Shown here: piece after piece, positions 1 to 64,000 of the stretch
How positions within the stretch are numbered: position 1 is the first letter of the stretch
How the letters are laid out: every line of letters starts with the position of its first letter
Source of the DNA: an uncultured Candidatus Saccharibacteria bacterium
GTDB taxonomy: Bacteria > Patescibacteriota > Minisyncoccia > Phycocordibacterales > UBA9973
Assembly: GCA_964591665.1 (NCBI GenBank)
Contig: CAZQCV010000001.1
Span: forward strand, 178-64,177
Reading direction: 5' to 3'
DNA: 64,000 nucleotides
Made by a program: the position numbers and the translations under genes
Notes under the pieces: model-generated
What the model saw: only the letters and a program-made list of their open reading frames with translations
The model's database searches: none
What the model was told of the DNA's origin: nothing

Positions 1-6
1 AATTGC

Positions 7-1572
7 ATGAAAGAACTCAAACCAAAATATTTTCTATACGCGCGAAAATCCACTGAAGATGACGATCATCAGATAATGTCTATTGAGGCACAACTTTTTG
101 AATTACGAGAATATGCGCGTAGAGAGAATCTTGAAATTCTTGATGAATTTCAAGAGTCGAAAAGTGCAAAGAAACCTGGTCGTGAACTTTTTAATCAAAT
201 GATGGCCCGTATTGAAAATATGGACGGCGTAGGTATTCTCGCGTGGCACCCTGATAGACTTGCTCGCAATAGTGTAGACGGCGGGCGCATCATTTACGCA
301 GTAGACACGACCAAAATAGTTTCTTTGCGATTTCCGACATTTTGGTTTGAGCCAACTCCGCAAGGGAAATTCATGTTGCAGGTGGCTTTCGGACAATCTA
401 AATATTATTCCGATAATCTTGTTGAAAATATTACACGCGGAATCCGCCAAAAAGTGAGACGAGGAGAATGGCTCGTGCGTGCGCCCTTTGGCTATATGAA
501 CAATCCGAAAACGAGAAATATTGAACCTCATCCGACCAAATCTCGTATTGTGGTAAAAGCGTTCGAAGAATATGCTAAAGGGACGCACACTCTCGACTCG
601 ATTTCTCACTTTTTGGCGGATCATGGCGTATCTACAAATGGTAAGCCACCTGCCAAAGCTTCCGTCGCTAAAATGCTCACGAGTCGCGCATATCTCGGAT
701 TTACACATCACAAAGGTGAATGGTATGACGGAAGCTTTGAGCCAATTATTTCTCCGACACTTTTTGAAGCAGTCCAAAAAATGCTTGCGAAAAAATCTCG
801 CCCAGTTAAACGTAAGGAGGCAAATCATTTCCCTTTTTCACAATTTGCAAGATGTGGTGAGTGCGGAAGTATGATTACGGCTCAATATGCCACTAATCGT
901 TTTGGTACTACCTATACATATTATCGTTGCACAAAAAAGAAAGGTGTTTGTCATCAGCCGTATCTATCTTCTTCCGCACTCATTTCGCAAGCAAAACATC
1001 TGCTTCAATCAGTGTCGCTTCCTCTTTCAGAAATTGAGAATATGGAAAAACAAATTGATATATGGGAAAAGGAAACAATTTCCGAAAGAGGAAGTGTTGC
1101 CCAAAATCTTAAAACCAAACTTTCCGAGACGAAGGAGAGATTAGACAAACTCGTTTCTTTATACTTAGACGGAGATATTGAACGAGAAATATATTTGCAC
1201 AAGAAAGATACTCTCCTTCGTCAGAAAGCAAAGTTTGAGGAAAGTTTTAAGGATTTTGAACAACAGAGAAAAAATTGGATCGAACCCTTGCGGAATTTCA
1301 TTTTGTCCTTGAAAGAAGCCATTTATTTGGAAAAAACCGAAAATTATTTAGAATGGAAAACTTTTTTCCAAAAAATCGGCTCTAACCCTGAAATCAAGGA
1401 CAAAACGCTTTCATGCAATTGGGGAGAGCTTTTTGAATTCACGGCTTCCGCCGTAGGCGGAAAGGGTTTGGAAAAATATGATAGCGCGATTTTGGCTCCC
1501 GCAAAATCGCTCCGCATTTCTAATTTTGCCGATGTATCTTTGGGTGGACTCAAGATTCTTTTCTTGGAATAG
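7..1572 (+). CDS. large serine recombinase (resolvase/invertase N-domain + recombinase domain + zinc-ribbon)
   Basis: N-terminal YARKSTEDDDHQIMSIEAQ matches the catalytic Ser motif of the resolvase family. The central recombinase domain and the Cys cluster CGECGS...YYRC (zinc ribbon) are typical of large serine recombinases. Confidence 0.85.
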   Translation: MKELKPKYFLYARKSTEDDDHQIMSIEAQLFELREYARRENLEILDEFQESKSAKKPGRELFNQMMARIENMDGVGILAWHPDRLARNSVDGGRIIYAVDTTKIVSLRFPTFWFEPTPQGKFMLQVAFGQSKYYSDNLVENITRGIRQKVRRGEWLVRAPFGYMNNPKTRNIEPHPTKSRIVVKAFEEYAKGTHTLDSISHFLADHGVSTNGKPPAKASVAKMLTSRAYLGFTHHKGEWYDGSFEPIISPTLFEAVQKMLAKKSRPVKRKEANHFPFSQFARCGECGSMITAQYATNRFGTTYTYYRCTKKKGVCHQPYLSSSALISQAKHLLQSVSLPLSEIENMEKQIDIWEKETISERGSVAQNLKTKLSETKERLDKLVSLYLDGDIEREIYLHKKDTLLRQKAKFEESFKDFEQQRKNWIEPLRNFILSLKEAIYLEKTENYLEWKTFFQKIGSNPEIKDKTLSCNWGELFEFTASAVGGKGLEKYDSAILAPAKSLRISNFADVSLGGLKILFLE

Positions 1573-1629
1573 ATTTGCGGTAGAACTTGAATATTTGGTG
1601 TATATTTTAAATAAAATATAATAAACTCA

Positions 1630-2334
1630 TTAAGTCCTAATATATTTAACAAACTCTTTGCCCAATTCCGAAATCCTAAAGTGACCATTTCCATTATAAC
1701 TTGTACCCGCATCCTCTTTAAGTAACCCAACACCAACTAAATAATTAAGCTTTTCAAAAGTGTATTCATCATCTTTAAATTTTTCAAATCCTTTCATTTC
1801 ATAAAGTATAAATTGACCATATTGTTTAACATTCAATCCACGTTTTAGTTCGTGAATGAGTTGTTCAGGACTATATACGCCTCCTTTCTGTAACCATTTT
1901 TCGACAGTTCCATCAATCCAGATTTTTACAATTTCTATATCTTCGACAGAGACTATGCTTAAAATATTTGATATTTTTTCTAGTTCAAAATTTTCTTTAT
2001 CTTGGCTATCTATAAAACCCAGCAATATTCCTAATATTGCCTCTCTTTTTTTGTCGTTTCTTTCATTTAAATATTGTTGAAATGAAAATATAAAAGCTTC
2101 TTGAACTTGTTCATTTTGAAGTGTTTTACCTGTGAATTTATCAACATTCGTTGCTATATGTTTAAAAAACTCATTTGAGCGTTTTTCTTTAACTTTGACA
2201 ATCCCACCAAATATGGACTTACAGACAACATACAGGGCTTGTGCCTCAAGTGGTAAAGAATTCCAAACAAGCAACTCAGTTGAGTTGATCGTAAGATCTT
2301 TACTTATATTGACTGCAATTTGATTAAGATCCAT
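1630..2334 (-). CDS. hypothetical protein (third gene of an AT-rich 3-gene operon)
   Basis: 234-aa ORF on the same strand as the two upstream ORFs, with a 10-nt overlap onto the 2324..2830 ORF. No motif recognised. Very AT-rich codon usage compared with the core genes. Confidence 0.5.
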   Translation of the reverse strand: MDLNQIAVNISKDLTINSTELLVWNSLPLEAQALYVVCKSIFGGIVKVKEKRSNEFFKHIATNVDKFTGKTLQNEQVQEAFIFSFQQYLNERNDKKREAILGILLGFIDSQDKENFELEKISNILSIVSVEDIEIVKIWIDGTVEKWLQKGGVYSPEQLIHELKRGLNVKQYGQFILYEMKGFEKFKDDEYTFEKLNYLVGVGLLKEDAGTSYNGNGHFRISELGKEFVKYIRT

Positions 2335-2830
2335 GATTATTTTCTTTATTCCATATTTCTAAAAAGTCATTAATATCAGAATGAATATTTAACTCTACTG
2401 ATTTAACTTCTGGTTTATCTGTATCTTTCTGTTCTTCATTATAAAACAAATACATTACTTTTTTAAAATTCTCTGAAACTTTATATAACATAAAATTATA
2501 TTTAATTTTTTTATTAAAAACTAAATCATTCCAGTCATGGGCAAAGACATTTCTGGGAATTTTTATATTTTTACTCTGTGACTTGTTTTTCTCAGTTATA
2601 TAGTAATAACTTGAAAGTTTTATATATAATAATTGAATATTTAATTCTAATTGTATCATATCCTGATTGGTCTGAAACAAATCCATTATAGTAAAATGAT
2701 TAATATATGAATTCGTTGAACTTAAAGAAGTATTTGTCAATTTAAAGAATAGTTCCCTTCCTTCAGTTATGAAAGAAACTAAATGTGCAATTTCTTGTTC
2801 CAGTCTTTTTTTATTTTTTAATCCAATCAT
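2324..2830 (-). CDS. hypothetical protein (middle gene of the 3-gene operon)
   Basis: 168-aa ORF lying 18 nt downstream of the 590-aa ORF and overlapping the next gene by 11 nt, which suggests translational coupling. No recognisable domain. Confidence 0.45.
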   Translation of the reverse strand: MIGLKNKKRLEQEIAHLVSFITEGRELFFKLTNTSLSSTNSYINHFTIMDLFQTNQDMIQLELNIQLLYIKLSSYYYITEKNKSQSKNIKIPRNVFAHDWNDLVFNKKIKYNFMLYKVSENFKKVMYLFYNEEQKDTDKPEVKSVELNIHSDINDFLEIWNKENNHGS

Positions 2831-2848
2831 TATGTTAGTTTGCTTATT

Positions 2849-4621
2849 TTAATCAATATGCTTACCAAAAACCGATTTATTTGAGAAGAAATTGGAAAAG
2901 TCTTTATTTTTTATAATCGGGTCTTTCTTTGTTTTATTAAAGACATATTCAGATAAACCATATGAGACACTATGGAACTTCGCCCTTTTAGTTATTGAAA
3001 TCCAATCTTTTGCAAATTCTTTTAATGCTGTACCTGAATCTTTTGGATCAAACAAACTCCATAATGTCTCCATATCATCCAAACACATAAATAAAGGAGG
3101 GTTATCTTGTAGATGTGTGAGGTTTTTTTGTACAATGTGTGTATTGTAGAAATCATTAAAATTATTAAATAATTCATCATCACCCAAGATATTTTCAGTT
3201 ACTAAAATTGGAATAATAGTTTTACCTTCAATTTGGTTATTTTCTATATACTGATTTAGCTTAAGCAACTTTCCTTTTTCTTTTTTCACGACTCTTGCAA
3301 GTGGATCATTTCTTCCTTCATTAAATAAAATAAGATATGCATCTTTAAGAAACTCCTCACAACTTGTATTATAAATTGAAGGTAAGCGATAATATTCAGT
3401 GGTAAATTCTATTATAAAAACAACATCATCTTGTATAATAACGGCATCTGCTCCAGAAGTTGCTCCAATCTGTATCTTGGATCCTTTGAAAATATTTTCA
3501 GTTAAAAATTGAAAATATTTCTCCATTAAACGTCCATACGATGATTTGAAACTTCGCAATTCACCTTTACTTTTTATACGCCAAAGCAATCCGCCACAAA
3601 CATTTTCAATAAGAAATTTTAAGTCAGTAATACAATATAAACCATCAGACATTTTAAAAATTGGATTATCAAAAAAAATTCTTATATTTTTATTAAATCC
3701 ATCTATTATATATTCTCTCTCTTCTTCTTCTAATATTGAAGTTTTAAGAGATTGAATATCTTTAGAGAGTATATCTATAATCCTCATAAAAGATGGATCT
3801 TTTTCAAAAAGCTCAGAACGAATATAGAATGAATCAGGATTTCTCCAATCAAATCCAAGTTTATCTTGACCATCAGGAAGTTGTATCTTGTCAGAAGTTG
3901 ATGGAATTTCTAAAAACCATATATATAAACCATGCAAAACTTTCATATATTCTGCAAGGGTAACACCTTCTTTCTCTTCAAAACTAGTAATACCTTTTTG
4001 TATTGTCTCTTTATCATGCTCCTCTAACTCAAGCAAGAGAGCTTCATAGCAATAAGCATAGCGTCTTATTCTACGTTTATAAATCATTGTCGAGACTTCG
4101 GGTAGATAGTAGTGTGGCCATTCTCTTATAAAATAATCTCTGAGAAACTTACCATTTTTATAATCTTGTTCTTTCTCCTCAATAGTAGTAATACTATTAG
4201 TTAGTAGCAATGCTTCAGAATATTTTTTCTGATTAGCAACGTGACTTTGCCCAATAAGCATCTGTGTACCAAATCTATCTTGTGAAATAACCTTAGTGAT
4301 AAGATTAAGTAAACTTTCTCTATGAAATAAGACTTTATGTGATAAATCTCTTTCGCCTTTTCGTAAAACATTGGATTCATACAGTAATCCAGCACCTTTT
4401 TCAATAGTTACTTCCGTTATAGAAGTCTGACATATCATATTAAGAAAACAACTAAATTGTATAAGTTGAGTAGGATCTATATTACTTAGAAGATATATTA
4501 TTTGTGTTTCAAAATCTGTCTCTGATTTTAAAATATCAATTGGAAATGTAATACCACCTTTTTCAAAAGTTTTAAATATTTCAGAATAATGAAGATAGGT
4601 AACTAATTTAGTTTCGCTCAT
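2849..4621 (-). CDS. hypothetical large protein (590 aa), possible degenerate PD-(D/E)xK-like segment
   Basis: Long uninterrupted ORF and first gene of the operon. The segment GADAVIIQDDVVFIIEFT weakly resembles a restriction-endonuclease-fold core (D...D/ExK) but has no Lys. Nothing else recognised. Confidence 0.5.
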   Translation of the reverse strand: MSETKLVTYLHYSEIFKTFEKGGITFPIDILKSETDFETQIIYLLSNIDPTQLIQFSCFLNMICQTSITEVTIEKGAGLLYESNVLRKGERDLSHKVLFHRESLLNLITKVISQDRFGTQMLIGQSHVANQKKYSEALLLTNSITTIEEKEQDYKNGKFLRDYFIREWPHYYLPEVSTMIYKRRIRRYAYCYEALLLELEEHDKETIQKGITSFEEKEGVTLAEYMKVLHGLYIWFLEIPSTSDKIQLPDGQDKLGFDWRNPDSFYIRSELFEKDPSFMRIIDILSKDIQSLKTSILEEEEREYIIDGFNKNIRIFFDNPIFKMSDGLYCITDLKFLIENVCGGLLWRIKSKGELRSFKSSYGRLMEKYFQFLTENIFKGSKIQIGATSGADAVIIQDDVVFIIEFTTEYYRLPSIYNTSCEEFLKDAYLILFNEGRNDPLARVVKKEKGKLLKLNQYIENNQIEGKTIIPILVTENILGDDELFNNFNDFYNTHIVQKNLTHLQDNPPLFMCLDDMETLWSLFDPKDSGTALKEFAKDWISITKRAKFHSVSYGLSEYVFNKTKKDPIIKNKDFSNFFSNKSVFGKHID

Positions 4622-4751
4622 ACGCTCTCATATAATACCATTTATACTTAAACTAATCCTAAACTAAGCAATAGATTTAATCTCAACTTTTTCAACAATT
4701 TTGAACATAGCAAGATCTCAAATCCTAGCTTTTCTTAGCACCCCTAAACTA

Positions 4752-5221
4752 TCAAACCTCTTTATTTTCAACATTTTTGACATATTTCTCTATGCTATGG
4801 TGCTTTATAACTGAACGCTCCCTTCCATCTCGTAAAACCTCTTGTACAAGCCTAGGAATGGTCTTAGGAAAGGTGGTAGATAAGGTAGAATATCCATATT
4901 TATAGCGTGTTGGTGTATACCAGCGTATAAGGAAGATAAGTGGTAATCCTGTCTTTCTAAGCGTATCTAAGCCTTGTACAAAGGTGGTAATAGGATCAAG
5001 GAGCATATAGGAATACTACAAGGTACGAGAATACAATCTATACCCTCTTCTACTGTCGGATTATTATAGCTTTCAGCATATGTTCGATCTGGATCATCTT
5101 TGTATTGTTCATAAAGGCTGAGATCTATGCTGATGTTGTTATATCCTTCTTTGTGAAGAAGTTGGATGGCATCGTGGAAAGAGTCTTCGTTATTTTCGAG
5201 TTCAATGTTGAGAGGTTTCAT
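4752..5221 (-). pseudogene. probable frameshifted gene remnant (two overlapping 84-aa ORFs in different frames on the same strand)
   Basis: ORFs 4967..5221 and 4752..5006 are collinear on the minus strand and overlap by 40 nt in different frames, consistent with one ~150-aa gene broken by a frameshift. Product unknown. Confidence 0.3.
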
Positions 5222-5255
5222 GAGCTCGTTCCTAAATACTAAAGCACTTATAAAA

Positions 5256-6140
5256 TTAGTAACATTGAGTCCTTAAATCACCAACCACCGTTTTACTAGT
5301 TGTACAATCTAGAGAATACAAAGAAGGTATTGAAGAAGGCGGTGTTGCAACAGGGGTGACTGTTGGTAACTTACTGGATGAACTATAATGACTTGATAAA
5401 CCAGCCATTATTCCATCTTTAGTAGTTTTCATTTTTCTTGAAGCAACAGACCATTCTTGACTTAATGCAGTTAATTTGGACAGTTGGTCTTTGTATGACT
5501 GTATTTTTTGTTTTTGAATCTCTAGTTGCTCAATACTATTAATTTTATGTAAGTCATTAGTAAAATATGCCTGTTCAGTTTTTAATCTAGATAGCTCAGC
5601 TTGAATAAACTTTCTTGCCTTTATTTCATCTTTGTAAAAATCTATTTGTTGCTGGTCTATTTTAGTAATATAATCCATTAAATAAATAGAATTTGGGTCT
5701 CCTTTTTTAAAACCCTCTGAGAGATTGATATTATCCTCAAGATCTAAGATTTGCCGTTCCGTAGAATCAATGAAAAGACCTTCCAACGATTGCTGAGTAT
5801 TATAACTTATGATTTGTTTCGTGAAGAGATTAATTACTTCGTTACGATAGTTTGCTACGTCATCTGATTCTTTTTTCTCTAAACCTGCATTTTGAATTGG
5901 CAAATTTGTTTTATTCTTGGATGGTTTTATCACAGCAGATTCTTTAACAGGAACCTCTGAAATAATTTCTTTTTGATTAATGATTTTAGTTGATTCTTGG
6001 TTACTTTGAACTTGTGTAGTTTTTCTAAAAAACATATTTGGAAACCATGTAAAAGGATTCCACCATGAAGCAAAAACAAACTGAGGAATAAAAACTAAGA
6101 GCGTGACAACTAATGAGAATAAATATTTTTTGTTTTTCAT
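5256..6140 (-). CDS. secreted or membrane-anchored coiled-coil protein with Ser/Thr/Pro-rich C-terminus
   Basis: N-terminal hydrophobic segment LFSLVVTLLVFIPQFVFA (signal or anchor), a long heptad-like Q/E/K-rich middle, and a C-terminal SSSSKLPTVTPVATPPSS tract. Confidence 0.5.
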   Translation of the reverse strand: MKNKKYLFSLVVTLLVFIPQFVFASWWNPFTWFPNMFFRKTTQVQSNQESTKIINQKEIISEVPVKESAVIKPSKNKTNLPIQNAGLEKKESDDVANYRNEVINLFTKQIISYNTQQSLEGLFIDSTERQILDLEDNINLSEGFKKGDPNSIYLMDYITKIDQQQIDFYKDEIKARKFIQAELSRLKTEQAYFTNDLHKINSIEQLEIQKQKIQSYKDQLSKLTALSQEWSVASRKMKTTKDGIMAGLSSHYSSSSKLPTVTPVATPPSSIPSLYSLDCTTSKTVVGDLRTQCY

Positions 6141-6230
6141 AATAAGTCACTGGTTTTAATTAGTAAAATGCAAAAAGCCCACCACATAAGGGATGATAGC
6201 TTTCGCTACCCATACACCTTTCGATGTACG

Positions 6231-6279
6231 ACCAGTGACGGAAGCCCCCTATGATGATGGGTTCTTTACACGTCACTGG
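6231..6279. other. perfect 9-bp inverted repeat (CCAGTGACG...CGTCACTGG) forming a stem-loop in the relatively GC-rich divergent intergenic region
   Basis: Read directly: ccagtgacg at 6231-6239 and cgtcactgg at 6271-6279 with a 31-nt loop. It sits in a local GC-rich patch within an otherwise AT-rich spacer. Confidence 0.3.
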
Positions 6280-6400
6280 ATTTTTCACCATGCCTCTATT
6301 ACTAAAGGTTTAGGCTACTACTTATTTGGTTGTAAGGATATTATATAAAAATTACCTTTAAAAAGAAAGCTTTTTAAGCTTAAAATAGACACTTTCTAAC

Positions 6401-6429
6401 TTGACAAAAAGGCAATTATAGTATATAAT
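6401..6429 (+). promoter_or_regulatory. consensus sigma70-type promoter (TTGACA-17nt-TATAAT)
   Basis: TTGACA at 6401-6406, a 17-nt spacer, and TATAAT at 6424-6429, about 40 nt upstream of the helicase start codon at 6468. Confidence 0.5.
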
Positions 6430-6467
6430 ATAGCAAACCAACAATTTACAAAAGAAAATAAAATTAT

Positions 6468-8456
6468 ATGTATACAGAAACTCTTAATTCACAGATTAAG
6501 CCAGTCCCCTTTCAACTTTATGATTACCAAAAACCAATCGTAAAGAAAGCCTTAGATACTATTCTTAAAGGAGAAAACGGATTGATAGTACAGCCAACTG
6601 GAACCGGTAAGACGGTGGAAGCGGCCTTTATAGCTCGTGCATGTATCCTTCTTCATAAAAAAAGAGGTTTATATGTTTACGATGCTAATGATGGGCTCGA
6701 ACAAGCCCGAAAAAAGTTCGAAGAGATATTCAATGGTAATGATATTTCCTGTGCTAATTTCTTTGGCTATGGAAAAGAAGACCATGTGCGTACTGCTAAT
6801 ATCGTATTTGCTTCGTATCAATCACTAAATCACTATAAGGAAAAAGCGTACAAAACGTTTGATCCAACTCATTTTGATTTTATCATTGTCAACGAAGCAC
6901 ACCACGGTGAAGCAGTTACCTACAAAGAAGTCATTCAACACTTTACCTGTCCTAAAATTGGTATGACTGCAGTACCTGAGCGACAAGACGGAAAAGACAT
7001 ACTTAACATATTCGATAAGATTATCCATGAGATACTTTTTGAAGAAGCTTTAGTAAAAGGTTGGATTGCACAAATAGAATATCATGTTCTATCGAGCGGT
7101 CTTTCAACCCAAAACCTAAAAGCAATATGTGAAGATGTCTTAGAAAAAGGCAAACGAATCACTATTAAACAGCTTAATGAATCAATTTTTGTTGAGAAGT
7201 TAGATAATGAAATCCTTGCCGAGATTCACAAGTATGCGTTTCCTGAAAATCGAGCACCACTTCAAACACTTATTTTTTGTGAAAACATCAGACATGCAGA
7301 ATACATGTTAACCATGTTAAAAGATTACAATAGAAGTGTTGATGTCGTGCATTCGAAAAAAGGTAAAACACATAACCGTAATGCAATCAGAGATTTTAAG
7401 GCAAAAAAGTTTCAGTTCTTGATTTCTGTTGACCAGTTAAATGAAGATATTGATATCCCACAAGTTGAGCTCGGAGTTTTTCTCAGAGCAACAAACTCAA
7501 AAAATATCTGGTATCAACAACTTGGAAGACTACTTCGTAGAACGAAACTTAAACAAAAAGCTATTGTCTTAGACTTTGTTGCAAATATTCAACGCTTAGT
7601 AGCTGTACAGGAATTATCCAAAAGAGTGGAAGAAATGGCAAAACTTCAGAAACCTCTAGTAGAACTATTACCTCTTGAAAAAGATGTAATAAATGTCTCT
7701 GGTGAAGGATTCAGTTTTGACTTCTCAGATTATACAGTTGATATTCTAAAAACCGTTGCTGCGATAAATAAGGGTAGATACTCTACTTATATTGAGGCAA
7801 AGGAAGCTACAGAGAAATTGAAAATCAAAAGTGGTATTGAATATTATGCTAGATATAAAGAAGATCCAGGGCTTCCTAGTGCTCCTAGTTTATTCTATAA
7901 AGATAAAGGTTGGCTAGGATGGGATGATTTTCTAGGAACATTTTATTCTACCTATGAAGAAGTTGTCGAAGCTGTAAGAAAACTGCAGATTAAAGATCAA
8001 ACTGATTATAGGTATCGTTACAAGGAAGATCCTAAACTTCATTCTGCTCCATATCTCTTTTATAAAGACAAGGGTTGGATAGGTTGGCCTGAGTTGTGCA
8101 ATGCACTTAGTGAAAGGAGAAAATTCTACACTTATGCTGAAGCAGTTGAGGTAGTAGCTAATCTTAAAATTAAGGATAGGATTGATTATAACGAGAAGTA
8201 TAAGCAAGATCGTAAACTTCCTCGTAATCCTCACTTTATTTATAAAGATAACGGTTGGATAAATTGGTTGCTATATCTTAGTAAATATTATGAGACCTGT
8301 GAAGAAGCCGCACAAGCAGCTAGAAAACTCAGGATTAAAAGCTCTGATGATTACAGATTACGATATAAAGAGGATGAAAAACTTCCGTGCAATCCAGATA
8401 GCTTCTACAAAAACGAAGGTTGGATAAATTGGCCTAAATTTTTAGGTAGAAAATAA
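6468..8456 (+). CDS. SF2 (DEAD/DEAH-like) helicase with four C-terminal tandem repeats
   Basis: Walker A QPTGTGKT, motif II VNEAHH, motif III TAVPE, motif VI QQLGRLLRR. The C-terminal ~220 aa is four repeats of ~54 aa with the signature Y..YKED.KLP..P..(F/Y)YKD.GWI.W. Confidence 0.8.
   Translation: MYTETLNSQIKPVPFQLYDYQKPIVKKALDTILKGENGLIVQPTGTGKTVEAAFIARACILLHKKRGLYVYDANDGLEQARKKFEEIFNGNDISCANFFGYGKEDHVRTANIVFASYQSLNHYKEKAYKTFDPTHFDFIIVNEAHHGEAVTYKEVIQHFTCPKIGMTAVPERQDGKDILNIFDKIIHEILFEEALVKGWIAQIEYHVLSSGLSTQNLKAICEDVLEKGKRITIKQLNESIFVEKLDNEILAEIHKYAFPENRAPLQTLIFCENIRHAEYMLTMLKDYNRSVDVVHSKKGKTHNRNAIRDFKAKKFQFLISVDQLNEDIDIPQVELGVFLRATNSKNIWYQQLGRLLRRTKLKQKAIVLDFVANIQRLVAVQELSKRVEEMAKLQKPLVELLPLEKDVINVSGEGFSFDFSDYTVDILKTVAAINKGRYSTYIEAKEATEKLKIKSGIEYYARYKEDPGLPSAPSLFYKDKGWLGWDDFLGTFYSTYEEVVEAVRKLQIKDQTDYRYRYKEDPKLHSAPYLFYKDKGWIGWPELCNALSERRKFYTYAEAVEVVANLKIKDRIDYNEKYKQDRKLPRNPHFIYKDNGWINWLLYLSKYYETCEEAAQAARKLRIKSSDDYRLRYKEDEKLPCNPDSFYKNEGWINWPKFLGRK
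7778..8447 (+). repeat. four tandem ~160-nt coding repeats inside the helicase gene
   Basis: Four peptide units beginning YSTYIEAKEA..., YSTYEEVVEA..., FYTYAEAVEV... and YYETCEEAAQ... . Each unit ends in YKDxGWIxW. Confidence 0.6.
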
Positions 8457-8486
8457 TTACAACACTTTTACATTAAATAACTAAAC

Positions 8487-8520
8487 CTGTCTATCTTAAA
8501 TGATAGGCAGTTTTTTATTT
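8487..8520 (+). terminator. rho-independent terminator after the helicase gene
   Basis: Stem ctgtctatc/gataggcag (one G-U pair), loop ttaaat, followed by TTTTTTATTT. Confidence 0.5.
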
Positions 8521-8582
8521 GTATTTTTACTTTATTTATTGTTGCACTGGAAAGCTTCCAAATAAAAAGGTAAAATATAGTT

Positions 8583-9341
8583 ATGAATGAGAAGCTTGTC
8601 GACGGACTCAAAAGACGGTTTGAGACAATAGAAAAGGCCCAATTTCGTGGCAATCAACATATTGCGTATGTAGAGTATTTTACTTTTATATTACAAAATC
8701 CCTTAACAACAACTACTGCTAAAGGCCTTCTACTTCAAGAGGGACATTTCTTAAATAAAAACCTTTTAAGCTATCTTTTTGCAACTTCAGTACTAACGGA
8801 TAATTACTCACTTATTTTAAAGGAGATTGACTATATTCAATCTTATATACAAGAGACGCTTGATGAAAAGAAAAAAGGGAAAGGTATAAAATTAACAGAG
8901 AAAGATGTACGTTCAATTGCAGAAAGAAATAACCAAAAGACTAATGAGCTTGAAAAAGAAACGGACCTGAATTTGTTAAATGTATTTCATCATAAACTCA
9001 TTGATAGATTGCATGGTATGGTAATTAAAATACCTTTAACTTTTTCTAAACTTAGAGGTATAGCTTTAGCGTCAGATCCAAGTAAATTTTATAAACCTGC
9101 AAATGGTTCTGACCGGCTTGAATATTTAAGTAAAATCATACAAAAGAAAGGTATTTCGATATTATCAAGGGATCTTTCTCAAAATGTAGGCAAAAAAAGA
9201 CACATTAACCAGATGATTATAGTAAGTACAGCAATCAAGAATATCAATGAAACCATAAAGAAGAAACTAGGCTTAAAACATAACGTCATTCTAAATAATG
9301 ATGGATATATGCTCAACACAGAAGACTATGATTTTTTGTAA
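8583..9341 (+). CDS. hypothetical protein (252 aa)
   Basis: ORF on the same strand between the helicase and the HTH protein. No recognisable motifs. Confidence 0.45.
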   Translation: MNEKLVDGLKRRFETIEKAQFRGNQHIAYVEYFTFILQNPLTTTTAKGLLLQEGHFLNKNLLSYLFATSVLTDNYSLILKEIDYIQSYIQETLDEKKKGKGIKLTEKDVRSIAERNNQKTNELEKETDLNLLNVFHHKLIDRLHGMVIKIPLTFSKLRGIALASDPSKFYKPANGSDRLEYLSKIIQKKGISILSRDLSQNVGKKRHINQMIIVSTAIKNINETIKKKLGLKHNVILNNDGYMLNTEDYDFL

Positions 9342-9461
9342 GTTAATTTGTAGTTAACGTTAATATCCTCTAAAAAAGCAATTAAAATATCGCTTTTTTT
9401 CTTTTACAAGTTAATAAAAGGCTAATATTTGCTAGAAAAAAAATATGCTTGAATAGAGTAT

Positions 9462-10013
9462 ATGGAGAAATTCAGAGACACAAAAGAAAGAACAGGAAAG
9501 TTTTTCATGAACGACCTAGTGCTGGATAAATATGCACGTTATCTTGGTATTTATGCAACAGGAGTATACATGTCACTTTGCAGACACTTTAACTATGCTA
9601 CAGGAACTTGTTTTCCATCGAAAGAAACGATGGCTCAGAAACTTGGTATCTCAGAAAGAAAAGTTTATGACGCAATAAAGCAATTAAAAGAGCTAAATTT
9701 AATCCAGGTTACTTCCCAAGGAAAGAAAGAGGACGGTTCATATAAAAATAATGTGTATAAATTATTGGATAAATCACATTGGTTGGATCCTTTGTTGTTC
9801 TATGCCGACGGCACAGGAAAACATAAACCGTCAGCACGTGGAGGCAAAACCCATAGGCACCGTATGCCTAATAAGGATACACATAGTAAGGATACAAATA
9901 ATAAGGGAGATATTAACATAGAAAGAACAGGAGAGCCTATAAATCCAATGAAGCAATTTAGAGAGAAGAAAGATGCTCTGGTCAAATCTATAACTATTGA
10001 TTACAATGGATAA
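9462..10013 (+). CDS. helix-turn-helix protein resembling phage/plasmid replication-initiator or replisome-organiser N-terminal domains
   Basis: The pattern ...FPSKETMAQKLGISERKVYDAIKQLKELNLI... is typical of winged-HTH Rep/DnaD-like proteins (HTH_36-like). The C-terminus is basic. Confidence 0.5.
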   Translation: MEKFRDTKERTGKFFMNDLVLDKYARYLGIYATGVYMSLCRHFNYATGTCFPSKETMAQKLGISERKVYDAIKQLKELNLIQVTSQGKKEDGSYKNNVYKLLDKSHWLDPLLFYADGTGKHKPSARGGKTHRHRMPNKDTHSKDTNNKGDINIERTGEPINPMKQFREKKDALVKSITIDYNG

Positions 10014-10218
10014 GCTACATGCCAAATTAATAAACGATGCTGTCTTTGTACCTGAAGAGGGGCAACGTGATTTGGTATGTAGCAATACAAAGTCGTTTCG
10101 TTGTCCCTCTTTGGGTATTAATTCTAATCAAGTCTCGGAAGAAATTGCACTCGATTACTTTGCAGGTATTTTAGTAAAAGCATTCCTTGATAAAAAAGAA
10201 AATGATCACAAACAATAA
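9997..10218 (+). CDS. small hypothetical protein (73 aa), possibly a recombination directionality or accessory factor
   Basis: Short ORF bridging the HTH gene and the recombinase, overlapping both by a few codons. No motif, so it could be spurious. Confidence 0.2.
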   Translation: MITMDKLHAKLINDAVFVPEEGQRDLVCSNTKSFRCPSLGINSNQVSEEIALDYFAGILVKAFLDKKENDHKQ

Positions 10219-11743
10219 TAAGAAAGCAGTACTTTACTGCCGAGTGTCTACTAAAGAGCAGGTTGATGAAGGTAATAGTCTTAGTACACAGGAAAAGACA
10301 TGTAGAGAATACTGCGCTAAAAATGACTATGAGATAGCTAAAGTCTTCTTAGAACAAGGTGAAAGTGCTAAGACTGCTGATCGCACCGAACTTCAAAAGC
10401 TGTTGACTTACTGTGCTGATAAAAAGAATGGCATAAAAGCTATTATCATATACAAAGTAGATCGTCTTTCCCGTAATACCGACGATTACAGTCAAATTAG
10501 GCTTTTCCTGAAGCGTTATGGTGTAGAAATCAAATCTACCTCTGAACACTTCGAAAACAGTCCTGTGGGGCGTTTTATGGAGAATACGATGGCCAACATA
10601 GCACAGTTCGATAACGATGTACGTTCTGAACGCTGTGCTGCAGGAATGATGGAGGCTGTACGAGAAGGTCGTTATGTATGGATGGCTCCTATAGGCTATG
10701 ACAACGTAAAAGTGAACGGTAAATCTACCATAGCTATGAATGAATTTATGGGTTCTTTGATGCGTAAAACTTTTGAACTCATAGCTTCTAATATTCATTC
10801 AACAGAAGAAGTAAGACACCTTATGACCGCAGAAGGTCTATTAAATAAAAAAGGGCAGCCACTTTCAAAAAGTTATTTCTATAGTGTACTTACCAATAAG
10901 TTATATACTGGACGAATCATTAAGTTTGGAGAAGAGCATATGGGTTTATTTGAACCGATCATCTCAGATGAACTATACGACCAAGTACAACGTGTATTAA
11001 AGGGTAAAGGACGGAAACATTCTCAATATCTTACTGACAACCCTGATTTCCCTCTTAAAAGATTAATTACAGATGAGAATGGTAAATTACTTACAGGTAG
11101 TTGGTCTAGAGGTGGTAGACTTAAAAAATATCCTTACTACCGTTTTGGAGATAACAAATCAAGTCACAACAGAGATAAGTTTGAAAAAGCATACATGCAA
11201 TATGTTGATCAGTTTGCTTTTGATCAGAAAAGATTAAGTCGACTGAAAGAATTAGTAAGAGAAAACCTAACAAGAGCAACAATGACTCAACGCAAAGAAG
11301 AAGAAAAACTTAAGAAACAAATAATTGAACTCAAAGAAAGACAATCAAATATCATTAAGAAAAACTTTGATGGTATCATTTCGGACACCGTTCTACAACA
11401 ACAATCAGCAATGATAGAAAAACAGTTACTAGATGCAAATACTTTGCTCATGAGTATGCCTAATACTGAAACAGATTATGATGAAGCATTATTATTCGTA
11501 GAAGAATATCTAAAAAACCCAAGTAAAATATGGAAAGAAGCAAATCTTGATGTAAAAATTAAACTACAATGGTTCCAATTCCCCTCAGGTATCGTGTATA
11601 AAAATAATACTTTTGGAACCACCGAAATGTGCTTATTTTTCAAAGCAAAAGACGCCTTTTCGGCGTCTAAGTCTGCTATGGTGGACCCTACAGGACTCGA
11701 ACCTGCCACCCCATCATTGCAAATGATGTGCTCTACCAGATGA
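10187..11743 (+). CDS. large serine recombinase (integrase), 3' end overlapping tRNA-Ala
   Basis: N-terminal AVLYCRVSTKEQVDEGNSLSTQE is a resolvase catalytic-Ser motif, followed by a recombinase domain and a coiled-coil C-terminal region. The last ~22 codons run antisense through the tRNA-Ala gene. Confidence 0.85.
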   Translation: MIKKKMITNNNKKAVLYCRVSTKEQVDEGNSLSTQEKTCREYCAKNDYEIAKVFLEQGESAKTADRTELQKLLTYCADKKNGIKAIIIYKVDRLSRNTDDYSQIRLFLKRYGVEIKSTSEHFENSPVGRFMENTMANIAQFDNDVRSERCAAGMMEAVREGRYVWMAPIGYDNVKVNGKSTIAMNEFMGSLMRKTFELIASNIHSTEEVRHLMTAEGLLNKKGQPLSKSYFYSVLTNKLYTGRIIKFGEEHMGLFEPIISDELYDQVQRVLKGKGRKHSQYLTDNPDFPLKRLITDENGKLLTGSWSRGGRLKKYPYYRFGDNKSSHNRDKFEKAYMQYVDQFAFDQKRLSRLKELVRENLTRATMTQRKEEEKLKKQIIELKERQSNIIKKNFDGIISDTVLQQQSAMIEKQLLDANTLLMSMPNTETDYDEALLFVEEYLKNPSKIWKEANLDVKIKLQWFQFPSGIVYKNNTFGTTEMCLFFKAKDAFSASKSAMVDPTGLEPATPSLQMMCSTR

Positions 11744-11754
11744 GCTAAGGGCCC
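11679..11754 (-). tRNA. tRNA-Ala (anticodon UGC), CCA encoded
   Basis: The reverse complement folds as a cloverleaf GGGCCCT/TA/GCTC-ATCTGGTA-GAGC/A/CATCA-TTTGCAA-TGATG/GGGTG/GCAGG-TTCGAGT-CCTGT/AGGGTCC/A/CCA. It has the G3:U70 Ala identity pair and a TGC anticodon. Confidence 0.85.
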
Positions 11755-11780
11755 GTACAAGGAATATACTATACTATTTT

Positions 11781-12767
11781 TTATTTCAGTGCAAGACCAA
11801 TCAAGTGGTGTATAAACTCTGGGAGTGTTACGCCTACTGGAGGTAAGGACTTTGGCACCAAAGACTCTTTGGTAAGCCCTGGAAGGTTGTTTACCTCAAG
11901 GAAATAGATCTTACCGTTTTTCCCTACGATGAAATCAGAGCGTGAATAGTGACGCAATCCAAGACCTTTGTGGATACGTTTTGCATAGTCCATAAGCACT
12001 TGTTTTTCTGCTTGACTGAAATTACCAGGAGAAATCTCTTCTGCTTCACCACTGTACTTTGCATCAAAATCAAAAAACGTAGACTTCGTGCGAATTTCAA
12101 TAGGAAGAAACGCGTAGACATCTTGTCCACGAAGGTTATCTGTAACCGCAACAGTTGCTTCTCGTCCTCCAACATATTCTTCTACGAGCACAACACTCTC
12201 ACCGAGGAGTTTCATAAGCACGTCTTGGAGATCGGTTGCAGTCTTAACAATAGAGACACCGATCGATGAACCACTAGTGACTGGTTTAACCACCCATGGA
12301 GGAGAAAGTTTCATCATGGTCTCACGAGTCATAGCGGTGACATAATTAGCAAATGGAACTGCAGTGCTTTCTGTATATTGATCAAGGTGAATATCTTTTG
12401 ATACAAGGATATCAAGTTCACGAGCATACTCTTTTGTTGTCCACTTATCGAGTGCACGTTTAGAAGCTTCAGGATTTGAACCAGTGTATGGAATACCTAT
12501 TGCTTCAAGTATTTGCTGTATCTGACCATCTTCACCAAACTCTCCATGAAGTGCAATGAACGCAACATCTATTTTGTCCACCAGTTGTTCAGGTTGTATC
12601 TCACGTCCTGCATGATGCCAAGTGCCATCTTTGGTGATGAGAACATCTACGGGTGTATACGTATCTTTAAAATGATCATGGAGTACAGACAAAACACTCT
12701 TACCTGTCTCAAGTGAAACAGGATATTCACTACTGATACCTCCACGTATAACACCAACTCGAATCAT
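11781..12767 (-). CDS. ddl: D-alanine--D-alanine ligase
   Basis: MIRVGVIRGGISSEYPVSLETGKSVL... shows the ATP-grasp Ddl architecture, 328 aa. Confidence 0.9.
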   Translation of the reverse strand: MIRVGVIRGGISSEYPVSLETGKSVLSVLHDHFKDTYTPVDVLITKDGTWHHAGREIQPEQLVDKIDVAFIALHGEFGEDGQIQQILEAIGIPYTGSNPEASKRALDKWTTKEYARELDILVSKDIHLDQYTESTAVPFANYVTAMTRETMMKLSPPWVVKPVTSGSSIGVSIVKTATDLQDVLMKLLGESVVLVEEYVGGREATVAVTDNLRGQDVYAFLPIEIRTKSTFFDFDAKYSGEAEEISPGNFSQAEKQVLMDYAKRIHKGLGLRHYSRSDFIVGKNGKIYFLEVNNLPGLTKESLVPKSLPPVGVTLPEFIHHLIGLALK

Positions 12768-12792
12768 ATACGGTTAGTATATCACGGAGGAA

Positions 12793-14016
12793 TTATTTTA
12801 GAAAATTCTTTGCTCGTTTTTCTTTATGAAACGCAATAGCGAAACGGTGTGCTTCAACGTTTGCGAGAAGAATAGCGCGTTTGTGTTTGTTTACGAGCAA
12901 CTGTTCACCAAGTATTTCTCGTGCTTTATGACTATCATCTTTTACCACTGATACTACTGGCACGTTCCATTGGTACCGAGCACTTACTTGTTCTCCTACA
13001 CGTTTCTGCGCTACACCACCGTCAGTAACGATAATATCCGGAATTCCCCATTCTGTGTGCCGTAAACGACGTGAGAGGATCTCTTCAAGCGCACCAGTGT
13101 CGTTACTACCTGACTGTGTCTTTATGATGAATTTCTTATATTCACGAGGCGCAGCTTCACCATCAATCACGACCGTCATAACGCCAACCATATTTTTGCC
13201 ACTCATATGCGCTACATCGTAAGCTTCGATACGAACTCGTGACATGCTTGGATTTGTAAGAAGTTCGTTCTTGATAAGGGAAACATCATTGATATGTTCA
13301 AGAGCAAAGATCTGTCGTTTGTACTCACCTGCTTTTTCAAACGCTTGTGCTTTGGCAGCTTTCATCATTTCTTTTTTGAGTGTTTCCAATATCTTCTTTT
13401 TCTTACCTGCGAAAAAGAGTTCGATGTGCCTAATTCGTTCTTTATATAGTTTTATTGCTTCAATATTTTGTGTGTCAGGTGTGAGTCCAAGTTGTTTATA
13501 AAACTCATAGTTATCTTTTTTGATAGAGTTCTGATCTACAAATGGGAAAATACGGCGAATAATCTTCAGTCCATCACGAATCGCACCGCCACTTGGATAC
13601 GGACCAAAAAGTGACCGTATTGCCATGGTTTTTGTCTTCATTTTAATGTCAACTTCTCTGCCTCGAATAAGAAGCACCTTTGGAATGATTTCATCAGTAA
13701 TAACGACATAGTTGAAGCTCTTATCATCTTTTTCTTTGGTATTGTACTTCGGCTGATGTTTTTTTATGACATTTGCTTCGAGCATAAGTGCTTCAAGTAC
13801 TGAGTCAGTAACTTCATATTTTACAGTGGTTGCCTTGAACACCATATCAACAATATGTGAACCACGTGTATGGATAAGATCAGTAGCGAAATAACTCCGT
13901 ACGCGAGAACGAAGTGACGTTGCTTTACCGATATACAAAATCTCCCGACCTTTCATAAAGAAATATACGCCGGGTTGATCTGGAAGTTTTAGTTTTGTTA
14001 GTCCTTGACTAGTCAT
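12793..14016 (-). CDS. uvrC: excinuclease ABC subunit C, short form lacking the C-terminal (HhH)2 region
   Basis: N-terminal GIY-YIG motif (GVYFFMKGREILYIGKATSLRSRVRSYF) plus the UvrC central and RNaseH-like region. Only 407 aa. Confidence 0.8.
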   Translation of the reverse strand: MTSQGLTKLKLPDQPGVYFFMKGREILYIGKATSLRSRVRSYFATDLIHTRGSHIVDMVFKATTVKYEVTDSVLEALMLEANVIKKHQPKYNTKEKDDKSFNYVVITDEIIPKVLLIRGREVDIKMKTKTMAIRSLFGPYPSGGAIRDGLKIIRRIFPFVDQNSIKKDNYEFYKQLGLTPDTQNIEAIKLYKERIRHIELFFAGKKKKILETLKKEMMKAAKAQAFEKAGEYKRQIFALEHINDVSLIKNELLTNPSMSRVRIEAYDVAHMSGKNMVGVMTVVIDGEAAPREYKKFIIKTQSGSNDTGALEEILSRRLRHTEWGIPDIIVTDGGVAQKRVGEQVSARYQWNVPVVSVVKDDSHKAREILGEQLLVNKHKRAILLANVEAHRFAIAFHKEKRAKNFLK

Positions 14017-14082
14017 GTATTTGATAGTATATTATATAAAATTTGAAAATGCAATTTTGCAAAACAATAAAATAACGACGAT

Positions 14083-14376
14083 ATGAAAATCAGATTAATT
14101 AATCCTGACAATATTGACCTAAAACGAGCTCATAAAACCTGGTGGTTTTGGTTTGCAGCAATTTTATCCATCCTATTTTTTTACTTTAAAATAATTCCTA
14201 AAATAAATGGATACTCTGCAGATGAGGTAGCGTGGATTGCAACTTGGGTAGTATTCCTTTACTTTTGCAGTCTTATTTTAGGTATTATCATTGCAGTTAT
14301 ATGCACAATAATAGAGTATGCAGTAAATGGAGAATCTGAGGAAATAATCAAATTCATTCGAGATATTTTTAAATAA
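14083..14376 (+). CDS. small membrane protein (97 aa)
   Basis: Two predicted hydrophobic helices. Hypothetical. Confidence 0.35.
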   Translation: MKIRLINPDNIDLKRAHKTWWFWFAAILSILFFYFKIIPKINGYSADEVAWIATWVVFLYFCSLILGIIIAVICTIIEYAVNGESEEIIKFIRDIFK

Positions 14377-14387
14377 AAACTGAGAAG

Positions 14388-15020
14388 ATGAAACCGAAAC
14401 CATATTTATTTTTGGATTTAGATGAAATGATGTTTGCCACATTGCAACACATGGTTGATTATATTAATAAACGCCATGGAATCAATTCAACTATTCATGA
14501 TCACATTGGTCAAAACGATACTTTAGATAGTGTAATAAAGAGATACAATAAAGACTATAACTTAAGCTGGGGTGAAACATATATGGATGTTGGAATTAAT
14601 TTTCACGCATCTTTAGAAATACACAAAAATGTTCTTCCTATGGAGGGCATGCCTGAAGCTGTTAAACAACTTTCTAAAAAATATCGATTAGTAGTAGTAA
14701 CTGCAAGACAAAAAGCTGGTTATGAAGTTATTCGTTATCTCCTTAACAAACATGTTCCAGGTTGCATCACTCATATACACTGTGTATGGGAACACATAGG
14801 AAACGGACGGTTTAATGAAATCATGTCAAAGAGAAAATTCATTGAAAGTGTTTCTGGAAAGAAAACTGGCTTTATTGATGACTCCGTACACGAAATCAAA
14901 AAACTGATGAGCGTCCTCGACTGCTACCTTTTCGATCCGACAAATTTACATGAATCTGTGCCGGGTATTCCAAACAGAGTACATGGTTGGGACCATATTC
15001 ATAATACTTTTCTCAGATAG
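14388..15020 (+). CDS. HAD-superfamily 5'(3')-deoxyribonucleotidase-like hydrolase
   Basis: N-terminal FLDLDEMMF is HAD motif I (DxDx[TV]). Size and layout resemble NT5C-type deoxyribonucleotidases. Confidence 0.55.
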   Translation: MKPKPYLFLDLDEMMFATLQHMVDYINKRHGINSTIHDHIGQNDTLDSVIKRYNKDYNLSWGETYMDVGINFHASLEIHKNVLPMEGMPEAVKQLSKKYRLVVVTARQKAGYEVIRYLLNKHVPGCITHIHCVWEHIGNGRFNEIMSKRKFIESVSGKKTGFIDDSVHEIKKLMSVLDCYLFDPTNLHESVPGIPNRVHGWDHIHNTFLR

Positions 15021-15063
15021 AAAAGAAAAACATATACTAGGTATTGCTCACGCAATGCCTTTT

Positions 15064-17715
15064 TTATTTATCTTTCTTTAACACTTTCTTTAAATATTTT
15101 CCTGTATATGAGTTTTTATTGCTAGCTACTTCTTCTGGAGTTCCCTTTGCAACCAGCTGCCCACCACCAACACCACCTTCTGGGCCGATATCAATCAAGT
15201 AGTCTGCGCATTTTATAAGATCCATGTTGTGTTCAATAACAACCACCGTGTTCCCTTTTGAAACAAGCAAGTCTAACACTTGTATGAGACGAGCCACATC
15301 GTCATAATGAAGTCCAACGGTAGGTTCATCAAGTAAGTACATAGTTTTTTCTACATGCGGTCGATAGAGTTCTGAAGAGATTTTTACACGCTGTGCTTCA
15401 CCACCTGAGAGTGTAGTTGCACTTTGACCGAGCGCGAGATACCCAAGACCTACTTCATCCAGTGTTTTAAGTCTGTCATGAATTGCTGGGATGTCGTCGA
15501 AGAACGTCAACGCTTCTTCTACCGTCATCTGAAGCACGTCATAAATATTTTTCTTTTTATATTCAACCGTGAGTGTTTCTTTGTCGAAACGTTTTCCACG
15601 GCACACATCACATGTCACATATACCGTTGGCAAGAAGTGCATTTCAACAGCGATCTCACCGTTACCTTCACATGCTTCGCAACGACCACCTTTTACGTTA
15701 AATGAAAAGCGATTAGATTTCCAACCTTTGACACGGGCATCTGTTGTCGATGCAAAAATATCACGAATAAATGTAAACGCGCCTGTATAGGTAGCAACGT
15801 TTGATCGTGGTGTACGACCAATCGGTGATTGATCAATCAGAATTGCTCGTGAAATATGTTCTGTACCAGTAAATGCCGCACAGTTAAAACGTTCATTTGA
15901 ACGATATTTACGATCTAAACGAACTTGCAAATTCTTATGCAGGATTTCATACATAAAAGAACTCTTACCACTTCCAGATACACCTGTGATACAGATAAGG
16001 CGTCCGAGTGGAACTTCAACATTCATATTTTTTATATTAAACACTGAACCGTTGGTGATTTTGATACTACCTTTATCTTTTGTTCGACGTTCTTCTGGAA
16101 TGCGAACTTTTTCTTCCCCCCGAAGGTATGCAAGAGTTCGAGAACCTGTGTGATTCTTTTTTGCGGCAAGAAGATCTTCAAGCCATCCAGAGGCAACAAC
16201 TTCCCCGCCATGTACACCAGCTTTTGGACCAATATCAACGATATAGTCTGCTGAGTAAATCGTATCTTCATCATGTTCAACAACAAGAATAGTATTTCCA
16301 AGATCACGGAGATTTAACAGTGTTTCAATCAATTTTTCATTATCACGCTGGTGAAGTCCGATAGTTGGTTCATCGAGTACATACAATGCCCCCACAAGTC
16401 GAGAACCTAGTTGTGATGCAAGTCGAATACGCTGACTCTCGCCACCCGAGAGCGTATTTGCGCGGCGATCAAGTGAAAGATACTCAAGTCCTACATTGAG
16501 CATAAACTGCAGTCTAGCCTCAATTTCACGGACTACAGGCACCGAAACATCTTTATCTTTAGGAGACAATACAAGCCCATACATGAAGTCATATGCATCT
16601 TGAATAGAAAGTGAGGTAAAATCAACAATATTTTTTCTACCCTTTCCAGAACCAAGGAAAACATGGAGTGCCTCTGTGCGAAGTCGTGCTCCATTACACT
16701 CTGGACACTTTTCGTCTCCACCGAAATACTTGGTACCAAGACCGTTACAAGAAGGACATGCACCATAGGGTGAATTAAATGAAAATAGTCGTGGTTCTAT
16801 TTCAGGAAACGAATACCCGTCGTTCGGACACGCAAACTTTGCAGAAAGAAGAAACTCGGTCTCTGCTGTTTGACCTTCACCGAATGAAACAACGACAAGT
16901 CCTTCTGATTCTACAAGCGCTCTCTCTACTGCTTCTGAGAGGCGTTGACGGCTACTGACTTTGTCACTTTTAAATTCTTGAATAGTAAAGCCATCCACAA
17001 GCACGTCGATGTTGTGTGGTTTTGTTTTTGAAAGCATGACTTGTTCACGGAGACTGTGCATCACACCATCGAGTCGTATATCAGAAAAACCTTTTGCAAG
17101 TAAATCATAGAGTAGTTGATAGTGTTCACCTTTTCTTCCACGAATGATCGGAGCAAATACTGAAACCGGTGTTTCCTGCCAGGTTACACCCATCACTGAT
17201 TTTTTACCTGAACCTTCTTTAAGCAATTGATCAACTTTTGAGATAACAAAAGCTACAATTTCTTCAGTAGAAAGTTTTTTAATTTCTGCACCACACTCTG
17301 GACAAACTGGCTTACCAACACGAGCATACATGACACGAAGGTAGTCATAAATTTCTGTAATAGTTGCAACCGTTGAACGTGGGTTGTTTGAGCGAGATTT
17401 TTGATCAATAGAAATAGCTGGAGAAAGACCCGTGATCTCATCTACATCAGGTTTCGGCATTTGATTCAAAAACTGTCGCGCGTATGCAGAGAGCGACTCC
17501 ACGTAGCGACGCTGACCTTCTGCGAAGATAGTATCAAACGCAAGAGAACTCTTACCAGAGCCTGACATACCAGTAACAACGATCATTTTATTTCGAGGCA
17601 TTTCAACAGAAATGTTCTTGAGGTTGTGCGTTCGCGCACCTTTTACAACGATTGTTTCAGCCATTTCATGTTTTTTCATACGCGCCATTTTACCATATTT
17701 TGCAATAAAAAACAC
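15064..17715 (-). CDS. uvrA: excinuclease ABC subunit A
   Basis: Two ABC ATPase modules ([15 protein letters not shown] and [15 protein letters not shown]), zinc-finger Cys clusters, and LSGGE signature motifs. The true start is probably the internal MARMKK. Confidence 0.95.
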
Positions 17716-17748
17716 CCTCTGAGTGAGGGTATCTTTTATGCATTATAT

Positions 17749-18540
17749 TTATCTTGTCAACTGAACTTCTGGCATACCGAGTACATATGGACCTACTTGG
17801 TATTGACCGAAGTACAGAGTAATCGTTGTCGGTGTAAAGGTGAACACACTAAAATTTTCTTCTTTAGGCTCTGTACCGTCTTCAATCATGGATACAAGTG
17901 AACTAGTATCTTCTCCATCATTCATAACTACGTACTGCTTTTTAAGATCTGCGCGTGAGGCATCTGAGACTGTTTTCAAGTAATTTGGATCGTTCGGAAA
18001 TAGATCTTTCAGTGTCATAATCTTATTATTTTTTACATCATAGGCAAATGAGACTTTATTTGCATACCCATGTGCACCACCTGAAAAACCACTATACTCT
18101 TCCACAAAACTTATATAGTTAGCGTTACTTTGTGCAACGGTAAAGTCAGCCATAAACGGCCACTTATCTTCATCTGTTTCGGGTTTAGCTTTTATATCAT
18201 CACCTGGTGCTCGTGTATCATATCGTGCTTTCCAGTTGTCTTCTGATGATTGTTTTTGCTCGTCAATAGCTTTTTTCAATACAGTTTCGACTTGGTCGTT
18301 AAACTCTTTCGAAGCCTGAGGGAAATATGGATATTTTACATTTACCGTAACGTAATCAGTACTTTCGGAAATAGCTTTAGTCTCATATGAATTACCAAGG
18401 ACAAGATCCTCGGTTTCAAGATTTGAAACTGGTAACACTGCAGCATCTCTCTGTACTCGCCAGTATCCAAGCACCGCAAGAATAGCTAAGAGGATAACAA
18501 CGAACAAAATAAGATTAAAGATAGATTGTTTTTTTATCAT
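17749..18540 (-). CDS. membrane-anchored DUF3298/DUF4163 (RsiV-like) domain protein
   Basis: N-terminal TM anchor. The SGFSGGAHGY motif is characteristic of DUF3298. Confidence 0.55.
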   Translation of the reverse strand: MIKKQSIFNLILFVVILLAILAVLGYWRVQRDAAVLPVSNLETEDLVLGNSYETKAISESTDYVTVNVKYPYFPQASKEFNDQVETVLKKAIDEQKQSSEDNWKARYDTRAPGDDIKAKPETDEDKWPFMADFTVAQSNANYISFVEEYSGFSGGAHGYANKVSFAYDVKNNKIMTLKDLFPNDPNYLKTVSDASRADLKKQYVVMNDGEDTSSLVSMIEDGTEPKEENFSVFTFTPTTITLYFGQYQVGPYVLGMPEVQLTR

Positions 18541-18583
18541 AAAAAGTGTGCTGAGTTAGATGTGTAATAGATCCAGTATATCA

Positions 18584-20617
18584 CTATTTCTTTTTCTGGT
18601 CTAACTTGGCTTTGAGTGCTTTTATTTCATCACGAAGAATTGCCGCTGTTTCGAAATCGAGAACTTTCACTGATTCTTCCATTTCCTCTTCTTTGAGCCG
18701 TATGAGTTTCTTTGGATCACCCTTAAATACCGCTTCATCAAGCAAAAGGTTCGCTCGAACGGATTTCTCATGTTCATTTTCAAGCTCTTCGGTGATATCA
18801 TGAATCTTTTTAAGAATAGTCTTCGGAGTAATTCCATGTTTTTTATTATATGCAAGTTGTACCGCACGGCGTCGATTCGTCTCATTTATTGCACGTTCCA
18901 TAGAACCAGTGAGTGTATCTGCATACAGGATTACATGACCTTTGACGTTACGAGCGGCACGACCAATAGTCTGGATAAGTGAGGTTTCAGATCGGAGAAA
19001 TCCTTCTTTATCGGCATCAAGTACACCAATAAGCTCAACCTCAGGAAGATCAAGCCCCTCTCGAAGCAGGTTTACACCAACGAGACAATCAAATTCTCCT
19101 TTTCTAAAACTAGTAAGAATCCTGATACGATCGATAGTTTTTATGTCACTGTGTAAATATTCAGATTTCATATTTCTTTCTTTTAGATACGAAGAAAGAT
19201 CTTCTGCCATTTTTTTTGTGAGTGTAGTAGCGAGAACACGACCACCACCACGAATTGTCTTTTCAGCTTGATCAATAAAATCTTGCACTTGTCCAGTATA
19301 AGTACCTTTTGGCACGATTGGCTTCAAAATAATCTCTGGATCGACAAGGCCCGTTGGGCGAATGATCTGCTCTACAATTTGTTTACTTGATTCTTTCTCA
19401 ACAGCGCTCGGTGTTGCAGAAACATAAATAATCTGACCTATTCTGTCTTCAAACTCAGGATATTTAAGAGGCCGGTTATCTTGCGCGCTTGGCAAACGAA
19501 ATCCAAACTCTACAAGTGTTTTCTTTCGAGATGCATCACCTGCATACATACCGTGTAACTGTGGAAGTGTTACATGCGATTCATCGATAAGCGTAAGAAA
19601 CTCAGGAGTTCCATCTTTTCCATGTGGAAAATATGAAAGCAATGTTTCAGGCGGTTCTCCTGCTTTTTTACCAGAGAGGTGTCGAGAATAGTTTTCAATA
19701 CCTGAACAATATCCCATTTCACGTATCATGGCGAGATCATAATTTGTCCGGCGTTTGATACGTTCCGCTTCGAGCAATTTTCCTTCTTTTTCAAATTTTT
19801 TAAGTTGTGCAGCAAGTTCAAGTTTTATTGCTTTGAGTGCAGCTTCTTTTTTATCATCTGCAGTAATAAAGTGTTTTGCTGGAAATATAAAAATATCTTT
19901 TTCTTCTTTAAGAATTTTTGAGGTAATAGGATCGATCTTGAGTATCGCGCTGATCTTTGTTCCAGAAATAACAACCTGATACATAAAGGTTTCAGAAACA
20001 GGCATAATTTCTATTTTACTTCCAAGTGCTCGAAATGTTCCTGGAGTCAGATCAGCATTGGTTCGTTCAAACTGCACCGTAATAAGTCGCTGCATGAGTT
20101 CAAGACGATTCGCGGTATCCCCAACTGAAAGTTTTATATTTGTTTTCTGATACTCTTCAGGGCTACCCAAACCATAGATACACGACACGGACGCGACAAT
20201 GATCACATCATCGCGAGTAAGGAGTGCTTGTGTAGTTGCATGGCGAAGACGATCAATTTCTTTGTTGATCTGTGCATCTTTTTCAATAAACGTATCTGTT
20301 GTTGGCAGATATGCTTCTGGCTGATAGTAGTCATAGTATGAGACGAAGTAATGCACTGCGGCATCTGGAAAAAACTCACGGAACTCTTGAGCAAGTTGTG
20401 CCGCGAGTGTTTTGTTGTGAGCGATTACGAGCGTTGGCTTTCCCCATTCCTGGATGACATTTGCCATCGTAAATGTTTTTCCCGTCCCAGTCGCACCGAG
20501 AAGTGTTTGCTTATCATATCCTTTCTTTAGACCAGAGAGCAAAGATGAAATAGCCTCGGGTTGATCACCTGCGGGTTTATACTCACTTTTTATTTTAAAT
20601 GGAGATTTTTTTGGCAT
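18584..20617 (-). CDS. uvrB: excinuclease ABC subunit B
   Basis: GATGTGKTFTMANVI Walker A, helicase motifs, and the C-terminal UVR domain. Confidence 0.95.
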   Translation of the reverse strand: MPKKSPFKIKSEYKPAGDQPEAISSLLSGLKKGYDKQTLLGATGTGKTFTMANVIQEWGKPTLVIAHNKTLAAQLAQEFREFFPDAAVHYFVSYYDYYQPEAYLPTTDTFIEKDAQINKEIDRLRHATTQALLTRDDVIIVASVSCIYGLGSPEEYQKTNIKLSVGDTANRLELMQRLITVQFERTNADLTPGTFRALGSKIEIMPVSETFMYQVVISGTKISAILKIDPITSKILKEEKDIFIFPAKHFITADDKKEAALKAIKLELAAQLKKFEKEGKLLEAERIKRRTNYDLAMIREMGYCSGIENYSRHLSGKKAGEPPETLLSYFPHGKDGTPEFLTLIDESHVTLPQLHGMYAGDASRKKTLVEFGFRLPSAQDNRPLKYPEFEDRIGQIIYVSATPSAVEKESSKQIVEQIIRPTGLVDPEIILKPIVPKGTYTGQVQDFIDQAEKTIRGGGRVLATTLTKKMAEDLSSYLKERNMKSEYLHSDIKTIDRIRILTSFRKGEFDCLVGVNLLREGLDLPEVELIGVLDADKEGFLRSETSLIQTIGRAARNVKGHVILYADTLTGSMERAINETNRRRAVQLAYNKKHGITPKTILKKIHDITEELENEHEKSVRANLLLDEAVFKGDPKKLIRLKEEEMEESVKVLDFETAAILRDEIKALKAKLDQKKK

Positions 20618-20623
20618 ATTAAA

Positions 20624-20935
20624 TTAATACATAGTACTTCGTATTTCTTCAAGTTTTTTGATGATTTCAGTGTCAGTAATTTTTTGAAAACGAGGAAATG
20701 TCTTTTCGTCTTTTGTGACAGGCTCCATGAATGAGTCATACGGACGTAAATCCCAATGTTTCCCTGCTTTATATACAGAAGATTCATATATAGGACGATA
20801 CATAACCATAGCAGACTCATCGAGTCCATCTATTTCTGTATGATGACCAATACCCATAATTTCATAGGCATAATCATTGATTTCCTTGGCTGGATCATGT
20901 TTGTAATGATAATAAAAACCTTTTTCTATTTCCAT
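20624..20935 (-). CDS. DUF1653 family protein
   Basis: YYHYKHD...YEIMGIGHHTE...VMYRPIY pattern, typical of DUF1653. Confidence 0.5.
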   Translation of the reverse strand: MEIEKGFYYHYKHDPAKEINDYAYEIMGIGHHTEIDGLDESAMVMYRPIYESSVYKAGKHWDLRPYDSFMEPVTKDEKTFPRFQKITDTEIIKKLEEIRSTMY

Positions 20936-20974
20936 ATCTAGAAGTATAGCATACTCGTCAACAAGTCTCCGTGC

Positions 20975-22168
20975 TTACTTATACTGTGCCAAAAACGCAT
21001 CTCTAAATTCAGTAAACGTACCATCTATGAGTGTCTGCCTCATCTGCGCAACAAGGTGATTTATAAAGTACAAATTGTGTACACTTGCAAGTGTACCTGC
21101 TAACATTTCCTTTGCACGGAATAAGTGCGCGAGATATGAACGTGTATAATTTTTACAGGTATAACAAAGACACCCTTCTTGAATTGGACCGTAATCTGTT
21201 TGATATTCACTGTTCATGAGATTAATACGTCCTGTTGGTGTATAGAGTGATCCCGTGCGACCTTGTCGTGTCGGTGCCACGCAGTCAAAAAGATCACAGC
21301 CATATTCTACTGCCATAAACAAATCTCGCGGATCTCCAATGCCGAGCAAATGTCGAGGTTTTTCTTTCGGAAGAATTTCATTTACCCATTTCACAGCTGT
21401 TGCCATATCTTCTTTTGCAAATGATCCACCAATACCAAATCCATCAAAATCCATGCTGCCAATTATTTCTGCACTTTTTTTTCTTAGGTCTTCATATCTT
21501 CCACCTTGGACGATCCCAAAGAGTGCTTGTGTTTTACTTATTTCTTTACTCTTATGATATTCCAAACTTCGTTTCGCCCAAGCATGTGTTCTATCAAGTG
21601 AATCTCGCTGGTATTCATATGATTCTGTAGGAGCAGTACATTCATCAAATGCAAATATAATGTCAGCGCCAAGTGCATGTTGAATTTCCATTGATCGCTC
21701 AGGAGTAAGATAATGCAGTGATCCATCAATGTGTGATTTAAATGACACACCATCATTACCTATTTTTGCAAGTGGCTCAACACCATCGAGCGATCGCTCT
21801 GGAATAAGTAAACTTGGATCCGTAATTTCTAAGACTTTTGAGATACCTTTTCCATATGCAGCACCCAAAGAAAAGACCTGGAACCCCCCTGAATCAGTCA
21901 TGGTCGGACCATGCCAACCCATCATCGGGCCAAACCCACCATGCGCTTTTACGATGTCTATCCCTGGTTGCAAAAACAAATGATATGTATTTGCGAGTAC
22001 CACCTGAGAATTAATACTTGCAAGCATTTCAGGAGTTAGGCCTTTGACCGTACCTTTTGTACCCACGGTCACAAACGCAGGTGTTTTAATCGTCCCGTGA
22101 GATGTGGTAATGATACCCACACGAGCACCAGTTGCTGTATTTTTTTCAATAGAAAAAGAAAAAGACAT
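20975..22168 (-). CDS. tgt: queuine tRNA-ribosyltransferase
   Basis: TIM-barrel Tgt signature with the zinc site CLCYTCKNYTRSYLAHL and the catalytic-Asp region DCVAPTR. Confidence 0.9.
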   Translation of the reverse strand: MSFSFSIEKNTATGARVGIITTSHGTIKTPAFVTVGTKGTVKGLTPEMLASINSQVVLANTYHLFLQPGIDIVKAHGGFGPMMGWHGPTMTDSGGFQVFSLGAAYGKGISKVLEITDPSLLIPERSLDGVEPLAKIGNDGVSFKSHIDGSLHYLTPERSMEIQHALGADIIFAFDECTAPTESYEYQRDSLDRTHAWAKRSLEYHKSKEISKTQALFGIVQGGRYEDLRKKSAEIIGSMDFDGFGIGGSFAKEDMATAVKWVNEILPKEKPRHLLGIGDPRDLFMAVEYGCDLFDCVAPTRQGRTGSLYTPTGRINLMNSEYQTDYGPIQEGCLCYTCKNYTRSYLAHLFRAKEMLAGTLASVHNLYFINHLVAQMRQTLIDGTFTEFRDAFLAQYK

Positions 22169-22170
22169 AG

Positions 22171-22962
22171 TTATTCTGTTTTACGAATAAATACTTCTGT
22201 AAGCTGATTCATGTTTACAGGACTAGTCAGTAATACTTTTTTATATGGATCTCGTGGATCAGAAATTACAGGACCAACCGTCGCAACATAAAAATTTATC
22301 ATACCCGGAAGATACACATGGGTTCCTTGTGTAATCAATGCATCACGAGGAAGTTCTAATTCAAAATTTCCACCACCACGACCAACCAATTCAAAATCGC
22401 CACCACCTTCTTCAAGTCGTACCACTGTTTTTTGTCCAGGCGTCGAAAAGAGTGTAACGATACTCGAAGTATTGAACACTCGGCTTATAGTACCAACAGG
22501 GATATTTCCTTCCGCATACACAAGACTATCTACCAATACACCAGATTCTTTTCCTACATTTATCAAAATAGTGTCATATGGTGTCTGTGAGGGTTTACTA
22601 AGAACAATACCGAGGATATTTCTTGTTATATCTAATTGCCCAAGTGACATTTTTATGCGGGTATTCTCATCGAGCACTAACTTATAGGCGTCTAATTGCA
22701 TACGTAATACTGCGTTCTCTTTCTTGAGTGCTGTATTATTTAATTCAAGTGATTGCTTTGAACGAACATACGAAAAAAAACCAGAAAAGGGATTCGGAAT
22801 ATATGAAATACCTGATGAAATACCACGAATACCATATGAAAATACTTCTCCCAACGGATTTCTGAAACATATAACAATAGCAACAACGAGGAAACATCCT
22901 ACCACATAGACAATCAATTGCCGTATCTTTTTTTGTTTTTCTCTATCTTGGTACGATGTCAT
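22171..22962 (-). CDS. mreC: rod shape-determining protein MreC
   Basis: N-terminal TM and coiled coil then beta-rich domain, immediately downstream of mreB. Start chosen at the internal MTSYQD, which overlaps the mreB 3' end by 20 nt. Confidence 0.7.
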   Translation of the reverse strand: MTSYQDREKQKKIRQLIVYVVGCFLVVAIVICFRNPLGEVFSYGIRGISSGISYIPNPFSGFFSYVRSKQSLELNNTALKKENAVLRMQLDAYKLVLDENTRIKMSLGQLDITRNILGIVLSKPSQTPYDTILINVGKESGVLVDSLVYAEGNIPVGTISRVFNTSSIVTLFSTPGQKTVVRLEEGGGDFELVGRGGGNFELELPRDALITQGTHVYLPGMINFYVATVGPVISDPRDPYKKVLLTSPVNMNQLTEVFIRKTE

Positions 22963-23989
22963 AGTCCTCGGGAACAAGTACTTCTTGGTAATATGTAATA
23001 TCATCGAGCACTATTCCTGCGCCACGTGCGACAGCAGTAAGTGGATCTTCTGCAACAAATACAGGGATTTTAAGCATTGTTTCAAGTAACGTATCAAGTC
23101 CACGAAGCAAAGCACCTCCGCCAGATAGTACAATACCTCGATGCATAACATCACCCACAATTTCTGGAGGTGTAGTTTCTAAGACTTCCTTTACTCCATC
23201 AACAAGAACAAGCACAGAAGGTATAAGAGCTTCGCGAATATCTCCATCAGTCACGATTACTTCTCGTGGCAACCCGGTGACTAAATCGCGTCCTCGCACC
23301 TGTGCTTCCATAAAGTTGCCTGGCAAAACATTTGCAACAGCAAGTTTTACACTTTCAGCAGTTTTTTCTCCAATAAGTAATTTAAATTCGTCCTTAAGAT
23401 AGTTAATGATATCAGTATTGAACTTATCACCTGCAATTTTAATATTTTTTGATCGAACCACACCACCAAGTGATGTTATCGCGATATCAGTTGTACCACC
23501 ACCGATGTCTACAATCATAGAGCCAACTGGGTCTTTAACGGGTAAGTGAATACCGATTGCAGCGGCCATTGGCTCTTCGATAATATACACTTCTCGAGCA
23601 CCTGCAGACTTTGCAGCATCATATACCGCACGAGTCTCAACGTTTGTAATACCAGACGGCACGCCAACAACCACACGTGGTCGAAATAGTTTTTTAGAAA
23701 TTTTTTCAGTTTTATTTATAAGATATGCCAACATTTCTTCAGTTACTTCGTAATCAGAAATAACACCATCTACAATCGGTCGAACTGCTTTAATGTGCCC
23801 AGGTGTGCGTCCAAGCATTTGTTTTGCATCTGCACCAACTGCAACGATCTGCCCTGTTTTCTGATTTACCGCAACCACAGAAGGTTCATTGATAATAATC
23901 CCATGCCCTTTCAGATATACGAGTGTATTAGCGGTACCTAGATCGATACCTATGTCATTTGAGAATAATTTGTAGAGTGCGTTAAACAT
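22943..23989 (-). CDS. mreB: rod shape-determining actin-like protein MreB
   Basis: DLGTANTLVY...DIGGGTTDIA...LSGGGALLRGLD are actin-fold phosphate-1, phosphate-2 and adenosine motifs. Confidence 0.95.
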   Translation of the reverse strand: MFNALYKLFSNDIGIDLGTANTLVYLKGHGIIINEPSVVAVNQKTGQIVAVGADAKQMLGRTPGHIKAVRPIVDGVISDYEVTEEMLAYLINKTEKISKKLFRPRVVVGVPSGITNVETRAVYDAAKSAGAREVYIIEEPMAAAIGIHLPVKDPVGSMIVDIGGGTTDIAITSLGGVVRSKNIKIAGDKFNTDIINYLKDEFKLLIGEKTAESVKLAVANVLPGNFMEAQVRGRDLVTGLPREVIVTDGDIREALIPSVLVLVDGVKEVLETTPPEIVGDVMHRGIVLSGGGALLRGLDTLLETMLKIPVFVAEDPLTAVARGAGIVLDDITYYQEVLVPEDYDIVPR

Positions 23990-23999
23990 ATCAGGAAAT

Positions 24000-25262
24000 T
24001 TATTTATCAGTACTGGTAAAGAAATCTATACATTCAGAAATACTCATAATGCGACTTTCTGGCTCTGTGCGTTTTTTAACTTCAACACCACCAGCTGCAA
24101 GGCTTCGTTCTGACACAACAATACGTGTTGGCATACCAAGTAGGTCAGCATCTGCAAACTTTGCGCCGTTCGAGGTCTCTACACGATCATCAAACAGAAC
24201 TTCAATACCAGCAAGAACGAGATCACTGTAGAGTTTTTCTGCTTGAGTTTTTACTGCTTCGTTATCCCCAAGCGCAAGTACGTGTATCGCAAATGGTGCA
24301 ACTGACTCTGGCCAAACAATACCTTTATCATCTGAAAGTACTTCCACGATGGTACCCATAACACGTCCTGGACCGATTCCATATGAACCCATAAACACAG
24401 GAGTATCGTCGCCGTTTTCTGCTTTATATTTAAGATCTAGTGCATCAGAAAATTTGGTACCTAGTGTAAAGATATTCCCCACTTCAACGGCAGTCTTTGG
24501 CACAAGTTCGTCTTTAGTAACGCCAAGATTGGCGAGCACTTCGTCGGTGTACACTTCTTGGTTAATAGCTATCTTTTTTTCTTCATGCACATAGATAGTG
24601 TCTTCTCCCGCATCCGTAAGCGTCTGAAATTCATGAGAATATTTCGAAAAGCTTCCACCTGAAGCAAATGTGACATACGTAAGATGCCCAAGACCTACTC
24701 GGTCAAAGATATTGATATATGCTTGTTTTGCTTTTTCATAAAACGCATCATGCTCTTCTTGGTCTTTTGAAAAAGAATATAAATCTTTCATGATAAACTC
24801 ACGACAACGCATGATGCCAGACTTTGCACGAGTCTCATTTCTAAACTTTGTTTGAAATTGATACGCAGAAAACGGAAGATCTCGATAGGAAGAAACATAT
24901 GACTTTACTAAATTCGTAAGTGGTTCTTCGTGTGTAAAACCGAGACCGAGTTCACTGCCGCTTGTAAGCGCTGTTTTGAACCAAACATCTACTTTATCGT
25001 CATCCCAACGGTCAGTTTTTTCCCAAAGTGATTTATCTTGCAATGCGGTAAGCGTTAATTCTTGTCCACCAATAGCATTCATTTCTTCACGAATAATTTG
25101 CGTTACTTTATTCAACACACGTAACCCCAACGGTAGATACGCATACACACCCGCCATTTCTTTGTAGATATAACCCCCACGAATAAGTAGTTTGGCGTTC
25201 TTTGAAACCTCGTCTTTTGGGTCTTCTCGCTCGGTTTTGGTAAATAGTTGACTTTGTCGCAT
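24000..25262 (-). CDS. proS: proline--tRNA ligase (compact, no INS editing domain)
   Basis: Class II aaRS motifs plus a C-terminal anticodon-binding domain. 420 aa. Confidence 0.9.
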   Translation of the reverse strand: MRQSQLFTKTEREDPKDEVSKNAKLLIRGGYIYKEMAGVYAYLPLGLRVLNKVTQIIREEMNAIGGQELTLTALQDKSLWEKTDRWDDDKVDVWFKTALTSGSELGLGFTHEEPLTNLVKSYVSSYRDLPFSAYQFQTKFRNETRAKSGIMRCREFIMKDLYSFSKDQEEHDAFYEKAKQAYINIFDRVGLGHLTYVTFASGGSFSKYSHEFQTLTDAGEDTIYVHEEKKIAINQEVYTDEVLANLGVTKDELVPKTAVEVGNIFTLGTKFSDALDLKYKAENGDDTPVFMGSYGIGPGRVMGTIVEVLSDDKGIVWPESVAPFAIHVLALGDNEAVKTQAEKLYSDLVLAGIEVLFDDRVETSNGAKFADADLLGMPTRIVVSERSLAAGGVEVKKRTEPESRIMSISECIDFFTSTDK

Positions 25263-25361
25263 ATGAAGACACTATAGCCCAAAAACGCTTTTTTTACAAA
25301 TAAAAAAATCTTGCCGGTTTTTACAACTTGCAAGATTATATACTGTTTTTTCGATGAATGA

Positions 25362-25766
25362 TTATTCATCAACATACTGATAGTATGCTTGAAAAAATGA
25401 GAAAAACTCTATGAGTGACATGAGAAGGTACGTTACAATATACACAGCGGAAGCCGTAATTAAATAAACATGTGCTGACTCAACTTCAACAAGTAAACAT
25501 ATCGGAATTGATAACGTTGCGTTTATTAAACACATTCGTATAAATCCTTCTTCATAGGGAAACCAATCAGGAAACCAGCTTGCTTTTTGACACACACACC
25601 AAATTAACGAAATCGGTATGAGGACGACATACACATACTTTGTGTAATAGAATTGATACAACAAAAATAGTTGCCAATCTGCTTGTTCTTTTATTGCAAC
25701 GACAATAAAGATTACTGCTGCTACGGCTAACGCAACAGTTCTGAGAATTTTTGATGAATTTTTCAT
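25362..25766 (-). CDS. hypothetical membrane protein
   Basis: Four hydrophobic helices. No motif recognised. Confidence 0.35.
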   Translation of the reverse strand: MKNSSKILRTVALAVAAVIFIVVAIKEQADWQLFLLYQFYYTKYVYVVLIPISLIWCVCQKASWFPDWFPYEEGFIRMCLINATLSIPICLLVEVESAHVYLITASAVYIVTYLLMSLIEFFSFFQAYYQYVDE

Positions 25767-26030
25767 GTGCGGTAATTTTTCTCAACAATAACAGAAAATT
25801 ATATTCTGTCAAAACACTCAAATGATCATATTGCATTTTTTATGATTTTATAGTAGAATCCATATACATTCCGTGAGGAGTTTTTTGTTTAGCCCGAGTT
25901 GCATAAGCACTCTCGGTAAACCCGCTTCTCCTTGTAAATAAGGCTGAAATGCTAAAAAACGGATTGTACGCTACTTTGTAGCATTTATTAATTAACACAT
26001 ACTTTTCAAGTATGTGAGAGAAACAAAATT

Positions 26031-26738
26031 ATGTCAGATTTGACTCTTATTGATGGGCTTTTCAAAGCAGGCTCACACTACGGCTACTCAAAAACACGCC
26101 GTCACCCAAGTACCGCAAAATACATTTATGGTACAAAAAACAAAGTAGATATCATTGATATCGAGAAAACAGCGACAGGTCTCGAAAAGGCACAAGCATT
26201 TTTAAATGAACTTGGCGCAAAAGGCAAGACAGTTCTTTTCGTCGGTGTAAAACCAGAAGCACGAGAGGCAGTTCGCCACAACGCAGAAATCATCGGCATG
26301 CCATTTATTGCAGAACGTTGGGCAGGTGGTGTACTTACTAACTTCCCTGAAATCAAAAAGCGTGTAGCAAAACTCGAAGATCTCCGCACAAAACGTGAAA
26401 ATGGCGATCTTGAAAAATATACAAAAAAAGAGCGTCTCCTCATTGATGAAGAAATTGCTCAAATGCATCGCCTCTTCTCAGGGATTGTTGGCATGAAAAA
26501 ACTTCCAGATGCTCTTGTCATTGTCGACCCAAAACGCGAATACATCGCAGCAGCTGAGGCAGTTCATCTAGGTATTCCTGTTATCGCTATTGCAAATACC
26601 GATAACGATATTAGTACTATTGAATATCCTATCGTTGCAAATGATGGCTCTGTAGCAAGTGTTTCATTTATCTTACAATCACTTGCAAGTGCATACCGTG
26701 CACCAGTGACCACAACAATCGTCAAAGAAGATAACTAG
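26031..26738 (+). CDS. rpsB: 30S ribosomal protein S2
   Basis: Canonical uS2 sequence (LFKAGSHYGY...VLFVGVKPEA...). Confidence 0.95.
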   Translation: MSDLTLIDGLFKAGSHYGYSKTRRHPSTAKYIYGTKNKVDIIDIEKTATGLEKAQAFLNELGAKGKTVLFVGVKPEAREAVRHNAEIIGMPFIAERWAGGVLTNFPEIKKRVAKLEDLRTKRENGDLEKYTKKERLLIDEEIAQMHRLFSGIVGMKKLPDALVIVDPKREYIAAAEAVHLGIPVIAIANTDNDISTIEYPIVANDGSVASVSFILQSLASAYRAPVTTTIVKEDN

Positions 26739-26773
26739 TTCCTTTTTTATTAGTTCATTTCATTAATCTTTTT

Positions 26774-27547
26774 ATGATTACAATAGAACAAGTTAAACAG
26801 CTCCGTGATCAAACAGGTGTATCAATCATGCAGTGTCGTAAAGCCCTTGAAGAAGCAGGTGGCGATATGGAAAAGGCTATCATGATTATGAAGAAAAAAT
26901 CTACAGAAGTCGCTGCAAAGAAAGGTGACCGTGAGGCTCTCCAAGGTATCATCGTAGTCAAAACACTTGCAGACAAAGCAATCATACTCGAACTTAACTG
27001 TGAGACAGACTTCGTAGCAGCAAACAGTGATTTTACTACCCTCGCAACAGCACTCTTGGAGAAAGCTGCTACTGATGGTGTAGACGTTATGCAATCAGCA
27101 GCGGAAGAAATGATAAGTCCAGTAATTCAAAAGATTGGTGAGAATATCAAAATCGGTCGCGTAGAAGTCATCGAAGGCACAACACTTGGTAGTTATGTGC
27201 ACAATGGTAAAGTTGGCGTTGTGGTTAAACTTACAGGCGGCACGACAGAAACCGCAAAAGACATTGCAATGCATATTGCAGCAATGCGACCTGAATACGT
27301 TACAAAAGACGCCATTCCTGCAGATATGATTGAAAAAGCGCGAGAAATGTTTAAAGAAGAAGTCGACAAGTCAGATAAACCAGAAGATATCAAAGCAAAG
27401 ATGCTTGAAGGAAAACTTGCAACATACTTTAAAGAGCAAACCCTCATGGAACAACCATTCATCAAGAACCCTGATATAACTATCGAGAAGCTCTTGGGTT
27501 CACAAAACGCGAAACTTGAAACATACGCATTGTATACTATTGCTTAG
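26774..27547 (+). CDS. tsf: translation elongation factor Ts
   Basis: UBA-like N-terminus (VKQLRDQTGVSIMQCRKALEEAGGDMEKAI) plus the EF-Ts core. rpsB-tsf is a conserved pair. Confidence 0.9.
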   Translation: MITIEQVKQLRDQTGVSIMQCRKALEEAGGDMEKAIMIMKKKSTEVAAKKGDREALQGIIVVKTLADKAIILELNCETDFVAANSDFTTLATALLEKAATDGVDVMQSAAEEMISPVIQKIGENIKIGRVEVIEGTTLGSYVHNGKVGVVVKLTGGTTETAKDIAMHIAAMRPEYVTKDAIPADMIEKAREMFKEEVDKSDKPEDIKAKMLEGKLATYFKEQTLMEQPFIKNPDITIEKLLGSQNAKLETYALYTIA

Positions 27548-27558
27548 GAAGAACATTT

Positions 27559-27948
27559 ATGACACTTACTTTCATCATTATAATAGTGTCCGGACTGTGC
27601 ATACTTGGTGGACTCTTTGGCTACCAAGTATGGGCAATTCGTAAAGGAAACGTAAATCATAGGGAGATTGACCATCAACAAGAGAATCCCCTTTCTCATA
27701 TAAACACTGCTCGTACCAGTTACACAATTCGACAAACTCTTGAACATACTTGGCATGTTGTCGTCTTATATACAACAGGAATACTCATGTGGACAATACG
27801 GTTGATCGAAAAACAACTTCGTGCTATAGTGTACCGTACATACGATAAGTTACACGGAGTAAAGGCTTCTGCTGAGAAAGCTCGAACACTTTCACGCCAA
27901 AAACGTAAATTACTTCAAGGAGTAGACATCGTAAAAAAAGAAGAGTAA
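27559..27948 (+). CDS. hypothetical membrane protein
   Basis: N-terminal TM helix. No motif recognised. Confidence 0.35.
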   Translation: MTLTFIIIIVSGLCILGGLFGYQVWAIRKGNVNHREIDHQQENPLSHINTARTSYTIRQTLEHTWHVVVLYTTGILMWTIRLIEKQLRAIVYRTYDKLHGVKASAEKARTLSRQKRKLLQGVDIVKKEE

Positions 27949-27960
27949 GAGTACTCAAAT

Positions 27961-28033
27961 GCCGCTTTAGCTCAGTTGGTAGAGCAACGCTTTTGTAAAG
28001 CGAAGGTCCTCGGTTCAAGTCCGAGAAGCGGCT
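27961..28033 (+). tRNA. tRNA-Thr (anticodon UGU)
   Basis: Cloverleaf GCCGCTT/TA/GCTC-AGTTGGTA-GAGC/A/ACGCT-TTTGTAA-AGCGA/AGGTC/CTCGG-TTCAAGT-CCGAG/AAGCGGC/T. CCA is not fully encoded. Confidence 0.8.
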
Positions 28034-28044
28034 CCCGAATAAAA

Positions 28045-28075
28045 AAGACATCCTAAACTTGGATGTCTTTTTTAT
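28045..28075 (+). terminator. rho-independent terminator downstream of tRNA-Thr
   Basis: Stem aagacatcc/ggatgtctt, loop taaactt, then a T-run. Confidence 0.55.
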
Positions 28076-28093
28076 TGCTGAGAATGTCGTATC

Positions 28094-28540
28094 TTACCAG
28101 CCACCATAACTGTTACCACCTGCGCCTGGTTTTTTCAATTTTGCTTGCTGTTCTTCACGTTCAGCTTGGGAATACTCTCTATCATATTCATCATACTTCC
28201 TCTTAGTTTCGTTTACCTTTATATCAAGAGAACGAATATCTGATTCAATTTTTTGCATATCTCGAGTCACATTTTCGAAATCACGTTTTTTACCTTCCAT
28301 TGAACGTATATCTACCTTAAGTCTCTCAATATCACGTGTGAGGGTTTGAATCTCTCGTTCTTTTGTACTCAATTCACGTTCTTTACTATCAAGATCTCTG
28401 AACTCTGTCTTAAGACGATCTGCATCTCGTTTTTTTGCTTCTAGATCCCGTTTAGCATCATCGCGATCACGGACCGCTGTCTCGTTCGCGATACGAGCAT
28501 GATCACGCTCGCCTTTTATAAAAGATAGATTTGCTGTCAT
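28094..28540 (-). CDS. highly charged coiled-coil / single-alpha-helix-like protein with C-terminal GAGGNSYGGW tail
   Basis: 148 aa dominated by E/R/K/D heptads (RDRDDAKRDLEAKKRDADRLKTEFRDLDSKERELSTKEREIQ...). Confidence 0.45.
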   Translation of the reverse strand: MTANLSFIKGERDHARIANETAVRDRDDAKRDLEAKKRDADRLKTEFRDLDSKERELSTKEREIQTLTRDIERLKVDIRSMEGKKRDFENVTRDMQKIESDIRSLDIKVNETKRKYDEYDREYSQAEREEQQAKLKKPGAGGNSYGGW

Positions 28541-28549
28541 ATAGTACTA

Positions 28550-29275
28550 TTATTTAGTTACTTTTTTAGTATCGACTGGTTTATTTGTGGTAACATTTTC
28601 TGCTTTTGCTTTTGCTTCAGCCTCTGCTTCTGCAGCTTTTACTACATCGGGAATCTGTTTTTCAATATCTTCAAGTGATTGAAATCCAGTATATATCTTT
28701 TCATCATTTATAATGATAGCAGGAAGCTTTGTATCTTCAATTTTATAAAGACCAACAAGAGCCTTGAGTGCGGAAACGTCTACATTGTAATCAAATGAGT
28801 ACACACGGAGATTTGGATATTTCTGACGAAGTGTTGTGAGGACATATCCTTGACGAGTACACTCACTACAGTTATCAGCTGTTGTATAAATATAAATAAT
28901 TGAGGTCATTGGCTTATTGCAACGTTCGGTAATTTTCCGAACAAGCAAAAAGTCTTTTATTTGGAGCAATGTGTAATATTTCTTTAAACGCAAAACCTCT
29001 TCTTTATTGTTAATGTTCTTTTCACTATATTCTACTTTTTCTGCAATAGAGTTAAGTTCTTGAGAAAGCGTATTCTGTCCCACTTCCCTACAAGAAAGTT
29101 CTGAGAGGAGCGAAAACTGAGTCTCTGAAGACATAATATCAAGCGCGATAGAATCCTGCGTCTCTTTAAGACTTGAGAGCTTTTGATTAGTGATATATCG
29201 AGAAAAAAGCACCGCGGTACCAAAGATAGCAAGTGTAATAAATAGTGATAAAATATAATTTTTCCATTGCATCAT
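28550..29275 (-). CDS. membrane-anchored thioredoxin/glutaredoxin-like protein (CxxC)
   Basis: N-terminal TM, a CSEC motif, then LPAIIINDEKIYTGF typical of the thioredoxin fold, and a C-terminal AEAEAEAKAKAE linker. Confidence 0.5.
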   Translation of the reverse strand: MMQWKNYILSLFITLAIFGTAVLFSRYITNQKLSSLKETQDSIALDIMSSETQFSLLSELSCREVGQNTLSQELNSIAEKVEYSEKNINNKEEVLRLKKYYTLLQIKDFLLVRKITERCNKPMTSIIYIYTTADNCSECTRQGYVLTTLRQKYPNLRVYSFDYNVDVSALKALVGLYKIEDTKLPAIIINDEKIYTGFQSLEDIEKQIPDVVKAAEAEAEAKAKAENVTTNKPVDTKKVTK

Positions 29276-29284
29276 AATGATTGA

Positions 29285-30556
29285 TTATCGCCATGTCGTC
29301 TCACGAGACAAGAGCGTATTATATAAAGCTTTTAAAAACCAGAATGGCCCGACCACACTGTAAATAAACAAGAAATAAACAAAAGAAATATTCGGAAGTG
29401 GTTGTTTTTGCCGCATACGCATACCGGCCAACACCATACCGAAGACACTAATAGTAAGCAGTATAGTAATAAAAGTCAACGGTCGTGTATCAATAAAAAA
29501 TGGATCTATGACAAGCCGAGAAGACAAAGACGGAACAAAGAAATCAGTAACAAGTAGTTGTTGTGCATATTTTATGACACGAGAAATAATACTGATACTT
29601 GAAATAATAAAAAAGATAATAACAGATAGAGCTCCTAGTGTTCCCCAGGGGACGGTAAACATAGAAAATGTACCGTATTCTTTTTTAAATAGATACTTGC
29701 GATAATCAATTGTGTTATTGATAAATCCATACATCCAACGAAGTTGTTGCTTGAACAGTGTCTTGAGTGTTTTAGGAACAACCGTATATACAAAAGCATC
29801 ATGACACTGGGCAATCTTCATCTTGTTAGTTTGCATACGATATGCGATTTCCATATCTTCAGTATTGTGTGCTTTTCGATATAATCCAATCTTTTCAAAA
29901 ACCTCACGTCGGTAAAATGAAAACGGTCCTGGGGTAACATGAATACCATTTATCATACCGAGTAGTTTTTTAATAAACACCGCCATATCATATTGGACAT
30001 TTTGAGCCTTTTGGATGAAATTATCTGGTTTATAGGCAAGAATTGAAGGAGAAACAGCCATAACCGTAGGGTCATCAAAATGCACCATTATCTTTTTGAG
30101 CGCATCTGGTTCTGTAAAAGCATCAGCGTCCAGACAACCGATGAAAGGTGTTTTTGAGTTTTGGATACCAATATTCATAGCAGTATGTTTACCACCGTTT
30201 TCTTTTCGAATCATCTCAATTTGCGGGACACCTGCAAACTTTTGCATTTCATTCCAAGTAGTATCTTCACTACCATCGTCAACAAGTAAGATATGCAGCT
30301 TATCCTTAGGATAATCGAGTGATAGTAAGGATTCAACAGTCTTTGCAACAGTTTTCTCCTCATTCCAACAAGGGACAACAATCGTAACCGGTGGTAACAA
30401 ATCAGTGTCGTGGTGAACATCTGTAGGAACAATACCCTTTCTTTTTTCAAGAAATGTAAGCAGTAAAAAGACCTGAACATACATTGCACAGAAAGAAAAA
30501 AAGAAGAAAATTGATGAACTAAAAGTCTCCATATGGCACAAATGCCCGTAGGGCAA
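29285..30556 (-). CDS. family-2 glycosyltransferase (processive, membrane-embedded type)
   Basis: VTIVVPCWNEE, a DxD motif (VDDGSED), and Q..RW (QQLRWMYG), with multiple C-terminal TM helices. Confidence 0.75.
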   Translation of the reverse strand: MPYGHLCHMETFSSSIFFFFSFCAMYVQVFLLLTFLEKRKGIVPTDVHHDTDLLPPVTIVVPCWNEEKTVAKTVESLLSLDYPKDKLHILLVDDGSEDTTWNEMQKFAGVPQIEMIRKENGGKHTAMNIGIQNSKTPFIGCLDADAFTEPDALKKIMVHFDDPTVMAVSPSILAYKPDNFIQKAQNVQYDMAVFIKKLLGMINGIHVTPGPFSFYRREVFEKIGLYRKAHNTEDMEIAYRMQTNKMKIAQCHDAFVYTVVPKTLKTLFKQQLRWMYGFINNTIDYRKYLFKKEYGTFSMFTVPWGTLGALSVIIFFIISSISIISRVIKYAQQLLVTDFFVPSLSSRLVIDPFFIDTRPLTFITILLTISVFGMVLAGMRMRQKQPLPNISFVYFLFIYSVVGPFWFLKALYNTLLSRETTWR

Positions 30557-30661
30557 GGTGTTTGTATCATAACATATTTTACAGGCTACGGCAACAAACT
30601 TTTTCGGGTAGTTTTTGATATACTAAATCCATACAAGGTAAATATATAAAAACATACACCT

Positions 30662-31417
30662 ATGGAACATACAGAGACAACACATGTACATAAGCAGAAA
30701 ACGAGCTTAAATATACCAGGAGCAATTATTATCGCTGGTATCATTGTAGCTCTAGCGATCTTTGCAAGCAAAATGCCTTTTTCGAAAAATGCAACAAATG
30801 AACCACTCAAAGATCCAGAATTACTCGCACAGGTGAGCGGCATCCTTTCTGATCCAGTCCAAGTAGATGCACGCCCTATTGATGAGCAAGATTTTATTCG
30901 TGGAGATAAAAACGCACCACTTACATTCATAGAGTACTCTGATACTGAATGTCCATTTTGTAAAAGATTCCACATAGTGATGAATATGATCATGGCTGAC
31001 TTGCCTGGTAAAGTTAAACTAGTATATCGACATTTCCCACTTGATGGCTTACACAAACAAGCTCGAGAGGAAGCACTCGCAACAGAATGTGCAGCAGCAC
31101 AAGGAGGAAATGATGCGTTCTGGAAATATACTGATGAGATATTTAAGAGAACTAAATCAAATGACGGTTTGGATCTTGCAGAACTTCCAAAGATCGCACA
31201 ATCAACGGGTTTAAATGTCGATACCTTTAACACATGTATGGCGGATAAGAAACTTGCGGAGAATGTACAGGCGGATGCTGAAGATGGTAGTAAAATCGGT
31301 GTCACTGGTACTCCATACACACTTATCATCACAAAAGACGGTAGACAATACGCGGTTGAAGGATATCGATCATATAGTGTAATTAAAGAAGTCATTCGAC
31401 AACTCACAGAAAAATAA
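30662..31417 (+). CDS. DsbA-family thiol:disulfide oxidoreductase
   Basis: N-terminal TM anchor, a CPFC active-site motif (ECPFCKRFH), and the DsbA-like alpha-helical insertion. Confidence 0.7.
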   Translation: MEHTETTHVHKQKTSLNIPGAIIIAGIIVALAIFASKMPFSKNATNEPLKDPELLAQVSGILSDPVQVDARPIDEQDFIRGDKNAPLTFIEYSDTECPFCKRFHIVMNMIMADLPGKVKLVYRHFPLDGLHKQAREEALATECAAAQGGNDAFWKYTDEIFKRTKSNDGLDLAELPKIAQSTGLNVDTFNTCMADKKLAENVQADAEDGSKIGVTGTPYTLIITKDGRQYAVEGYRSYSVIKEVIRQLTEK

Positions 31418-31478
31418 GTTGGTACATAAAAAGAAGCCATCCGTTATATTCGGATGGCTTTTGTTATATTAAGTGTGA

Positions 31479-32507
31479 TTATCCTTTTTCTGAGAAATCA
31501 ACACCTGCTATTTTTACAAAAGAATAATTATTTCTTTCTTTCGATGCAGTATGTATAATTTTCTCTTGAGAAGAATGAACCTTGTTTCGATGCTGAAACA
31601 CGAAATCAGATAAATTCGGCCTTGTTGCCATTTGCCGGTCAACCAAAGCGTGTACCTGGTAAGGATCTCTTACATCAGTAATTTCAATAAAATTATACTG
31701 ATTTAATAAAAACACGGACAGTTCTTGGTATTTTTCCTGCATCCATAACTCAAAGCTTTGGTGTAAAACCTGGAGAGAATTAGACGTATTTCCTGTCTTA
31801 TTCCTAATTACCTCGTGCAAATTTTTTGCATATGATTTTATCAAAGCGAAATCTTTGAAGTAATTAGTGATAGTTTGAATATCATTCTTTTGATTTTCTA
31901 AGTTGCACCAATCTCTTATCTTTGTCATAGATTGCAGTGTTTGGTTTTTAAAGAAAAACATACTTAAATACGAAACAAAGTCATTTAAGACAAAGTCTCT
32001 CCAAATATGTTTATTCTTTATTTTTTTTACCGAATCAAACGGAACACTAGCGGTCAGAGAATTAATCTCATCATCAGCACCAGAGACAGACAAATCAACT
32101 TTATTGGGCAAAGTGGCAGACTGGACAAAACCAGTTAGCACGTTTTTGGAAAATAAAGAATATATTTTTATGTCTTCCATCAAAAGTCCTGGGACCAGTG
32201 ATAGTAAACCTGGTTTAAACCTTTTGACTGGGGTATTTTTTTCAAAAAATTCCACTGTTTCGAATCCTTTCATATTGTAAAAAAAAGATTCGACCTCAAG
32301 CCTTTTGGGGCGTAATGTTAGTACGACCCAGTCGTGCAAAAAGATATCAGAATACTTTTGCGTCATGTAGACTGGCAGAGAATAGAAGTCTAGACTGCTT
32401 TCTTCAGTTTGTAAAACGGTAACCGTAAGATTTTTTTTGCTTAAGTTTTGAGCCAAATAGAACGCTAGTGGTGTGTTACCTACCAAGATGATTTTTACTG
32501 ATTTCAT
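31479..32507 (-). CDS. hypothetical protein with N-terminal Rossmann-like segment
   Basis: KIILVGNTPLAFYLAQNL resembles a dinucleotide-binding loop. The rest is unrecognised. Confidence 0.4.
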   Translation of the reverse strand: MKSVKIILVGNTPLAFYLAQNLSKKNLTVTVLQTEESSLDFYSLPVYMTQKYSDIFLHDWVVLTLRPKRLEVESFFYNMKGFETVEFFEKNTPVKRFKPGLLSLVPGLLMEDIKIYSLFSKNVLTGFVQSATLPNKVDLSVSGADDEINSLTASVPFDSVKKIKNKHIWRDFVLNDFVSYLSMFFFKNQTLQSMTKIRDWCNLENQKNDIQTITNYFKDFALIKSYAKNLHEVIRNKTGNTSNSLQVLHQSFELWMQEKYQELSVFLLNQYNFIEITDVRDPYQVHALVDRQMATRPNLSDFVFQHRNKVHSSQEKIIHTASKERNNYSFVKIAGVDFSEKG

Positions 32508-32549
32508 GTTAATTTTTTTATTGGTTAGAAAATTTATTTATTTTTTAAA

Positions 32550-32586
32550 GAAAAAGAGCTCTTCGGAGTGAAGAGCTCTTTTTTGT
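32550..32586. terminator. bidirectional rho-independent terminator
   Basis: Stem agagctcttc/gaagagctct, loop ggagtg, flanked by A-run and T-run. Confidence 0.55.
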
Positions 32587-32605
32587 GTACTTAACTCAGG
32601 TAATT

Positions 32606-32674
32606 ACACAAAAGACAACCCTCCACGTAGTGTGCGGAAGAAGTAGAAAGGACGAGGATACTTCTGGGTTGTCT
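32606..32674 (-). terminator. rpoD terminator (long hairpin followed by TTTTGTG on the minus strand)
   Basis: agacaaccc at 32613-32621 pairs with gggttgtct at 32666-32674. On the minus strand the hairpin is followed by ttttgtg, about 45 nt after the rpoD stop. Confidence 0.45.
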
Positions 32675-32718
32675 TATTCATATAGTAGTACTATAGCACA
32701 CTGGTTTAAATGTGCAAG

Positions 32719-34098
32719 TTAGTCAAAGTAATTTTTAAGGCGCTGGATTTTTTCATTGTTTCGGAGCTTTTCATGGACTTTCGCTTCAATCTGACGAATA
32801 CGTTCACGAGTAACACCGAACTCAGTACCTACTTCTTCAAGTGTATGTTGTACACCATCAAGTAAACCATAGCGAAGTTCTAGAATCTTTTGTTCTTTGG
32901 GTGAAAGTTCTGATAACACCTCACGGATCTGATCTTGGAGAATACGTCGAGACGATTCTTGGTCAGGCCGTAAAATTTTGTCATCAGCGATGAACTCACC
33001 ACGTGTTGACTTCTCATCATCGTCACCTATTGGTTGCTCAAGAGACACGGTATCCTGATTTATATTTTCGATGATATGAACCTTTTCAACTTCAATACCC
33101 ATTTCAGTTGCTATCTCTTCTGGAAGTGGATCACGACCGAGATCTTGTGCAAGTCTGCGGTGTACCTGTTTATATTTTGAAATGGTCTCTACCATGTGCA
33201 CCGGAATACGAATGGTTCGTGATTGATCGGCAAGTGCACGTGTGATAGATTGTCTGATCCACCAGGTCGCATATGTTGAGAACTTGTACCCTTTTGTCCA
33301 ATCGAACTTCTCAACCGCTTTAAAGAGACCAAGATTACCTTCTTGAATCAGATCAAGTAAAGTAAGGTCAGAACTACGACCTACATACTTTTTAGCAATA
33401 GAAACTACAAGACGTAGGTTCGCACGAGCAAGAAGGTTTTTTGCCTCTAAATCCCCTTCTGTAATACGTTTCGCAAGAGAGCGTTCTTCTGCTGCGTTAA
33501 TAAGACTATATTGACCGATCTCCTTCAGATAAATCTGAATTGAATCATACATACTTTGATCTTTACCCAAACGAGGATCGGTTTTTTTGTCCACTTCAAT
33601 ATCAAGCAAGTTTCCACCTTCAAGAACGTCGACACCCGCCACTGACATTTTTTCGTATAGTTCATCCAAAAAAAATACATCATCTTCAATCTGCGGGAAC
33701 ATCTTGAGAATCTCATCATAAGTAACAAACCCTCGCTTTTTACCTTTTGCGATAAGTTCGTCTGCACGTTTATTGAGGTCAACACTTTTTTGCTCTTTCT
33801 TAGAAAGCTTTTTTTGCTTCTCTGGAACAACTTTAAGTGGTTTTTTCCCCACGACCTTCGCAACCGACTTCTTTGGGGAAGGTTTTTGTTTTGGAAGCAA
33901 TGCTTTTCGTTTCGTAATAAGTTTAGAAACTGGTTTCTTTGCAACTACTTTCTTTACTACTTTTTTAATCACTGAAGCTTTTTTTACAGCTTTCTTAACA
34001 ACCTTTTTAAGCACTTTTTTCTTAACAACCGGAACAACCTTCTTCTTTACAGGAAGTGTTTTTTTTACGGATTTTTTTGCTGGTTTCTTGTTTGCCAT
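32719..34098 (-). CDS. rpoD: RNA polymerase sigma-70 factor RpoD with a Lys/Val-rich low-complexity N-terminal extension
   Basis: Regions 1.2, 2, 3 and 4 are present (e.g. [35 protein letters not shown]). The N-terminal ~110 aa is [10 protein letters not shown]-type repeats. Confidence 0.9.
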
Positions 34099-34118
34099 AT
34101 ACTATAGATATACACTAT

Positions 34119-35834
34119 TTACTCTAATGATTCAAGAAGTCGACGTTTTTCTTGAAATGCTTTCATTAATTCTGTAACCGGTAGACCTGCTTTTTCAGCA
34201 TGTGCAATTTTATCTTTCAAATCTCTAAGCGCTTCGGCAACTACCATTTTCTCGACATCTTTGAGCAAATTGAGATGATACAGATTTTTATCTTTTATGC
34301 TTTCATGCATAAGTTCAATCTTGAATAAAAGTTCTTCTTTATGTTCTTCGATATCTTCTAAAACTTTCTGATATCGTTCCTCCCCGAGAGTCGTCTTGAT
34401 TGTTTCATTGAGAGAGCGCGAATGTTCATCATTGTATAACATGAGTGATCCTATAAGTTCTTTTGCAGGAGAAAATGTTTGATGGTTTTCTTGTTTATAA
34501 ACAAGAGTTTTATTTTCTAAAGATTTATTTTTTAAATATTCAGACACGAGATCACGGATTGAGTTTTCGTCTAAATCCGCACTACGTGATATCTCTTGGA
34601 TATAGTAGTCACGGTCAAGTGGATTTCTAAGACATGCAACAAGCGGGATGACTCTTTCTGTTATATATCTTCCTCGTTCAAGTTGATTTTTTGTCTCTCG
34701 TTGGGCCCTTTCTGTAAAGAATAATATAAGTGGCTGCGTCTGTTTGAGTAGTTCTTTCCATACATTTGGATCCTGTGAAATAATATCAGCGGGATCTTTT
34801 AATGATGAGATCGGCACAACTTTTACATCAAAACCAGTTCTTAGTGCAATGCTCCCACCACGATATGTTGCCATGACTCCAGCCTTATCGCCATCAAAAG
34901 CAAAGACTACCTTAGGTGCAAGACGAAACAAGTACGACAACGCTTGTGGATGGTCTCCTGTTTCTGACAGAGCAGTACCTGAGGACGCAACAGTGTTTGT
35001 AATACCCGCCTGATGTGACAGAATAAGATCAAGTTGTCCTTCAACAAGGATACTGTACCCTTTTGATCTAACAGCTTCTTTAGCTTTATCTATACCATAC
35101 AGCAACTCAGATTTCTTGAAAAGAATCGTTTCTGGGCTGTTTAAATATTTAGCCGCCTGTGGATCTTCTTGAAGAATACGCCCAGAAAAACCTATCACAC
35201 GTGCGCTTGCATCCATAATGGGAAACATAATTCTTCCACGAAATCTATCATATGTCCTACCATCGTGTTCTTTTATAAGACCAGCTTGAAGTAACACTGA
35301 TTTCGTATACCCTTCTTTTTGCAGAGTATCAGATAGCGCTTGCCACGATACGGGAGCATATCCAATACGAAAAGAGGAAATAGTTTCTTTCGTGACACCG
35401 CGTTTTTCTAAATACTGAGGTGCTTCTGGGAAAAGCCTAAATTGCTCCTCAAAAAATACTGTCGCTCGTTCGAGAGCTCGGTATAACATTTCTTTTTCAT
35501 CTTTAGAAACACTATCACCGCTCGCGCCTTGTAATTTGACTCCTGCCTTATCTGCGAGAAACTTAAGCGCACCTTTGAAATCTAGAACTTCCAAATGTTC
35601 AGTGAGAGAAAAGATATCTCCTTTCGCACCACAACCAAAACAATAATAATTACCACGATCTGGTGAGATAAAAAACGACGGGGTCTTCTCATTATGGAAA
35701 GGACAACACGCTCGATAACTAGATCCAGAGCGTTCAAGCTTCAGATATGATCCCGCAATATCAACAATTGATAATTTTTGTTTTATTATTTCAGTATCAG
35801 TCATATGGCGTAATGAGTGACATTCTAAAGCCAT
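34119..35834 (-). CDS. dnaG: DNA primase
   Basis: Zinc-binding domain CCPFHNEKTPSF...YYCFGCGAKGD, a TOPRIM region (EGQLDLIL, DGDKAG). The start is probably the internal MTDTEII. Confidence 0.9.
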   Translation of the reverse strand: MALECHSLRHMTDTEIIKQKLSIVDIAGSYLKLERSGSSYRACCPFHNEKTPSFFISPDRGNYYCFGCGAKGDIFSLTEHLEVLDFKGALKFLADKAGVKLQGASGDSVSKDEKEMLYRALERATVFFEEQFRLFPEAPQYLEKRGVTKETISSFRIGYAPVSWQALSDTLQKEGYTKSVLLQAGLIKEHDGRTYDRFRGRIMFPIMDASARVIGFSGRILQEDPQAAKYLNSPETILFKKSELLYGIDKAKEAVRSKGYSILVEGQLDLILSHQAGITNTVASSGTALSETGDHPQALSYLFRLAPKVVFAFDGDKAGVMATYRGGSIALRTGFDVKVVPISSLKDPADIISQDPNVWKELLKQTQPLILFFTERAQRETKNQLERGRYITERVIPLVACLRNPLDRDYYIQEISRSADLDENSIRDLVSEYLKNKSLENKTLVYKQENHQTFSPAKELIGSLMLYNDEHSRSLNETIKTTLGEERYQKVLEDIEEHKEELLFKIELMHESIKDKNLYHLNLLKDVEKMVVAEALRDLKDKIAHAEKAGLPVTELMKAFQEKRRLLESLE

Positions 35835-35863
35835 GAGAATTCCCCATGGCCTTAGATGTGTAC

Positions 35864-38800
35864 TTATTTACTGTCTTTTGATTCTATTTCAGAATCTTCT
35901 TTTTCTTCACGGAAACCAGTACCCGCTGGTATCAAACGTCCGATAATAACATTTTCTTTAAGACCACGGAGCTTATCTACACCACCACGGATAGCATTAT
36001 TGATTAGAACACGGTTTGTATTTTGGAAAGAAGCAGCTGAAAGCCAACTTTTTGTAGAGAGAGAAACATCAGAGATTCCAAGTACAATAGTTTCTGCTTT
36101 TGCTGGTTCACCTTGTTCTTCTGTCGCAACACGTTCATTTTCTTCAATAAGTTCAACAGACTCAATGATCTCACCAGGAGAAAATTGTGTATCACCTGGG
36201 TGTTTTACACGCTTACGTGAGAACATCTGGCGAATAATAATCTCTGTATGTTTTCGAGCAATAGATGCACCTTGAAGTTCATATACCTTGTTAATTTCAC
36301 GAATGATGTACTCTTCTGCGAGTTCCTTACTTCCATATTTGAATATTTCAGCAATATCAGCAGAACCATCAGTGAGTAGTTGCCCTTTTGTGATAGTATC
36401 ACCAACTTTTACTAGTGGTGTACGTCGGTATTGTACAAGATACTCTTCTTGGTTTGACTTTCCATCCATCTTTGAATCATTGAGCACAACAATGACTTTT
36501 TCTTTAGCAGTTGCTTTGATTTCTATGACAGTACCATCTGCTTTTGCAACAACTGCTGGGTTTTTTGGAGTTCGTTTTTCAAAAATTTCTTCAATACGTG
36601 GAAGACCTTGTGTAATATCCACACCTGCAACACCACCTGCGTGGAATGTTCGGAGTGTCAACTGCGTACCAGGTTCACCGATAGCTTGAGCTGCAATAAT
36701 ACCCACTGCCTCACCAGGTCGAACAAGGTGATCACGTCCAAGGTCGAGACCATAACACTGACGACACATACCATGAAGTGTTGTACAGGTTAGTGGAGTT
36801 CGTACGAATACTTTTTCAATACCAAGGCCTTCAATCTTGCGAGCTTCATGCTTGGTAACAAGAAATCCTTTTTTATACAGTACATTCCCTTGTGCATCTT
36901 TAATATCAGCAGCAAGCACACGACCACGGATATTTTTAGAGAGTGGAATATCTATACCGAGAACGTTATCGCGAGTCATCCACTTTCCTTCTTTAGTTCC
37001 ACAATCTTCTTCAGTGATTGTTACATCTTGTGCCACATCAACAAGACGACGTGTAAGATACCCAGCTTTTGCAGTATTAAGAGCCGTGTCAGCGAGACCT
37101 TTACGTGAACCGTGAGTAGTAATAAAGTACTCAATCGGAGAAAGACCTTCTTTATATGATGGGATAACAGGGAAATCAAGCGTCTGACCTTGTGTGTTTA
37201 CAATAAGACCTTTCATACCAGCCATCTGCGTGATATTACCAATAGAACCACGAGCACCTGACATTACCATGTCATGAACAGGGCCCATTGTGTCGAGTGT
37301 TGCCGGAATAAGTTTTTCAATTTCTCCTTTTTTCTTTTCCCAGATTTCAATTACTTTTTGGTAGCGTTCATCTTCAGAGAGTAAACCATCATTAAACTGC
37401 GCAATAACCTCTGCTTCTTCTTTTCGTCCTTCTTTTACGATTGCTGGTTTACCTTCTGGAATAGTCACGTTATCGATACCCCAAGTAACACCTGATTTTG
37501 TCGCATATCGATACCCAAATGCTTTAATTTTATCAAGTACAGGCGGCGTTGCGTCAATACCATAGTTGAAAATAATTTCATCAATCAATGCTGAAAGACG
37601 TTTTTGATTCATTTCTTCGTTAATATAGGTAAAGTCTGATGGAAGAATACTGTTAAACAATAAACGACCGACAGTTGTCTCAAATGGCTTACCTTCAAAG
37701 TGCGCATATTTAGGAGTATCTGTACCAAGTACGTGAATCTTTGCACGATATGATACGACACCAAAATCATACGCAGTGATCGCCTGATTTGGGGATGAGA
37801 ACATTCTTCCCTCACCAAGTTCACCAGGAACATTCTTTGTCATCCAGTAACAACCAAGAGTAATATCAAGAAGCTTAGATGACACAATTGGTTCACCATT
37901 TTGAGGCTTTAAGATATTTTTATTTGCCGCCATGAGTGTATCGGCTTCTCCTTGTGCTGCATCTGAAAGTGGAACATACACGGCCATTTGGTCACCGTCA
38001 AAGTCTGCGTTAAAGGCAGTACATACAAGTGGGTGAAGTTGGATAGCATTACCTTCAATCAAAATAGGGTGGAACGCTTGGATACCTAGTCGGTGAAGTG
38101 TTGGTGCACGGTTAAGCAGCACATACTTCCCTTCAATTACTTTTTCAAGAATCGCCCAGACTTCAGGAATACCTTCTTCAATGAGTTTGTTTGCTCCACG
38201 GATATTAAACGCAAGTTCTTGTGCAATTACCTTTGAGATAACAAATGGTCGGAAAAGTTCAAGCGCCATATGTTTCGGAAGACCACACTGATTGAGTTTA
38301 AGATTTGGACCAACCACGATTACAGAACGTCCAGAATAGTCTACTCGTTTACCGAGCAAGTTCTGACGGAAGAGACCTTGTTTTGATTTCAAGTTATCAG
38401 AGAGAGACTTAAGCGCTCGACGTTGTGACTGACTCATTGCTTGTGAGTCACTTTGACTTGCGATTGAGTTATCAAGAAGCGCATCAACAGCTTCTTGGAG
38501 AATACGTTTTTCGTTACGGAGGATCACATCAGGCGCACCGATTTCTTTGAGTTTTTTGAGACGATTGTTTCGGTTGATCACACGACGATAAAGATCATTA
38601 AGATCAGACGTTGCATGTCGTCCACCATCAAGCGCAACCATCGGACGAAGCGCTGGAGGAATTACAGGAATCACAGTCAAAAACATCCATTCAGGGCGAA
38701 TATGAGAGTGAATCATCGAACGAATAAGTGCGAGACGCTTCTCAAGTTTTTCACGCTCAAGAGAACTTGCTTTCTCAAGCAATTTTTCTGTATTTTCTTG

Positions 38801-39490
38801 GAGTTTAGCAAGATCAAGATTTTTGAAGAGTGTATAGATTGCCTCTGCACCGATCGCTGCTTCGAATGCAGCACCGTATTTCAAACTAAAGTGATGATAC
38901 TGGATTTCATTGAGAACTTTACCTTCATACAGATCAGTAATTTCTTTTTTTGTATTAGCAAGAAGGTCGCGAAGTTTTTCACGAGTTTCTTCATCTTGTG
39001 CTGACTTCATTTTACTCTTATATTCAGATTCAAGATTTGAAATGATAGTTTCTTTTTCGTCTTCATGAACACGAGTAATGATGTATCCTGCAAAGTAAAT
39101 AACTTTTTCAAGATCAGTAAGTGTCATATTCATAAGAATAGACATACGTGATGGTACACCACGAAGGAACCAAATATGCGCAACAGGTGAAGCCAGTTCA
39201 ATATGCCCCATACGTTCACGGCGAACAATAGAACGTGTTACCTCAACACCACATTTTTCACAAATAATATCTTTGTAGCGGATACGTCGATATTTACCAC
39301 AGTAACATTCGTAGTCTTTTTCTGGACCGAATACACGTTCGTCAAATAAACCACCACGTTCTGAACGACCCGTTCGATAGTTAATAGTTTCTGGTTTTTG
39401 AACTTCACCGTATGACCAATCGCGAATACGATCAGGAGACGCGAGTTTGAGTATAATTTCGTCAAAATGACTTGTATCAATTGTTTTCAT
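35864..39490 (-). CDS. rpoC: DNA-directed RNA polymerase subunit beta'
   Basis: NADFDGDQMAV catalytic motif and zinc-finger Cys residues. 1208 aa. Confidence 0.97.
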   Translation of the reverse strand: MKTIDTSHFDEIILKLASPDRIRDWSYGEVQKPETINYRTGRSERGGLFDERVFGPEKDYECYCGKYRRIRYKDIICEKCGVEVTRSIVRRERMGHIELASPVAHIWFLRGVPSRMSILMNMTLTDLEKVIYFAGYIITRVHEDEKETIISNLESEYKSKMKSAQDEETREKLRDLLANTKKEITDLYEGKVLNEIQYHHFSLKYGAAFEAAIGAEAIYTLFKNLDLAKLQENTEKLLEKASSLEREKLEKRLALIRSMIHSHIRPEWMFLTVIPVIPPALRPMVALDGGRHATSDLNDLYRRVINRNNRLKKLKEIGAPDVILRNEKRILQEAVDALLDNSIASQSDSQAMSQSQRRALKSLSDNLKSKQGLFRQNLLGKRVDYSGRSVIVVGPNLKLNQCGLPKHMALELFRPFVISKVIAQELAFNIRGANKLIEEGIPEVWAILEKVIEGKYVLLNRAPTLHRLGIQAFHPILIEGNAIQLHPLVCTAFNADFDGDQMAVYVPLSDAAQGEADTLMAANKNILKPQNGEPIVSSKLLDITLGCYWMTKNVPGELGEGRMFSSPNQAITAYDFGVVSYRAKIHVLGTDTPKYAHFEGKPFETTVGRLLFNSILPSDFTYINEEMNQKRLSALIDEIIFNYGIDATPPVLDKIKAFGYRYATKSGVTWGIDNVTIPEGKPAIVKEGRKEEAEVIAQFNDGLLSEDERYQKVIEIWEKKKGEIEKLIPATLDTMGPVHDMVMSGARGSIGNITQMAGMKGLIVNTQGQTLDFPVIPSYKEGLSPIEYFITTHGSRKGLADTALNTAKAGYLTRRLVDVAQDVTITEEDCGTKEGKWMTRDNVLGIDIPLSKNIRGRVLAADIKDAQGNVLYKKGFLVTKHEARKIEGLGIEKVFVRTPLTCTTLHGMCRQCYGLDLGRDHLVRPGEAVGIIAAQAIGEPGTQLTLRTFHAGGVAGVDITQGLPRIEEIFEKRTPKNPAVVAKADGTVIEIKATAKEKVIVVLNDSKMDGKSNQEEYLVQYRRTPLVKVGDTITKGQLLTDGSADIAEIFKYGSKELAEEYIIREINKVYELQGASIARKHTEIIIRQMFSRKRVKHPGDTQFSPGEIIESVELIEENERVATEEQGEPAKAETIVLGISDVSLSTKSWLSAASFQNTNRVLINNAIRGGVDKLRGLKENVIIGRLIPAGTGFREEKEDSEIESKDSK

Positions 39491-39508
39491 AAATTAGTAT
39501 TTTAATTA

Positions 39509-42500
39509 TTACTCAGCGTCCGACACACGCTCATCTTCTGCTAAAGGATTTGTGTTCACAAGATCAACATCAAGGGCAAGACCACGGAGATAGTTCAACA
39601 TAACGTTAAATGAGGCTGGAGCATTTGGTTCTTTGATAGGTTCACCTTTGATAATTGCATCAAATGTTTGTGATCGTCCGAGAATATCATCAGATTTAAT
39701 CGTAAGCATCTCACGAAGTGTGTGTGAGGCTCCATAACCTTCAAGTGCCCACACCTCCATTTCTCCGAATCTTTGTCCACCACCTTGTGCTTTACCACCG
39801 AGAGGCTGTTGCGTAATAAGAGAATATGGACCAATTGAACGCATGTGGATCTTATCTTCTACCATGTGGTGTAGTTTCAAAATATGTTTATATCCAATCG
39901 CCACAGGTTGCGCAAAAGCTTCACCAGTCTGTCCGTCATAAAGTGTCACCTTACCATGTTCTGGAAGCCCTGCCTTGACGAGTTCTTCTTTGATTTCTTT
40001 TTCACTTGCACCTGAGAATGGTGGCACCACTGCTTGATACCCAAGTGTGTGTGCTGCAAGACCAAGATGCATTTCAAGAATCTGTCCAAGGTTCATACGA
40101 GATGGCACACCAAGTGGTGTCAAAATAACATCGACAGGTGTTCCATCTGCCATGAATGGCATTTCTTCTTCTGGAAGAATAGTTGAAATAACACCTTTGT
40201 TACCGTGTCGTCCTGCAAGTTTATCACCTACAGAAATATTTCGGAGCTGTGCTACTTCGACAACTACTTTTTTGATAATTCCACTTTCGAGCTGGTGACC
40301 TTGTTCACGAGAGAATATCTTTACCCCGATAACACGACCGCGCATACCATGTTCCATGCGAAGTGATGTATCTTTCACATCACGAGCTTTTTCTGCAAAG
40401 ATAGAGCGGAGCAATCGTTCTTCTGGCGTAAGTTCTGTTTCACCTTTTGGTGTGATTTTACCAACAAGAATGTCATTCTCACGGACTTCAGCACCGACAC
40501 GAATAACACCTTCTTCATCAAGGTCTTTAAGTTTGTTTTCACCTACGTTTGGAATATCACGAGTAGTAAGTTCTGGACCAAGTTTTGTATCACGAACGAT
40601 ACAGACAAACTCTTCTACATAGATAGAAGTAAATTTACTGTTTTTTACCAAACGTTCTGAGAGAATAATCGCATCTTCGTAGTTCTGACCGTTCCATGAC
40701 ATAAACGCAACGAGTACGTTTTGTCCGAGTGCCATCTGTCCACCTGAAGTCGAAGACGTGTCAGCGATAACATCGCCTCGTTTTATCTTTTGACCAAGTG
40801 AGACAATAGGACGCTGGTGAAATACCGTAAAGTTATTTGTTCGTTCGAACGTAACAAGCTTGTATGTGTGTTCTTTGTTCTTATCATCTTTGATCTTTAT
40901 GAAACCGCCGTCAACATATGAAACAACACCTGATTCGCGAGCAACAACAACACGTCCTGATTCGCGAGCAATGTGTTCTTCAAGTCCAGTTGCAACTACC
41001 GGTGCATCTGGTACCACACATGGTGTTGCCTGTTTTTGCATGTTTGATCCCATGAGCGCTCGGTTTGCTTCATCATGCTCAAGAAACGGAATCATAGAAG
41101 TCGCAAGAGAAAATGCCTGGTTTGCCGCAACGTCAATAAAATCTACCTGATCACGATCAACGATGCCTGGTTCTGTTTTACTACGAGCTTCTACACGATC
41201 TTCAATAATTTTATTGTTTGCGTCGTATTTAGTACCTGAGTGAGCAATGACATATTTCTCTTCTTCAAGTGCGTTCATATAGACGACTTCACCAGTAATC
41301 TTACCGTTTTTAACGCGAATATATGGTGTTTCAATAATACCGAATTCATTGACGCGAGCAAAAAGCGACAAGTGCAAGATAAGACCGATGTTCGGACCTT
41401 CAGGAGTGTGGATCGGACATACGCGACCATAGTGAGATGTGTGTACGTCACGAACTTCAAGACCAGCACGTTCACGAGTAAGACCTCCTGGACCAAGCGC
41501 TGAGAGCGTTCGCAAGTGTTCAAGTTCCGCAAGAACGTTTTCTTGGTTCATAAACTGTGAAAGCTGGTTCGTCGTGAAGAATTCTTTGATACGAGCTTGA
41601 AGTGGACGTTGGTTAACGATAGACACAGGAAGTGTCGTGCCTGCATCAATTGTAGACATACGATCTTGCACGTTACGTTTGATCTGGGTCATACCAACAC
41701 GAATTTTCTGTTGCAATAGTTCACCGATGTATCGAACACGACGTTGACCCAAGTGATCTATATCGTCCGCAACCGCATGCGGTGTTGTATTTAGTTCAAA
41801 GAGATATTTTGCAATACTAACAAGATCGTCTGCAGAGAGTGTTCGACGTTCCATTTCTTTTTCGTCCATTGAAAGATCAAAACGCTTGTTAAAACGGAAT
41901 CGTCCTACCGGAGAAAGGTCATATCGTTCTTTGCTAAACAATGCAGTAATAAATTCTTTTGCGTTTTCTGCGGTTGCAAGATCGCCATCACGAAGCCGTT
42001 TATAGATCTCAACATATGATTCGCCGAGTGTTTTTGCACTGTCTTTTTCAACACACACTTTCATGATTGCTTCATGAGGTGTACCTTTAAATTTCTCAAG
42101 AATAGCTTCATCTGTAGTTAAACCAAGGACACGGAGAAGTGCCGTAAATGGGAATTTACGTTTCTTGTCGATACGAACAACTAGTGTACCGTCAGTATCA
42201 GTTTCGATTTCAATCCAGACACCACGTGCAGGAATAATTTTTGCACCGAATGTTGGCTTCCCTTTTGATTCGAGTTCAACAAAGAAGATACCAAATGAAC
42301 GAGCAAGCTGTGGTACAATAACACGCTCTACACCATTAATAATGAATGTACCGTGAGCTGTCATGAGTGGAATATCAGCAAAGAAAATTTCTTGTTCTTT
42401 TTCTGTACCAAGCGTTTTGTTTTTTAGTTTTACACGAGCTTTGAGCTGGCCTTCATAGGTAAGCTTATTCGCTTTTGCATGATGTTCATCACATTTTGGT

Positions 42501-42727
42501 TCACCGAGTGAGAACGATGAAAAATTAAGTTCAAACTTTTTTCCTGAATAATCAGAAATTGGTGAGAATTCTTTGAAAACCTCTTTGAGACCTGATTCAA
42601 CAAGCCACGAGAAAGAAGTCAGCTGTGTTTCAAGCAAATTCGGAAATGGAACCAACGGTTCTTTGTACTTTGCAAAGTACTTCTTAGGTAATGGTTTCGA
42701 CATACTATTTGTTCTTTCTACAAACAC
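39509..42727 (-). CDS. rpoB: DNA-directed RNA polymerase subunit beta
   Basis: Canonical beta-subunit blocks (GRHGNKGV, the rifampicin-cluster region). The start is probably the internal MSKPLPKK. Confidence 0.97.
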
Positions 42728-42892
42728 AAATAAACGACGGAGGTCGTTTCGGTATTTACATTAAATACGCGGAGTAGATGTTTGCAAGAAATGTAATGGT
42801 TTTAGTGCTAATAACACCAAAGCACATCCATAACTCACTCAGCTTTAGTACTTACCAGTATACTCAAATTTGATTTTTTGTCAAATTTAGAC

Positions 42893-42921
42893 AAATAAAA
42901 ACCCCAGTCATACGACTGGGG
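42893..42921 (-). terminator. rho-independent terminator after plsC (minus-strand orientation), separating it from rpoB
   Basis: ccccagtc/gactgggg hairpin. On the minus strand it is immediately followed by TTTTTATTT. Confidence 0.5.
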
Positions 42922-42940
42922 CAATATATTTTTTCTTAGT

Positions 42941-43672
42941 TCATAATTCATTCATCGTACGATAAAGAAAATCTTTCAGTTCGAGAAATGAACCAAAGTC
43001 AGACGGTTGAACAGGATCACCGATAATAACAGTAACTCGTCCTGGTAAAACATTCATCCATGTATTTTTATTGTTAACTTCATATAAACCACGCATGGCA
43101 ATCGGCACAATGGGAACATCTTCAATAAAAGCAAGTTCAAATCCACCATTTTTAAATTTACCCAAATTCCCATCAGTAGTGCGCGTTCCTTCAGGGAAGA
43201 ATAACAGATCTAAATTATAGTTTTTACAAGTATCAAAGACTTTTCTAATTCTTTTTCTATCGCCTGCTGGATCTTTTTTGTTTCGTCTCATGGGACGGAC
43301 AAATAGCATGTACATACCAAGTCCAAAGAACGGTATAAAAAAATTAGAGAGCTTACTTACTGCTGTAACAGGTCTACCATTTAGAGCGTAGCCAATTACA
43401 AATATATCAAGCAAGGAAACGTGGTTAGACATGACCATATGTACAGTCTCGTTTTTTGGCCAATTTCCTTGTACAACCACTTCTACGTTCAAAACATTAA
43501 GTATGCTTTTCGATAAATGATAGATATATTTTCTATGAACGTATTCAACCAGTTTTTTTGATCTAAAAACTCTCGCAACCATCATATGAAATATGATGAG
43601 TACTGCATAGTAAACAAATATGACAACTGCGTATATATTAGTATTTTTCATAGGTGTATTTTTGTACACCAT
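42941..43672 (-). CDS. plsC: 1-acyl-sn-glycerol-3-phosphate acyltransferase
   Basis: N-terminal TM, an HxxxxD motif (NHVSLLD), and an FPEGTR motif. Confidence 0.75.
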   Translation of the reverse strand: MVYKNTPMKNTNIYAVVIFVYYAVLIIFHMMVARVFRSKKLVEYVHRKYIYHLSKSILNVLNVEVVVQGNWPKNETVHMVMSNHVSLLDIFVIGYALNGRPVTAVSKLSNFFIPFFGLGMYMLFVRPMRRNKKDPAGDRKRIRKVFDTCKNYNLDLLFFPEGTRTTDGNLGKFKNGGFELAFIEDVPIVPIAMRGLYEVNNKNTWMNVLPGRVTVIIGDPVQPSDFGSFLELKDFLYRTMNEL

Positions 43673-43683
43673 ACAATAAAAAA

Positions 43684-44385
43684 TTATATTTGTCTATTCT
43701 TATTCTGTTCCTGTTTCCAGGCCTCTATTTTCTTATGATCACCAGAGCGCAGCACTTCTGGGACCTTGTACTTCTTTTTTTTATGAATTAGAACTTCCGG
43801 TCGAGTATAGATTTCAGATGACGACACACGTTCTTCTTCTCGAGAATCAAAATTGCCCAACACACCAGGCACTTGTCGCGCCATACAGTCGATCACCACC
43901 ATTGCAGGCAGTTCTCCACCAGTGAGCACATAGTCTCCTATGGAAAGTGAGTCCATTTTAAATATTTTCAAAACTCGTGAATCAACCCCCTCATATCGTC
44001 CACAAATAAGAATAATGTCTGTAAACTTTTCTGCAGATTGTTTTGCATATGCTGTATCGAAATGTTTTCCAGAAGGTGAAAAGAAAATAATTTTTAATTT
44101 AGTCTTTGTTTTTTTCTTTTCTATTTTTTTAAGAGCGGTTTCAACAGCTTTTATAACTGGTTCGGCTCTCATAACCATGCCAGGCCCACCGCCATAGGGT
44201 CGATCATCGACAACGCGAGACACATTTCCATCTGGCCAGACTTTTTTATACTTACCAACCACATAGTCACGAGGATTGTAAAACGTGATTTTTATTTTCT
44301 TTTCTTTTAGTGCACGACCAATAATCGATTCAGTAACATATGAATCAAAACTTTCCGGGAATAAAGTTATTACATGAAAATGCAT
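43684..44385 (-). CDS. trmD: tRNA (guanine37-N1)-methyltransferase
   Basis: SPOUT/TrmD signature (ICGRYEGVDSRV, GGELPAMVVIDCMARQVPGVLG). Confidence 0.9.
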   Translation of the reverse strand: MHFHVITLFPESFDSYVTESIIGRALKEKKIKITFYNPRDYVVGKYKKVWPDGNVSRVVDDRPYGGGPGMVMRAEPVIKAVETALKKIEKKKTKTKLKIIFFSPSGKHFDTAYAKQSAEKFTDIILICGRYEGVDSRVLKIFKMDSLSIGDYVLTGGELPAMVVIDCMARQVPGVLGNFDSREEERVSSSEIYTRPEVLIHKKKKYKVPEVLRSGDHKKIEAWKQEQNKNRQI

Positions 44386-44491
44386 AGATTATAAACACAG
44401 TATATACAGATATTCCCTTTTCTGCAAAAACAAAAAACACCCGAGATAGGATCGGATGCTTTTTGTTTTTTGGATAGTGAATCTAAAGAAA

Positions 44492-44839
44492 TTAAAGATC
44501 TTTGAGATCAGCCATCGCTTCATCAACTGCAGAAGCAGGATTTGCTGACTTCATAGAACCACCAGCTGGTTCGTTGATCTTGAGGTTAACACGTGCATTG
44601 TTCTTCATACCGATAACTCGGAGAAGTGTGCGGATAGCTTTTGCGGTGTTACCCATGCGACCAATAATCTTACCCATATCGGCTGGGTTGACTGAGAGAG
44701 TGATTAATACACCCATTTCATCAACGGTCCGATCAATCTTGACATCATTCGGATTGTCAACGAGTGACTTTACAACATACTCAAGGAATGCTTTATCTTC
44801 CATACGTAGCGGATTACTTAATTTATCAAGTGACAACAT
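44492..44839 (-). CDS. KH-domain RNA-binding protein (YlqC-like)
   Basis: GKIIGRMGNTAKAIRTLL GxxG KH motif, in the position of ylqC after rpsP. Confidence 0.6.
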   Translation of the reverse strand: MLSLDKLSNPLRMEDKAFLEYVVKSLVDNPNDVKIDRTVDEMGVLITLSVNPADMGKIIGRMGNTAKAIRTLLRVIGMKNNARVNLKINEPAGGSMKSANPASAVDEAMADLKDL

Positions 44840-44922
44840 GACTAATGTTATCTTGTTTCAGTATATCAAAGCTGACACGAGTGGTCAATCAAAAAATCCC
44901 TTTCGGGATTTTTTGATGTGTT

Positions 44923-45225
44923 TTATTTCTTCAATTCTTTTCGTTTTACAGTTGGTACTTTTTTAGGAAGAACATTTTTCATTTTGCCTTCTACAATTTT
45001 TTCTTTCACAAGAAAGTTGTATACCGTATCTGATGGTTGTGCACCTTTTTTCATCCAATCTTTGATACGATCTGCGTTAAATGCAGTAGTACCCATTTTT
45101 GGATTGTAAACACCAAGAACTTCTAAAAGTTTGCCACTACGAGCAGCTGCTTTTGAGTCCGTGAGAACAACACGAAATGCTGGATCGTTCTTTCGGCCAA
45201 TACGTTGTAGTCTTATCTTTAACAT
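44923..45225 (-). CDS. rpsP: 30S ribosomal protein S16
   Basis: MLKIRLQRIGRKNDPAFRVVLTDSKAAARSGKLLEVLGVYNP is the canonical bS16 N-terminus. The start was trimmed to this internal Met. Confidence 0.85.
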   Translation of the reverse strand: MLKIRLQRIGRKNDPAFRVVLTDSKAAARSGKLLEVLGVYNPKMGTTAFNADRIKDWMKKGAQPSDTVYNFLVKEKIVEGKMKNVLPKKVPTVKRKELKK

Positions 45226-45280
45226 GAAAACGATTATAGCACCACTCTTATAAAAAGTCAAAGTATGCTATTATAGATTT

Positions 45281-47248
45281 GTGAAAAAACAACAAAAAAC
45301 CTCCTCTCGCACAAAGAGCGCATCGAGTGTACCCAAATCTCTCGTTGGAACAATAACTATTTCCCCTAAACAAGTAGGTACTGTTTTTGACCCAATACAG
45401 AAGGTAAAAGTGATTATATATCTGGAAGATCTCCACGGAGCACTCCACGGAGACCATGTAACCGTCTCATTGCGACGACAAAAATCGCCTGGCGTCTATC
45501 AAGGACGTATTGAAAAAATACATAGTCACGCTAAACAGGGATATAGTGGTATTCTTAAAAAAGAGCAAAATGGTGTCCTTGTGCTTGAACCTCAAGATCC
45601 ACGAATGTACATGCGCATTGAAGTGACCGGACGTATTACCAAAGAAGCAATAGGAAAGAAAGTATTCGTATCTGACCTTATACATAAAAAACACTATATT
45701 GAAGCAAAAAAGTGTGAACTGCTCGGAGAATCAGGATCCCATGAAACCGAAATCCAGAGTATTATACGAGAACAAGGGTTCGCATATATCTTTCCTAAGG
45801 AGGTACTCGAAGAAGCAAAACGATACGGAGAACCTACTGGAAACGACTACAAACAACGCCTCGACATACGTGACGTACTTACGTTTACTATTGATCCTTT
45901 TGATGCAAAAGACTTTGACGATGCGTTATCTATTAAAAAAGTTAGTGATACTGTGTATGAAGTAGGTATACACATCGCAGACGTAAGCCATTATGTAAAG
46001 CCAAACACCGCACTTGATAAAGAAGCTTATAAACGAGGAACATCAATTTATCTCGTAGATCGAACCATACCTATGCTCCCTGAAAAACTCTCCAATGATC
46101 TTTGTAGCCTTAAACCCAACGTAGATCGACTCGCCATGAGTGTCATCCTACAGATAAAAACAGATGGTACAATAACAAAACGATGGTATGGACGCACTAT
46201 TATTCACTCAGATAAACGATTCACCTATGAAGAAGCCTGGGACAATATAAATAACCCTACTGGGCTTTACCACGAGGAACTCGTGACGCTTAATAACATC
46301 GCAAAAATTTTACGCAAAGAACGAGAAGAAAACGGTTCTCTCGAATTCGCTGGAGAAGAAATAAAATGTATATTAAATCCAGATAACACCGTAAAAGCAT
46401 TCATTCGCAAAGAACGCAATGACGCACATAAACTTATTGAAGAATACATGCTTCTTGCAAACCGCGAAATTGCCGCATTATGGAATCCTAAAAAATTAAA
46501 AAAAGGGCACGAGCTTTTCTTATTCAGAACTCACGATGTACCAAATGCAGAAAAACTCGCACTTCTTGAGAGTATTGCAACAGCACTTGGGTACGAAATA
46601 CCAAAAACAAAAAAACGTGTGACACAGCGAGACATTCAACAGTTCCTTAAAATGATACACCGTACTCCTCATGAAGGATTTTTGAGTACTCTCATGATTA
46701 GAGCAATGTCAAAAGCTATTTATTCAACTCGCGCAACTGGGCACTTCGGACTTGCACTTGAAGATTACACACACTTTACGTCACCCATTAGAAGGTACCC
46801 TGATATCGTAGTGCACCGTTTCTTAACGGACTACCTAGAACATAGAGAACGAAAGTATAAACCAAAAGAATTCGAGGCTATCGCCGCACATACGTCTCTT
46901 ATGGAGAAAAATGCAGCCCAAGCTGAAAGAGATTCTCTTGTATATAAACAAATCGAGTATATGCTCTCACGAAAAACAGAGACATTCACCGGAACTATCA
47001 CTGGAGTAATAGAACGTGGTATATTTATAGCAGAGACGTATAGTGGAAGTGAGGGCATGGTCTCGGTAGAACGTTTGGTACCAGGGACATGGGTATATAA
47101 CGAAAAGACATACTCATTCGCAAATACCGCCACGCAGGAAATACTACGCCTTGGTGATCATGTTTGTTTTAAAGTATATGACGGCGATCCGCTTAGTAGA
47201 CGTCTTGATTACACACATATTGTATGCGAGCACTCATCGAAAAAATAA
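45281..47248 (+). CDS. rnr: ribonuclease R (RNB-family 3'-5' exoribonuclease)
   Basis: Cold-shock/OB N-region, an RNB catalytic domain (DPFDAKDFDDALSI, HFGLALEDYTHFTSPIRRYPDIVVHR), and a C-terminal S1 domain. Confidence 0.9.
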   Translation: MKKQQKTSSRTKSASSVPKSLVGTITISPKQVGTVFDPIQKVKVIIYLEDLHGALHGDHVTVSLRRQKSPGVYQGRIEKIHSHAKQGYSGILKKEQNGVLVLEPQDPRMYMRIEVTGRITKEAIGKKVFVSDLIHKKHYIEAKKCELLGESGSHETEIQSIIREQGFAYIFPKEVLEEAKRYGEPTGNDYKQRLDIRDVLTFTIDPFDAKDFDDALSIKKVSDTVYEVGIHIADVSHYVKPNTALDKEAYKRGTSIYLVDRTIPMLPEKLSNDLCSLKPNVDRLAMSVILQIKTDGTITKRWYGRTIIHSDKRFTYEEAWDNINNPTGLYHEELVTLNNIAKILRKEREENGSLEFAGEEIKCILNPDNTVKAFIRKERNDAHKLIEEYMLLANREIAALWNPKKLKKGHELFLFRTHDVPNAEKLALLESIATALGYEIPKTKKRVTQRDIQQFLKMIHRTPHEGFLSTLMIRAMSKAIYSTRATGHFGLALEDYTHFTSPIRRYPDIVVHRFLTDYLEHRERKYKPKEFEAIAAHTSLMEKNAAQAERDSLVYKQIEYMLSRKTETFTGTITGVIERGIFIAETYSGSEGMVSVERLVPGTWVYNEKTYSFANTATQEILRLGDHVCFKVYDGDPLSRRLDYTHIVCEHSSKK

Positions 47249-49548
47249 GTACATTTGCAAGGACACATAGTAGGGCTGTTGAAATCACCGTTGGGCTTTT
47301 TGCACTTGCAACACTCGCTTTTTTTATCTTTACATATATTCCAAAAAACAAAGGAGATACAGTCGAGGAGCCAACCGCTTCTCAAGAAGTCACTAGTGAA
47401 GATGTCGTCCAAGATGTACAAGGTGATGTTCTCGAGACTATTTCTTTCGAAAATATACCAGACGAAGCGTTCGTACCACCAGCAGACGGAAAAGTGATTC
47501 GGGTTAATATACTCAAAGGTGAAGTTCGTCGGTATGAGAATGGCACACTTGTTGGAGAGACTATGCGCATGGTTGCACGACCTCGAAAAGGAACCTACTG
47601 GGAGACGCCAGGAGGTCTCTATCATATCTCAAACAAAGACGAAAACTATTATTCTGAAAAGGCAGGCGCATATCTACCCTACAGTATTCATTTATTTGGT
47701 AACTATATCATTCATGGTATTCCGAACAATGGAAAAGGACGCATCTATACGTCGAGTTTTCTAAATGGAGGAATCAGACTCTCAGATGCAAATGCAAAAG
47801 AATTGTATCTATGGTCTGACCCTGATACTCGAGTATCCATATTTAGCGATAGTGTATTGCGCCCCGAACAACTATACACGGGTTCAGTGTATATAACAGA
47901 AAACGGAAGCAGTAGACCAAGACTTGGCGCAGATGCATATATTATCGGAGACATAGACACAGGAGATATTATCCTTGAAAAGAACAAAGATAAAGTTTTC
48001 CCCCTTGCCTCACTTACAAAATTAATAACACTACTGGTCGCACTTGATAAAGAAAACCCTTTTGAAACTATCAAAGTATCTGGCCGTGCACTGAGTGCGT
48101 ACGGGACAAGTGGTTTCCGTGTCGGTGAAGAAGTTGAGATGGCAAACGTCGTATACCCACTATTACTTCAATCTTCTAACGATGCAGCAGAAATTCTCGC
48201 AGAATATGTAGGAAGAAATGAATTTTTGAAACTCATGAATGAAAAAGCAAAGTCACTCGGCATGATAAACACTTTTTTTGACGACCCTTCTGGACTTTCG
48301 GCAAACAACAAAACTTCAGCTTCTGATTTATTTAAGTTAGCACAACACATAACGAAAGAAAAATCTTTTATTTGGAAAATCACCGGCAAAAAGAGTTATA
48401 GCGCACAAGGTCATATATGGAGGAATATTAACCAATTCCTAAGACTTCAAGGTCATGTTGGTGGGAAGAGCGGACAAACAGATGAAGCACGGCAAACAAA
48501 CGTTGAGGTCTTTTCCCTACCACTCGGCGAAGGAAAGACTCGAAACATCGCGATTATTGTGTTACATACACCAGATAGATACAACGACACGATCCGTTTA
48601 TATAATTATGTGAAGAAAAATGTCACATTTGGACGTGATGGACTTTTCAAGTTCACGAGCAATCCAGAGGAAAACAAAGAAGTAGTCTTATCCTTCCTTG
48701 GAGATACCATGCTTGATCGTGGAGTAAAATTCTCAGTAAAGAAAAACTTTGCTGGTGATTATATGAAGTTATTCACACATATGGCAAAGCTGAAAGAAAG
48801 TGACTTCGCATTCATAAATCTTGAAGGTCCAGCATCAGACAAAGGAACTGATTTAAAAAATCTATACTCATTTAGAATGGAACCAAAAGTACTCGATACA
48901 CTTAAAGAAGCTGGCGTGGATGTTATAAACGTCGCAAACAACCATATTGCGGACTGGGGCACGGGAGCATTTACTGACACGATAGCAAGAATCAGAGGTA
49001 ATGGACTCCAAGCAGTTGGTGGTGGGTTCAATAGAGCTGAAGCTATCGAACCAGTAATTGTAGAAAAAGAAGGTATGAAAATTGGATATCTTGGCTTTTC
49101 TGATGTTGGACCAAGTGGGTTTGAAGCAGAAGAAAAAAAGCCTGGTATACTCTACGCAGATGATCCAGAGTTTAATACAATCGTTGCAAATGCAAAAAAG
49201 AAAGTTGATTTCCTTGTAGTATCATTCCACTGGGGCACTGAGTACGCAGGAGTGACTCGACGTCAAACGGAACTCGCTCATAAAGCTATCGATGCTGGAG
49301 CTAACATGATTGTCGGTCATAATCCTCACGTGACACAAGACACAGAACTTTACAAAGGTGGCGTGATTGCATACAGTCTTGGTAACTTTATCTTTGATCA
49401 AAATTTCTCAAAAGAAGTCTCTCAGGGTCTCATGGTAGAAGTCACGCTTGATGCAAAACAAAAACGGATAAAACGTTTCGACAAATTCACGATCACGCAA
49501 GACAAAGATCTTGTACCAAGCGAACCAAAACCGTTTGGTGAGAAATAA
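47224..49548 (+). CDS. tri-domain envelope protein: degenerate YkuD-like (L,D-transpeptidase-fold) domain + PBP5-type D-alanyl-D-alanine carboxypeptidase + CapA/PgsA metallophosphatase domain
   Basis: N-terminal TM. The HGIPNNGKGRIYTSSFLNGGIRL segment resembles an Ldt catalytic block, but the Cys and His are replaced (NGG instead of HGC). SLTKL (SxxK), SSN and KSG motifs belong to an S11 peptidase. LGDTMLDRG, NLEGP and VANNH match CapA. Confidence 0.75.
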   Translation: MRALIEKISTFARTHSRAVEITVGLFALATLAFFIFTYIPKNKGDTVEEPTASQEVTSEDVVQDVQGDVLETISFENIPDEAFVPPADGKVIRVNILKGEVRRYENGTLVGETMRMVARPRKGTYWETPGGLYHISNKDENYYSEKAGAYLPYSIHLFGNYIIHGIPNNGKGRIYTSSFLNGGIRLSDANAKELYLWSDPDTRVSIFSDSVLRPEQLYTGSVYITENGSSRPRLGADAYIIGDIDTGDIILEKNKDKVFPLASLTKLITLLVALDKENPFETIKVSGRALSAYGTSGFRVGEEVEMANVVYPLLLQSSNDAAEILAEYVGRNEFLKLMNEKAKSLGMINTFFDDPSGLSANNKTSASDLFKLAQHITKEKSFIWKITGKKSYSAQGHIWRNINQFLRLQGHVGGKSGQTDEARQTNVEVFSLPLGEGKTRNIAIIVLHTPDRYNDTIRLYNYVKKNVTFGRDGLFKFTSNPEENKEVVLSFLGDTMLDRGVKFSVKKNFAGDYMKLFTHMAKLKESDFAFINLEGPASDKGTDLKNLYSFRMEPKVLDTLKEAGVDVINVANNHIADWGTGAFTDTIARIRGNGLQAVGGGFNRAEAIEPVIVEKEGMKIGYLGFSDVGPSGFEAEEKKPGILYADDPEFNTIVANAKKKVDFLVVSFHWGTEYAGVTRRQTELAHKAIDAGANMIVGHNPHVTQDTELYKGGVIAYSLGNFIFDQNFSKEVSQGLMVEVTLDAKQKRIKRFDKFTITQDKDLVPSEPKPFGEK

Positions 49549-49601
49549 AAAAATCGTGATAGTTTTGCTATCACGATTTATATATTTTCGTTAATGTATT
49601 T

Positions 49602-50711
49602 TTAGTCTGTTATTATAGTAACATTAACATCTACTATAATAGTTCTTTGAATTTCTTTCAGGATGTTTTCCTGTTGCTGTTTTTCTTCAGCAGTTTGTGC
49701 AAAATGATCTTTCGGCGTTTCCTTCTGCGTCTCTTGCATCTTTGCAAAATTTGCATTGGTTACTTCTCTGAATTCATTTTGTTTGCCATATTCTGTATCC
49801 TGATTGTTTTTGATCGTTTGAACATTTGTAGCCACGTTACGTATGTCTTCACGAACAGCACTATTATTACGGTTACCATCTTCTTCAATTTTTCTGAATT
49901 TCGAAGATAGCCACAATAATAATAAGAACAACAGTAACAATAACAACCAAAGCCACCAATAGTCAGTAATAAACTTCCAAGCTTTTGTCCAAAAACTATT
50001 ATTACTATTGTTTCCTTTGCCACCGAATTGTGTATCTAAAGGAATTTTAGCAGTATCTTGTTTTGCAACCAAAACCGAGCCGTTGCTCATGATAAACCAA
50101 GGTTTATCTCTGTAAACAAGCGCCTTTACATTCATTTCGCGAGGTATGTCATCATACGACAACTGACCTGTACAGTTTTGAATGCGGATGAATTGGAATT
50201 CGCCAGGTTTTAATGTAACTAACTGTTCTGTACTTTGACGTATCATAGAAGCGATATCCGCATTGTTTTGCGGAACCGAACCAAACACACCAGTCGAAAC
50301 ATTCTCAATTAGTTCAATAAATCTTGCTTCTGTTAAACGTTGATGTAATATTACCTGACCAGAATTGCAGTCGCAATTTTTGTCAAAATAGTTTTCCAAC
50401 GCACACAAAGTGGTTGGTTGCATCAACGGTTTGAGTGTACAGTCTTTATCGGGCTGCTCCGTGCAGCTTTTACAGATTGGTGTTTCAGCTTTTTTGGCAA
50501 TCGCTGTTTTGGTTGTGTCAGAAATAGTACTTGTACGGTGTTTTTTTATAGCTACTTTTTTAGAGCAGTTACAGGTGTCAACCGTTTCGCGGAACAGAAT
50601 AGTATCGTGAACTATTTCTGGTTGGTAGTCTTCTTTGTCGCCACCTGCGTATGCAGCGTTAGCGAAAAACATAAGGCATAACATGCCTAAAATAATTGTT
50701 AATTTTTTCAT
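49602..50711 (-). CDS. secreted Cys-rich protein with C-terminal Trp/Leu-rich TM helix and charged cytoplasmic tail
   Basis: Start set at the internal MKKLTIILGMLCLMFFANAAYA signal peptide. There are more than 14 Cys in CxC/CxxC patterns. The TM segment is WWLWLLLLLLFLLLLWL, followed by a Q/E/K-rich tail. Confidence 0.5.
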   Translation of the reverse strand: MKKLTIILGMLCLMFFANAAYAGGDKEDYQPEIVHDTILFRETVDTCNCSKKVAIKKHRTSTISDTTKTAIAKKAETPICKSCTEQPDKDCTLKPLMQPTTLCALENYFDKNCDCNSGQVILHQRLTEARFIELIENVSTGVFGSVPQNNADIASMIRQSTEQLVTLKPGEFQFIRIQNCTGQLSYDDIPREMNVKALVYRDKPWFIMSNGSVLVAKQDTAKIPLDTQFGGKGNNSNNSFWTKAWKFITDYWWLWLLLLLLFLLLLWLSSKFRKIEEDGNRNNSAVREDIRNVATNVQTIKNNQDTEYGKQNEFREVTNANFAKMQETQKETPKDHFAQTAEEKQQQENILKEIQRTIIVDVNVTIITD

Positions 50712-50815
50712 ATTTGTAGATTTAAATTTTGATATATTATATACCTTTTTTATTAAATTGTCAAGTGTTTCATTGACACATAAAAATATAGATGCTATAA
50801 AGAGAAAAAACAAAA

Positions 50816-51493
50816 ATGATAACAAATACTGCCTCATTCATCATAGTAAAAATCATCATTGGCATTTTCATGCTTATTGGTAAAATAGGTATACGAAAAA
50901 AGCTACAAGATGGCGAATCTATACATATATATTTCAGATCTCTTCCCTTTATTGTTATTGGGTATGATTTACTCACAATATTTACATATCCAATGACCTT
51001 ATCAGAGAAGATCATGCATAACATTCCTCTACTGTTTTATTTGTTCGGTGAAATAGTACTCTTGTTACTCATTATGCTAGCAAGAAAAATACTTCTTCTT
51101 ATACGATTTAATTCTTGCCTAAAGCATTTCGAAACTTTTTCTACAGAAGAAGTATTGTACTTAAACGAAAAAACATTTTTTATTATTATTTCAATTACAA
51201 AAGGTTTTGAAATAAAAATGAATAAAATATATGTACATTTAAAAAGTAGAGAAAACAGTTTTGATTTTGACGCACAGTTCGTGAGTAATGAACTTGTTCC
51301 TCAAACACGCGAAGTACTTGTACAGATTTTCTCTACTATCAGTGGTATCATAGAAGAGAGACGAAGAATACTGAAACTTGAAGAAGAAGCATACAAAACA
51401 GGTGTAAAAGAAGATCAGGATACCATTAAGATGCGACACCACGTCGAAAATATGAAAACTGAATTCAAAGAAAAATACAATTTCAACATATAA
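50816..51493 (+). CDS. hypothetical membrane protein
   Basis: Three N-terminal TM helices and a charged C-terminal domain. Confidence 0.4.
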   Translation: MITNTASFIIVKIIIGIFMLIGKIGIRKKLQDGESIHIYFRSLPFIVIGYDLLTIFTYPMTLSEKIMHNIPLLFYLFGEIVLLLLIMLARKILLLIRFNSCLKHFETFSTEEVLYLNEKTFFIIISITKGFEIKMNKIYVHLKSRENSFDFDAQFVSNELVPQTREVLVQIFSTISGIIEERRRILKLEEEAYKTGVKEDQDTIKMRHHVENMKTEFKEKYNFNI

Positions 51494-51497
51494 CAAA

Positions 51498-51530
51498 ACG
51501 GGAGACGTAATCTCCCGTTCTTTTTTATTT
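51498..51530. terminator. convergent or bidirectional rho-independent terminator
   Basis: acgggaga/tctcccgt hairpin followed by TTTTTTATTT. The smc stop codon lies within the T-run. Confidence 0.55.
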
Positions 51531-53801
51531 TGCAATTTTTACAGCATCATCAAATTTGATGGAAAGTAATTTTGAGCCACCATCTGCTCCGATGGTCACT
51601 CCATAGAGTACTTTTGCACGAGACATAGTCTCTCGGTTATGTGTTACCACAATTAATTGTGAGTATTTCGAAAGGTTTTCAATCATATCACCGTATCTGC
51701 GACTGTTCGCTTCATCGAGTGCAGCGTCGGTTTCATCGAGCACAAGGAATGGCGGAGGATTGACTTGTGACATTGCGAAGAGTAATGCGATAGAAGTAAG
51801 TGATCGCTCTCCACCTGAGAGCATCGCAAGTTCTTTAACCTTTTTGTGTGGAAGTGATACATTAATCTCTATACCTCGTTCAAACTGAAATTCTTCTCCA
51901 GAGTCAACAGGAACCTCTTGTTCTTCATCATCTTTTGAAGGACGTTTATGTTCGACAACAATAGAAAGGAATGCACCCCCACCGCCAAACATGAGGCTGA
52001 AAAACTCATTAAACTGCTTATTGATTTTTTCAACACCAGTTTTAAATTCTCGATCAATAGTTTCTCGAAGCTCTCTAATCAATCCACGAAGCTCAGCAAT
52101 CGCGTTTTCCAAGTCTACAAGCTCCTTTGCAAGAAATTGGTCTCGTGCAACTTTTTCTTCATACTCAGTAACTACGTCTGATCCTCCTCCCCCACCGATA
52201 TCTTCAATTTTAATTTTAATACGCTCAATTTGACGTCGAAGATTTTCTTGAGTATCTCGTGTCCATTGTTCATTTGCAACGTACGTTTGAGGAATACGAA
52301 GCGCCTCTTCACCAACAAGAACTAGAGCCTCTTGCTTTTCTTCTTCATGTTTTTGTCTGCGCAATGAGAGCTCTTGTTGCTTAAAAAGAATCATTTCTTG
52401 TTTAGCGAGTAACGCATCATATGTTCTTTTTTGTTCGTAATAGTCACGTTCACGAATGCGCATCTCTTCTTCAGCTTGTGCCTTTTCCTTAAAATACTGA
52501 TCTTTCTCTACACGAACCTGAGAGAGCGATGATTCTATCTCCGTACGTTGTTGCTCGAGGGAGGTAAGTGTTGCTTTTAATTCCTGCTGTTGGGCATCGA
52601 GATGCTCTGTATCATCTGTTCTATCAAAAGTAACCGCTTGAGATTGATGCGTAGAGACAAAAGTATCAAAAATATGTTCAATTTGTCCGATAAGTTCAAT
52701 CCGAGCACTATCGTCTGTGGTGTTGCGAAGTGTAACCATAAGACCTTTTACCTGAGAAATAGTCTCATGAACAACCTCAAAAGGTATTACCACTTTTTTA
52801 GTCTCAGGCTTTTTTAACAATCTCTCAAGAGACTGCAACGTAGTCTCAATAGCACCTTCTATTCGACCAATGTTTCGAGTAATTTCTTCACGATGTTGTT
52901 GTAATTCTTTTTCTTTGCGGTGTATTTCTTGTAACCACTCTGGTTTATATTCAAAACCTGCTGATTGTGTAGCTTCGGTTTTTTTGATTGCTTGTGTAAG
53001 TATTTCAAGTTCTTCGCGTATTGAAGAAAGCGAAGTATGTAAGATTTCTTGTTCTTTAGATAGATAGAGCGCTTCCTCAAAAAAATAGGTGTGGTATAAG
53101 TTAATTACTTCTTCTCTGAGTATTTTTGCTTTTTCAATCTTTTCAACTTGTTTCTTAAGGAAAACAATATGCGGTGCAATTTCACGACGAAGTGCACCAA
53201 CTTCTTTCATGTTTTGGAGTGTCTTTTCAAGACGTCTTTCACTTTCTTTGAGTCGAAATTGATACACACGTAACCCCAATGCATCTTCGATCATACCACG
53301 TCGATCTTTTGCGTTTGCAGAGAGCAATCTATCAGCTTCGCCCTGTGAGATAATATGATGACCCGATGAACCGATATTCACCGATGCTAACAACTCAACA
53401 ACATCTTTCAAACGAACAGAAGTACCGTTAATTGCATATTCATTACCACCATCAGCAAAAACCTCACGGCTAATGGTGATCTCGTTAAAATCAACGGAAA
53501 TTTTACTATCACTAGTTCGTTGAAATTGAAAAAGTTTTTGACGATTATCAAATGTTATCGCGACTCGAGCCCGAGAAAGCGGTGAAAGAATCTTTGAGCC
53601 TTTAAATATAAGATCCGAACCCCCTTTACCGCGTAGAGATTTAATAGATTGTTCTCCTAGTACAAATCGTATTGCCTCAACGACGTTTGACTTGCCAGAA
53701 CCATTCGGCCCCACGATAGCTGTGACGGGAGAATCAAAAAGCAATTCGGTTTTTTTTGCGAAAGATTTAAAGCCAGTGAGTTCAATTGATTTGAGAACCA
53801 T
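51525..53801 (-). CDS. smc: compact SMC-family chromosome-segregation ATPase (758 aa, no canonical hinge domain evident)
   Basis: N-terminal Walker A (GPNGSGKSNVVEAIRFVLGEQS), C-terminal signature LSGGERSLTSIALLFAM and Walker B FLVLDETDAALD. The two long coiled-coil arms are separated by only a short non-helical segment (~res 340-400). Confidence 0.75.
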   Translation of the reverse strand: MVLKSIELTGFKSFAKKTELLFDSPVTAIVGPNGSGKSNVVEAIRFVLGEQSIKSLRGKGGSDLIFKGSKILSPLSRARVAITFDNRQKLFQFQRTSDSKISVDFNEITISREVFADGGNEYAINGTSVRLKDVVELLASVNIGSSGHHIISQGEADRLLSANAKDRRGMIEDALGLRVYQFRLKESERRLEKTLQNMKEVGALRREIAPHIVFLKKQVEKIEKAKILREEVINLYHTYFFEEALYLSKEQEILHTSLSSIREELEILTQAIKKTEATQSAGFEYKPEWLQEIHRKEKELQQHREEITRNIGRIEGAIETTLQSLERLLKKPETKKVVIPFEVVHETISQVKGLMVTLRNTTDDSARIELIGQIEHIFDTFVSTHQSQAVTFDRTDDTEHLDAQQQELKATLTSLEQQRTEIESSLSQVRVEKDQYFKEKAQAEEEMRIRERDYYEQKRTYDALLAKQEMILFKQQELSLRRQKHEEEKQEALVLVGEEALRIPQTYVANEQWTRDTQENLRRQIERIKIKIEDIGGGGGSDVVTEYEEKVARDQFLAKELVDLENAIAELRGLIRELRETIDREFKTGVEKINKQFNEFFSLMFGGGGAFLSIVVEHKRPSKDDEEQEVPVDSGEEFQFERGIEINVSLPHKKVKELAMLSGGERSLTSIALLFAMSQVNPPPFLVLDETDAALDEANSRRYGDMIENLSKYSQLIVVTHNRETMSRAKVLYGVTIGADGGSKLLSIKFDDAVKIAK

Positions 53802-53813
53802 ACACTATGTATT

Positions 53814-54509
53814 CTAATCTATCCAGCCTCGAACGACAAGCGCTTCTTGTGCTGCTTTCTGCTCTGCCTCTTGTTTTGATTTACCCTTTCCTTGTGCTAC
53901 GAGTGTCGTACCGAAATAAATACCGACCACAAATCTTTTATCATGATCTGGCCCCGTTTCATTGAGAACTTTATACATGGGTGTAACACGCTCATATTCT
54001 TGTGCTTTCTCTTGGGCAAGACTCTTTGAGTCACGCCATAGTTTCTTGGTAACAATTTCATGTAGTTTCGGAAAAAGAAATTTCTCAACAAAAACCCGCG
54101 CAGCGTCATACCCTTGATCGAGATATATTGCCCCGAGGCAAGCTTCAAACGTATTTGCAAGAATATGTGAACGAGCTTTACCCATATCACGACTTTCACC
54201 TTTTGAAAGTAGTAAATACTCGTTAAGGCCAAGTTCGAGTGCAACAGTACCGATAACTTGAGTGTTTACCAACGCAGAACGATACGCGGTGAGTTCCCCT
54301 TCTGGTGCTTGCGAATACGTACGAAAAAGATGATCGGTCACCACCAATTCAAGCACCGCGTCACCAAGAAATTCGAGTCGCTCATTATGTGCAAGTTTCG
54401 ATCCAAGATTTTCGTTTATATAAGATCGATGAATAAACGCCTGTGTCAGCAGATCCTTGTTTTTAAATGTAGTTTCTAATTTTTTTTCTAGAGATGAAAA
54501 ATCAATCAT
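53814..54509 (-). CDS. rnc: ribonuclease III
   Basis: RNase III signature ERLEFLGDAVLELVV plus a C-terminal dsRBD. Confidence 0.9.
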   Translation of the reverse strand: MIDFSSLEKKLETTFKNKDLLTQAFIHRSYINENLGSKLAHNERLEFLGDAVLELVVTDHLFRTYSQAPEGELTAYRSALVNTQVIGTVALELGLNEYLLLSKGESRDMGKARSHILANTFEACLGAIYLDQGYDAARVFVEKFLFPKLHEIVTKKLWRDSKSLAQEKAQEYERVTPMYKVLNETGPDHDKRFVVGIYFGTTLVAQGKGKSKQEAEQKAAQEALVVRGWID

Positions 54510-54526
54510 ACTGTCTATTACGGTAA

Positions 54527-55411
54527 TTAAGAAATAAGTGGAATTGCTTTTGCAATGAGTGCGGTAACACTGTCATACATTTTAAGCTTGGCAACATCTT
54601 CGAGTTTAAACCACTGCGCGGCGTCCAGACCACCTGAAGATTCGAGATGAAGTTCTTCATAAGGCGCTTCTGCCAAGAAAAAGGTAACTCGTTTAAGAGA
54701 ACGACCGTTTGTAGGATGTTTGGCAACATACTCATCAGTACCAAGGGATTGTTTAATCACGATATCAATTCCCATTTCTTCTTTTATCTCTCGCACAGCT
54801 GCTGCTTCAGGACTTTCGTCTTCAGGCTCTACCCCACCTTTCGAGAGCGTCCAATACCCAAACACATCATGCACCAAAGCCAAATAGACAATTCCATTGT
54901 CTATAGTGTATACAACCGCACCTGCTTTTTGGTCAATAGGAAGTTTAGAAATATCTACGGGTTCATCATCTTTTTTGTCATCCTTACCTGGCTCACCAAG
55001 TTCCTTGTAAACCGCACCAAGTACACCGTTTACGAACCGACTTGAGCTATCTCCACCAAAAGACTTTGCTAGTTCAATTGCCTCGTTGATAGCAACACGA
55101 GGAGGGACTTCGTCTTTATTACCAAAAAGAAGTTCGCCGAGTCCGAGACGGAGCACATTACGATCAACTGCATTGATCTTTTCAAGCGGCCACTGTGGCG
55201 CAGCCTTGGTTATAACTTGATCAATAACATCACGATTTCGAACCACTAGTTCCAAGATACGTTCCATAAAAGGAGTGTCATCGAGTCCTGGTCCAAATTC
55301 TTCTATATTACGAAGAAGTACTTCACCAACGGTATCGATTGGTGCGTTCTTAAAGTCCCACTCAAAGAGTGTCTGGAGAATAATTGAACGTGAAAGATGT
55401 CTATTTGCCAT
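54527..55411 (-). CDS. nusB: NusB antitermination factor fused to a C-terminal NUDIX hydrolase domain
   Basis: The N-terminal ~140 aa has NusB helices (RSIILQTLFEWDF..., INEAIELAKSFGGDSSSRFVNGVLG). A linker is followed by the NUDIX box GGVEPEDESPEAAAVREIKEEMGI. Confidence 0.75.
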   Translation of the reverse strand: MANRHLSRSIILQTLFEWDFKNAPIDTVGEVLLRNIEEFGPGLDDTPFMERILELVVRNRDVIDQVITKAAPQWPLEKINAVDRNVLRLGLGELLFGNKDEVPPRVAINEAIELAKSFGGDSSSRFVNGVLGAVYKELGEPGKDDKKDDEPVDISKLPIDQKAGAVVYTIDNGIVYLALVHDVFGYWTLSKGGVEPEDESPEAAAVREIKEEMGIDIVIKQSLGTDEYVAKHPTNGRSLKRVTFFLAEAPYEELHLESSGGLDAAQWFKLEDVAKLKMYDSVTALIAKAIPLIS

Positions 55412-55514
55412 ACGTAAAAGAATTAATTGATAGGTGCAATACTTTTTGCAAAAGACGTGGAGTGTACCATCTCAAAGAAAAAGTATTTCACAAGAAAACC
55501 AACAGCGCAAAATA

Positions 55515-55736
55515 TTACTTTGCGCTGCGAGCTTTCACCTTTGCCTGCTTTTTTTCAACTGCTTTCACAACATCGATAACTTTCTTACCGCGATACATAC
55601 CAGTCGACATATCAACGCGATGACGAAGATGTGTTGAACCAGATTTGGTATCAGTTGTTATTGCCTTTGATGTAAGGGCATGATGTGAGCGGCGATTCCC
55701 TGTGTGGGCCCGCGTATGTCGCATTCTAACTACCAT
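55515..55736 (-). CDS. rpmF: 50S ribosomal protein L32
   Basis: [22 protein letters not shown] matches the bL32 N-terminus. The start was trimmed from the longer ORF. Confidence 0.8.
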
Positions 55737-55779
55737 ATCGGATAATATATCACGAAAAATAAAAAAACACAATAGCTTT

Positions 55780-56358
55780 TTAATTCTTCTGAGGAAGGAA
55801 CGTTCTGCGATGAAGCGGTGACGGTCCGTGTTTGCGGAGGGCCTTGTAATGACCATCAGTTCCATATCCTTTATGTTCGTCAAACGCATACAGTGGGTAC
55901 CTTAGGGCAATACCAGTCATGTAACGGTCACGTGTTACTTTTGCGATAATTGATGCAAGCGCAATTGCTTCTTCATGAGCATCACCACGCACAATGGTCT
56001 GCTGGTTTGTATACTCTTTAGATGCTCGAAGTCCTCCATCAAGCAGTATTGGTGTAGTTGTTGTTGCCTGAACAGAGTGAAGCGTTTCATTGATGAGACG
56101 ATGTATTGCATGGCTTATGCCGTGTATATCGATATACCGAGCCGACTTAGACTTCACAGACCAATTAATTATTCCCTGTTTCTTCAACAGTAAAAGTCGT
56201 TGATAAATCTCTCGTCTTTTTTGGGGGTTGAGTTGTTTGGAATCTTTAATACGACTTGAGAAAAAAGAGATATCCCGTGACAGGTATAATGCGCATACGG
56301 TCACCGGACCGGCAAGCGGCCCTCGTCCTACCTCATCGATACCAACACGAGGATACAT
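55780..56358 (-). CDS. rnhB: ribonuclease HII
   Basis: [18 protein letters not shown] is the RNase HII active-site motif. Start set at the internal MYPRVGIDE. Confidence 0.85.
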
Positions 56359-56414
56359 ATACGTACAGTATAACAAAAGAAAACTTAATGGTATACTATT
56401 GAAATAAAACGTAT

Positions 56415-59400
56415 ATGAAGTCACAATTTGTCCACCTCCACACCCATAGCCACTATTCCCTCCTCGACGGGCTTACAAAGCTCGAAGACATGGTTCGTAT
56501 AGCAAAAGAACACGAGATGAGTGCTATTGCACTTACTGACCACGGCAACATGTATGGTGCTATTGAGTTCTACAAAATTTGCAAGAAAGAAGGCATAAAA
56601 CCGATCATCGGCGTAGAAGCGTACATGGCTCCTGGTTCCCGTCTAGACAAAACAGCAACACCTGCTGGAACAAAAAAATACTATCACCTCATTCTCCTTG
56701 CCAAAAATCTCACCGGCTACAAAAACCTCATGAGACTGGTCACTCGAGCAAATCTTGAAGGATACTACTATAAACCTCGCATGGACAAAGACCTGTTGCG
56801 AGAACATCACGAAGGTATTATTGCACTCTCCGCATGTATGGGAGGCGAACTTTCACAAACCGTATTAAAAGGAAGTGCAGAGCAAGCTGAAGCACTCGTC
56901 CGTGAATATCAAGAAATTTTTGGCAAGGAAAATTATTTTATTGAAGTCCAGTCGCACCCAGGCATAGAACGAGATAAAGAGCTACGAGAAAAACTTGTCG
57001 CACTTGCAAAAAAAACAGGTACCACCGTCGTTGCAACACAAGATTCTCATTATCCATGCCACGATGACCACGAAGCACATAAAACGCTACTTGCTATAAA
57101 CACTGGTGCTGATGGAAAAGAAGCCACAAAATTTGAATTTTCAGATGACGACTTTTCATTAATTGATGAAAAAACTGCACTTACATATTTTAGTGATACA
57201 CCGCAAGCTGTAACAAACACCAGTATTGTCGCAGATATGTGCGAAGATTACGAGATTGAATTAGGCGTTGCGCATTTCCCCACATACGTCATTGAATCAG
57301 GAAAAGAGCCAGACGATGAGCTTAGAACTCTTGCCTATGATGGTTTTTCATTTCGAGAGTTAGAAATAACAGATACGTACAGAGAAAGACTGGATTACGA
57401 ACTAGGGATCATTAAACAAAAAGGATATGCAAACTACTTCCTTGTGGTAGGAGATTTGCTTAGATTTTCTCGAGAAAATGGTATTTTGACCAACATCCGA
57501 GGATCAGTTGCAGGATCACTGACCACATACCTTTTAGGTATCACAAACGTAGATCCGCTTGTTTACAAACTTCCTTTTGAACGTTTCTTGAATCCCGAAC
57601 GACCGTCACTTCCCGATATCGATATGGACTACGCCGATAACAGGCGTGATGAAGTTATTGCATACGCTAGACAAAAATACGGTGAAGATCGTGTCGCTCA
57701 AATCGGAACATTTGGAACCATGATGGCGCGCGGTTCTGTGAGAGATGTTGCACGTGCATTAAACTTCCCATACGCAACAGGCGATCGACTTTCCAAGATG
57801 ATTCCGATGGGATCACAGGGTTTTCCTATGACCATTGATCGAGCACTGGAACTTGTACCAGAACTCGCAAATGCCTACAAAAAAGAAGAAGACACAAAAA
57901 AAATTATCAATCTTGCTAAAAAAATAGAAGGATGTGTTCGCCATGTATCTGTACACGCAGCTGGTGTTGTTATTGCGCCACGACCACTGTATGAATTCAC
58001 ACCGATCCAATACGACCCTAAGGGTGGTGTTATTATCACCCAGTATGACATGTATCAAATTGAAGACGTAGGTCTCCCAAAATTTGACTTCTTGGGTATT
58101 AGAAACCTAGCTATTCTTGCAGATGCAGTTAAACTCGTAGAACAGTTACGAAACATTCGTATTAACGTAGATAAAATACCACTTGATGACAATAAGACGT
58201 TTGAGATGCTCGCTCGAGGTGAGACCATGGGATTATTCCAATTAAACGGATCAGGGATGACTGCGTATTTAAAACAACTCCGCGCAACTTCTATCTTTGA
58301 TATTAATGCGATGGTTGCACTCTATCGTCCAGGACCGATGGAATCAATCCCAGAATATATAAAACGAAAACACAACAACGCACTCATCCGATACCTTGAC
58401 CCTCGTCTTAAAGATATTCTCGATCAATCTTACGGAGTAATCACCTACCAGGATGATGTTATGATGATTGCCATAAAACTCGGCGGATATTCATGGCTTG
58501 AAGCAGATAAACTTCGTAAAGCTATGGGTAAAAAAATCCCAGCAGAAATGGAGGCACAAAAACACAAACTTCATGATGGATTCATTAAAAATGGCCTTTC
58601 AGAAGAAAAAGCTCAACAATTATGGTCACTTATTGAACCATTTGCTGCATACGGATTTAACAAAGCTCATGCTGCAAGTTACGGACAGGTGGCATATCAT
58701 ACCGCATACATGAAAGCAAACTATCCCGTCGAATACATGACCGCAATTCTCACAGCTGAATCAGGAGATACAGAGAAGGTTGCTGAAATTATCCACGAAT
58801 GTGAAAAGATGCATATTGAAGTGTTGCCACCAGACATAAATGCAAGTTTTGGAGGCTTTACGGTTATAGACAATGGAGTTGATTCTTCAACAGAAAGACA
58901 CACCTCAAACAAAACAGGAACCATTCGATTTGGATTGTATACTATTAAAAACTTAGGTACTGATATATCTGATGCAATTATTGCCGAACGAAAAGAAAAC
59001 GGGCTGTTTGCAGACATCAGTGATTTTCTTACCAGAATCAAACATAAAAATCTCAACAAGAAATCTTTAGAAGCACTTATCATGTGTGGAGCTATGGATA
59101 GTTACGGAGAACGAGGTATGCTCATGACGAATGTTGAAGGAATGCTCGAATATAATAAAGAAGTAAAAAAAGAACAAACACAAGAATCTCTTTTTGCTGG
59201 ATTCGATACAGGATTTGATACAGGATATACACTTAAACCAGGTGAACCAGTAGATCCTAAACAACGATTAGCGTGGGAAAAAGATTTGTTAGGACTTTAT
59301 GTCTCTGGACACCCACTTGACGATTATCGTGCAAAAATAGAAGCAAGCGGGATCACCATTAAAAAAATAAAAGAAGAATTAAAAAAAGGAATGCCCGTGA

Positions 59401-59633
59401 CATTCGCATGTATTGTAGAGGAAGTTAAACCTATTATAACCAAGTCAAATAAACGAATGGCTTTTGTTCGTGTAGCAGACTTTACTGGTTCCCTTGAAGG
59501 CGCGATTTTTTCAGAAACATATAAGGAGTTTGAGGAGACACTTCACGTAGATGCAGTACTTGCTATCAAAGGAACACTTTCAGAAAGAAATGACGAAATG
59601 AGTATTTTGATCGATAGTATGAAAAAATTATAA
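56415..59633 (+). CDS. dnaE: DNA polymerase III alpha subunit
   Basis: PHP domain (FVHLHTHSHYSLLDG), polymerase core, and a C-terminal OB fold. 1072 aa. Confidence 0.95.
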   Translation: MKSQFVHLHTHSHYSLLDGLTKLEDMVRIAKEHEMSAIALTDHGNMYGAIEFYKICKKEGIKPIIGVEAYMAPGSRLDKTATPAGTKKYYHLILLAKNLTGYKNLMRLVTRANLEGYYYKPRMDKDLLREHHEGIIALSACMGGELSQTVLKGSAEQAEALVREYQEIFGKENYFIEVQSHPGIERDKELREKLVALAKKTGTTVVATQDSHYPCHDDHEAHKTLLAINTGADGKEATKFEFSDDDFSLIDEKTALTYFSDTPQAVTNTSIVADMCEDYEIELGVAHFPTYVIESGKEPDDELRTLAYDGFSFRELEITDTYRERLDYELGIIKQKGYANYFLVVGDLLRFSRENGILTNIRGSVAGSLTTYLLGITNVDPLVYKLPFERFLNPERPSLPDIDMDYADNRRDEVIAYARQKYGEDRVAQIGTFGTMMARGSVRDVARALNFPYATGDRLSKMIPMGSQGFPMTIDRALELVPELANAYKKEEDTKKIINLAKKIEGCVRHVSVHAAGVVIAPRPLYEFTPIQYDPKGGVIITQYDMYQIEDVGLPKFDFLGIRNLAILADAVKLVEQLRNIRINVDKIPLDDNKTFEMLARGETMGLFQLNGSGMTAYLKQLRATSIFDINAMVALYRPGPMESIPEYIKRKHNNALIRYLDPRLKDILDQSYGVITYQDDVMMIAIKLGGYSWLEADKLRKAMGKKIPAEMEAQKHKLHDGFIKNGLSEEKAQQLWSLIEPFAAYGFNKAHAASYGQVAYHTAYMKANYPVEYMTAILTAESGDTEKVAEIIHECEKMHIEVLPPDINASFGGFTVIDNGVDSSTERHTSNKTGTIRFGLYTIKNLGTDISDAIIAERKENGLFADISDFLTRIKHKNLNKKSLEALIMCGAMDSYGERGMLMTNVEGMLEYNKEVKKEQTQESLFAGFDTGFDTGYTLKPGEPVDPKQRLAWEKDLLGLYVSGHPLDDYRAKIEASGITIKKIKEELKKGMPVTFACIVEEVKPIITKSNKRMAFVRVADFTGSLEGAIFSETYKEFEETLHVDAVLAIKGTLSERNDEMSILIDSMKKL

Positions 59634-59711
59634 AAATGAGTTTCCTTGCTATATATTTTACTAGATGTCAAAACTCTAGAAAAACCAGATACAATATGAT
59701 ATTATCTACAC

Positions 59712-61466
59712 ATGGATATCTCACACATTCGCCACACACTGGCTCATCTACTCGCACAAGCAGTAAAAGAACATTATAAAGATGCAGATCTGACGTTAGG
59801 TCCTGCTATTGATAATGGTTTCTACTATGATGTAGACTTTGGTGTAGAAAAAGTAAGTGACACTGATCTCGAAAAAATTGAGAAAACCATGCGTAAGCAT
59901 TTACCCAATTGGACTGAATTTACACATAAAGAAGTTTCAAAAGACGAGGCAATACAGACATTTTCAAACCCGCTTGGAGTAAATCCATACAAAGCAGAGC
60001 TCATAAACGAAATCACAGAGCGCGGTGAAGTTCTCACTCTTTACACATGCGGTGGCTTTACGGATCTTTGCCGTGGTGGACATGCAGAACATCCAAGTGA
60101 AGACCTTAAAAATATAGGGTGGAAACTCGATCGTGTTGCAGGTGCATATTGGCGCGGTGATGAAAAAAACAAAATGCTCACTCGTATCTACGGACTAGCA
60201 TTTGAATCACAAGAAAAACTCGACGAATATCTTAATCAAATTGAAGAAGCAAAAAAACGCGACCACCGAAAAATTGGCAAGGAACTTGGTCTTTTTGTTT
60301 TTTCTGATCTCGTAGGACCTGGACTTCCCCTCTGGACTCCAAAAGGTACTATAATACGAGAGCTTCTCAATGACTACGTATGGGAGTTACGAAAAGGATA
60401 CGGCTATCAGAAAGTATGTATTCCACACATCACAAAGAAAAACTTATATGAAACGTCAGGACACTGGGCAAAATACGCCGATGACTTGTTCAAAATTGAA
60501 ACTCGCGAGAAACACCTCTATGCGATGAAGCCTATGAATTGTCCACATCACACACAGATATTTGCATCTGAACCACGCAGTTACCGAGATATGCCGCAAC
60601 GCTATTGTGAAACAACTATGGTGTACCGCGATGAACAGTCTGGAGAACTTTCTGGTCTTTCTCGTGTACTTTCTATCACTCAGGACGACGCACACGTGTT
60701 CTGTCGTGAAAATCAAATCGAAGCAGAAGCACTCAAAATCTGGCAAATTATTGAAACATTCTATAAAACATTCGGATTCAACCTACAAGTTCGTTTTTCT
60801 CGCCATGATCCAAAAGAAATGGATAAATACCTTGGTGGTGTTGAAGTCTGGGCAAAAGCAGAAACTGCACTTGAAAATCTCATGAAACAAAAAGGAGTTA
60901 CATGGATTGATGGTTTAGGTGAGGCAGCGTTCTATGGTCCTAAAATAGACTTCATTGCACGAGACTCAATCGGTCGCGTACTTCAGGTTGCGACCATACA
61001 ACTTGATTTCAATCAGCCAAAGAACTTCGAACTTGAATACACAAATGAAGAAGGTAAAAAATCTCCCGCTGTTATGATTCACGCTGCAATTATGGGATCA
61101 ATCGAGCGTTTTATGTCTACCCTCATCGAACACCTAGCTGGAAACTTTCCTGTCTGGCTCTCACCTACTCAGGTTACGATTGTTCCAGTAAACAACGAAA
61201 AACATTTAGCATACGCAGAATCTTTATATACAAAAATTAAAAATTCTGATATTAGAGTTTCTCTTGATGATGGTAAAGACTCTCTTGGCAAAAGAATTCG
61301 CAATGCAAAAAATGATAAGGTTCCATACGTCATTATAGTTGGTGACAAAGAAATGGAGTCCGAACAACTGACAATAGAAACAAGAAATGATAAAATAGAA
61401 GGTATTACTAGTGATAATTTTATTACTCGTGTAATAAATGAAATCAAAGATAAAACATTAAACTAA
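59712..61466 (+). CDS. thrS: threonine--tRNA ligase lacking the N-terminal TGS domain
   Basis: Begins in the N2 editing domain (HIRHTLAHLLAQAV). Class II core motifs and anticodon-binding domain are present. 584 aa. Confidence 0.9.
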   Translation: MDISHIRHTLAHLLAQAVKEHYKDADLTLGPAIDNGFYYDVDFGVEKVSDTDLEKIEKTMRKHLPNWTEFTHKEVSKDEAIQTFSNPLGVNPYKAELINEITERGEVLTLYTCGGFTDLCRGGHAEHPSEDLKNIGWKLDRVAGAYWRGDEKNKMLTRIYGLAFESQEKLDEYLNQIEEAKKRDHRKIGKELGLFVFSDLVGPGLPLWTPKGTIIRELLNDYVWELRKGYGYQKVCIPHITKKNLYETSGHWAKYADDLFKIETREKHLYAMKPMNCPHHTQIFASEPRSYRDMPQRYCETTMVYRDEQSGELSGLSRVLSITQDDAHVFCRENQIEAEALKIWQIIETFYKTFGFNLQVRFSRHDPKEMDKYLGGVEVWAKAETALENLMKQKGVTWIDGLGEAAFYGPKIDFIARDSIGRVLQVATIQLDFNQPKNFELEYTNEEGKKSPAVMIHAAIMGSIERFMSTLIEHLAGNFPVWLSPTQVTIVPVNNEKHLAYAESLYTKIKNSDIRVSLDDGKDSLGKRIRNAKNDKVPYVIIVGDKEMESEQLTIETRNDKIEGITSDNFITRVINEIKDKTLN

Positions 61467-61470
61467 CTAT

Positions 61471-61668
61471 ATGAAGAAAGAAAACAATCTCTACAACCTC
61501 ATGACTCAGCTTACGCAAGAAGCAAAAAGTCTCTGGCGAATGGAAAACGAATATGTAAAGGATGCTGCAAAAAACCCAGAACTCAAGAAATTTTGGTCAG
61601 CATACGCAAAAGAGAAATCACAACATATTGCAGATCTCAAAGCATTTATAAAGAAGGAGATGAAATAA
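61471..61668 (+). CDS. small hypothetical protein (65 aa)
   Basis: Starts 5 nt after thrS and is followed immediately by a strong terminator. Helical, K/E-rich. Confidence 0.3.
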   Translation: MKKENNLYNLMTQLTQEAKSLWRMENEYVKDAAKNPELKKFWSAYAKEKSQHIADLKAFIKKEMK

Positions 61669-61672
61669 AAAG

Positions 61673-61698
61673 AAGGCGGAAAAATTCCGCCTTTTGTA
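61673..61698. terminator. bidirectional rho-independent terminator
   Basis: ggcggaa-aaa-ttccgcc hairpin flanked by an A-run on one side and TTTTGTATT on the other. Confidence 0.6.
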
Positions 61699-61710
61699 TT
61701 AGTGAGAACA

Positions 61711-62309
61711 TTAATCATATTCAATTTCATCGATTATGGTAGCATTTTCAACTTTGATTGAAAACGTGCTGCCAATGTCATTTCGTATATTGGATTCTGT
61801 GTCATATTTACATTCTCGCTTATGAAACAGATATGATCCGTCTCTCATTTTTGCATTTGAAAATAACGTCAACTTCGAAACACCAGAGTCGCTATAATCA
61901 TTTCTCGTAACAGTGTTTTCATTTAGTTGGGATAAATTTCCGAAACAAAGACTACTGGCTTTTGTAAACAATGTACCTGCAAGTCTCGTTGCGTGTAGTG
62001 GTTTATAAATCCCTAATATAGGGTATTTTGCATCTCTATGCCATTGAGAACCATGTCCAGCAAGTGCAAACGTTAAACTTCCCTGTAGCAACAAGTCTTT
62101 GTTTGGCAAAATAAAACTGATTATGGGAATATACTGAAAAAGTTCAATTAATCCGTTGGAAATAATAATTTTATTACTATGTTCAACAGATTGAAAAAAA
62201 GTATGATTGTTATCTTTCAAAATGACTTCTTTTATTTCAGGTTTTTCAAATCGTGCTTGCATAAAAATCGTTTTTGTCATATTACCACACAAAAACAACT
62301 TTGCAAGTT
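61711..62309 (-). CDS. hypothetical protein (possible cupin or oxygenase-like, with a GHGSQWHRD segment)
   Basis: ORF 61711..62385. The start is probably internal (MTKTIFMQ...) to avoid overlap with the upstream gene. No secure domain. Confidence 0.35.
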
Positions 62310-62765
62310 TTACAAGTAGACGATCTTTATACCTAGTCGTTCTGCTTCCCCATGTTCCCAATTCGCACCACGAGAGGTTTGCCAATTAGGCATAAAATAG
62401 AATGTATCAATATTTCCAGACTCAAAAAGTGGTCGATAAAAATCAGTAAGAATAGCTTCTGCATATTCGCCAGGTTTTAGATCGTTTTTTATTTTCTGCA
62501 TAGGCTCCTCAAAAGGAATCTGGTCAAACACAACATATCCTTCTGACTGCAACTTTTTTATAGTTTCATTAAAAGCATGTAGATTCGCCTCAATACTACC
62601 CAAACCACCAGTCGCAATAGGTCCGCATACTTGTCCAAAAGGTTTTGGCATACGAGAAATAATTACCTCTGCAATGGCATGTAGATCTGTATACGTTTCT
62701 GCTTTTTCAAGTTTTAAAAAATCTTCAGGAGTCCAATACCCAAGTGTTTTTGTACTTATCTCCAT
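62310..62765 (-). CDS. hypothetical protein (151 aa) co-transcribed with gyrB
   Basis: Starts 3 nt after the gyrB stop. Has an alpha/beta pattern with GPIATGGLGSIEANL. Family not recognised. Confidence 0.4.
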   Translation of the reverse strand: MEISTKTLGYWTPEDFLKLEKAETYTDLHAIAEVIISRMPKPFGQVCGPIATGGLGSIEANLHAFNETIKKLQSEGYVVFDQIPFEEPMQKIKNDLKPGEYAEAILTDFYRPLFESGNIDTFYFMPNWQTSRGANWEHGEAERLGIKIVYL

Positions 62766-62767
62766 AA

Positions 62768-64000
62768 TTAGATATCAAGATCTGCCATCTTTGCATTGGT
62801 CTGAATAAATGATTTACGTGGAGCAACTTCAGATCCCATAAGCATGTCAAATACTTGATCCGCATCTGCTGCTTCTTCGATGGTTACTTGTTTGAGCACT
62901 CGACGAGCAGGATCCATTGTTGTTTCCCATAACTCTTCGGCGTTCATTTCTCCGAGACCTTTATATCGTTGCACATGGAATTTGGTTGCTTTTGCCTTTT
63001 CCTCTTTCGTGTCTTCTTCTTCAAGAGATTCATCACCTTCCTCAATCATATCAGGTGCAACATCGCCAGTAATGGAAAACTTTTCCTCATCAGAATATGC
63101 ATAGTGAACTTCTTTACCGTGTTTAATTTTATACAATGGTGGCTGTGCAATATAGATAAAACCTCCATCGATCAAAGGTCTGAAGTGTCTGTAAAGTAAT
63201 GTAAGAATAAGTGTTCGAATATGTGCGCCGTCTACGTCCGCATCTGTCGCAATGATAACCTTATGATAACGAAGTTTTGAGATATCAAACGTATCACCAA
63301 TAGCAGTACCGAGGGCAACAACAAGGTTTTTAATCTGTTCTGAAGCGAGCATACGGTCGAGACGTGCACGTTCAATATTCAAAATCTTACCTCGAAGTGG
63401 CAGAATCGCCTGTGTACGGCGGTCGCGTCCAGTTTTCGCAGTACCACCCGCAGAGTCTCCCTCTACGATAAACACTTCTGATTCTTCTGCACTTTTACTT
63501 TGACAGTCAGCAAGTTTTCCAGGAAGCGTCATGCCTTCGAGTGCTCCCTTTCTGAGAATAGAGTCTTTTGCAGCCTTCGCAGCCTTACGTGCACGGACTG
63601 CAATGATTGCTTTGTTGATTATTTTCTTTGCATCATCTGGATTTTCTTCAAGGAACGTCTCAAATGCCTCACCAAAAACAGTAGCTGTTGCACCCTGAGC
63701 TTCCATAGAACCAAGTTTTGCTTTTGTTTGGCCTTCGAATTGAATCTCAGGAAGTTTTACAGAAATAACCGCAGTTAAGCCTTCAAGCACATCGTCACCA
63801 GTAAACCCACCATCGGCTTCTTTGAGCAAATTATTTTTCTTGCCATAACTATTTAACAAACGTGTGAGCGCCATCTTAAAACCAGTCACATGTGTACCAC
63901 CTTCTGGGTTATAGATATTGTTTGCAAATGGAACAATTTTTGTTTCAATTTCATCTATATATTGAAGTGCAATTTCTACACCGACGTTATCTTGCTCTTT
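62768..64000 (-). CDS. gyrB: DNA gyrase subunit B (C-terminal portion; gene continues beyond the window edge)
   Basis: TOPRIM motif EGDSAGG, PLRGKILN, and the C-terminal tail. The upstream reading frame stays open to position 64000 (…NPEGGTHVTGFKMAL…). Confidence 0.9.
   Translation of the reverse strand, partial: KEQDNVGVEIALQYIDEIETKIVPFANNIYNPEGGTHVTGFKMALTRLLNSYGKKNNLLKEADGGFTGDDVLEGLTAVISVKLPEIQFEGQTKAKLGSMEAQGATATVFGEAFETFLEENPDDAKKIINKAIIAVRARKAAKAAKDSILRKGALEGMTLPGKLADCQSKSAEESEVFIVEGDSAGGTAKTGRDRRTQAILPLRGKILNIERARLDRMLASEQIKNLVVALGTAIGDTFDISKLRYHKVIIATDADVDGAHIRTLILTLLYRHFRPLIDGGFIYIAQPPLYKIKHGKEVHYAYSDEEKFSITGDVAPDMIEEGDESLEEEDTKEEKAKATKFHVQRYKGLGEMNAEELWETTMDPARRVLKQVTIEEAADADQVFDMLMGSEVAPRKSFIQTNAKMADLDI

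What the first reader, a model, noticed from the sequence alone, without database searches (positions are those of the whole stretch)
1..11760. Integrated mobile element bounded by a tRNA-Ala, carrying two large serine recombinases and AT-rich cargo
Recombinase genes lie at both ends of the segment (7..1572 and 10187..11743). The second ends inside a tRNA-Ala gene on the opposite strand. The interior (1.6-10.2 kb) is visibly more AT-rich than the flanking housekeeping genes. It encodes only unknown proteins plus an SF2 helicase and an HTH Rep-like protein. This is the classic layout of an integrative element inserted at a tRNA. Two serine recombinases suggest either a nested or tandem pair of elements, or an element with a separate resolvase. 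The left boundary may lie upstream of the window.
Basis: partly seen in the sequence, partly recalled or inferred. Interest (0 to 1): 0.65.

Follow-up and report, generated by a model that had tools for sequence, protein, structure and literature searches.

The report
Two recombinase elements stacked at tRNA-Ala
The segment is two separate mobile elements inserted side by side at the end of a tRNA-Ala gene in a candidate-phyla-radiation bacterium; each is driven by a large serine recombinase whose gene is cut near its end by the integration site, so its tail changes whenever the element inserts or leaves.

Summary
There are two large serine recombinase (LSR) genes, an antisense tRNA-Ala(UGC) overlapped by the second, and cargo at 31.5% GC against 39% for the flank.

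It is a tandem array, not one element.
- Element A is 10,137 bp (window 1550-11686). It is bounded by copies of the tRNA 3' end: GGTGGAC at 1543-1549 and CTATGGTGGAC at 11676-11686.
- Element B is a 3,840-bp rec1 unit. Only its right part, up to 1547, lies in the window. A sister contig, otherwise 100% identical, lacks exactly this unit.

In both LSR families the attachment core lies inside the recombinase ORF. Integration detaches the native C-terminal tail and replaces it with antisense-tRNA codons. For rec2 the detached tail is at 1550-1621. This holds in all 22 rec2-family loci with a tRNA, counting the window. It also holds in about 40 rec1-family loci, which use 20 different tRNAs. A circular 10.4-kb relative carries the intact site and the full-length gene.

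The rec1 family also keeps an inverted copy of its own junction upstream of the recombinase gene (48 of 55 loci). The role of this copy is unexplained.

The hosts are Patescibacteria. I found no description of either layout in the literature I searched. I rate it a new variant of a known kind, interest about 0.7.

The parts
1..1547 (+). Right-hand part of the rec1 unit. The whole unit is 3,840 bp, L001 7697..11536, and starts about 2.3 kb upstream of window position 1. Its layout is X arm, HD_4 gene, EamA gene, X' arm, core', Y' arm, rec1, Y arm.
   Evidence: Contig L040 is 100% identical on both sides but lacks exactly this segment, with a 5-bp overlap (GGTGG) at the junction. HD_4 and EamA are identified by Pfam.
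7..1572 (+). rec1, a large serine recombinase of 521 aa. As integrated, its last 8 codons come from the neighbouring element and not from its native tail.
   Evidence: Pfam Resolvase, Recombinase and Zn_ribbon_recom. More than 6,000 homologs at E<=1e-20, named as Patescibacteria lineages where a name exists. The native tail ..GGVIISFARTFF.. is encoded by the inverted copy upstream.
1408..1547 (.). Y arm: a 140-bp perfect inverted repeat. Its partner Y' lies at L001 9868..10007, which is window -126..13. The arm covers rec1 codons 468-514. The partner contains the rec1 5' leader and start codon.
   Evidence: blastn self-match at 100%. The same arrangement is present in 48 of 55 evaluable rec1-family loci.
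1543..1549 (.). Left attachment core, GGTGGAC, the antisense of the tRNA-Ala 3' end GTCCACC. It is at once the right junction of the rec1 unit (GGTGG) and the left junction (attL) of the rec2 element (GTGGAC).
   Evidence: Alignment of window attR, L040 attL and the interrupted window attL.
1550..1621 (+). Detached 3' end of the rec2 gene, encoding SRFFSWNRFAVELEYLVYILNKI and a stop. It would be rejoined to rec2 on excision.
   Evidence: Joining 11686 to 1550 restores a tail that matches uninterrupted homologs (L017, L023, L032, L035) and the circular relative L132.
1630..6140 (-). AT-rich cargo block of unknown function: ORFs 1630-2334, 2324-2830, 2849-4621, 4752-5006, 4967-5221 and 5256-6140. 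The last has a hydrophobic N-terminus.
   Evidence: No significant Pfam, PHROG or PADLOC hits. The block is not conserved in related elements, apart from weak o294 and o51 matches in L013.
6468..8456 (+). SF2 DNA helicase with four C-terminal INT_rpt repeats.
   Evidence: Pfam ResIII, Helicase_C and INT_rpt. PHROG_16 'DNA helicase', E 1.5e-62. Only the helicase core matches PADLOC models.
9462..10013 (+). HTH_36 / DnaD-like protein; candidate replication initiator of the element.
   Evidence: Pfam HTH_36 and DnaD_N. PHROGs 'DnaD-like helicase loader' and 'replication initiation O-like'.
10006..10218 (+). o73, a 70-aa protein whose gene overlaps the rec2 start. It is the only gene besides rec2 conserved across the family. 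It is a candidate directionality or regulatory factor.
   Evidence: tblastn finds it directly upstream of rec2 homologs in most related loci, including circular L132 and L130. It has 11 homologs. The AF2 model is poor, with one C-terminal helix.
10202..11743 (+). rec2, a large serine recombinase (513 aa from the ATG at 10202; the ORF opens at a TTG at 10187). Its last 19 codons (from 11687) are antisense tRNA-Ala beyond the core; the whole 65-nt overlap with the tRNA covers about 21 codons.
   Evidence: Pfam Resolvase and Recombinase. PDB sequence hits to serine integrases. An AF2 model of the circular relative matches full-length serine integrase structures at E 5e-20.
11650..11668 (-). Terminator-like hairpin 10 nt downstream of tRNA-Ala. 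It is supplied by the element and lies inside the rec2 coding sequence.
   Evidence: Terminator scan. The same hairpin position is seen in L040 attL, with compensatory changes, in L007 and in circular L132.
11676..11686 (.). Right attachment core, CTATGGTGGAC (attR). It overlaps the last 8 nt of the tRNA gene.
   Evidence: It is identical to the 11-mer at L040 attL and in the attP of circular L132.
11679..11754 (-). tRNA-Ala(UGC), intact; the integration target. Next to it are ddl (11781-12767) and uvrC, a neighbourhood shared with other Patescibacteria.
   Evidence: ARAGORN. Synteny of tRNA-Ala, ddl and uvrC in L010, L013, L022, L024, L037, L043 and L044.

Best explanation
**What it is.** Window 1-11760 is the tRNA-proximal end of an array of mobile elements that have piled up at the 3' end of tRNA-Ala(UGC) in a Patescibacteria (CPR) genome.

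**Element A (1550-11686; 10,137 bp).**
- It is a plasmid-like integrative element.
- It carries variable AT-rich cargo, a helicase, a DnaD/O-like initiator, the conserved small gene o73, and the large serine recombinase rec2.
- It integrated by site-specific recombination within the short core GTGGAC, which is the tRNA acceptor 3' end.
- The attP core lies inside the rec2 ORF, about 23 codons before its native stop.
- Integration therefore leaves the native tail codons at the far (left) end of the element, at 1550-1621.
- It fuses the body of rec2 to antisense-tRNA codons.
- It places an element-borne terminator hairpin directly behind the tRNA.
- Excision would rebuild the full-length gene.

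**Element B (the rec1 unit; 3,840 bp).**
- It is an unrelated LSR element that uses the same core (GGTGG) and the same split-gene principle.
- It sits immediately to the left of element A. It either inserted into A's attL or was already at the tRNA when A arrived.
- In addition it carries an internal inverted copy of its own junction (X'-core'-Y') just upstream of rec1.

**Shown:** the boundaries, presence/absence of the rec1 unit, family-wide split ORFs, conserved native tails, and a circular relative with an intact attP.

**Inferred:** that rec2 and rec1 catalyse these events; that the tail swap changes recombinase activity or directionality; and that the helicase and initiator replicate the excised circle.
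For: **Recombinases and composition**
- Both genes are LSRs.
- The GC drop is confined to the cargo.

**Boundaries of element A**
- attL and attR share CTATGGTGGAC.
- Joining 11686 to 1550 gives ..SAMVDSRFFSWNRFAVELEYLVYILNKI*. This matches the uninterrupted tails of L017, L023, L032 and L035.
- Independent elements L011 and L036 behave the same way.

**Family-wide split gene**
- The stop codon lies inside an antisense tRNA in 22/22 rec2-family loci that have a tRNA, and in 3/3 of the first rec1-family loci examined.
- About 73-80 of the top 120 rec2 homologs in protein databases end in tRNA-antisense peptides.

**Free circular form**
- L132 is a circular contig: it has a 30-nt terminal overlap, which is k-1 for a k=31 assembly.
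- It carries o73, a rec2 homolog, the same 11-nt core, the hairpin and a native tail, and has no tRNA.

**Site is variable within the species**
- L007 has an identical ddl and the same tRNA-Ala site, but a truncated rec2-like gene and different cargo.

**The rec1 unit is independently mobile**
- L040 is 100% identical on both sides but lacks exactly 3,840 bp, with a GGTGG overlap at the junction.
- 80 metagenome loci show the same architecture at 20 different tRNAs.
- Conserved native tails are encoded across the core.

**Cargo varies between relatives**
- Type I R-M, PIN, type III res-like helicase and HEPN_AbiV are carried by different relatives.
Against: - No empty tRNA-Ala site and no circular junction were found for this exact element A. 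The attB pattern scan of genome contigs found none. The attP scan of viral contigs found none. The 24 ddl-bearing contigs that were read reduced to 7 distinct places; 18 share the full element A layout (L003 and similar), two more carry part of element A up to a contig end (L004, L006), three end inside the tRNA (L005, L008, L009), and one (L007) holds a different, decayed relative.
- The exact crossover dinucleotide is not defined. Identity blocks range from 5 to 15 bp.
- A functional consequence of the tail swap is untested.
- Conservation of the rec1-family tail overlaps a DNA-level motif (CGAAC) and a promoter-like sequence. It therefore cannot be credited to protein-level selection alone.
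- The helicase and initiator could be defence or cargo genes and not a replication module.
Confidence: 0.85

Rival explanations
1. It is a single composite element that carries two recombinases, one acting as integrase and the other as resolvase or invertase. Its true left end lies upstream of the window.
For: Both genes are on the same strand and only about 8.6 kb apart. rec1 is flanked by long inverted repeats, like an invertase cassette.
Against: L040 carries the complete rec2 element with identical sequence but lacks the rec1 unit precisely. rec1 relatives occur alone at many tRNAs without any rec2-type gene. rec2 relatives occur without rec1. The detached rec2 tail at 1550-1621 marks the end of the rec2 element inside the window.
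Confidence: 0.04
2. It is a prophage or phage satellite integrated at the tRNA.
For: There are PHROG hits for a phage-type DNA helicase and for O-like/DnaD-like replication initiators. LSRs are common phage integrases (own knowledge).
Against: No capsid, terminase, portal, tail or lysis families were detected in any cargo ORF. No relatives of rec1 or rec2 were found in 2.9 million viral contigs. Relatives carry R-M, PIN, HEPN or TrwB/ArdC-type genes instead of virion genes.
Confidence: 0.08
3. It is a decayed, immobile genomic island. The ORF-tRNA overlap is then an accident with no function: the recombinase simply lost its stop codon region on integration and is now inert.
For: No empty site or circle was found for this exact element. 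An older rec2-like 3' remnant of about 70 nt and a truncated rec2-like gene (L007) show that such elements do decay at this locus.
Against: All element ORFs are intact, including the detached 24-codon tail, which still matches the family motif. The same split is seen in every tRNA-associated relative across phylum-level diversity. A circular relative exists. The neighbouring rec1 unit differs by a precise presence/absence between contigs that are otherwise 100% identical, which indicates very recent activity at this site.
Confidence: 0.12
4. This concerns the rec1 unit only. Its inverted repeats would mark a phase-variation switch (an invertible recombinase cassette) and not a mobile element.
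For: The Y'/Y repeats are long and often perfect, and they flank the recombinase body. L072 shows the opposite orientation of the rec lobe relative to a tRNA. An outward/inward promoter-like site abuts the core.
Against: The whole unit is a precise indel. The family sits at 20 different tRNAs, with the core matching each tRNA's 3' end. Native-tail, circle-like contigs exist. No inverted-state protein variant of rec1 itself appears among near-identical database entries. Inversion and mobility are not mutually exclusive.
Confidence: 0.15

Closest known systems
Large serine integrases of temperate phages and integrative elements (phiC31, Bxb1, A118/LI, TP901-1; TnpX, CcrAB)
   Same: The domain order is the same: catalytic domain, recombinase domain, beta-ribbon, coiled coil. 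The fold matches full-length integrase-DNA complexes. The attachment cores are short. The recombinase gene lies at one end of the element.
   Different: The targets are the 3' ends of tRNA genes, not protein-coding genes; to my knowledge the characterised LSRs do not use tRNAs. The attP core lies inside the recombinase ORF, so the C-terminus changes on integration. rec2 has no Cys ligands in its ribbon. The hosts are Patescibacteria.
tRNA-targeting genomic islands and ICEs with tyrosine (P4-type) integrases
   Same: Integration is at a tRNA 3' end. The tRNA is kept intact. Islands pile up in tandem at one tRNA. The cargo is variable and often defence-related.
   Different: The recombinase class differs (serine versus tyrosine). 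The identity block is only 5-15 bp at the extreme 3' end, not the 3' half of the tRNA. The integrase gene converges on the tRNA and overlaps it.
SSV1-type archaeal integrases (own knowledge: attP lies within int, so integration into a tRNA gene partitions the int gene)
   Same: attP lies inside the recombinase ORF. The target is a tRNA. The gene is rebuilt only on excision.
   Different: SSV1 Int is a tyrosine recombinase of archaeal viruses, and its split removes a large part of the gene. Here only the last 15-25 codons are exchanged, and the remaining ORF stays open through antisense tRNA sequence.
Myxophage Mx8 IntP (own knowledge: attP lies within intP, and integration changes the 3' end of the gene and the activity of its product)
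   Same: Integration changes the C-terminus of the integrase. This gives a precedent for state-dependent recombinase isoforms.
   Different: It is a tyrosine recombinase and a single phage. There is no antisense-tRNA-encoded tail and no family-wide pattern.
Yeast 2-micron plasmid FLP/FRT, and Hin-type invertible segments (compared with the rec1 unit)
   Same: In the inferred circular form there are two inverted copies of the recombination site inside long, near-perfect inverted repeats. These separate two unique regions, one of which encodes the recombinase.
   Different: The enzyme is a serine recombinase. The repeats overlap both ends of the recombinase gene. One of the two sites is used to integrate into tRNAs. 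Neither inversion nor copy-number amplification has been shown.

Membership tests
Large serine recombinase (LSR) | N-terminal resolvase-type catalytic domain with a serine nucleophile | tested here: met
   Pfam PF00239: rec1 E 1.5e-22, rec2 E 1.4e-33. The motifs YARKST (rec1) and YCRVST (rec2) are visible in the translations. There are PDB sequence hits to TP901-1, Bxb1 and TnpX.
Large serine recombinase (LSR) | Recombinase domain followed by a zinc-ribbon domain with an embedded coiled coil | tested here: met
   PF07508 matches both genes; PF13408 matches rec1. rec2 has no Pfam zinc-ribbon hit and no Cys in that region. However, the AF2 model of its circular relative shows a beta-ribbon (residues 287-312) and a long coiled coil (339-417). 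That model aligns over about 525 columns to full-length integrase complexes at E 5e-20.
Large serine recombinase (LSR) | Recombination at a short core with a 2-bp crossover, and unidirectional attP x attB recombination unless a directionality factor is present | not testable with these tools
   The identity blocks between attL and attR are 5-15 bp (GGTGG; GTGGAC; CTATGGTGGAC; 14 bp in L036). The crossover dinucleotide and the directionality need biochemistry.
Integrative element at a tRNA gene | Direct repeat of the tRNA 3' end at the distal boundary, with the tRNA left intact | tested here: met
   GGTGGAC is at 1543-1549 and CTATGGTGGAC at 11676-11686. The full 11-mer is present at both ends in L040. 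The tRNA is intact by ARAGORN.
Integrative element at a tRNA gene | Presence/absence or occupancy polymorphism among close relatives | tested here: met
   The rec1 unit shows a precise 3,840-bp indel between 100%-identical contigs. For the rec2 element there is a different occupant at the same site in a strain with identical ddl (L007) and a circular relative (L132). No empty site was found for this exact element.
Prophage | Virion structural, packaging and lysis genes | tested here: not met
   There are no such Pfam or PHROG hits. There are no relatives in viral contigs.
Integrative conjugative element (ICE) | Relaxase, coupling protein and mating-pore genes | tested here: not met
   None was detected in window 1550-10200. 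A relative (L130) has a weak TrwB-like hit and ArdC, so some family members may be transferable.
SSV1-type 'partitioned integrase' elements | A tyrosine recombinase whose gene is split by integration into a tRNA | tested here: not met
   A gene split by integration is observed, but the enzyme is a serine recombinase. This is a functional analogy only.
2-micron-like plasmid / invertible segment (rec1 unit) | Two inverted recombination sites within inverted repeats, with recombinase-driven inversion | tested here: inconclusive
   The architecture is present in 48 of 55 evaluable loci, and 24 of the 60 repeat pairs found are 100% identical. One locus has the opposite orientation next to a tRNA (L072), and one has the rec lobe between two tRNA-Leu genes (L054). 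Inversion itself was not observed. No inverted variant of rec1 was seen among near-identical proteins.

The most novel reading that the evidence does not exclude
The split recombinase gene may be a built-in state sensor. The excised circle would make the full-length enzyme with its native terminal helix, and this form would be competent for integration. The integrated element would make an isoform whose tail is replaced by antisense-tRNA codons, with different activity or directionality. Directionality would then be set by the configuration of the DNA itself, wholly or in part without a classical excisionase. In the rec1 family, the inverted second copy of the site carries a promoter and the native tail codons. 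It would let the recombinase lobe flip or integrate in either orientation. That would toggle between a tRNA-promoter-driven native gene (state B, as in L072) and a truncated gene convergent with the tRNA (state A). The near-invariant CGAAC in the arm next to the core would be a mimic of the tRNA T-loop, letting one enzyme family use any tRNA.
Probability: 0.3. Interest if true: 0.85.

Novelty: new variant of a known kind. Interest (0 to 1): 0.7.

Why it matters
1. It identifies abundant integrative elements in Patescibacteria, a phylum for which I found little described on mobile elements. The rec1 search returned more than 6,000 homologs at E<=1e-20 and the rec2 search about 1,800 (among the 8,000 candidates scored in each).
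2. It shows serine integrases that target tRNA 3' ends. At least 20 tRNA species are used by one family, with the core apparently co-varying with the tRNA. This is of interest for integrase engineering.
3. In most homologs examined here (about two-thirds of the top 120 rec2 homologs), the C-terminus in protein databases is chimeric, translated from antisense tRNA. This affects annotation, clustering and any mining of LSRs with their attachment sites.
4. State-dependent recombinase isoforms and the two-inverted-site architecture are testable new ideas about how directionality and expression of serine integrases can be controlled.
5. The elements carry variable defence-type cargo (R-M, PIN, HEPN/AbiV), so they are likely vehicles of defence-gene exchange among ultra-small bacteria.

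Tried and rejected
- **TGGTG at 1595-1599 as the left core.** I first took this, together with the end of contig L002 at 1597, as the left boundary. I rejected it. 1597 equals 1543+54, which is what a k=55 assembly-graph branch at the rec1-unit junction produces. The real repeat is at 1543-1549.
- **The repeat finder on 1-13000** found no tRNA repeat, because the left copy is interrupted by the rec1 unit.
- **Predicted empty-site pattern** in genome contigs: no match.
- **attP junction** in viral contigs: no match.
- **rec1 and rec2 relatives** in viral contigs: none.
- **Exact-protein look-up of the 518-aa rec2 ORF:** not on record, because gene callers start at the ATG at 10202.
- **Rfam on L001 5500-12000:** no hit.
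- **PADLOC on the cargo:** only generic helicase-core matches.
- **AF2 model of o73:** uninformative, pLDDT 57.
- **Candidate attL repeats in L021 and L037:** the 15-mers do not restore the tail motif when joined, so I did not count them.
- **Contig breaks at the inverted repeats (L041, L042):** I considered them as evidence for inversion but rejected this, because repeats of k-1 length break assemblies anyway.
- **Seven literature searches** found no description of these elements. One further search was rejected by the tool for a malformed term. The library is incomplete, so this is not proof of absence.

Full report
**1.
- The window has ORFs at 7..1572 and 10187..11743 on the + strand. Both carry Resolvase and Recombinase domains, and rec1 also has the recombinase zinc ribbon.
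- ARAGORN places tRNA-Ala(UGC) at 11679..11754 on the minus strand. The second ORF therefore ends 65 nt inside the antisense tRNA.
- The cargo between the two genes (1548-10186) is 31.5% GC. The rest of the window is 39.0%, and no same-size window there falls below 37.3%.
- The interior encodes an SF2 helicase with four INT_rpt repeats and an HTH_36/DnaD-like protein. The remaining ORFs match nothing in Pfam, PHROGs or PADLOC.

**2. Source and context.**
- The rec1 protein led to the source contig (L001, an 87.9-kb ENA metagenome contig). This supplies 10 kb upstream of the window.
- Relatives of rec2 in GTDB genomes are mostly Patescibacteria (Saccharibacteria, Paceibacterota, Vogelbacteria, Adlerbacteria and Dojkabacteria), plus a few Bacteroidota.
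- The tRNA-Ala(UGC), ddl, uvrC neighbourhood recurs in several of them.

**3. The segment is two elements, not one.**
- Contig L040 comes from another sample. It is 100% identical to the window's contig over the rec2-element cargo and over 2 kb beyond.
- It lacks exactly 3,840 bp, L001 7697..11536. That block holds an HD_4 gene, an EamA transporter gene and rec1. The junction shows a 5-bp overlap, GGTGG.
- rec1 therefore belongs to an independent unit that inserted or excised very recently.
- Contig L002 ends at window 1597, which I first read as the element boundary. It is the k=55 graph branch expected from this polymorphism (1543+54). I withdrew the TGGTG 'core' I had proposed at 1595.

**4. 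Boundaries of the rec2 element.**
- With the rec1 unit absent (L040), the far end of the element reads, in tRNA-sense orientation, ..AATCTTGA-GTCCACCATAG-AAGACTT...
- The tRNA end in the window reads ..GTAGG-GTCCACCATAG-CAGACTT...
- This is an 11-bp direct repeat containing the last bases of the tRNA.
- In the window the left copy is reduced to GGTGGAC (1543-1549), because the rec1 unit sits in it.
- The element is therefore 1550-11686, which is 10,137 bp.
- Beyond attL lie about 70 nt of an older rec2-like 3' end with its own hairpin. This is a scar of an earlier occupant.
- Upstream of that, outside the window, are a UG17-like reverse transcriptase, a Y-family polymerase and an S24 peptidase. 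The tRNA has evidently been hit repeatedly.

**5. The overlap with the tRNA is a split gene.**
- In all 22 rec2-family loci that have a tRNA (the window included), the recombinase stop codon lies inside an antisense tRNA. The tRNA is usually Ala-UGC, but also Leu, Tyr, Val, Glu and other Ala isoacceptors. The overlap is 30-150 nt.
- Joining window 11686 to 1550 continues the ORF as ..SAMVDSRFFSWNRFAVELEYLVYILNKI*.
- This tail aligns with the uninterrupted C-termini of homologs that are not next to a tRNA: L017 ..QFWNSFAKECDYLVEIL.., L023, L035, and L032 ..VQFWNRFAVECQYL.
- The same reconstruction works for independent elements in L011 and L036.
- Among the 120 best database homologs of rec2, about 73-80 end in tRNA-antisense peptides and about 25-30 have native-type tails.
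- An AF2 model of a native-tail member (mean pLDDT 81) shows the LSR domain series. After it come a low-confidence linker at the position of the core and a terminal helix at residues 495-513. It matches full-length serine integrase-DNA complexes at E 5e-20.

**6. A free circular relative.**
- L132 is a 10,408-bp Logan contig with a 30-nt terminal overlap, which is k-1 for that assembler. This indicates a circle. It was the only one of all fetched loci with such an overlap.
- It has no tRNA. It carries an o73 homolog and a rec2 homolog at 60-61% identity.
- Its recombinase 3' end reads ..aaagaggcatttctgcctctcaagtctg-CTATGGTGGAC-ttcgac...
- That is the same 11-nt core, preceded by the hairpin that becomes the tRNA terminator and followed by a native tail.
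- This is the attP configuration predicted from the window's attL and attR.

**7. What the rec2 element carries.**
- Only o73 and rec2 are conserved across relatives.
- Cargo differs from element to element:
  - type I R-M genes (L036);
  - PIN_12 and DUF4209 (L011);
  - a type III res-like helicase (L007, L010, L016, L032);
  - HEPN_AbiV (L132);
  - TrwB-like and ArdC genes (L130).
- In the same species (ddl 100% identical), L007 has a truncated rec2-like gene and different cargo at the same tRNA.
- The window's element has a phage-type helicase and a DnaD/O-like initiator. I read these as a replication module for the excised circle. This is inference.
- A terminator-like hairpin at 11668..11650 on the minus strand lies 10 nt after the tRNA, inside rec2.

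**8. The rec1 family.**
- rec1 has more than 6,000 homologs at E<=1e-20, many at 60-90% identity.
- In the window's unit, a perfect 140-bp inverted repeat links the rec1 3' end (1408-1547, Y) to the region just upstream of and including its start codon (window -126..13, Y').
- A second pair (X/X', 317 bp, 98%) brackets the HD_4 and EamA genes.
- The central X'-core'-Y' is exactly the reverse complement of the junction Y-core-X that circularisation would create.
- Four independent relatives from genomes, and 80 loci from a metagenome scan at 45-86% identity, show the same plan:
  - 48 of 55 evaluable loci have the Y'/Y repeat, 61-221 bp long;
  - 24 of the 60 repeat pairs found are 100% identical;
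  - in 40 loci the right arm ends within a few nt of an antisense tRNA 3' end;
  - 20 different tRNA species are used;
  - 17 loci show the abutting X/X' pair.
- Reading from rec through Y and the core into the inverted copy gives a conserved tail, (I/L)(I/L)x(F/V)(A/V)RT(F/Y/H)FE, followed by a stop within 3-10 codons, in nearly all loci.
- Database proteins with this native tail exist. They sit on short contigs with X'c'Y'-rec-YcX on both sides, as expected for circles or multi-lobed forms.
- The rec1 family therefore uses the same split-gene principle and in addition keeps a spare inverted site.

**9. What the spare site might do.** This part is unexplained; the following are leads only.
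- The arm next to the core serves three purposes at once. It holds the native tail codons. On the opposite strand it holds a promoter-like site (TTGGAA-18-TATAAT with an extended -10) that ends 4 nt from the core and points into rec1. It also holds a near-invariant CGAAC: the Arg codon is CGA in 36 of 38 sequences.
- CGAAC resembles the antisense tRNA T-loop. It lies 19 nt from the core in X and 13 nt from the core in the tRNA.
- L072 shows the opposite arrangement: a tRNA-Ser gene, then Y', then rec, all co-directional.
- L054 has the rec lobe between two different tRNA-Leu genes that converge on it. This is what one expects if both sites can recombine with tRNAs.
- These observations fit a circle with two functional inverted sites, formally like the 2-micron plasmid. 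Inversion itself was not observed, and rec1 has no inverted-state variant among near-identical proteins.

**10. Comparison with what is known.**
- Both enzymes are members of the large serine recombinase family; the membership features tested here were met.
- The elements work like tRNA-targeting integrative islands, but with the 'wrong' recombinase class.
- Like SSV1-type archaeal integrases and myxophage Mx8 IntP (own knowledge), they have attP inside the recombinase gene.
- They are not prophages: no virion genes were found and there are no relatives in viral contigs.
- This copy is not an ICE: no transfer genes were found.
- Seven full-text searches found no description of LSR elements at tRNAs in Patescibacteria, nor of either architecture.

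**11. Verdict.**
- The added value lies in three points: the precise boundaries; the split recombinase genes, which are a family-wide feature; and the conserved two-site architecture of the rec1 family.
- I rate it a new variant of a known kind.
- Confidence in the structural account is 0.85.
- The probability that the tail swap or the inverted site is a regulatory switch is about 0.3.

Noticed in passing
L001 6068-7294 (about 2.7-3.9 kb upstream of window position 1), with a roughly 400-bp non-coding stretch at L001 7295-7690: There is a 408-aa reverse transcriptase whose best PADLOC match is RT_UG17 (defence-associated RT; E 5.6e-39). Next to it are a Y-family polymerase (IMS) and an S24 peptidase. 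The non-coding region upstream of the RT has no Rfam hit. The block looks like an older island beyond the two elements.
   Followed up: partly
window 7836-8435: The helicase C-terminus consists of four INT_rpt units ('integrase repeat', Pfam PF14882), visible as direct DNA repeats about 345 bp apart at 68% identity. The function of these repeats on a helicase is unknown.
   Followed up: no
L054 6779-8619: A rec1-family recombinase lobe lies between two different tRNA-Leu genes that converge on it: UAA in sense upstream, and a CAA-like copy in antisense downstream. This suggests that both attachment sites of such elements can recombine with tRNAs, which could invert chromosome segments.
   Followed up: partly
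L048 1-7309: This is a three-lobed arrangement. The recombinase is flanked on each side by a cargo module, one with methyltransferase/HXXEE genes and one with AAA_15/MutH/N6_N4_Mtase genes. Each module is bracketed by its own 99%-identical inverted repeats, and the two kinds of X arm are 80% alike.
   Followed up: partly
L001 9834-9863, and the equivalent positions in rec1-family loci: A promoter-like site with 10/12 matches and an extended -10 ends 4 nt from the attachment core. It lies on the strand opposite the codons of the native recombinase tail, so one 35-nt stretch seems to serve as coding sequence, promoter and binding arm.
   Followed up: partly
window 14083-15020: A small AT-rich patch (GC 0.33) between uvrC and uvrA holds two ORFs without family hits, of 97 aa (hydrophobic) and 210 aa. 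Relatives have a single 129-aa ORF at this position (L043, L044).
   Followed up: no
protein databases (P0132-P0251, P0001-P0120): Most database entries examined for both recombinase families (about two-thirds of the top 120 rec2 homologs) carry C-terminal peptides translated from antisense tRNA genes, for example ..VDPTGLEPATPSLQMRCSTR and ..GDPTGNRTPITGLKSRCPNR. These are systematic chimeric annotations.
   Followed up: yes
L007 3553-4065: In a strain with identical ddl, the tRNA-Ala gene ends ..CCT, not ..CCA. It is followed by a 162-aa remnant of a rec2-like gene fused to cargo that resembles L010, L016 and L032. This is a deletion derivative of a different element at the same site.
   Followed up: partly

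What the first reader, a model, noticed from the sequence alone, without database searches (positions are those of the whole stretch)
1630..4621. Tightly coupled 3-gene operon of unknown proteins (590 aa, 168 aa, 234 aa) as island cargo: candidate novel defence or other accessory system
Three co-directional ORFs have an 18-nt gap and a 10-nt overlap. They have the most extreme AT content in the window and no recognisable catalytic motifs, apart from a weak, Lys-less PD-(D/E)xK-like stretch (GADAVIIQDDVVFIIEFT) in the large protein. They sit directly next to a serine recombinase. Small unknown operons embedded in integrative elements are where new anti-phage systems are usually found.
Basis: inference. 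Interest (0 to 1): 0.75.

Follow-up and report, generated by a model that had tools for sequence, protein, structure and literature searches.

The report
Orphan nuclease gene plus two unrelated passengers
The three tightly packed genes are real cargo of a mobile island in a candidate-phyla-radiation bacterium, but they are not a conserved three-part system: only the large one, an unannotated restriction-enzyme-like nuclease that elsewhere sits beside known anti-phage genes, is a credible new defence candidate.

Summary
Three minus-strand ORFs (590, 168 and 234 aa; 18-nt gap, 11-nt overlap) lie in the most AT-rich stretch of the window.

In 23 A loci, 8 B contexts and 5 C contexts, no two of the families co-occur outside this one lineage.

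B has a HEPN-style RNxFAH motif, but fold and profile tests are inconclusive. C is unassigned.

The adjacent 521-aa recombinase belongs to a separate 3.8-kb element with clean att sites (core CCACC) that is absent from a sibling contig. The operon's own island is led by a LOOT RNA that recurs in such islands.

The parts
2849..4621 (-). Gene A, 590 aa: N-terminal helical domain (about residues 1-320) plus a C-terminal PD-(D/E)xK (FokI/BspD6I/Upx-like) nuclease domain
3386..3454 (-). Core of A's putative active site (residues 390-412: G-A-D392-A...E405-F-T407-T-E-Y-Y-R). Other conserved residues are D333, E367, K451 and E476
   Evidence: Invariant columns. In 104 aligned superfamily members D333, E367, D392 and E405 are near-universal; position 407 is K in 27 and T in 73; K451 is K/R in 66/73 of the T class
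2324..2830 (-). Gene B, 168 aa: small alpha/beta protein seen only in Patescibacteria-labelled or unlabelled records, function unassigned (HEPN-like motif)
2537..2554 (-). B's invariant R93-N-V-F-A-H98 motif (Rx4H, HEPN-style)
   Evidence: R93 and H98 invariant in 30 sequences; read directly from the sequence
1630..2334 (-). Gene C, 234 aa: rare orphan protein (6 clusters), unassigned; overlaps B's end by 11 nt
   Evidence: no Pfam or PDB-sequence hit; contexts
6195..6316 (-). LOOT RNA (Rfam RF03000), full length, at the head of the minus-strand cargo string 294aa-84aa-84aa-A-B-C
   Evidence: 88.2 bits against a gathering score of 46.4. The same position and orientation recurs in L005, L006, L007, L010 and L041 and in L064, L091 and L106
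4752..6140 (-). Upstream cargo genes on the same strand: a 294-aa coiled-coil-like protein (5256-6140) and two overlapping 84-aa ORFs (4752-5006, 4967-5221), all unassigned
6468..11754 (+). Integration/replication-like module of the operon's own island: SF2 helicase with INT_rpt repeats (6468-8456), a 252-aa protein, an HTH_36 protein (9462-10013), a 513/518-aa serine recombinase (10187-11743), abutting tRNA-Ala (11679-11754, minus strand)
1543..1547 (.). 5-bp att core (GGTGG on the + strand, which is CCACC in L001 orientation): junction of a separate 3.8-kb integrative element inserted about 80 bp beyond gene C
   Evidence: L001 against L002; attB, attL, attR and an internal inverted attP copy
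7..1572 (+). 521-aa large serine recombinase of that separate element (NOT part of the operon's island); the element continues beyond the window start
   Evidence: Pfam; absent from sibling contig L002, which keeps A-B-C at 100% identity

Best explanation
The locus is the distal cargo end of an inferred integrative island of about 10 kb in a Patescibacteria (probably Paceibacteria) genome. The island is driven by a serine recombinase and abuts tRNA-Ala. Three independently mobile accessory genes have been packed into one transcription unit behind a LOOT RNA leader.

Gene A is the functional core. It is a new, unannotated family of PD-(D/E)xK nucleases of about 580 aa, with an N-terminal helical recognition or sensor domain and a C-terminal FokI/BspD6I-type cleavage domain. 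It most likely cuts invading DNA in a Mg2+-dependent way. No cognate methyltransferase is present, so it probably acts as a solitary, trigger-dependent or modification-dependent nuclease (like Upx or a type IV enzyme) and not as a classical R-M endonuclease. Its canonical beta-3 lysine is replaced by Thr. K451 of a clade-specific K-G-K helix, or K335, may replace it.

B (a small protein with an Rx4H motif, possibly a HEPN-type RNase or a regulator) and C (unknown) are co-translated passengers. Their pairing with A is specific to this lineage.

Shown: gene reality, the fold of A, conservation of the acidic residues, defence-island neighbourhoods, lack of co-occurrence, and the island and element architecture. 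Inferred: nuclease activity, the defence role, lysine relocation, and any role for B or C.

For: Active site: D333, E367, D392 and E405 are near-universal in 104 members. 27 distant members have E-x-K exactly where A has E-x-T. K451 is K/R in 66/73 of the T class but in only 5/16 aligned K-class members.

Defence context of A homologues: a Dsr1-like protein of 1131-1196 aa lies immediately upstream (gaps of a few nt) in L007, L009, L010, L011 and L041. Type IIG R-M appears in L015, L016, L017 and L019; type III Mod+Res in L018 and Res in L012; PDC-S39 in L019; Fic/RhuM in L020 and L023. L039 and L040 carry a relaxase and a T4CP. A serine recombinase lies within 10 kb in 7/21 loci. The distribution is patchy and spans several phyla.

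No methyltransferase within +/-10 kb of the window operon.

Non-co-occurrence: profile searches for B and C in 20+3 A loci, and for A, B and C in all B and C loci, found nothing.

Island: tRNA-Ala and recombinase, low GC, recurrent LOOT-led cargo architecture.
Against: There is no experimental or direct evidence of nuclease activity or phage defence for any family member. The canonical catalytic Lys is absent from A's clade, so A could be catalytically dead. The K451 covariation is confounded by phylogeny, and model coordinates could not be inspected to confirm that K451 or K335 reach the active site. PADLOC has no model that hits A, B or C. Defence-gene adjacency was scored on only about 23 loci without a genome-wide background. 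A also occurs on conjugative elements, so it could serve the element itself. The tight coupling (18-nt gap, 11-nt overlap) is what a functional operon looks like, so a lineage-specific functional interaction among A, B and C cannot be excluded. The island's distal boundary is inferred; no empty site was found for the large island.
Confidence: 0.55

Rival explanations
1. One reading: A, B and C together form a genuinely new three-component defence system whose parts work only together.
For: Co-directional genes with an 18-nt gap and an 11-nt overlap. The trio is kept at 100% identity in 20 or more contigs from several samples. Each family is individually seen in or near R-M loci elsewhere: C between type III Mod and Res in L035, B beside a type III system in L027. 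Genes downstream of A carry an R[NS]xxxH motif in 3/11 loci against a 4.6% background.
Against: No two of the three families co-occur in 23 A loci, 8 B contexts and 5 C contexts. The 20+ contigs that carry the trio are a single lineage. hhalign finds no homology between B and the motif-bearing 149-aa gene downstream of A in L007 (probability 1.3%). The family sizes differ widely (about 217, 33 and 6 clusters).
Confidence: 0.1
2. A is an ordinary type II/IIS restriction endonuclease (recognition domain plus FokI-like cleavage domain) whose methyltransferase lies elsewhere or was lost. On this reading it is an orphan REase remnant and not a new kind of defence gene.
Against: No methyltransferase lies within +/-10 kb in the window lineage. 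An unprotected active REase would be lethal. The adjacent methylases belong to self-sufficient type IIG or type III enzymes that carry their own nuclease parts. The most frequent tight partner is a Dsr1-like protein and not a methylase. The canonical Lys is missing.
Confidence: 0.15
3. A is a catalytically inactive or non-defence PD-(D/E)xK-fold protein that serves the mobile element itself (for example nicking or processing during transfer, exclusion, addiction or anti-defence). The defence-island adjacency merely reflects shared integration hotspots.
For: The beta-3 Lys is replaced by Thr throughout A's clade. A lies directly after a T4 coupling protein and near a relaxase in L039 and L040, and near T4SS pilins in L041. 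It is frequently within 10 kb of serine recombinases. The nickase N.BspD6I is among the best structural matches.
Against: All four acidic residues stay invariant across lineages only about 32% identical, and a compensating conserved Lys appears exactly in the Thr clade; that argues for retained catalysis. Translational coupling to Dsr1-like sensors in 5 loci is typical of defence modules. A was not found on viral contigs or in the plasmid and phage collections.
Confidence: 0.15
4. B and C form a toxin-antitoxin or abortive-infection pair (B a HEPN RNase toxin, C its antidote or regulator) that merely sits downstream of A.
Confidence: 0.1

Closest known systems
Upx (single-gene PD-(D/E)xK anti-phage nuclease; PDB 9wuf; PMC13099982)
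   Different: Only 12% identity, and no PADLOC or HMM hit. Upx is 1212 aa with a second N-terminal mini-nuclease and a canonical D1161/E1176/K1178 triad. A is 590 aa with E-x-T in place of E-x-K, and there is no evidence for a second nuclease site.
Type IIS restriction enzymes FokI and BspD6I (N.BspD6I nickase plus small subunit)
   Different: No cognate methyltransferase within +/-10 kb. The catalytic Lys is not at the canonical position. The N-terminal domain is all-helical and has no demonstrated DNA-recognition fold. The recurrent partners are a Dsr1-like protein or complete type IIG/III systems, not a dedicated methylase.
Dsr1 (defence-associated sirtuin 1), through the recurrent upstream partner of A homologues
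   Same: In 5 loci, proteins of 1131-1196 aa match PADLOC Dsr1 model PDLC04166 over about 900 C-terminal residues (E 1e-43 to 1e-49) and are tightly coupled to A.
   Different: The window has no Dsr1-like gene. Those partners show no Pfam SIR2 domain (0 Pfam hits), and the PADLOC match skips the model's N-terminal 290 positions. They may therefore be sensor-only proteins that use A as effector; that is an inference and was not tested.
HEPN-domain RNases (HEPN/MNT toxins, Abi-type HEPN proteins), compared with gene B
   Same: B has an invariant R-N-x-F-A-H motif that fits the Rx4-6H signature with a polar residue after R (established knowledge: Anantharaman et al. 2013). It is mostly helical, of similar size, and occurs in accessory regions.
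   Different: Fold evidence is non-specific, and there is no support from Foldseek or Pfam. A three-stranded sheet follows the motif. No MNT-type partner is present.
LdgA and DdgA: experimentally selected defence proteins reported as almost exclusive to Patescibacteria, without known homology (PMC12366544)
   Same: They are orphan defence proteins restricted to Patescibacteria, the same category that B and C would fall into.

Membership tests
PD-(D/E)xK / restriction-endonuclease-like fold superfamily (gene A) | Core alpha-beta-beta-beta-alpha-beta fold shared with solved restriction endonucleases | tested here: met
PD-(D/E)xK / restriction-endonuclease-like fold superfamily (gene A) | Acidic residues of the bipartite motif (D at the start of beta-2, D/E in beta-3, often an E on helix alpha-1) | tested here: met
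   D392, E405 and E367 (plus D333) are invariant in alignment A1 and present in at least 96% of 104 superfamily members.
PD-(D/E)xK / restriction-endonuclease-like fold superfamily (gene A) | Catalytic Lys two residues after the beta-3 acid, (D/E)-x-K | tested here: not met
   A has T407. 73/104 members have T and 27/104 have K at this column. K451 or K335 might compensate, but this is inferred from covariation only.
PD-(D/E)xK / restriction-endonuclease-like fold superfamily (gene A) | Divalent-metal-dependent phosphodiester cleavage | not testable with these tools
   Needs biochemistry.
Type II/IIS restriction-modification system (gene A as the R subunit) | A cognate DNA methyltransferase encoded adjacently | tested here: not met
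   No methyltransferase Pfam family among the called genes within +/-10 kb. Methylases next to other A homologues belong to complete type IIG or type III enzymes.
Upx defence system | Sequence-profile membership (PADLOC/DefenseFinder model) and a dual-nuclease architecture | tested here: not met
   No PADLOC family hits A at E<=1. Whether that library holds an Upx model was not checked. A is half the length of Upx and only 12% identical over the structural alignment.
Conserved multigene defence system (A+B+C) | Co-occurrence of the component families in the same neighbourhood across diverged genomes | tested here: not met
   hmmsearch with A, B and C profiles on six-frame ORFs of 23 A loci, 8 B contexts and 5 C contexts found no pair co-occurring outside the window lineage.
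HEPN domain (gene B) | Conserved Rx4-6H motif | tested here: met
   R93 and H98 are invariant in 30 sequences, with consensus P-R-N-A-F-A-H.
HEPN domain (gene B) | HEPN four-helix fold with specific similarity to solved HEPN proteins, or a profile match to a HEPN family | tested here: inconclusive
Toxin-antitoxin pair (B+C) | The two families are conserved as an adjacent pair | tested here: not met
   No C homologue in 8 B contexts and no B homologue in 5 C contexts.
LOOT RNA (Rfam RF03000), the leader of the cargo strand | Covariance-model score above Rfam's gathering threshold over the full model | tested here: met
   88.2 bits against 46.4, model positions 1-121/121.
Site-specific integrative element (the 3.8-kb block carrying the 521-aa recombinase) | An occupied and an empty site that differ by a precise insertion with a shared core at attB, attL and attR | tested here: met
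   L002 lacks L001 13080-16919. The core CCACC is shared by attB (L002), attL, attR and an internal inverted attP copy, 438/442 identical.

The most novel reading that the evidence does not exclude
The A family is a previously unrecognised modular effector nuclease of bacterial immunity. It would be a FokI-like PD-(D/E)xK enzyme with a relocated catalytic lysine that is plugged in behind different sensors. The candidate sensors are SIR2-less Dsr1-like proteins in five lineages and small Rx4H (HEPN-like) proteins such as B in others. Together these would be new two-gene defence systems concentrated in Patescibacteria, carried by serine-recombinase islands whose cargo is led by LOOT RNA.
Probability: 0.22. 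Interest if true: 0.7.

Novelty: new member of a known kind. Interest (0 to 1): 0.45.

Why it matters
Very few defence systems are known in Patescibacteria/CPR (PMC12366544 says so explicitly), and these organisms have tiny genomes, so whatever accessory genes they keep is informative.

Gene A defines an entirely unannotated nuclease superfamily of about 200 clusters that spreads across phyla. It repeatedly sits inside defence islands and is coupled to Dsr1-like proteins that lack a detectable SIR2 effector. That makes a concrete hypothesis testable: sensor plus trans-acting nuclease.

The systematic Lys-to-Thr change, with a clade-specific conserved Lys on another helix, would add a further active-site variant of the PD-(D/E)xK fold.

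The negative result also matters. Tight operon packing in an island is not evidence of a system; here it joins three independently mobile genes.

Separately, linking the orphan LOOT RNA to the cargo boundary of serine-recombinase islands gives that RNA its first genomic context.

Tried and rejected
- Profile libraries (Pfam, NCBIfam, PADLOC, PHROGs) on A, B and C gave nothing. Scanning every member of the B and C alignments and 10 distant A relatives against Pfam also gave nothing, apart from SEC-C motifs on two relatives.
- PDB sequence-profile searches with the A, B and C alignments gave nothing significant.
- tblastn of A and of distant relatives against plasmid and phage collections gave no useful hit.
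- Viral-contig scans for A, B and C found none.
- Cluster names for relatives are all 'hypothetical'.
- Homology between B and the L034 DUF4145-like protein, the L007 149-aa RNSFMH protein, and the L043 RNKIVH protein was rejected by hhalign (probability at most 1.3%).
- The 235-aa gene after A in L041 is not a C homologue.
- B's various upstream partners are not homologous to each other or to A.
- Promoter and terminator scans were not above the shuffled expectation.
- Direct repeats of tRNA-Ala marking the far island end were not found, which is expected for serine integrases.
- A raw DNA-pattern scan for LOOT on viral contigs gave mostly chance matches; only 3 of 80 passed nhmmer.
- The afdb50 fold library was unavailable.
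- LdgA and DdgA sequences could not be obtained.
- The Dsr1-like partner has no PDB sequence match.
Full report
OBSERVATION. The three ORFs are present as described, on the minus strand. A is 4621..2849 (590 aa), B is 2830..2324 (168 aa) and C is 2334..1630 (234 aa). The A-B spacer is 18 nt. B and C overlap by ATGGATCTTAA, which is 11 nt including B's stop codon. GC is 26-29% over 2-4 kb, the lowest in the window, against about 38-42% elsewhere. A large serine recombinase (7..1572, +) converges on C. None of the three proteins hits Pfam, NCBIfam, PADLOC or PHROGs. All three are nevertheless real genes: A has 69 homologue clusters at 32-56% identity, B has 33 and C has 6.

ARE THE THREE A SYSTEM?
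- I fetched 20 species-level A loci from genomes of many phyla: several Patescibacteria classes, Syntrophales, Thermodesulfobacteriota, Nitrospirota, Draconibacterium and a gammaproteobacterium. I added three more A contexts, eight distinct B contexts and five C contexts.
- Profile searches with A, B and C on the six-frame ORFs of all these loci found no case where two of the families are neighbours.
- The trio is seen only in 20 or more contigs that are 100% identical to the window, which is one lineage.
- B's flanking genes are unrelated to one another.
- C occurs alone next to GNAT genes (L005), after an unrelated 233-aa gene (L034), between the Mod and Res genes of a type III R-M operon (L035), and downstream of an RHS-type toxin locus (L036-38).

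An exhaustive profile search found 217 representatives (E<1e-3), many of the same length of about 550-650 aa and none with a Pfam domain. I aligned 104 full-length members to the profile.
- D333, E367, D392 and E405 are essentially universal.
- The residue two positions after E405 is Lys in 27 distant members, giving the canonical ...D...E-x-K.
- It is Thr in 73 members, including all of A's clade.
- The Thr class specifically conserves K451 within a K-G-K motif (66/73) and K335 (50/73). The Lys class mostly does not.

A relocated lysine is plausible, but phylogeny confounds the covariation and I could not inspect the model coordinates.

CONTEXT OF A ELSEWHERE.
- In five loci (L007, L009, L010, L011, L041) A is separated by only a few nucleotides from an upstream protein of 1131-1196 aa. 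That protein matches PADLOC's Dsr1 model over about 900 C-terminal residues (E 1e-43 to 1e-49) but shows no Pfam SIR2 domain.
- In L016 and L017 A follows a type IIG enzyme, and one lies nearby in L015 and L019.
- In L018 A follows a type III Mod+Res pair; L012 has a Res.
- In L019 a PDC-S39 gene follows A. In L020 and L023 Fic/RhuM genes flank it.
- In L039 and L040 A sits behind a relaxase and a T4 coupling protein. In L041 it is near T4SS pilins.
- Large serine recombinases lie within 10 kb in 7 of 21 loci.
- A was not found in the plasmid, phage or viral-contig collections.

This is the signature of a horizontally mobile defence-island gene. The sample is about 23 loci and I did not compute a genome-wide background. 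In the window lineage there is no methyltransferase within +/-10 kb. That argues against a classical R-M role and for a solitary enzyme that depends on a trigger or on DNA modification.

There is one hint. Strict R-[NS]-x3-H motifs occur in three of B's unrelated upstream partners: RSKYVH, RSAIIH and RNKIVH (3 observed against 0.5 expected, P about 0.015). They also occur in three of eleven genes immediately downstream of A homologues: B itself, the 149-aa RNSFMH protein of L007/L010, and PDC-S39 with RNLIAH. The background is 4.6% of proteins. hhalign finds no homology beyond the motif.

It remains unassigned.

ISLAND ARCHITECTURE. The window's contig (L001) and a sibling contig from another sample (L002) are identical across the operon. 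L002 lacks a 3,840-bp block (L001 13080-16919) that carries the 521-aa recombinase, a 159-aa ORF, an EamA transporter gene and an HD_4 gene. The junctions are clean.
- attB in L002 is ...GAGT-CCACC-ATAG...
- attL is ...GAGT-CCACC-CAAAG...
- attR is ...GACA-CCACC-ATAG...
- An internal 447-nt segment is an inverted, intact copy of the circular junction, 438/442 identical.

Hence the recombinase 'directly next to' the operon belongs to a separate small integrative element that landed about 80 bp beyond gene C (core at window 1543-1547).

The operon's own island runs from that point to tRNA-Ala (11679-11754). It carries a second serine recombinase (10187-11743), an HTH_36 protein, a 252-aa protein and an SF2 helicase with INT_rpt repeats on the plus strand. 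The cargo genes lie on the minus strand. Beyond the far end lie a G2L4-like reverse transcriptase and UmuC/UmuD-like genes, probably chromosomal. The extent of the large island is inferred, because no empty site was found for it.

LOOT RNA. Rfam finds a full-length LOOT RNA (RF03000, 88 bits) at 6195-6316 on the minus strand, in the divergent gap between the helicase and the first cargo gene. The same arrangement recurs in L006, L007, L010, L041 and L005, and in three IMG/VR contigs verified by nhmmer and tblastn. In each case LOOT is on the cargo strand; in the five loci with gene calls it lies 55-71 nt upstream of the first, non-homologous, cargo gene. It is divergent from a large serine recombinase module in 8 of 9 loci. 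It is absent from all non-Patescibacteria A loci. I found almost no literature on LOOT.

CONCLUSION. The finding is real as an observation. As a 'three-gene system' it fails the co-occurrence test. What remains is a new, unannotated PD-(D/E)xK nuclease family (A) with a non-canonical active-site variant and a defence-island lifestyle, plus two orphan passengers. I rate it as a new member of a known kind, namely solitary nuclease-type defence genes, with moderate interest. The more novel reading, A as a modular effector for Dsr1-like or HEPN-like sensors, is not excluded but is unproven.

Noticed in passing
window 6195-6316 (-); also L005 7797-7915, L006 6338-6464, L007 2213-2338, L010 1859-1978, L041 634-768, L064 8400-8513, L091 5002-5108, L106 5244-5344: A full-length LOOT RNA (Rfam RF03000, function unknown) sits at the head of the cargo strand. 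In the loci with gene calls it lies 55-71 nt upstream of the first, non-homologous, cargo gene. It is divergent from a large serine recombinase module in 8 of 9 loci examined. It looks like a hallmark of patescibacterial serine-recombinase integrative islands, at the boundary between the integration module and the cargo.
   Followed up: partly
window 1-1547, continuing upstream of the window (L001 13080-16919): A 3.84-kb integrative element carries a 521-aa serine recombinase, a 159-aa ORF, an EamA gene and an HD_4 gene. It is present in L001 and absent in L002, with the core CCACC at attB, attL and attR. It holds an internal inverted intact copy (447 nt) of its own circular junction, so the circular form would have two 447-nt inverted repeats separating two unique segments, a layout reminiscent of the yeast 2-micron plasmid.
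   Followed up: partly
L007 6514-9984, L009 418-3921, L010 6526-9990, L011 871-4266, L041 3407-6997: Dsr1-like proteins of 1131-1196 aa match PADLOC model PDLC04166 over the C-terminal 900 residues or so, but have no detectable SIR2 domain or any other Pfam hit. Each is tightly coupled to an A-family nuclease. They could be a sensor-plus-nuclease two-gene defence module.
   Followed up: partly
L029 4833-6017, L042 5061-5960, L043 4281-5348 (genes upstream of B homologues); L007 11786-12235; L019 11732-13492: Mutually unrelated proteins that flank B or A homologues carry strict HEPN-style R-[NS]-x3-H motifs: RSKYVH, RSAIIH, RNKIVH, RNSFMH and RNLIAH. The enrichment over background is modest (P about 0.015).
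   Followed up: partly
window 6468-8456 (+): An SF2 helicase (ResIII plus Helicase_C) has four C-terminal 'integrase repeat' (INT_rpt) units. PADLOC matches it to the helicase parts of type IV mREase and PbeA models, but no nuclease domain was detected. It lies divergent from the cargo strand.
   Followed up: no
window 10187-11743 (+) against 11679-11754 (-): The island's serine recombinase ORF runs antisense through 65 nt of the tRNA-Ala gene. This suggests that integration into the tRNA gene extended the reading frame.
   Followed up: no
L001 17322-18548 (just outside the window start), next to IMS/UmuC and Peptidase_S24 genes: A 408-aa reverse transcriptase has as its best PDB sequence match a 'group II intron-like 4' (G2L4) RT of identical length (E 2e-16). 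It lies adjacent to Y-family polymerase and UmuD/LexA-like genes, which may form a DNA-damage-tolerance cluster.
   Followed up: no
L035 3844-10794: A type III R-M operon is interrupted by extra genes in the order Mod - 82 aa - C homologue - 199 aa - Res (split into 171 + 719 aa) - 255 aa - NERD. The C family can evidently sit inside an R-M operon.
   Followed up: no

What the first reader, a model, noticed from the sequence alone, without database searches (positions are those of the whole stretch)
10187..11754. Serine recombinase ORF terminates antisense within tRNA-Ala(UGC)
The last ~65 nt of the recombinase reading frame are the reverse complement of tRNA-Ala from its 3' end through the T and anticodon arms. 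The tRNA is intact (G3:U70, anticodon UGC, encoded CCA). Overlap of an integrase gene's 3' end with a tRNA gene is expected when attP is carried inside the integrase gene's 3' end and insertion reconstitutes the tRNA. It pins the probable right-hand junction of the element to within this tRNA.
Basis: seen in the sequence. Interest (0 to 1): 0.5.

Follow-up and report, generated by a model that had tools for sequence, protein, structure and literature searches.

The report
Serine integrase split by tRNA insertion
A 10-kb plasmid-like element of an ultra-small (CPR) bacterium has inserted at the 3' end of a tRNA-Ala gene using a serine integrase whose own attachment site lies inside its coding sequence, so insertion cuts off the enzyme's last 25 amino acids and fuses the gene to the antisense strand of the host tRNA; the arrangement is widespread in these bacteria, and I found no published description of it.

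Summary
The overlap is real. ORF 10202-11743 (+) is a large serine recombinase (LSR) whose last 65 nt are antisense to an intact tRNA-Ala(UGC) at 11679-11754 (-).

The overlapped DNA is host tRNA, not an element-borne copy. The crossover lies in a 7-bp core, GGTGGAC, present at 11680-11686 (attR, tRNA positions 75-69) and at 1543-1549 (attL).

In frame after the attL core sits the orphaned native tail of the integrase, SRFFSWNRFAVELEYLVYILNKI* (to 1621). A profile of intact tails from relatives finds it as the only significant hit in the window (E=1.2e-7).

Evidence from relatives:
- 75 of the 120 closest homologues end in antisense-tRNA peptides.
- Two circular 10-12 kb contigs carry the intact gene and no tRNA.
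- 15 other loci show the same attL/attR anatomy.

So attP is inside the integrase ORF, and integration swaps its C-terminus. The integrase codons just before attP also encode, antisense, a terminator-like hairpin at the spacing of the native tRNA terminator.

A second, unrelated LSR (7-1572) belongs to an older element in the same tRNA, making a tandem array.

I rate this a new variant of a known kind.

The parts
7..1572 (+). LSR1: a second large serine recombinase (521 aa, with zinc-ribbon domain). It is the integrase of an older, about 3.85-kb element lying mostly left of the window. Its 3' end runs across attL of element 2 in another frame.
   Evidence: It is 26% identical to LSR2. PF00239, PF07508 and PF13408 are recorded for the identical protein P0121. 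Rebuilding the site as it was before element 2 gives the ending ...VSLGGPYRTRTCHPIIANDVLYQMS*. Homologue P0129 (83% identical) ends in the same antisense tRNA-Ala stretch, GGPYRTRTCHPIIANDVLYQMS. Its own attL and orphan tail (VIISFARTFFQKKLDEE*) lie at L096 7691-7760, outside the window.
1543..1549 (+). attL core GGTGGAC, the left junction of element 2.
   Evidence: This is the only other plus-strand copy of the 7-mer in the first 13 kb. It is immediately followed, in frame, by the orphan integrase tail. The same GTGGAC-plus-tail arrangement occurs in 15 other loci.
1544..1621 (+). Orphaned 3' end of the LSR2 gene: VD + SRFFSWNRFAVELEYLVYILNKI + stop. This is the native C-terminal helix, displaced by integration.
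   Evidence: An HMM built from 11 intact tails of homologues finds this as the only significant hit in the six-frame translation of the whole window (E 1.2e-7; next best 1.2).
1550..11686 (.). Element 2: a 10,137-bp integrative, plasmid-like element (core-to-core distance) with low G+C (0.26-0.375, against about 0.40 for the host).
   Evidence: Composition profile, attL/attR mapping and gene content.
1630..4621 (-). Three cargo ORFs of unknown function (234, 168 and 590 aa).
   Evidence: No hit in Pfam or PADLOC; in PHROGs only one marginal match (phrog_23235, E 5.9e-4, unknown function) for the 234-aa ORF.
6195..6316 (-). LOOT RNA (Rfam RF03000), a structured RNA of unknown function carried by the element.
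   Evidence: 88.2 bits against a gathering score of 46.4. It is also present inside four related integrated elements.
6468..8456 (+). SF2 helicase (ResIII + Helicase_C) with four C-terminal INT_rpt repeats.
   Evidence: Pfam; PHROG 16, DNA helicase, E 1.5e-62.
9462..10013 (+). Protein resembling a DnaD/HTH_36 replication initiator.
   Evidence: PF13730 E 2.6e-14. PHROGs annotated as replication initiation or DnaD-like loader, E about 1e-14.
9997..10218 (+). Conserved 73-aa ORF overlapping the integrase start. It is a candidate accessory or directionality factor.
   Evidence: 46% identical (E 8e-15) to the ORF at the same position in circular contig L093. ORFs of 75-90 aa occupy the same position in L090, L092, L094 and L010.
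10202..11743 (+). LSR2 hybrid ORF as it exists in the integrated state. Residues 1-494 are native; the last 19 residues (PTGLEPATPSLQMMCSTR...) are encoded by the antisense strand of the host tRNA.
   Evidence: An AF2 model of a 61%-identical homologue matches full-length SPbeta, Bxb1 and phiC31 integrases.
11650..11668 (-). Terminator-like hairpin AGACGCC-GAAAA-GGCGTCT followed by UUUGCUUUG, 10 nt downstream of the tRNA 3' end. It is encoded antisense within integrase codons K-D-A-F-S-A-S.
   Evidence: Terminator scan. A comparable hairpin plus T-run occurs in 21 of 42 loci by strict criteria, against 0.3 expected. The mean folding z-score is -4.1, and stem sequences differ between loci.
11680..11686 (+). 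attR core GGTGGAC, the reverse complement of tRNA positions 75-69 (C75, C74, A73, C72, C71, U70, G69). This is the right junction of element 2.
   Evidence: Intersecting the Ala-type core with the core of the tRNA-Lys locus L013 (TGTCC) narrows the crossover to GT(G/C)(G/C), tRNA positions 74-71.
11679..11754 (-). Host tRNA-Ala(UGC), intact. This is the attB target.
   Evidence: The circular relatives carry no tRNA.
11781..12767 (-). Host D-Ala-D-Ala ligase gene, marking the host flank.
   Evidence: Pfam families recorded for the identical gene in L098.

Best explanation
Window 1550-11686 is a 10.1-kb integrative, plasmid-like element of a Paceibacteria/Patescibacteria (CPR) bacterium. Its large serine integrase (LSR2) inserted it into the 3' end of the host tRNA-Ala(UGC) gene.

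Shown:
- attP lies inside the integrase ORF, about 25 codons before its stop. It is centred on the Val-Asp codons GTG GAC, which are identical to the reverse complement of the tRNA's C74-A73-C72-C71-U70-G69.
- Recombination within this 6-7-bp core leaves the whole tRNA body host-derived and intact.
- It carries the last 25 integrase codons to the far end of the element (attL, 1544-1621).
- It fuses the rest of the ORF to the antisense strand of the tRNA, adding 19 fortuitous residues up to a stop in the D arm.

Inferred:
- The element gives the tRNA a new 3' trailer and a terminator-like hairpin. The hairpin is encoded antisense inside the integrase codons, at the same spacing as the native tRNA terminator.
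- The crossover dinucleotide lies within GTGG.
- The T-arm motif CGAAC serves as the zinc-ribbon-domain site of attB. It sits 5 bp closer to the centre than GGAAC does in attP, as in the Listeria integrase model.
- The integrated-state enzyme, lacking a conserved amphipathic C-terminal helix, probably differs in activity from the circular-state enzyme.

LSR1 (7-1572) is the integrase of an older element that used the same site, so the locus is a tandem array.
For: 1. Core and orphan tail in the window. The profile of free-form tails hits only 1544-1609 (E 1.2e-7).
2. Homologues diverge after the conserved ...S-x-V-D, most into one of two classes. One ends in antisense-tRNA peptides (75 of 120). 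The other (about 35 by eye) ends in a conserved (F/L)WNxFAxExxYLxxIL tail. About ten fit neither class cleanly.
3. 42 of 80 genomic loci have the ORF ending inside a minus-strand tRNA. Most are Ala(UGC); Ala(CGC/GGC), Leu, Lys, Arg, Tyr, Val and Glu also occur.
4. 15 further loci have an orphan tail 3.8-10.3 kb upstream, directly after GTGGAC.
5. Logan contigs L093 (10,378-bp circle) and L094 (about 12.2 kb) have 30-bp terminal overlaps. In L094 an ORF closes across the junction. Both carry the intact integrase and no tRNA.
6. LSR identity: Pfam. The AF2 model (pLDDT 81) matches full-length SPbeta, Bxb1 and phiC31 integrases (Foldseek E 3e-18 to 8e-14).
7. The tail is a confident helix (residues 495-513) after a disordered linker that corresponds to the attP-encoded residues.
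8. Terminator-like hairpin. Native attB-left flanks carry their own hairpin at the same spacing.
9. The GGAAC (attP, +22) and CGAAC (attB, +17) motifs show a 5-bp shift, as described for LI integrase (PMC3783163).
10. LSR1 repeats the pattern. Its family has antisense-tRNA tails, its attL and orphan tail lie in the source contig, and there are tandem arrays L101 and L102.
Against: - No empty site or circular form of this exact element was found. All contigs carrying the integrated protein have the same context. The exact reconstructed free-form protein is absent from the collection. An exact host-flank search of JGI metagenomes gave nothing.
- Relatives with intact tails also sit on long chromosomal contigs, mainly Bacteroidota (L010, L025, L028 and others), with no tRNA within 10 kb. 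An intact tail is therefore not proof of an excised state. Tandem arrays can restore a tail in frame, but this was not shown for those loci.
- The fixed-column covariation test of the hairpin was inconclusive and RNAalifold predicted no consensus. About a third of loci lack a convincing hairpin.
- No dyad symmetry could be demonstrated in the att sites.
- Recombination activity, the crossover dinucleotide and termination are all untested.
Confidence: 0.85

Rival explanations
1. Read-through artefact. The real integrase ends upstream of the tRNA, and the overlap is a meaningless extension of a mechanically called ORF next to an unrelated tRNA.
For: 21 open codons antisense to a tRNA are not improbable by chance (about 0.36). 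The tRNA-encoded residues bear no resemblance to the conserved native tail.
Against: There is no stop before the tRNA. Homologues are conserved right up to the V-D codons that coincide with the tRNA 3' end. The junction is at the same nucleotide in dozens of loci with several tRNA species. The missing tail is found in frame at the other end of the island.
Confidence: 0.03
2. The tRNA-Ala belongs to the element (a cargo tRNA), and the integrase/tRNA overlap is the element's native gene layout. The true junction would be further right.
For: Mobile elements and phages often carry tRNAs. CCA is encoded here, unlike at several related loci.
Against: Circular relatives carry no tRNA. The integrase in circles continues into the conserved tail instead. 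The attL/attR core places the tRNA outside the element. G+C rises on the host side of the tRNA, in the next 1-kb composition window. The tRNA is directly followed by ddl, uvrC and other host genes in every contig.
Confidence: 0.03
3. Classical tRNA-island model. attP contains a long copy of the tRNA 3' part, insertion reconstitutes the tRNA from element DNA, and a displaced tRNA fragment marks the other end.
For: This is the standard anatomy for tyrosine-integrase islands (PMC4383910 abstract). The integrase gene is adjacent to the tRNA and convergent with it.
Against: There is no second copy of the tRNA 3' 25-mer with up to 3 mismatches. Identity between attL and attR is only 7 bp. The attP of circular relatives diverges from the tRNA immediately after GTGGAC. 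The enzyme is a serine recombinase, not a tyrosine one.
Confidence: 0.04
4. The element is a defective relic. The integrase was inactivated by integration ('suicidal', as in SSV-type archaeal integrases), and the array is frozen. The C-terminal swap has no regulatory meaning.
For: The hybrid enzyme lacks a conserved, confidently predicted helix. All 20 contigs show the same integrated context. A 50-nt relic of an older LSR2-type gene lies further left in the source contig.
Against: The hybrid ORF is otherwise intact and 100% conserved across samples. Circular relatives exist. This is compatible with the main explanation and differs only in what happens after integration.
Confidence: 0.3

Closest known systems
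Large serine integrases of phages and integrative elements (phiC31, Bxb1, A118/LI, TP901-1, SPbeta SprA)
   Same: It has the catalytic resolvase domain, the recombinase domain, and a ribbon domain with a long coiled coil. The att sites are short and share only a few bases at the crossover. A distal half-site motif is shifted 5 bp between attP and attB.
   Different: attP lies inside the integrase's own ORF, so integration changes the protein's C-terminus. The target is the 3' end of a tRNA gene; a 2020 survey stated that serine-integrase use of t(m)RNA genes had not been reported (PMC7192596). The ribbon region of LSR2 has no cysteines and no PF13408 hit.
SSV-type 'suicidal' tyrosine integrases of archaeal viruses and plasmids
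   Same: [quoted passage not shown]
   Different: Those are tyrosine recombinases, and the review describes them as exclusive to archaea. Here only the last 25 codons of a bacterial serine recombinase are displaced and replaced by a tRNA-antisense peptide.
Integration-dependent immunity of mycobacteriophages (BPs, Brujita, cluster P)
   Same: According to the abstract, the BPs system is integration-dependent and involves the attachment site (PMC4557955 abstract). From my own recollection, attP lies inside the 3' part of a gene, so integration yields a protein with a different C-terminus, making protein isoform depend on DNA state.
   Different: From my recollection, there the split gene is the repressor and the integrase is a tyrosine recombinase. 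Here the split gene is the serine integrase itself, and a regulatory consequence is only hypothesised.
Tyrosine-integrase genomic islands in tRNA/tmRNA genes (Islander-type; P4-like)
   Same: The site is the 3' end of a tRNA gene, the integrase gene is adjacent to the tRNA, the target gene's function is preserved, and elements accrete in tandem at one tRNA.
   Different: There is no displaced tRNA fragment (7-bp identity only), and the recombinase family differs. What the element restores is the trailer and terminator rather than part of the tRNA body.
phiRSM small serine recombinase
   Same: It is a serine-family recombinase acting as a site-specific integrase (PMC7192596). From my own recollection, its site is a tRNA-Ser gene.
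   Different: It is a small serine recombinase without the large C-terminal domain, from a filamentous phage of Ralstonia. I know of no report that its attP lies inside its own ORF.

Membership tests
Large serine recombinase / serine integrase | N-terminal resolvase-type catalytic domain with the serine nucleophile | tested here: met
   PF00239 E 1.3e-33, residues 9-158. The motif YCRVST has S16 invariant in 26 homologues. Matches to solved catalytic domains 3guv and 3bvp.
Large serine recombinase / serine integrase | Recombinase domain following helix E | tested here: met
   PF07508 E 1.1e-9, above the curated cutoff.
Large serine recombinase / serine integrase | Zinc-ribbon domain with an inserted coiled coil | tested here: inconclusive
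   The AF2 model of homologue P0073 has beta-hairpins at 294-320 followed by long helices 339-386 and 392-416. It aligns over 500-540 columns with SPbeta, Bxb1 and phiC31 integrases. However, LSR2 has no PF13408 hit and no cysteines in residues 283-335, so the ribbon is probably zinc-less. LSR1 does have PF13408.
Large serine recombinase / serine integrase | Short att sites sharing only a small core around a 2-bp crossover, with no long homology | tested here: met
   attL/attR identity is 6-7 bp in 15 tRNA-Ala locus pairs and 5 bp in the Lys pair. The common region is GT(G/C)(G/C).
Large serine recombinase / serine integrase | Distal (ZD) half-site motif about 5 bp closer to the centre in attB than in attP | tested here: met
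   The right half-sites carry GGAAC at +22..+26 in attP and CGAAC at +17..+21 in attB. The criterion is taken from PMC3783163. Left half-sites showed no clear counterpart.
Large serine recombinase / serine integrase | Catalyses attP x attB recombination; excision needs a directionality factor | not testable with these tools
   Only indirect evidence: circular and integrated forms of relatives, and a conserved 73-aa ORF as candidate factor.
Tyrosine-integrase tRNA genomic island (Islander type) | Tyrosine recombinase (Phage_integrase domain) | tested here: not met
   No such domain in the element's ORFs.
Tyrosine-integrase tRNA genomic island (Islander type) | Displaced fragment of the tRNA gene as a direct repeat at the distal end | tested here: not met
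   No second copy of the 25-mer with up to 3 mismatches. Only a 7-bp core is shared.
SSV-type suicidal integrase | attP located within the integrase ORF, so that integration splits the gene | tested here: met
SSV-type suicidal integrase | Tyrosine recombinase of archaeal mobile elements | tested here: not met
   It is a serine recombinase. Hosts are Patescibacteria, according to record titles and source names.
Temperate phage (prophage) | Capsid, terminase, tail or lysis genes | tested here: not met
   PHROGs and Pfam find only a helicase and a replication initiator. IMG/VR holds only relatives of the integrase at 33% identity or less.

The most novel reading that the evidence does not exclude
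The position of attP inside the integrase gene may act as a built-in state sensor.
- Circular DNA would encode the full-length enzyme, with a conserved amphipathic C-terminal helix, competent for attP x attB integration.
- Integrated DNA would encode a hybrid enzyme without that helix, with different properties: for example relieved or altered coiled-coil autoinhibition allowing attL x attR excision, or complete silencing.
- Recombination directionality would then be set by which isoform the DNA topology allows to be made, with or without the conserved 73-aa partner.
- The same codons double as the terminator of the target tRNA, and convergent tRNA transcription may further repress the integrated integrase.
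Probability: 0.2. Interest if true: 0.85.

Novelty: new variant of a known kind. Interest (0 to 1): 0.68.

Why it matters
- Serine integrases are major genome-engineering tools. They are textbook examples of enzymes that target protein-coding or intergenic sites, while tRNA genes are the province of tyrosine integrases. This finding gives a large, natural family, plus a second unrelated one, that targets the conserved 3' end of tRNA genes. attP, attB, attL and attR can be read directly from sequence.
- It shows that the 'attachment site inside the integrase gene' design, thought to be an archaeal peculiarity of tyrosine recombinases, arose independently in bacterial serine recombinases.
- It offers a directly testable pair of natural isoforms (518 aa and 513 aa) for studying how the C-terminus of a serine integrase influences directionality.
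- It identifies a major class of small integrative replicons, and the genomic home of the orphan LOOT RNA, in the poorly understood CPR bacteria.
- It gives annotators a rule: recombinase ORFs ending in ...VDPTGLEPATP...-type peptides are integration fusions.

Tried and rejected
- Partial tRNA copy: I searched for one (25-mer, up to 3 mismatches) and ran generic repeat finding over 1-13000. No tRNA copy turned up, and the repeat finder did not report the 7-bp core. The core was found only after comparing homologue C-termini.
- Hairpin covariation: the fixed-column test gave a weak signal, confounded by register shifts. RNAalifold predicted no consensus. I replaced it with per-sequence hairpin statistics.
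- Dyad-symmetry scan of attP and attB to pin down the central dinucleotide: uninformative.
- Exact look-up of the reconstructed free-form LSR2 and of the pre-insertion LSR1 protein: neither is in the collection.
- IMG/VR scan for circular viral relatives: only relatives at 33% identity or less.
- Exact search of JGI metagenomes for the host flank, to find an empty site: 0 hits.
- All contigs carrying the integrated protein: identical context, no polymorphism.
- Rfam search for a group II intron next to the RVT_1 gene upstream in the source contig: nothing.
- PADLOC on cargo ORFs: only generic helicase similarities.
- P0124 and P0131, first taken as free forms of LSR1-type integrases, turned out to sit in tandem arrays where the next element supplies the tail. 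An 'intact tail' therefore does not by itself mean 'excised'.
Full report
**Observation**

The mechanical ORF 10187..11743 (+) encodes a 518-aa protein. The probable start is ATG 10202. The 513-aa product from that start is in the public protein collection on about 20 contigs, and the TTG-started version is not. Pfam finds a Resolvase catalytic domain (E 1.3e-33) and a Recombinase domain (E 1.1e-9), so this is a large serine recombinase, called LSR2 here.

ARAGORN and Rfam both call an intact tRNA-Ala(UGC) at 11679-11754 on the minus strand. It has G3:U70 and an encoded CCA (sequence). The ORF and the tRNA overlap by 65 nt (11679-11743). The overlap covers tRNA positions 76 back to 12, and the stop codon comes from the D stem.

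**What the homologues show**

The 120 closest homologues are 55-70% identical, and the few that carry names are named Nomurabacteria, Paceibacteria or Parcubacteria (CPR). They are conserved up to a ...S-x-V-D motif, after which most fall into one of two classes.
- 75 of 120 continue with peptides such as VDPTGLEPATPSLQMMCSTR, VDPSGLEPLTSSVQMRRSTR or VDPRRFELLTFALQKHCSTS. These are antisense translations of tRNA T arms.
- About 35 of the remaining 45, by eye, continue with a different, mutually conserved tail, (F/L)WNxFAxExxYLxxIL.
- About ten fit neither class cleanly: five end in short tails such as ...VVFV, and a few are cut off or end in other frames.

The Val-Asp codons GTG GAC are the reverse complement of the tRNA's C74-A73-C72-C71-U70-G69.

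**The other end of the element**

The heptamer GGTGGAC of the tRNA end (11680-11686) occurs once more on the plus strand in the first 13 kb, at 1543-1549. In frame with its GTG GAC it is followed by SRFFSWNRFAVELEYLVYILNKI*. This is the second kind of tail.

A profile built from 11 intact tails of homologues, none from this window, was searched against all 2,362 six-frame segments of the window. It finds this segment with E = 1.2e-7, and the next best hit has E = 1.2.

Joining 10202-11686 to 1550-1621 reconstructs a 518-aa integrase with a native tail. G+C falls from 0.42 to 0.26-0.35 between the two cores and returns to about 0.40 beyond the tRNA. The element is therefore 1550-11686 (10,137 bp), with attL at 1543-1549 and attR at 11680-11686.

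**Replication in other genomes**

A scan of 185,579 species' genomes gave 80 loci. In 42 of them the integrase ORF ends inside a minus-strand tRNA. Most are Ala(UGC), but Ala(CGC/GGC), Leu, Lys, Arg, Tyr, Val and Glu also occur.

In 15 of these loci an orphan tail ORF lies 3.8-10.3 kb upstream, directly after GTGGAC. In all 15 tRNA-Ala locus pairs (14 of these loci plus the window) attL and attR share at least GTGGAC. At the tRNA-Lys locus L013 they share TGTCC. The intersection, GT(G/C)(G/C), places the crossover at tRNA positions 74-71 (inference).

The entire tRNA body is thus host DNA. The element contributes at most the CCA end, and CCA is not consistently encoded at other loci.

**Free forms**

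Two Logan contigs have 30-bp identical termini, the k-1 overlap expected of a circular assembly. They are L093 (10,408 bp; integrase 61% identical) and L094 (12,223 bp; 60% identical). In L094 the two end-truncated ORFs join into one long ORF across the junction.

Both carry the integrase with its intact tail and no tRNA gene. The attP of L093 reads ...aagtctgctatGGTGGACttcgacttc....

An intact tail is not proof of excision, however. Bacteroidota relatives carry intact genes on long contigs with no tRNA within 10 kb. In arrays of same-family elements (L101, L102) the upstream integrase acquires the downstream element's tail in frame.

**The enzyme**

An AlphaFold2 model of the L093 integrase has mean pLDDT 81. 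It aligns over 500-540 columns with the SPbeta, Bxb1 and phiC31 integrase structures (Foldseek E 3e-18 to 8e-14).

The tail is a confident helix (residues 495-513, pLDDT about 88). It follows a disordered linker (485-491) that corresponds to the attP-encoded residues.

LSR2 has no PF13408 hit and no cysteines in the ribbon region, so it is probably zinc-less.

In the right half-sites, attP carries GGAAC at +22..+26 and attB (the T arm) carries CGAAC at +17..+21. This 5-bp inward shift matches the one described for the zinc-ribbon-domain motif of the Listeria integrase (PMC3783163). The left half-sites gave no clear counterpart, and dyad symmetry was not demonstrable.

**A terminator inside the coding sequence**

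Ten nucleotides after the tRNA 3' end, on the tRNA strand, lies AGACGCC-GAAAA-GGCGTCT followed by UUUGCUUUG (11668-11650). It is encoded antisense by the integrase codons K-D-A-F-S-A-S.
- Across 42 loci, 21 meet a strict hairpin-plus-T-run rule, against 0.3 expected from shuffles.
- The mean folding z-score is -4.1.
- Stems differ in sequence between loci (GACGCC/GGCGTC, GAGGCA/TGCCTC, GACTGG/CCAGTC, ATCCACG/CGTGGAT).
- A fixed-column covariation test was inconclusive because of register shifts.
- The hairpin is present in CPR-type free forms and mostly absent from distant Bacteroidota relatives.
- Native attB-left flanks (L005, L008, L023, L029, L035, L042, L043, L064) carry their own terminator hairpin at the same distance.

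My inference is that the element replaces the tRNA's trailer and terminator, rather than part of the tRNA.

**Cargo**

The element carries:
- three unknown ORFs;
- a 294-aa ORF;
- a LOOT RNA (RF03000, 88 bits);
- an SF2 helicase with INT_rpt repeats;
- a protein resembling a DnaD/HTH_36 replication initiator;
- a conserved 73-aa ORF overlapping the integrase start, 46% identical to its counterpart in L093.

There are no virion genes, and IMG/VR lacks close relatives of the integrase. The element looks like an integrative plasmid.

**The second integrase**

LSR1 (7-1572) is 26% identical to LSR2 and has a zinc ribbon. It runs across attL in another frame.

Rebuilding the site as it was before element 2 gives an LSR1 ending ...GGPYRTRTCHPIIANDVLYQMS*, which is antisense tRNA-Ala in a different frame. 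Homologue P0129 has the same GGPYRTRTCHPIIANDVLYQMS ending.

In the source contig (L096; ENA ERZ22307367, 87,940 bp) LSR1's own attL core (TGGTGG) lies about 2.3 kb upstream of the LSR1 start, so this element is about 3.85 kb long. It is followed by the LSR1-family tail VIISFARTFFQKKLDEE*. It is preceded by a 50-nt relic of yet another LSR2-type 3' end, including its hairpin.

The locus is therefore a tandem array built by successive insertions into the same tRNA end. The same LSR1-type/LSR2-type order recurs in L009.

**Comparison with what is known**

- Mageeney et al. 2020 found 14 of 297 serine-integrase islands at t(m)RNA genes. They stated that such use had not been reported and needed proof (PMC7192596).
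- A 2021 review describes integrases carrying the att site within their ORF as exclusive to archaea, and these are tyrosine recombinases (PMC8371274).
- Integration-dependent immunity in mycobacteriophages, as I recall it, places attP inside the repressor gene; only the abstract was seen here (PMC4557955).
- Four literature searches found no description of the present arrangement.

I classify it as a new variant of a known kind: a bona fide LSR integrative element with three unusual, linked features. These are a tRNA 3'-end target, an attP inside the integrase ORF that causes a C-terminal swap, and an antisense terminator within coding sequence.

**Limits**

No empty site or circle of this exact element was found. 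Activity, the crossover position, termination and any regulatory role of the swap are all inferred.

Noticed in passing
window 6195-6316 (-); also L005 6771-6889, L008 7513-7634, L009 8373-8492, L022 7090-7211: LOOT RNA (Rfam RF03000, function unknown) lies inside this element and inside four related tRNA-Ala-integrated elements. It is always on the strand opposite the integrase. It is absent from circular relatives L093 and L094. It looks like a component of this mobile-element family.
   Followed up: partly
window 7-1572 and L096 7640-7760 (source contig, upstream of the window): There is a second, unrelated large serine recombinase with the same 'attP inside the ORF, tRNA 3' end' design. 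Its attL and orphan tail lie about 2.3 kb upstream of its start (the element is about 3.85 kb). They are preceded by a 50-nt relic of a third, LSR2-type integrase 3' end. This is a three-generation tandem array at one tRNA.
   Followed up: yes
L101 and L102 (whole contigs): These are tandem arrays of two LSR1-type elements at tRNA-Ala. The upstream integrase gets the downstream element's tail in frame, restoring an apparently intact gene.
   Followed up: partly
L010, L025, L028, L037, L040, L048, L052, L076 and other Bacteroidota loci: Relatives 46-67% identical sit on long Bacteroidota contigs, with intact long tails and no tRNA within 10 kb. How these are integrated is unknown. L010 and L090 share TrwB-like, RadC and ArdC neighbours.
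   Followed up: no
window 6468-8456 (+): An SF2 helicase carries four C-terminal 'Integrase repeat unit' (PF14882) repeats, an unusual fusion.
   Followed up: no
L096 4173-7294: Upstream in the source contig are a LexA-like S24 peptidase plus a Y-family polymerase (IMS) pair, and a reverse-transcriptase gene (RVT_1). No Rfam intron or retron RNA was detected across the RT gene and downstream (L096 5500-10000; the LexA/IMS part was not scanned).
   Followed up: partly
LSR1-family homologues P0145, P0152, P0167, P0194, P0207, P0226: A third recurrent C-terminal ending...VSIVPNSHLFPKQ..SHA.RAWWLE, is shared by divergent LSR1-type proteins. It may be the antisense of another conserved target gene or RNA.
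   Followed up: no
window 27961-28035 (+): A second tRNA gene, tRNA-Thr(UGU), has no recombinase nearby.
   Followed up: no
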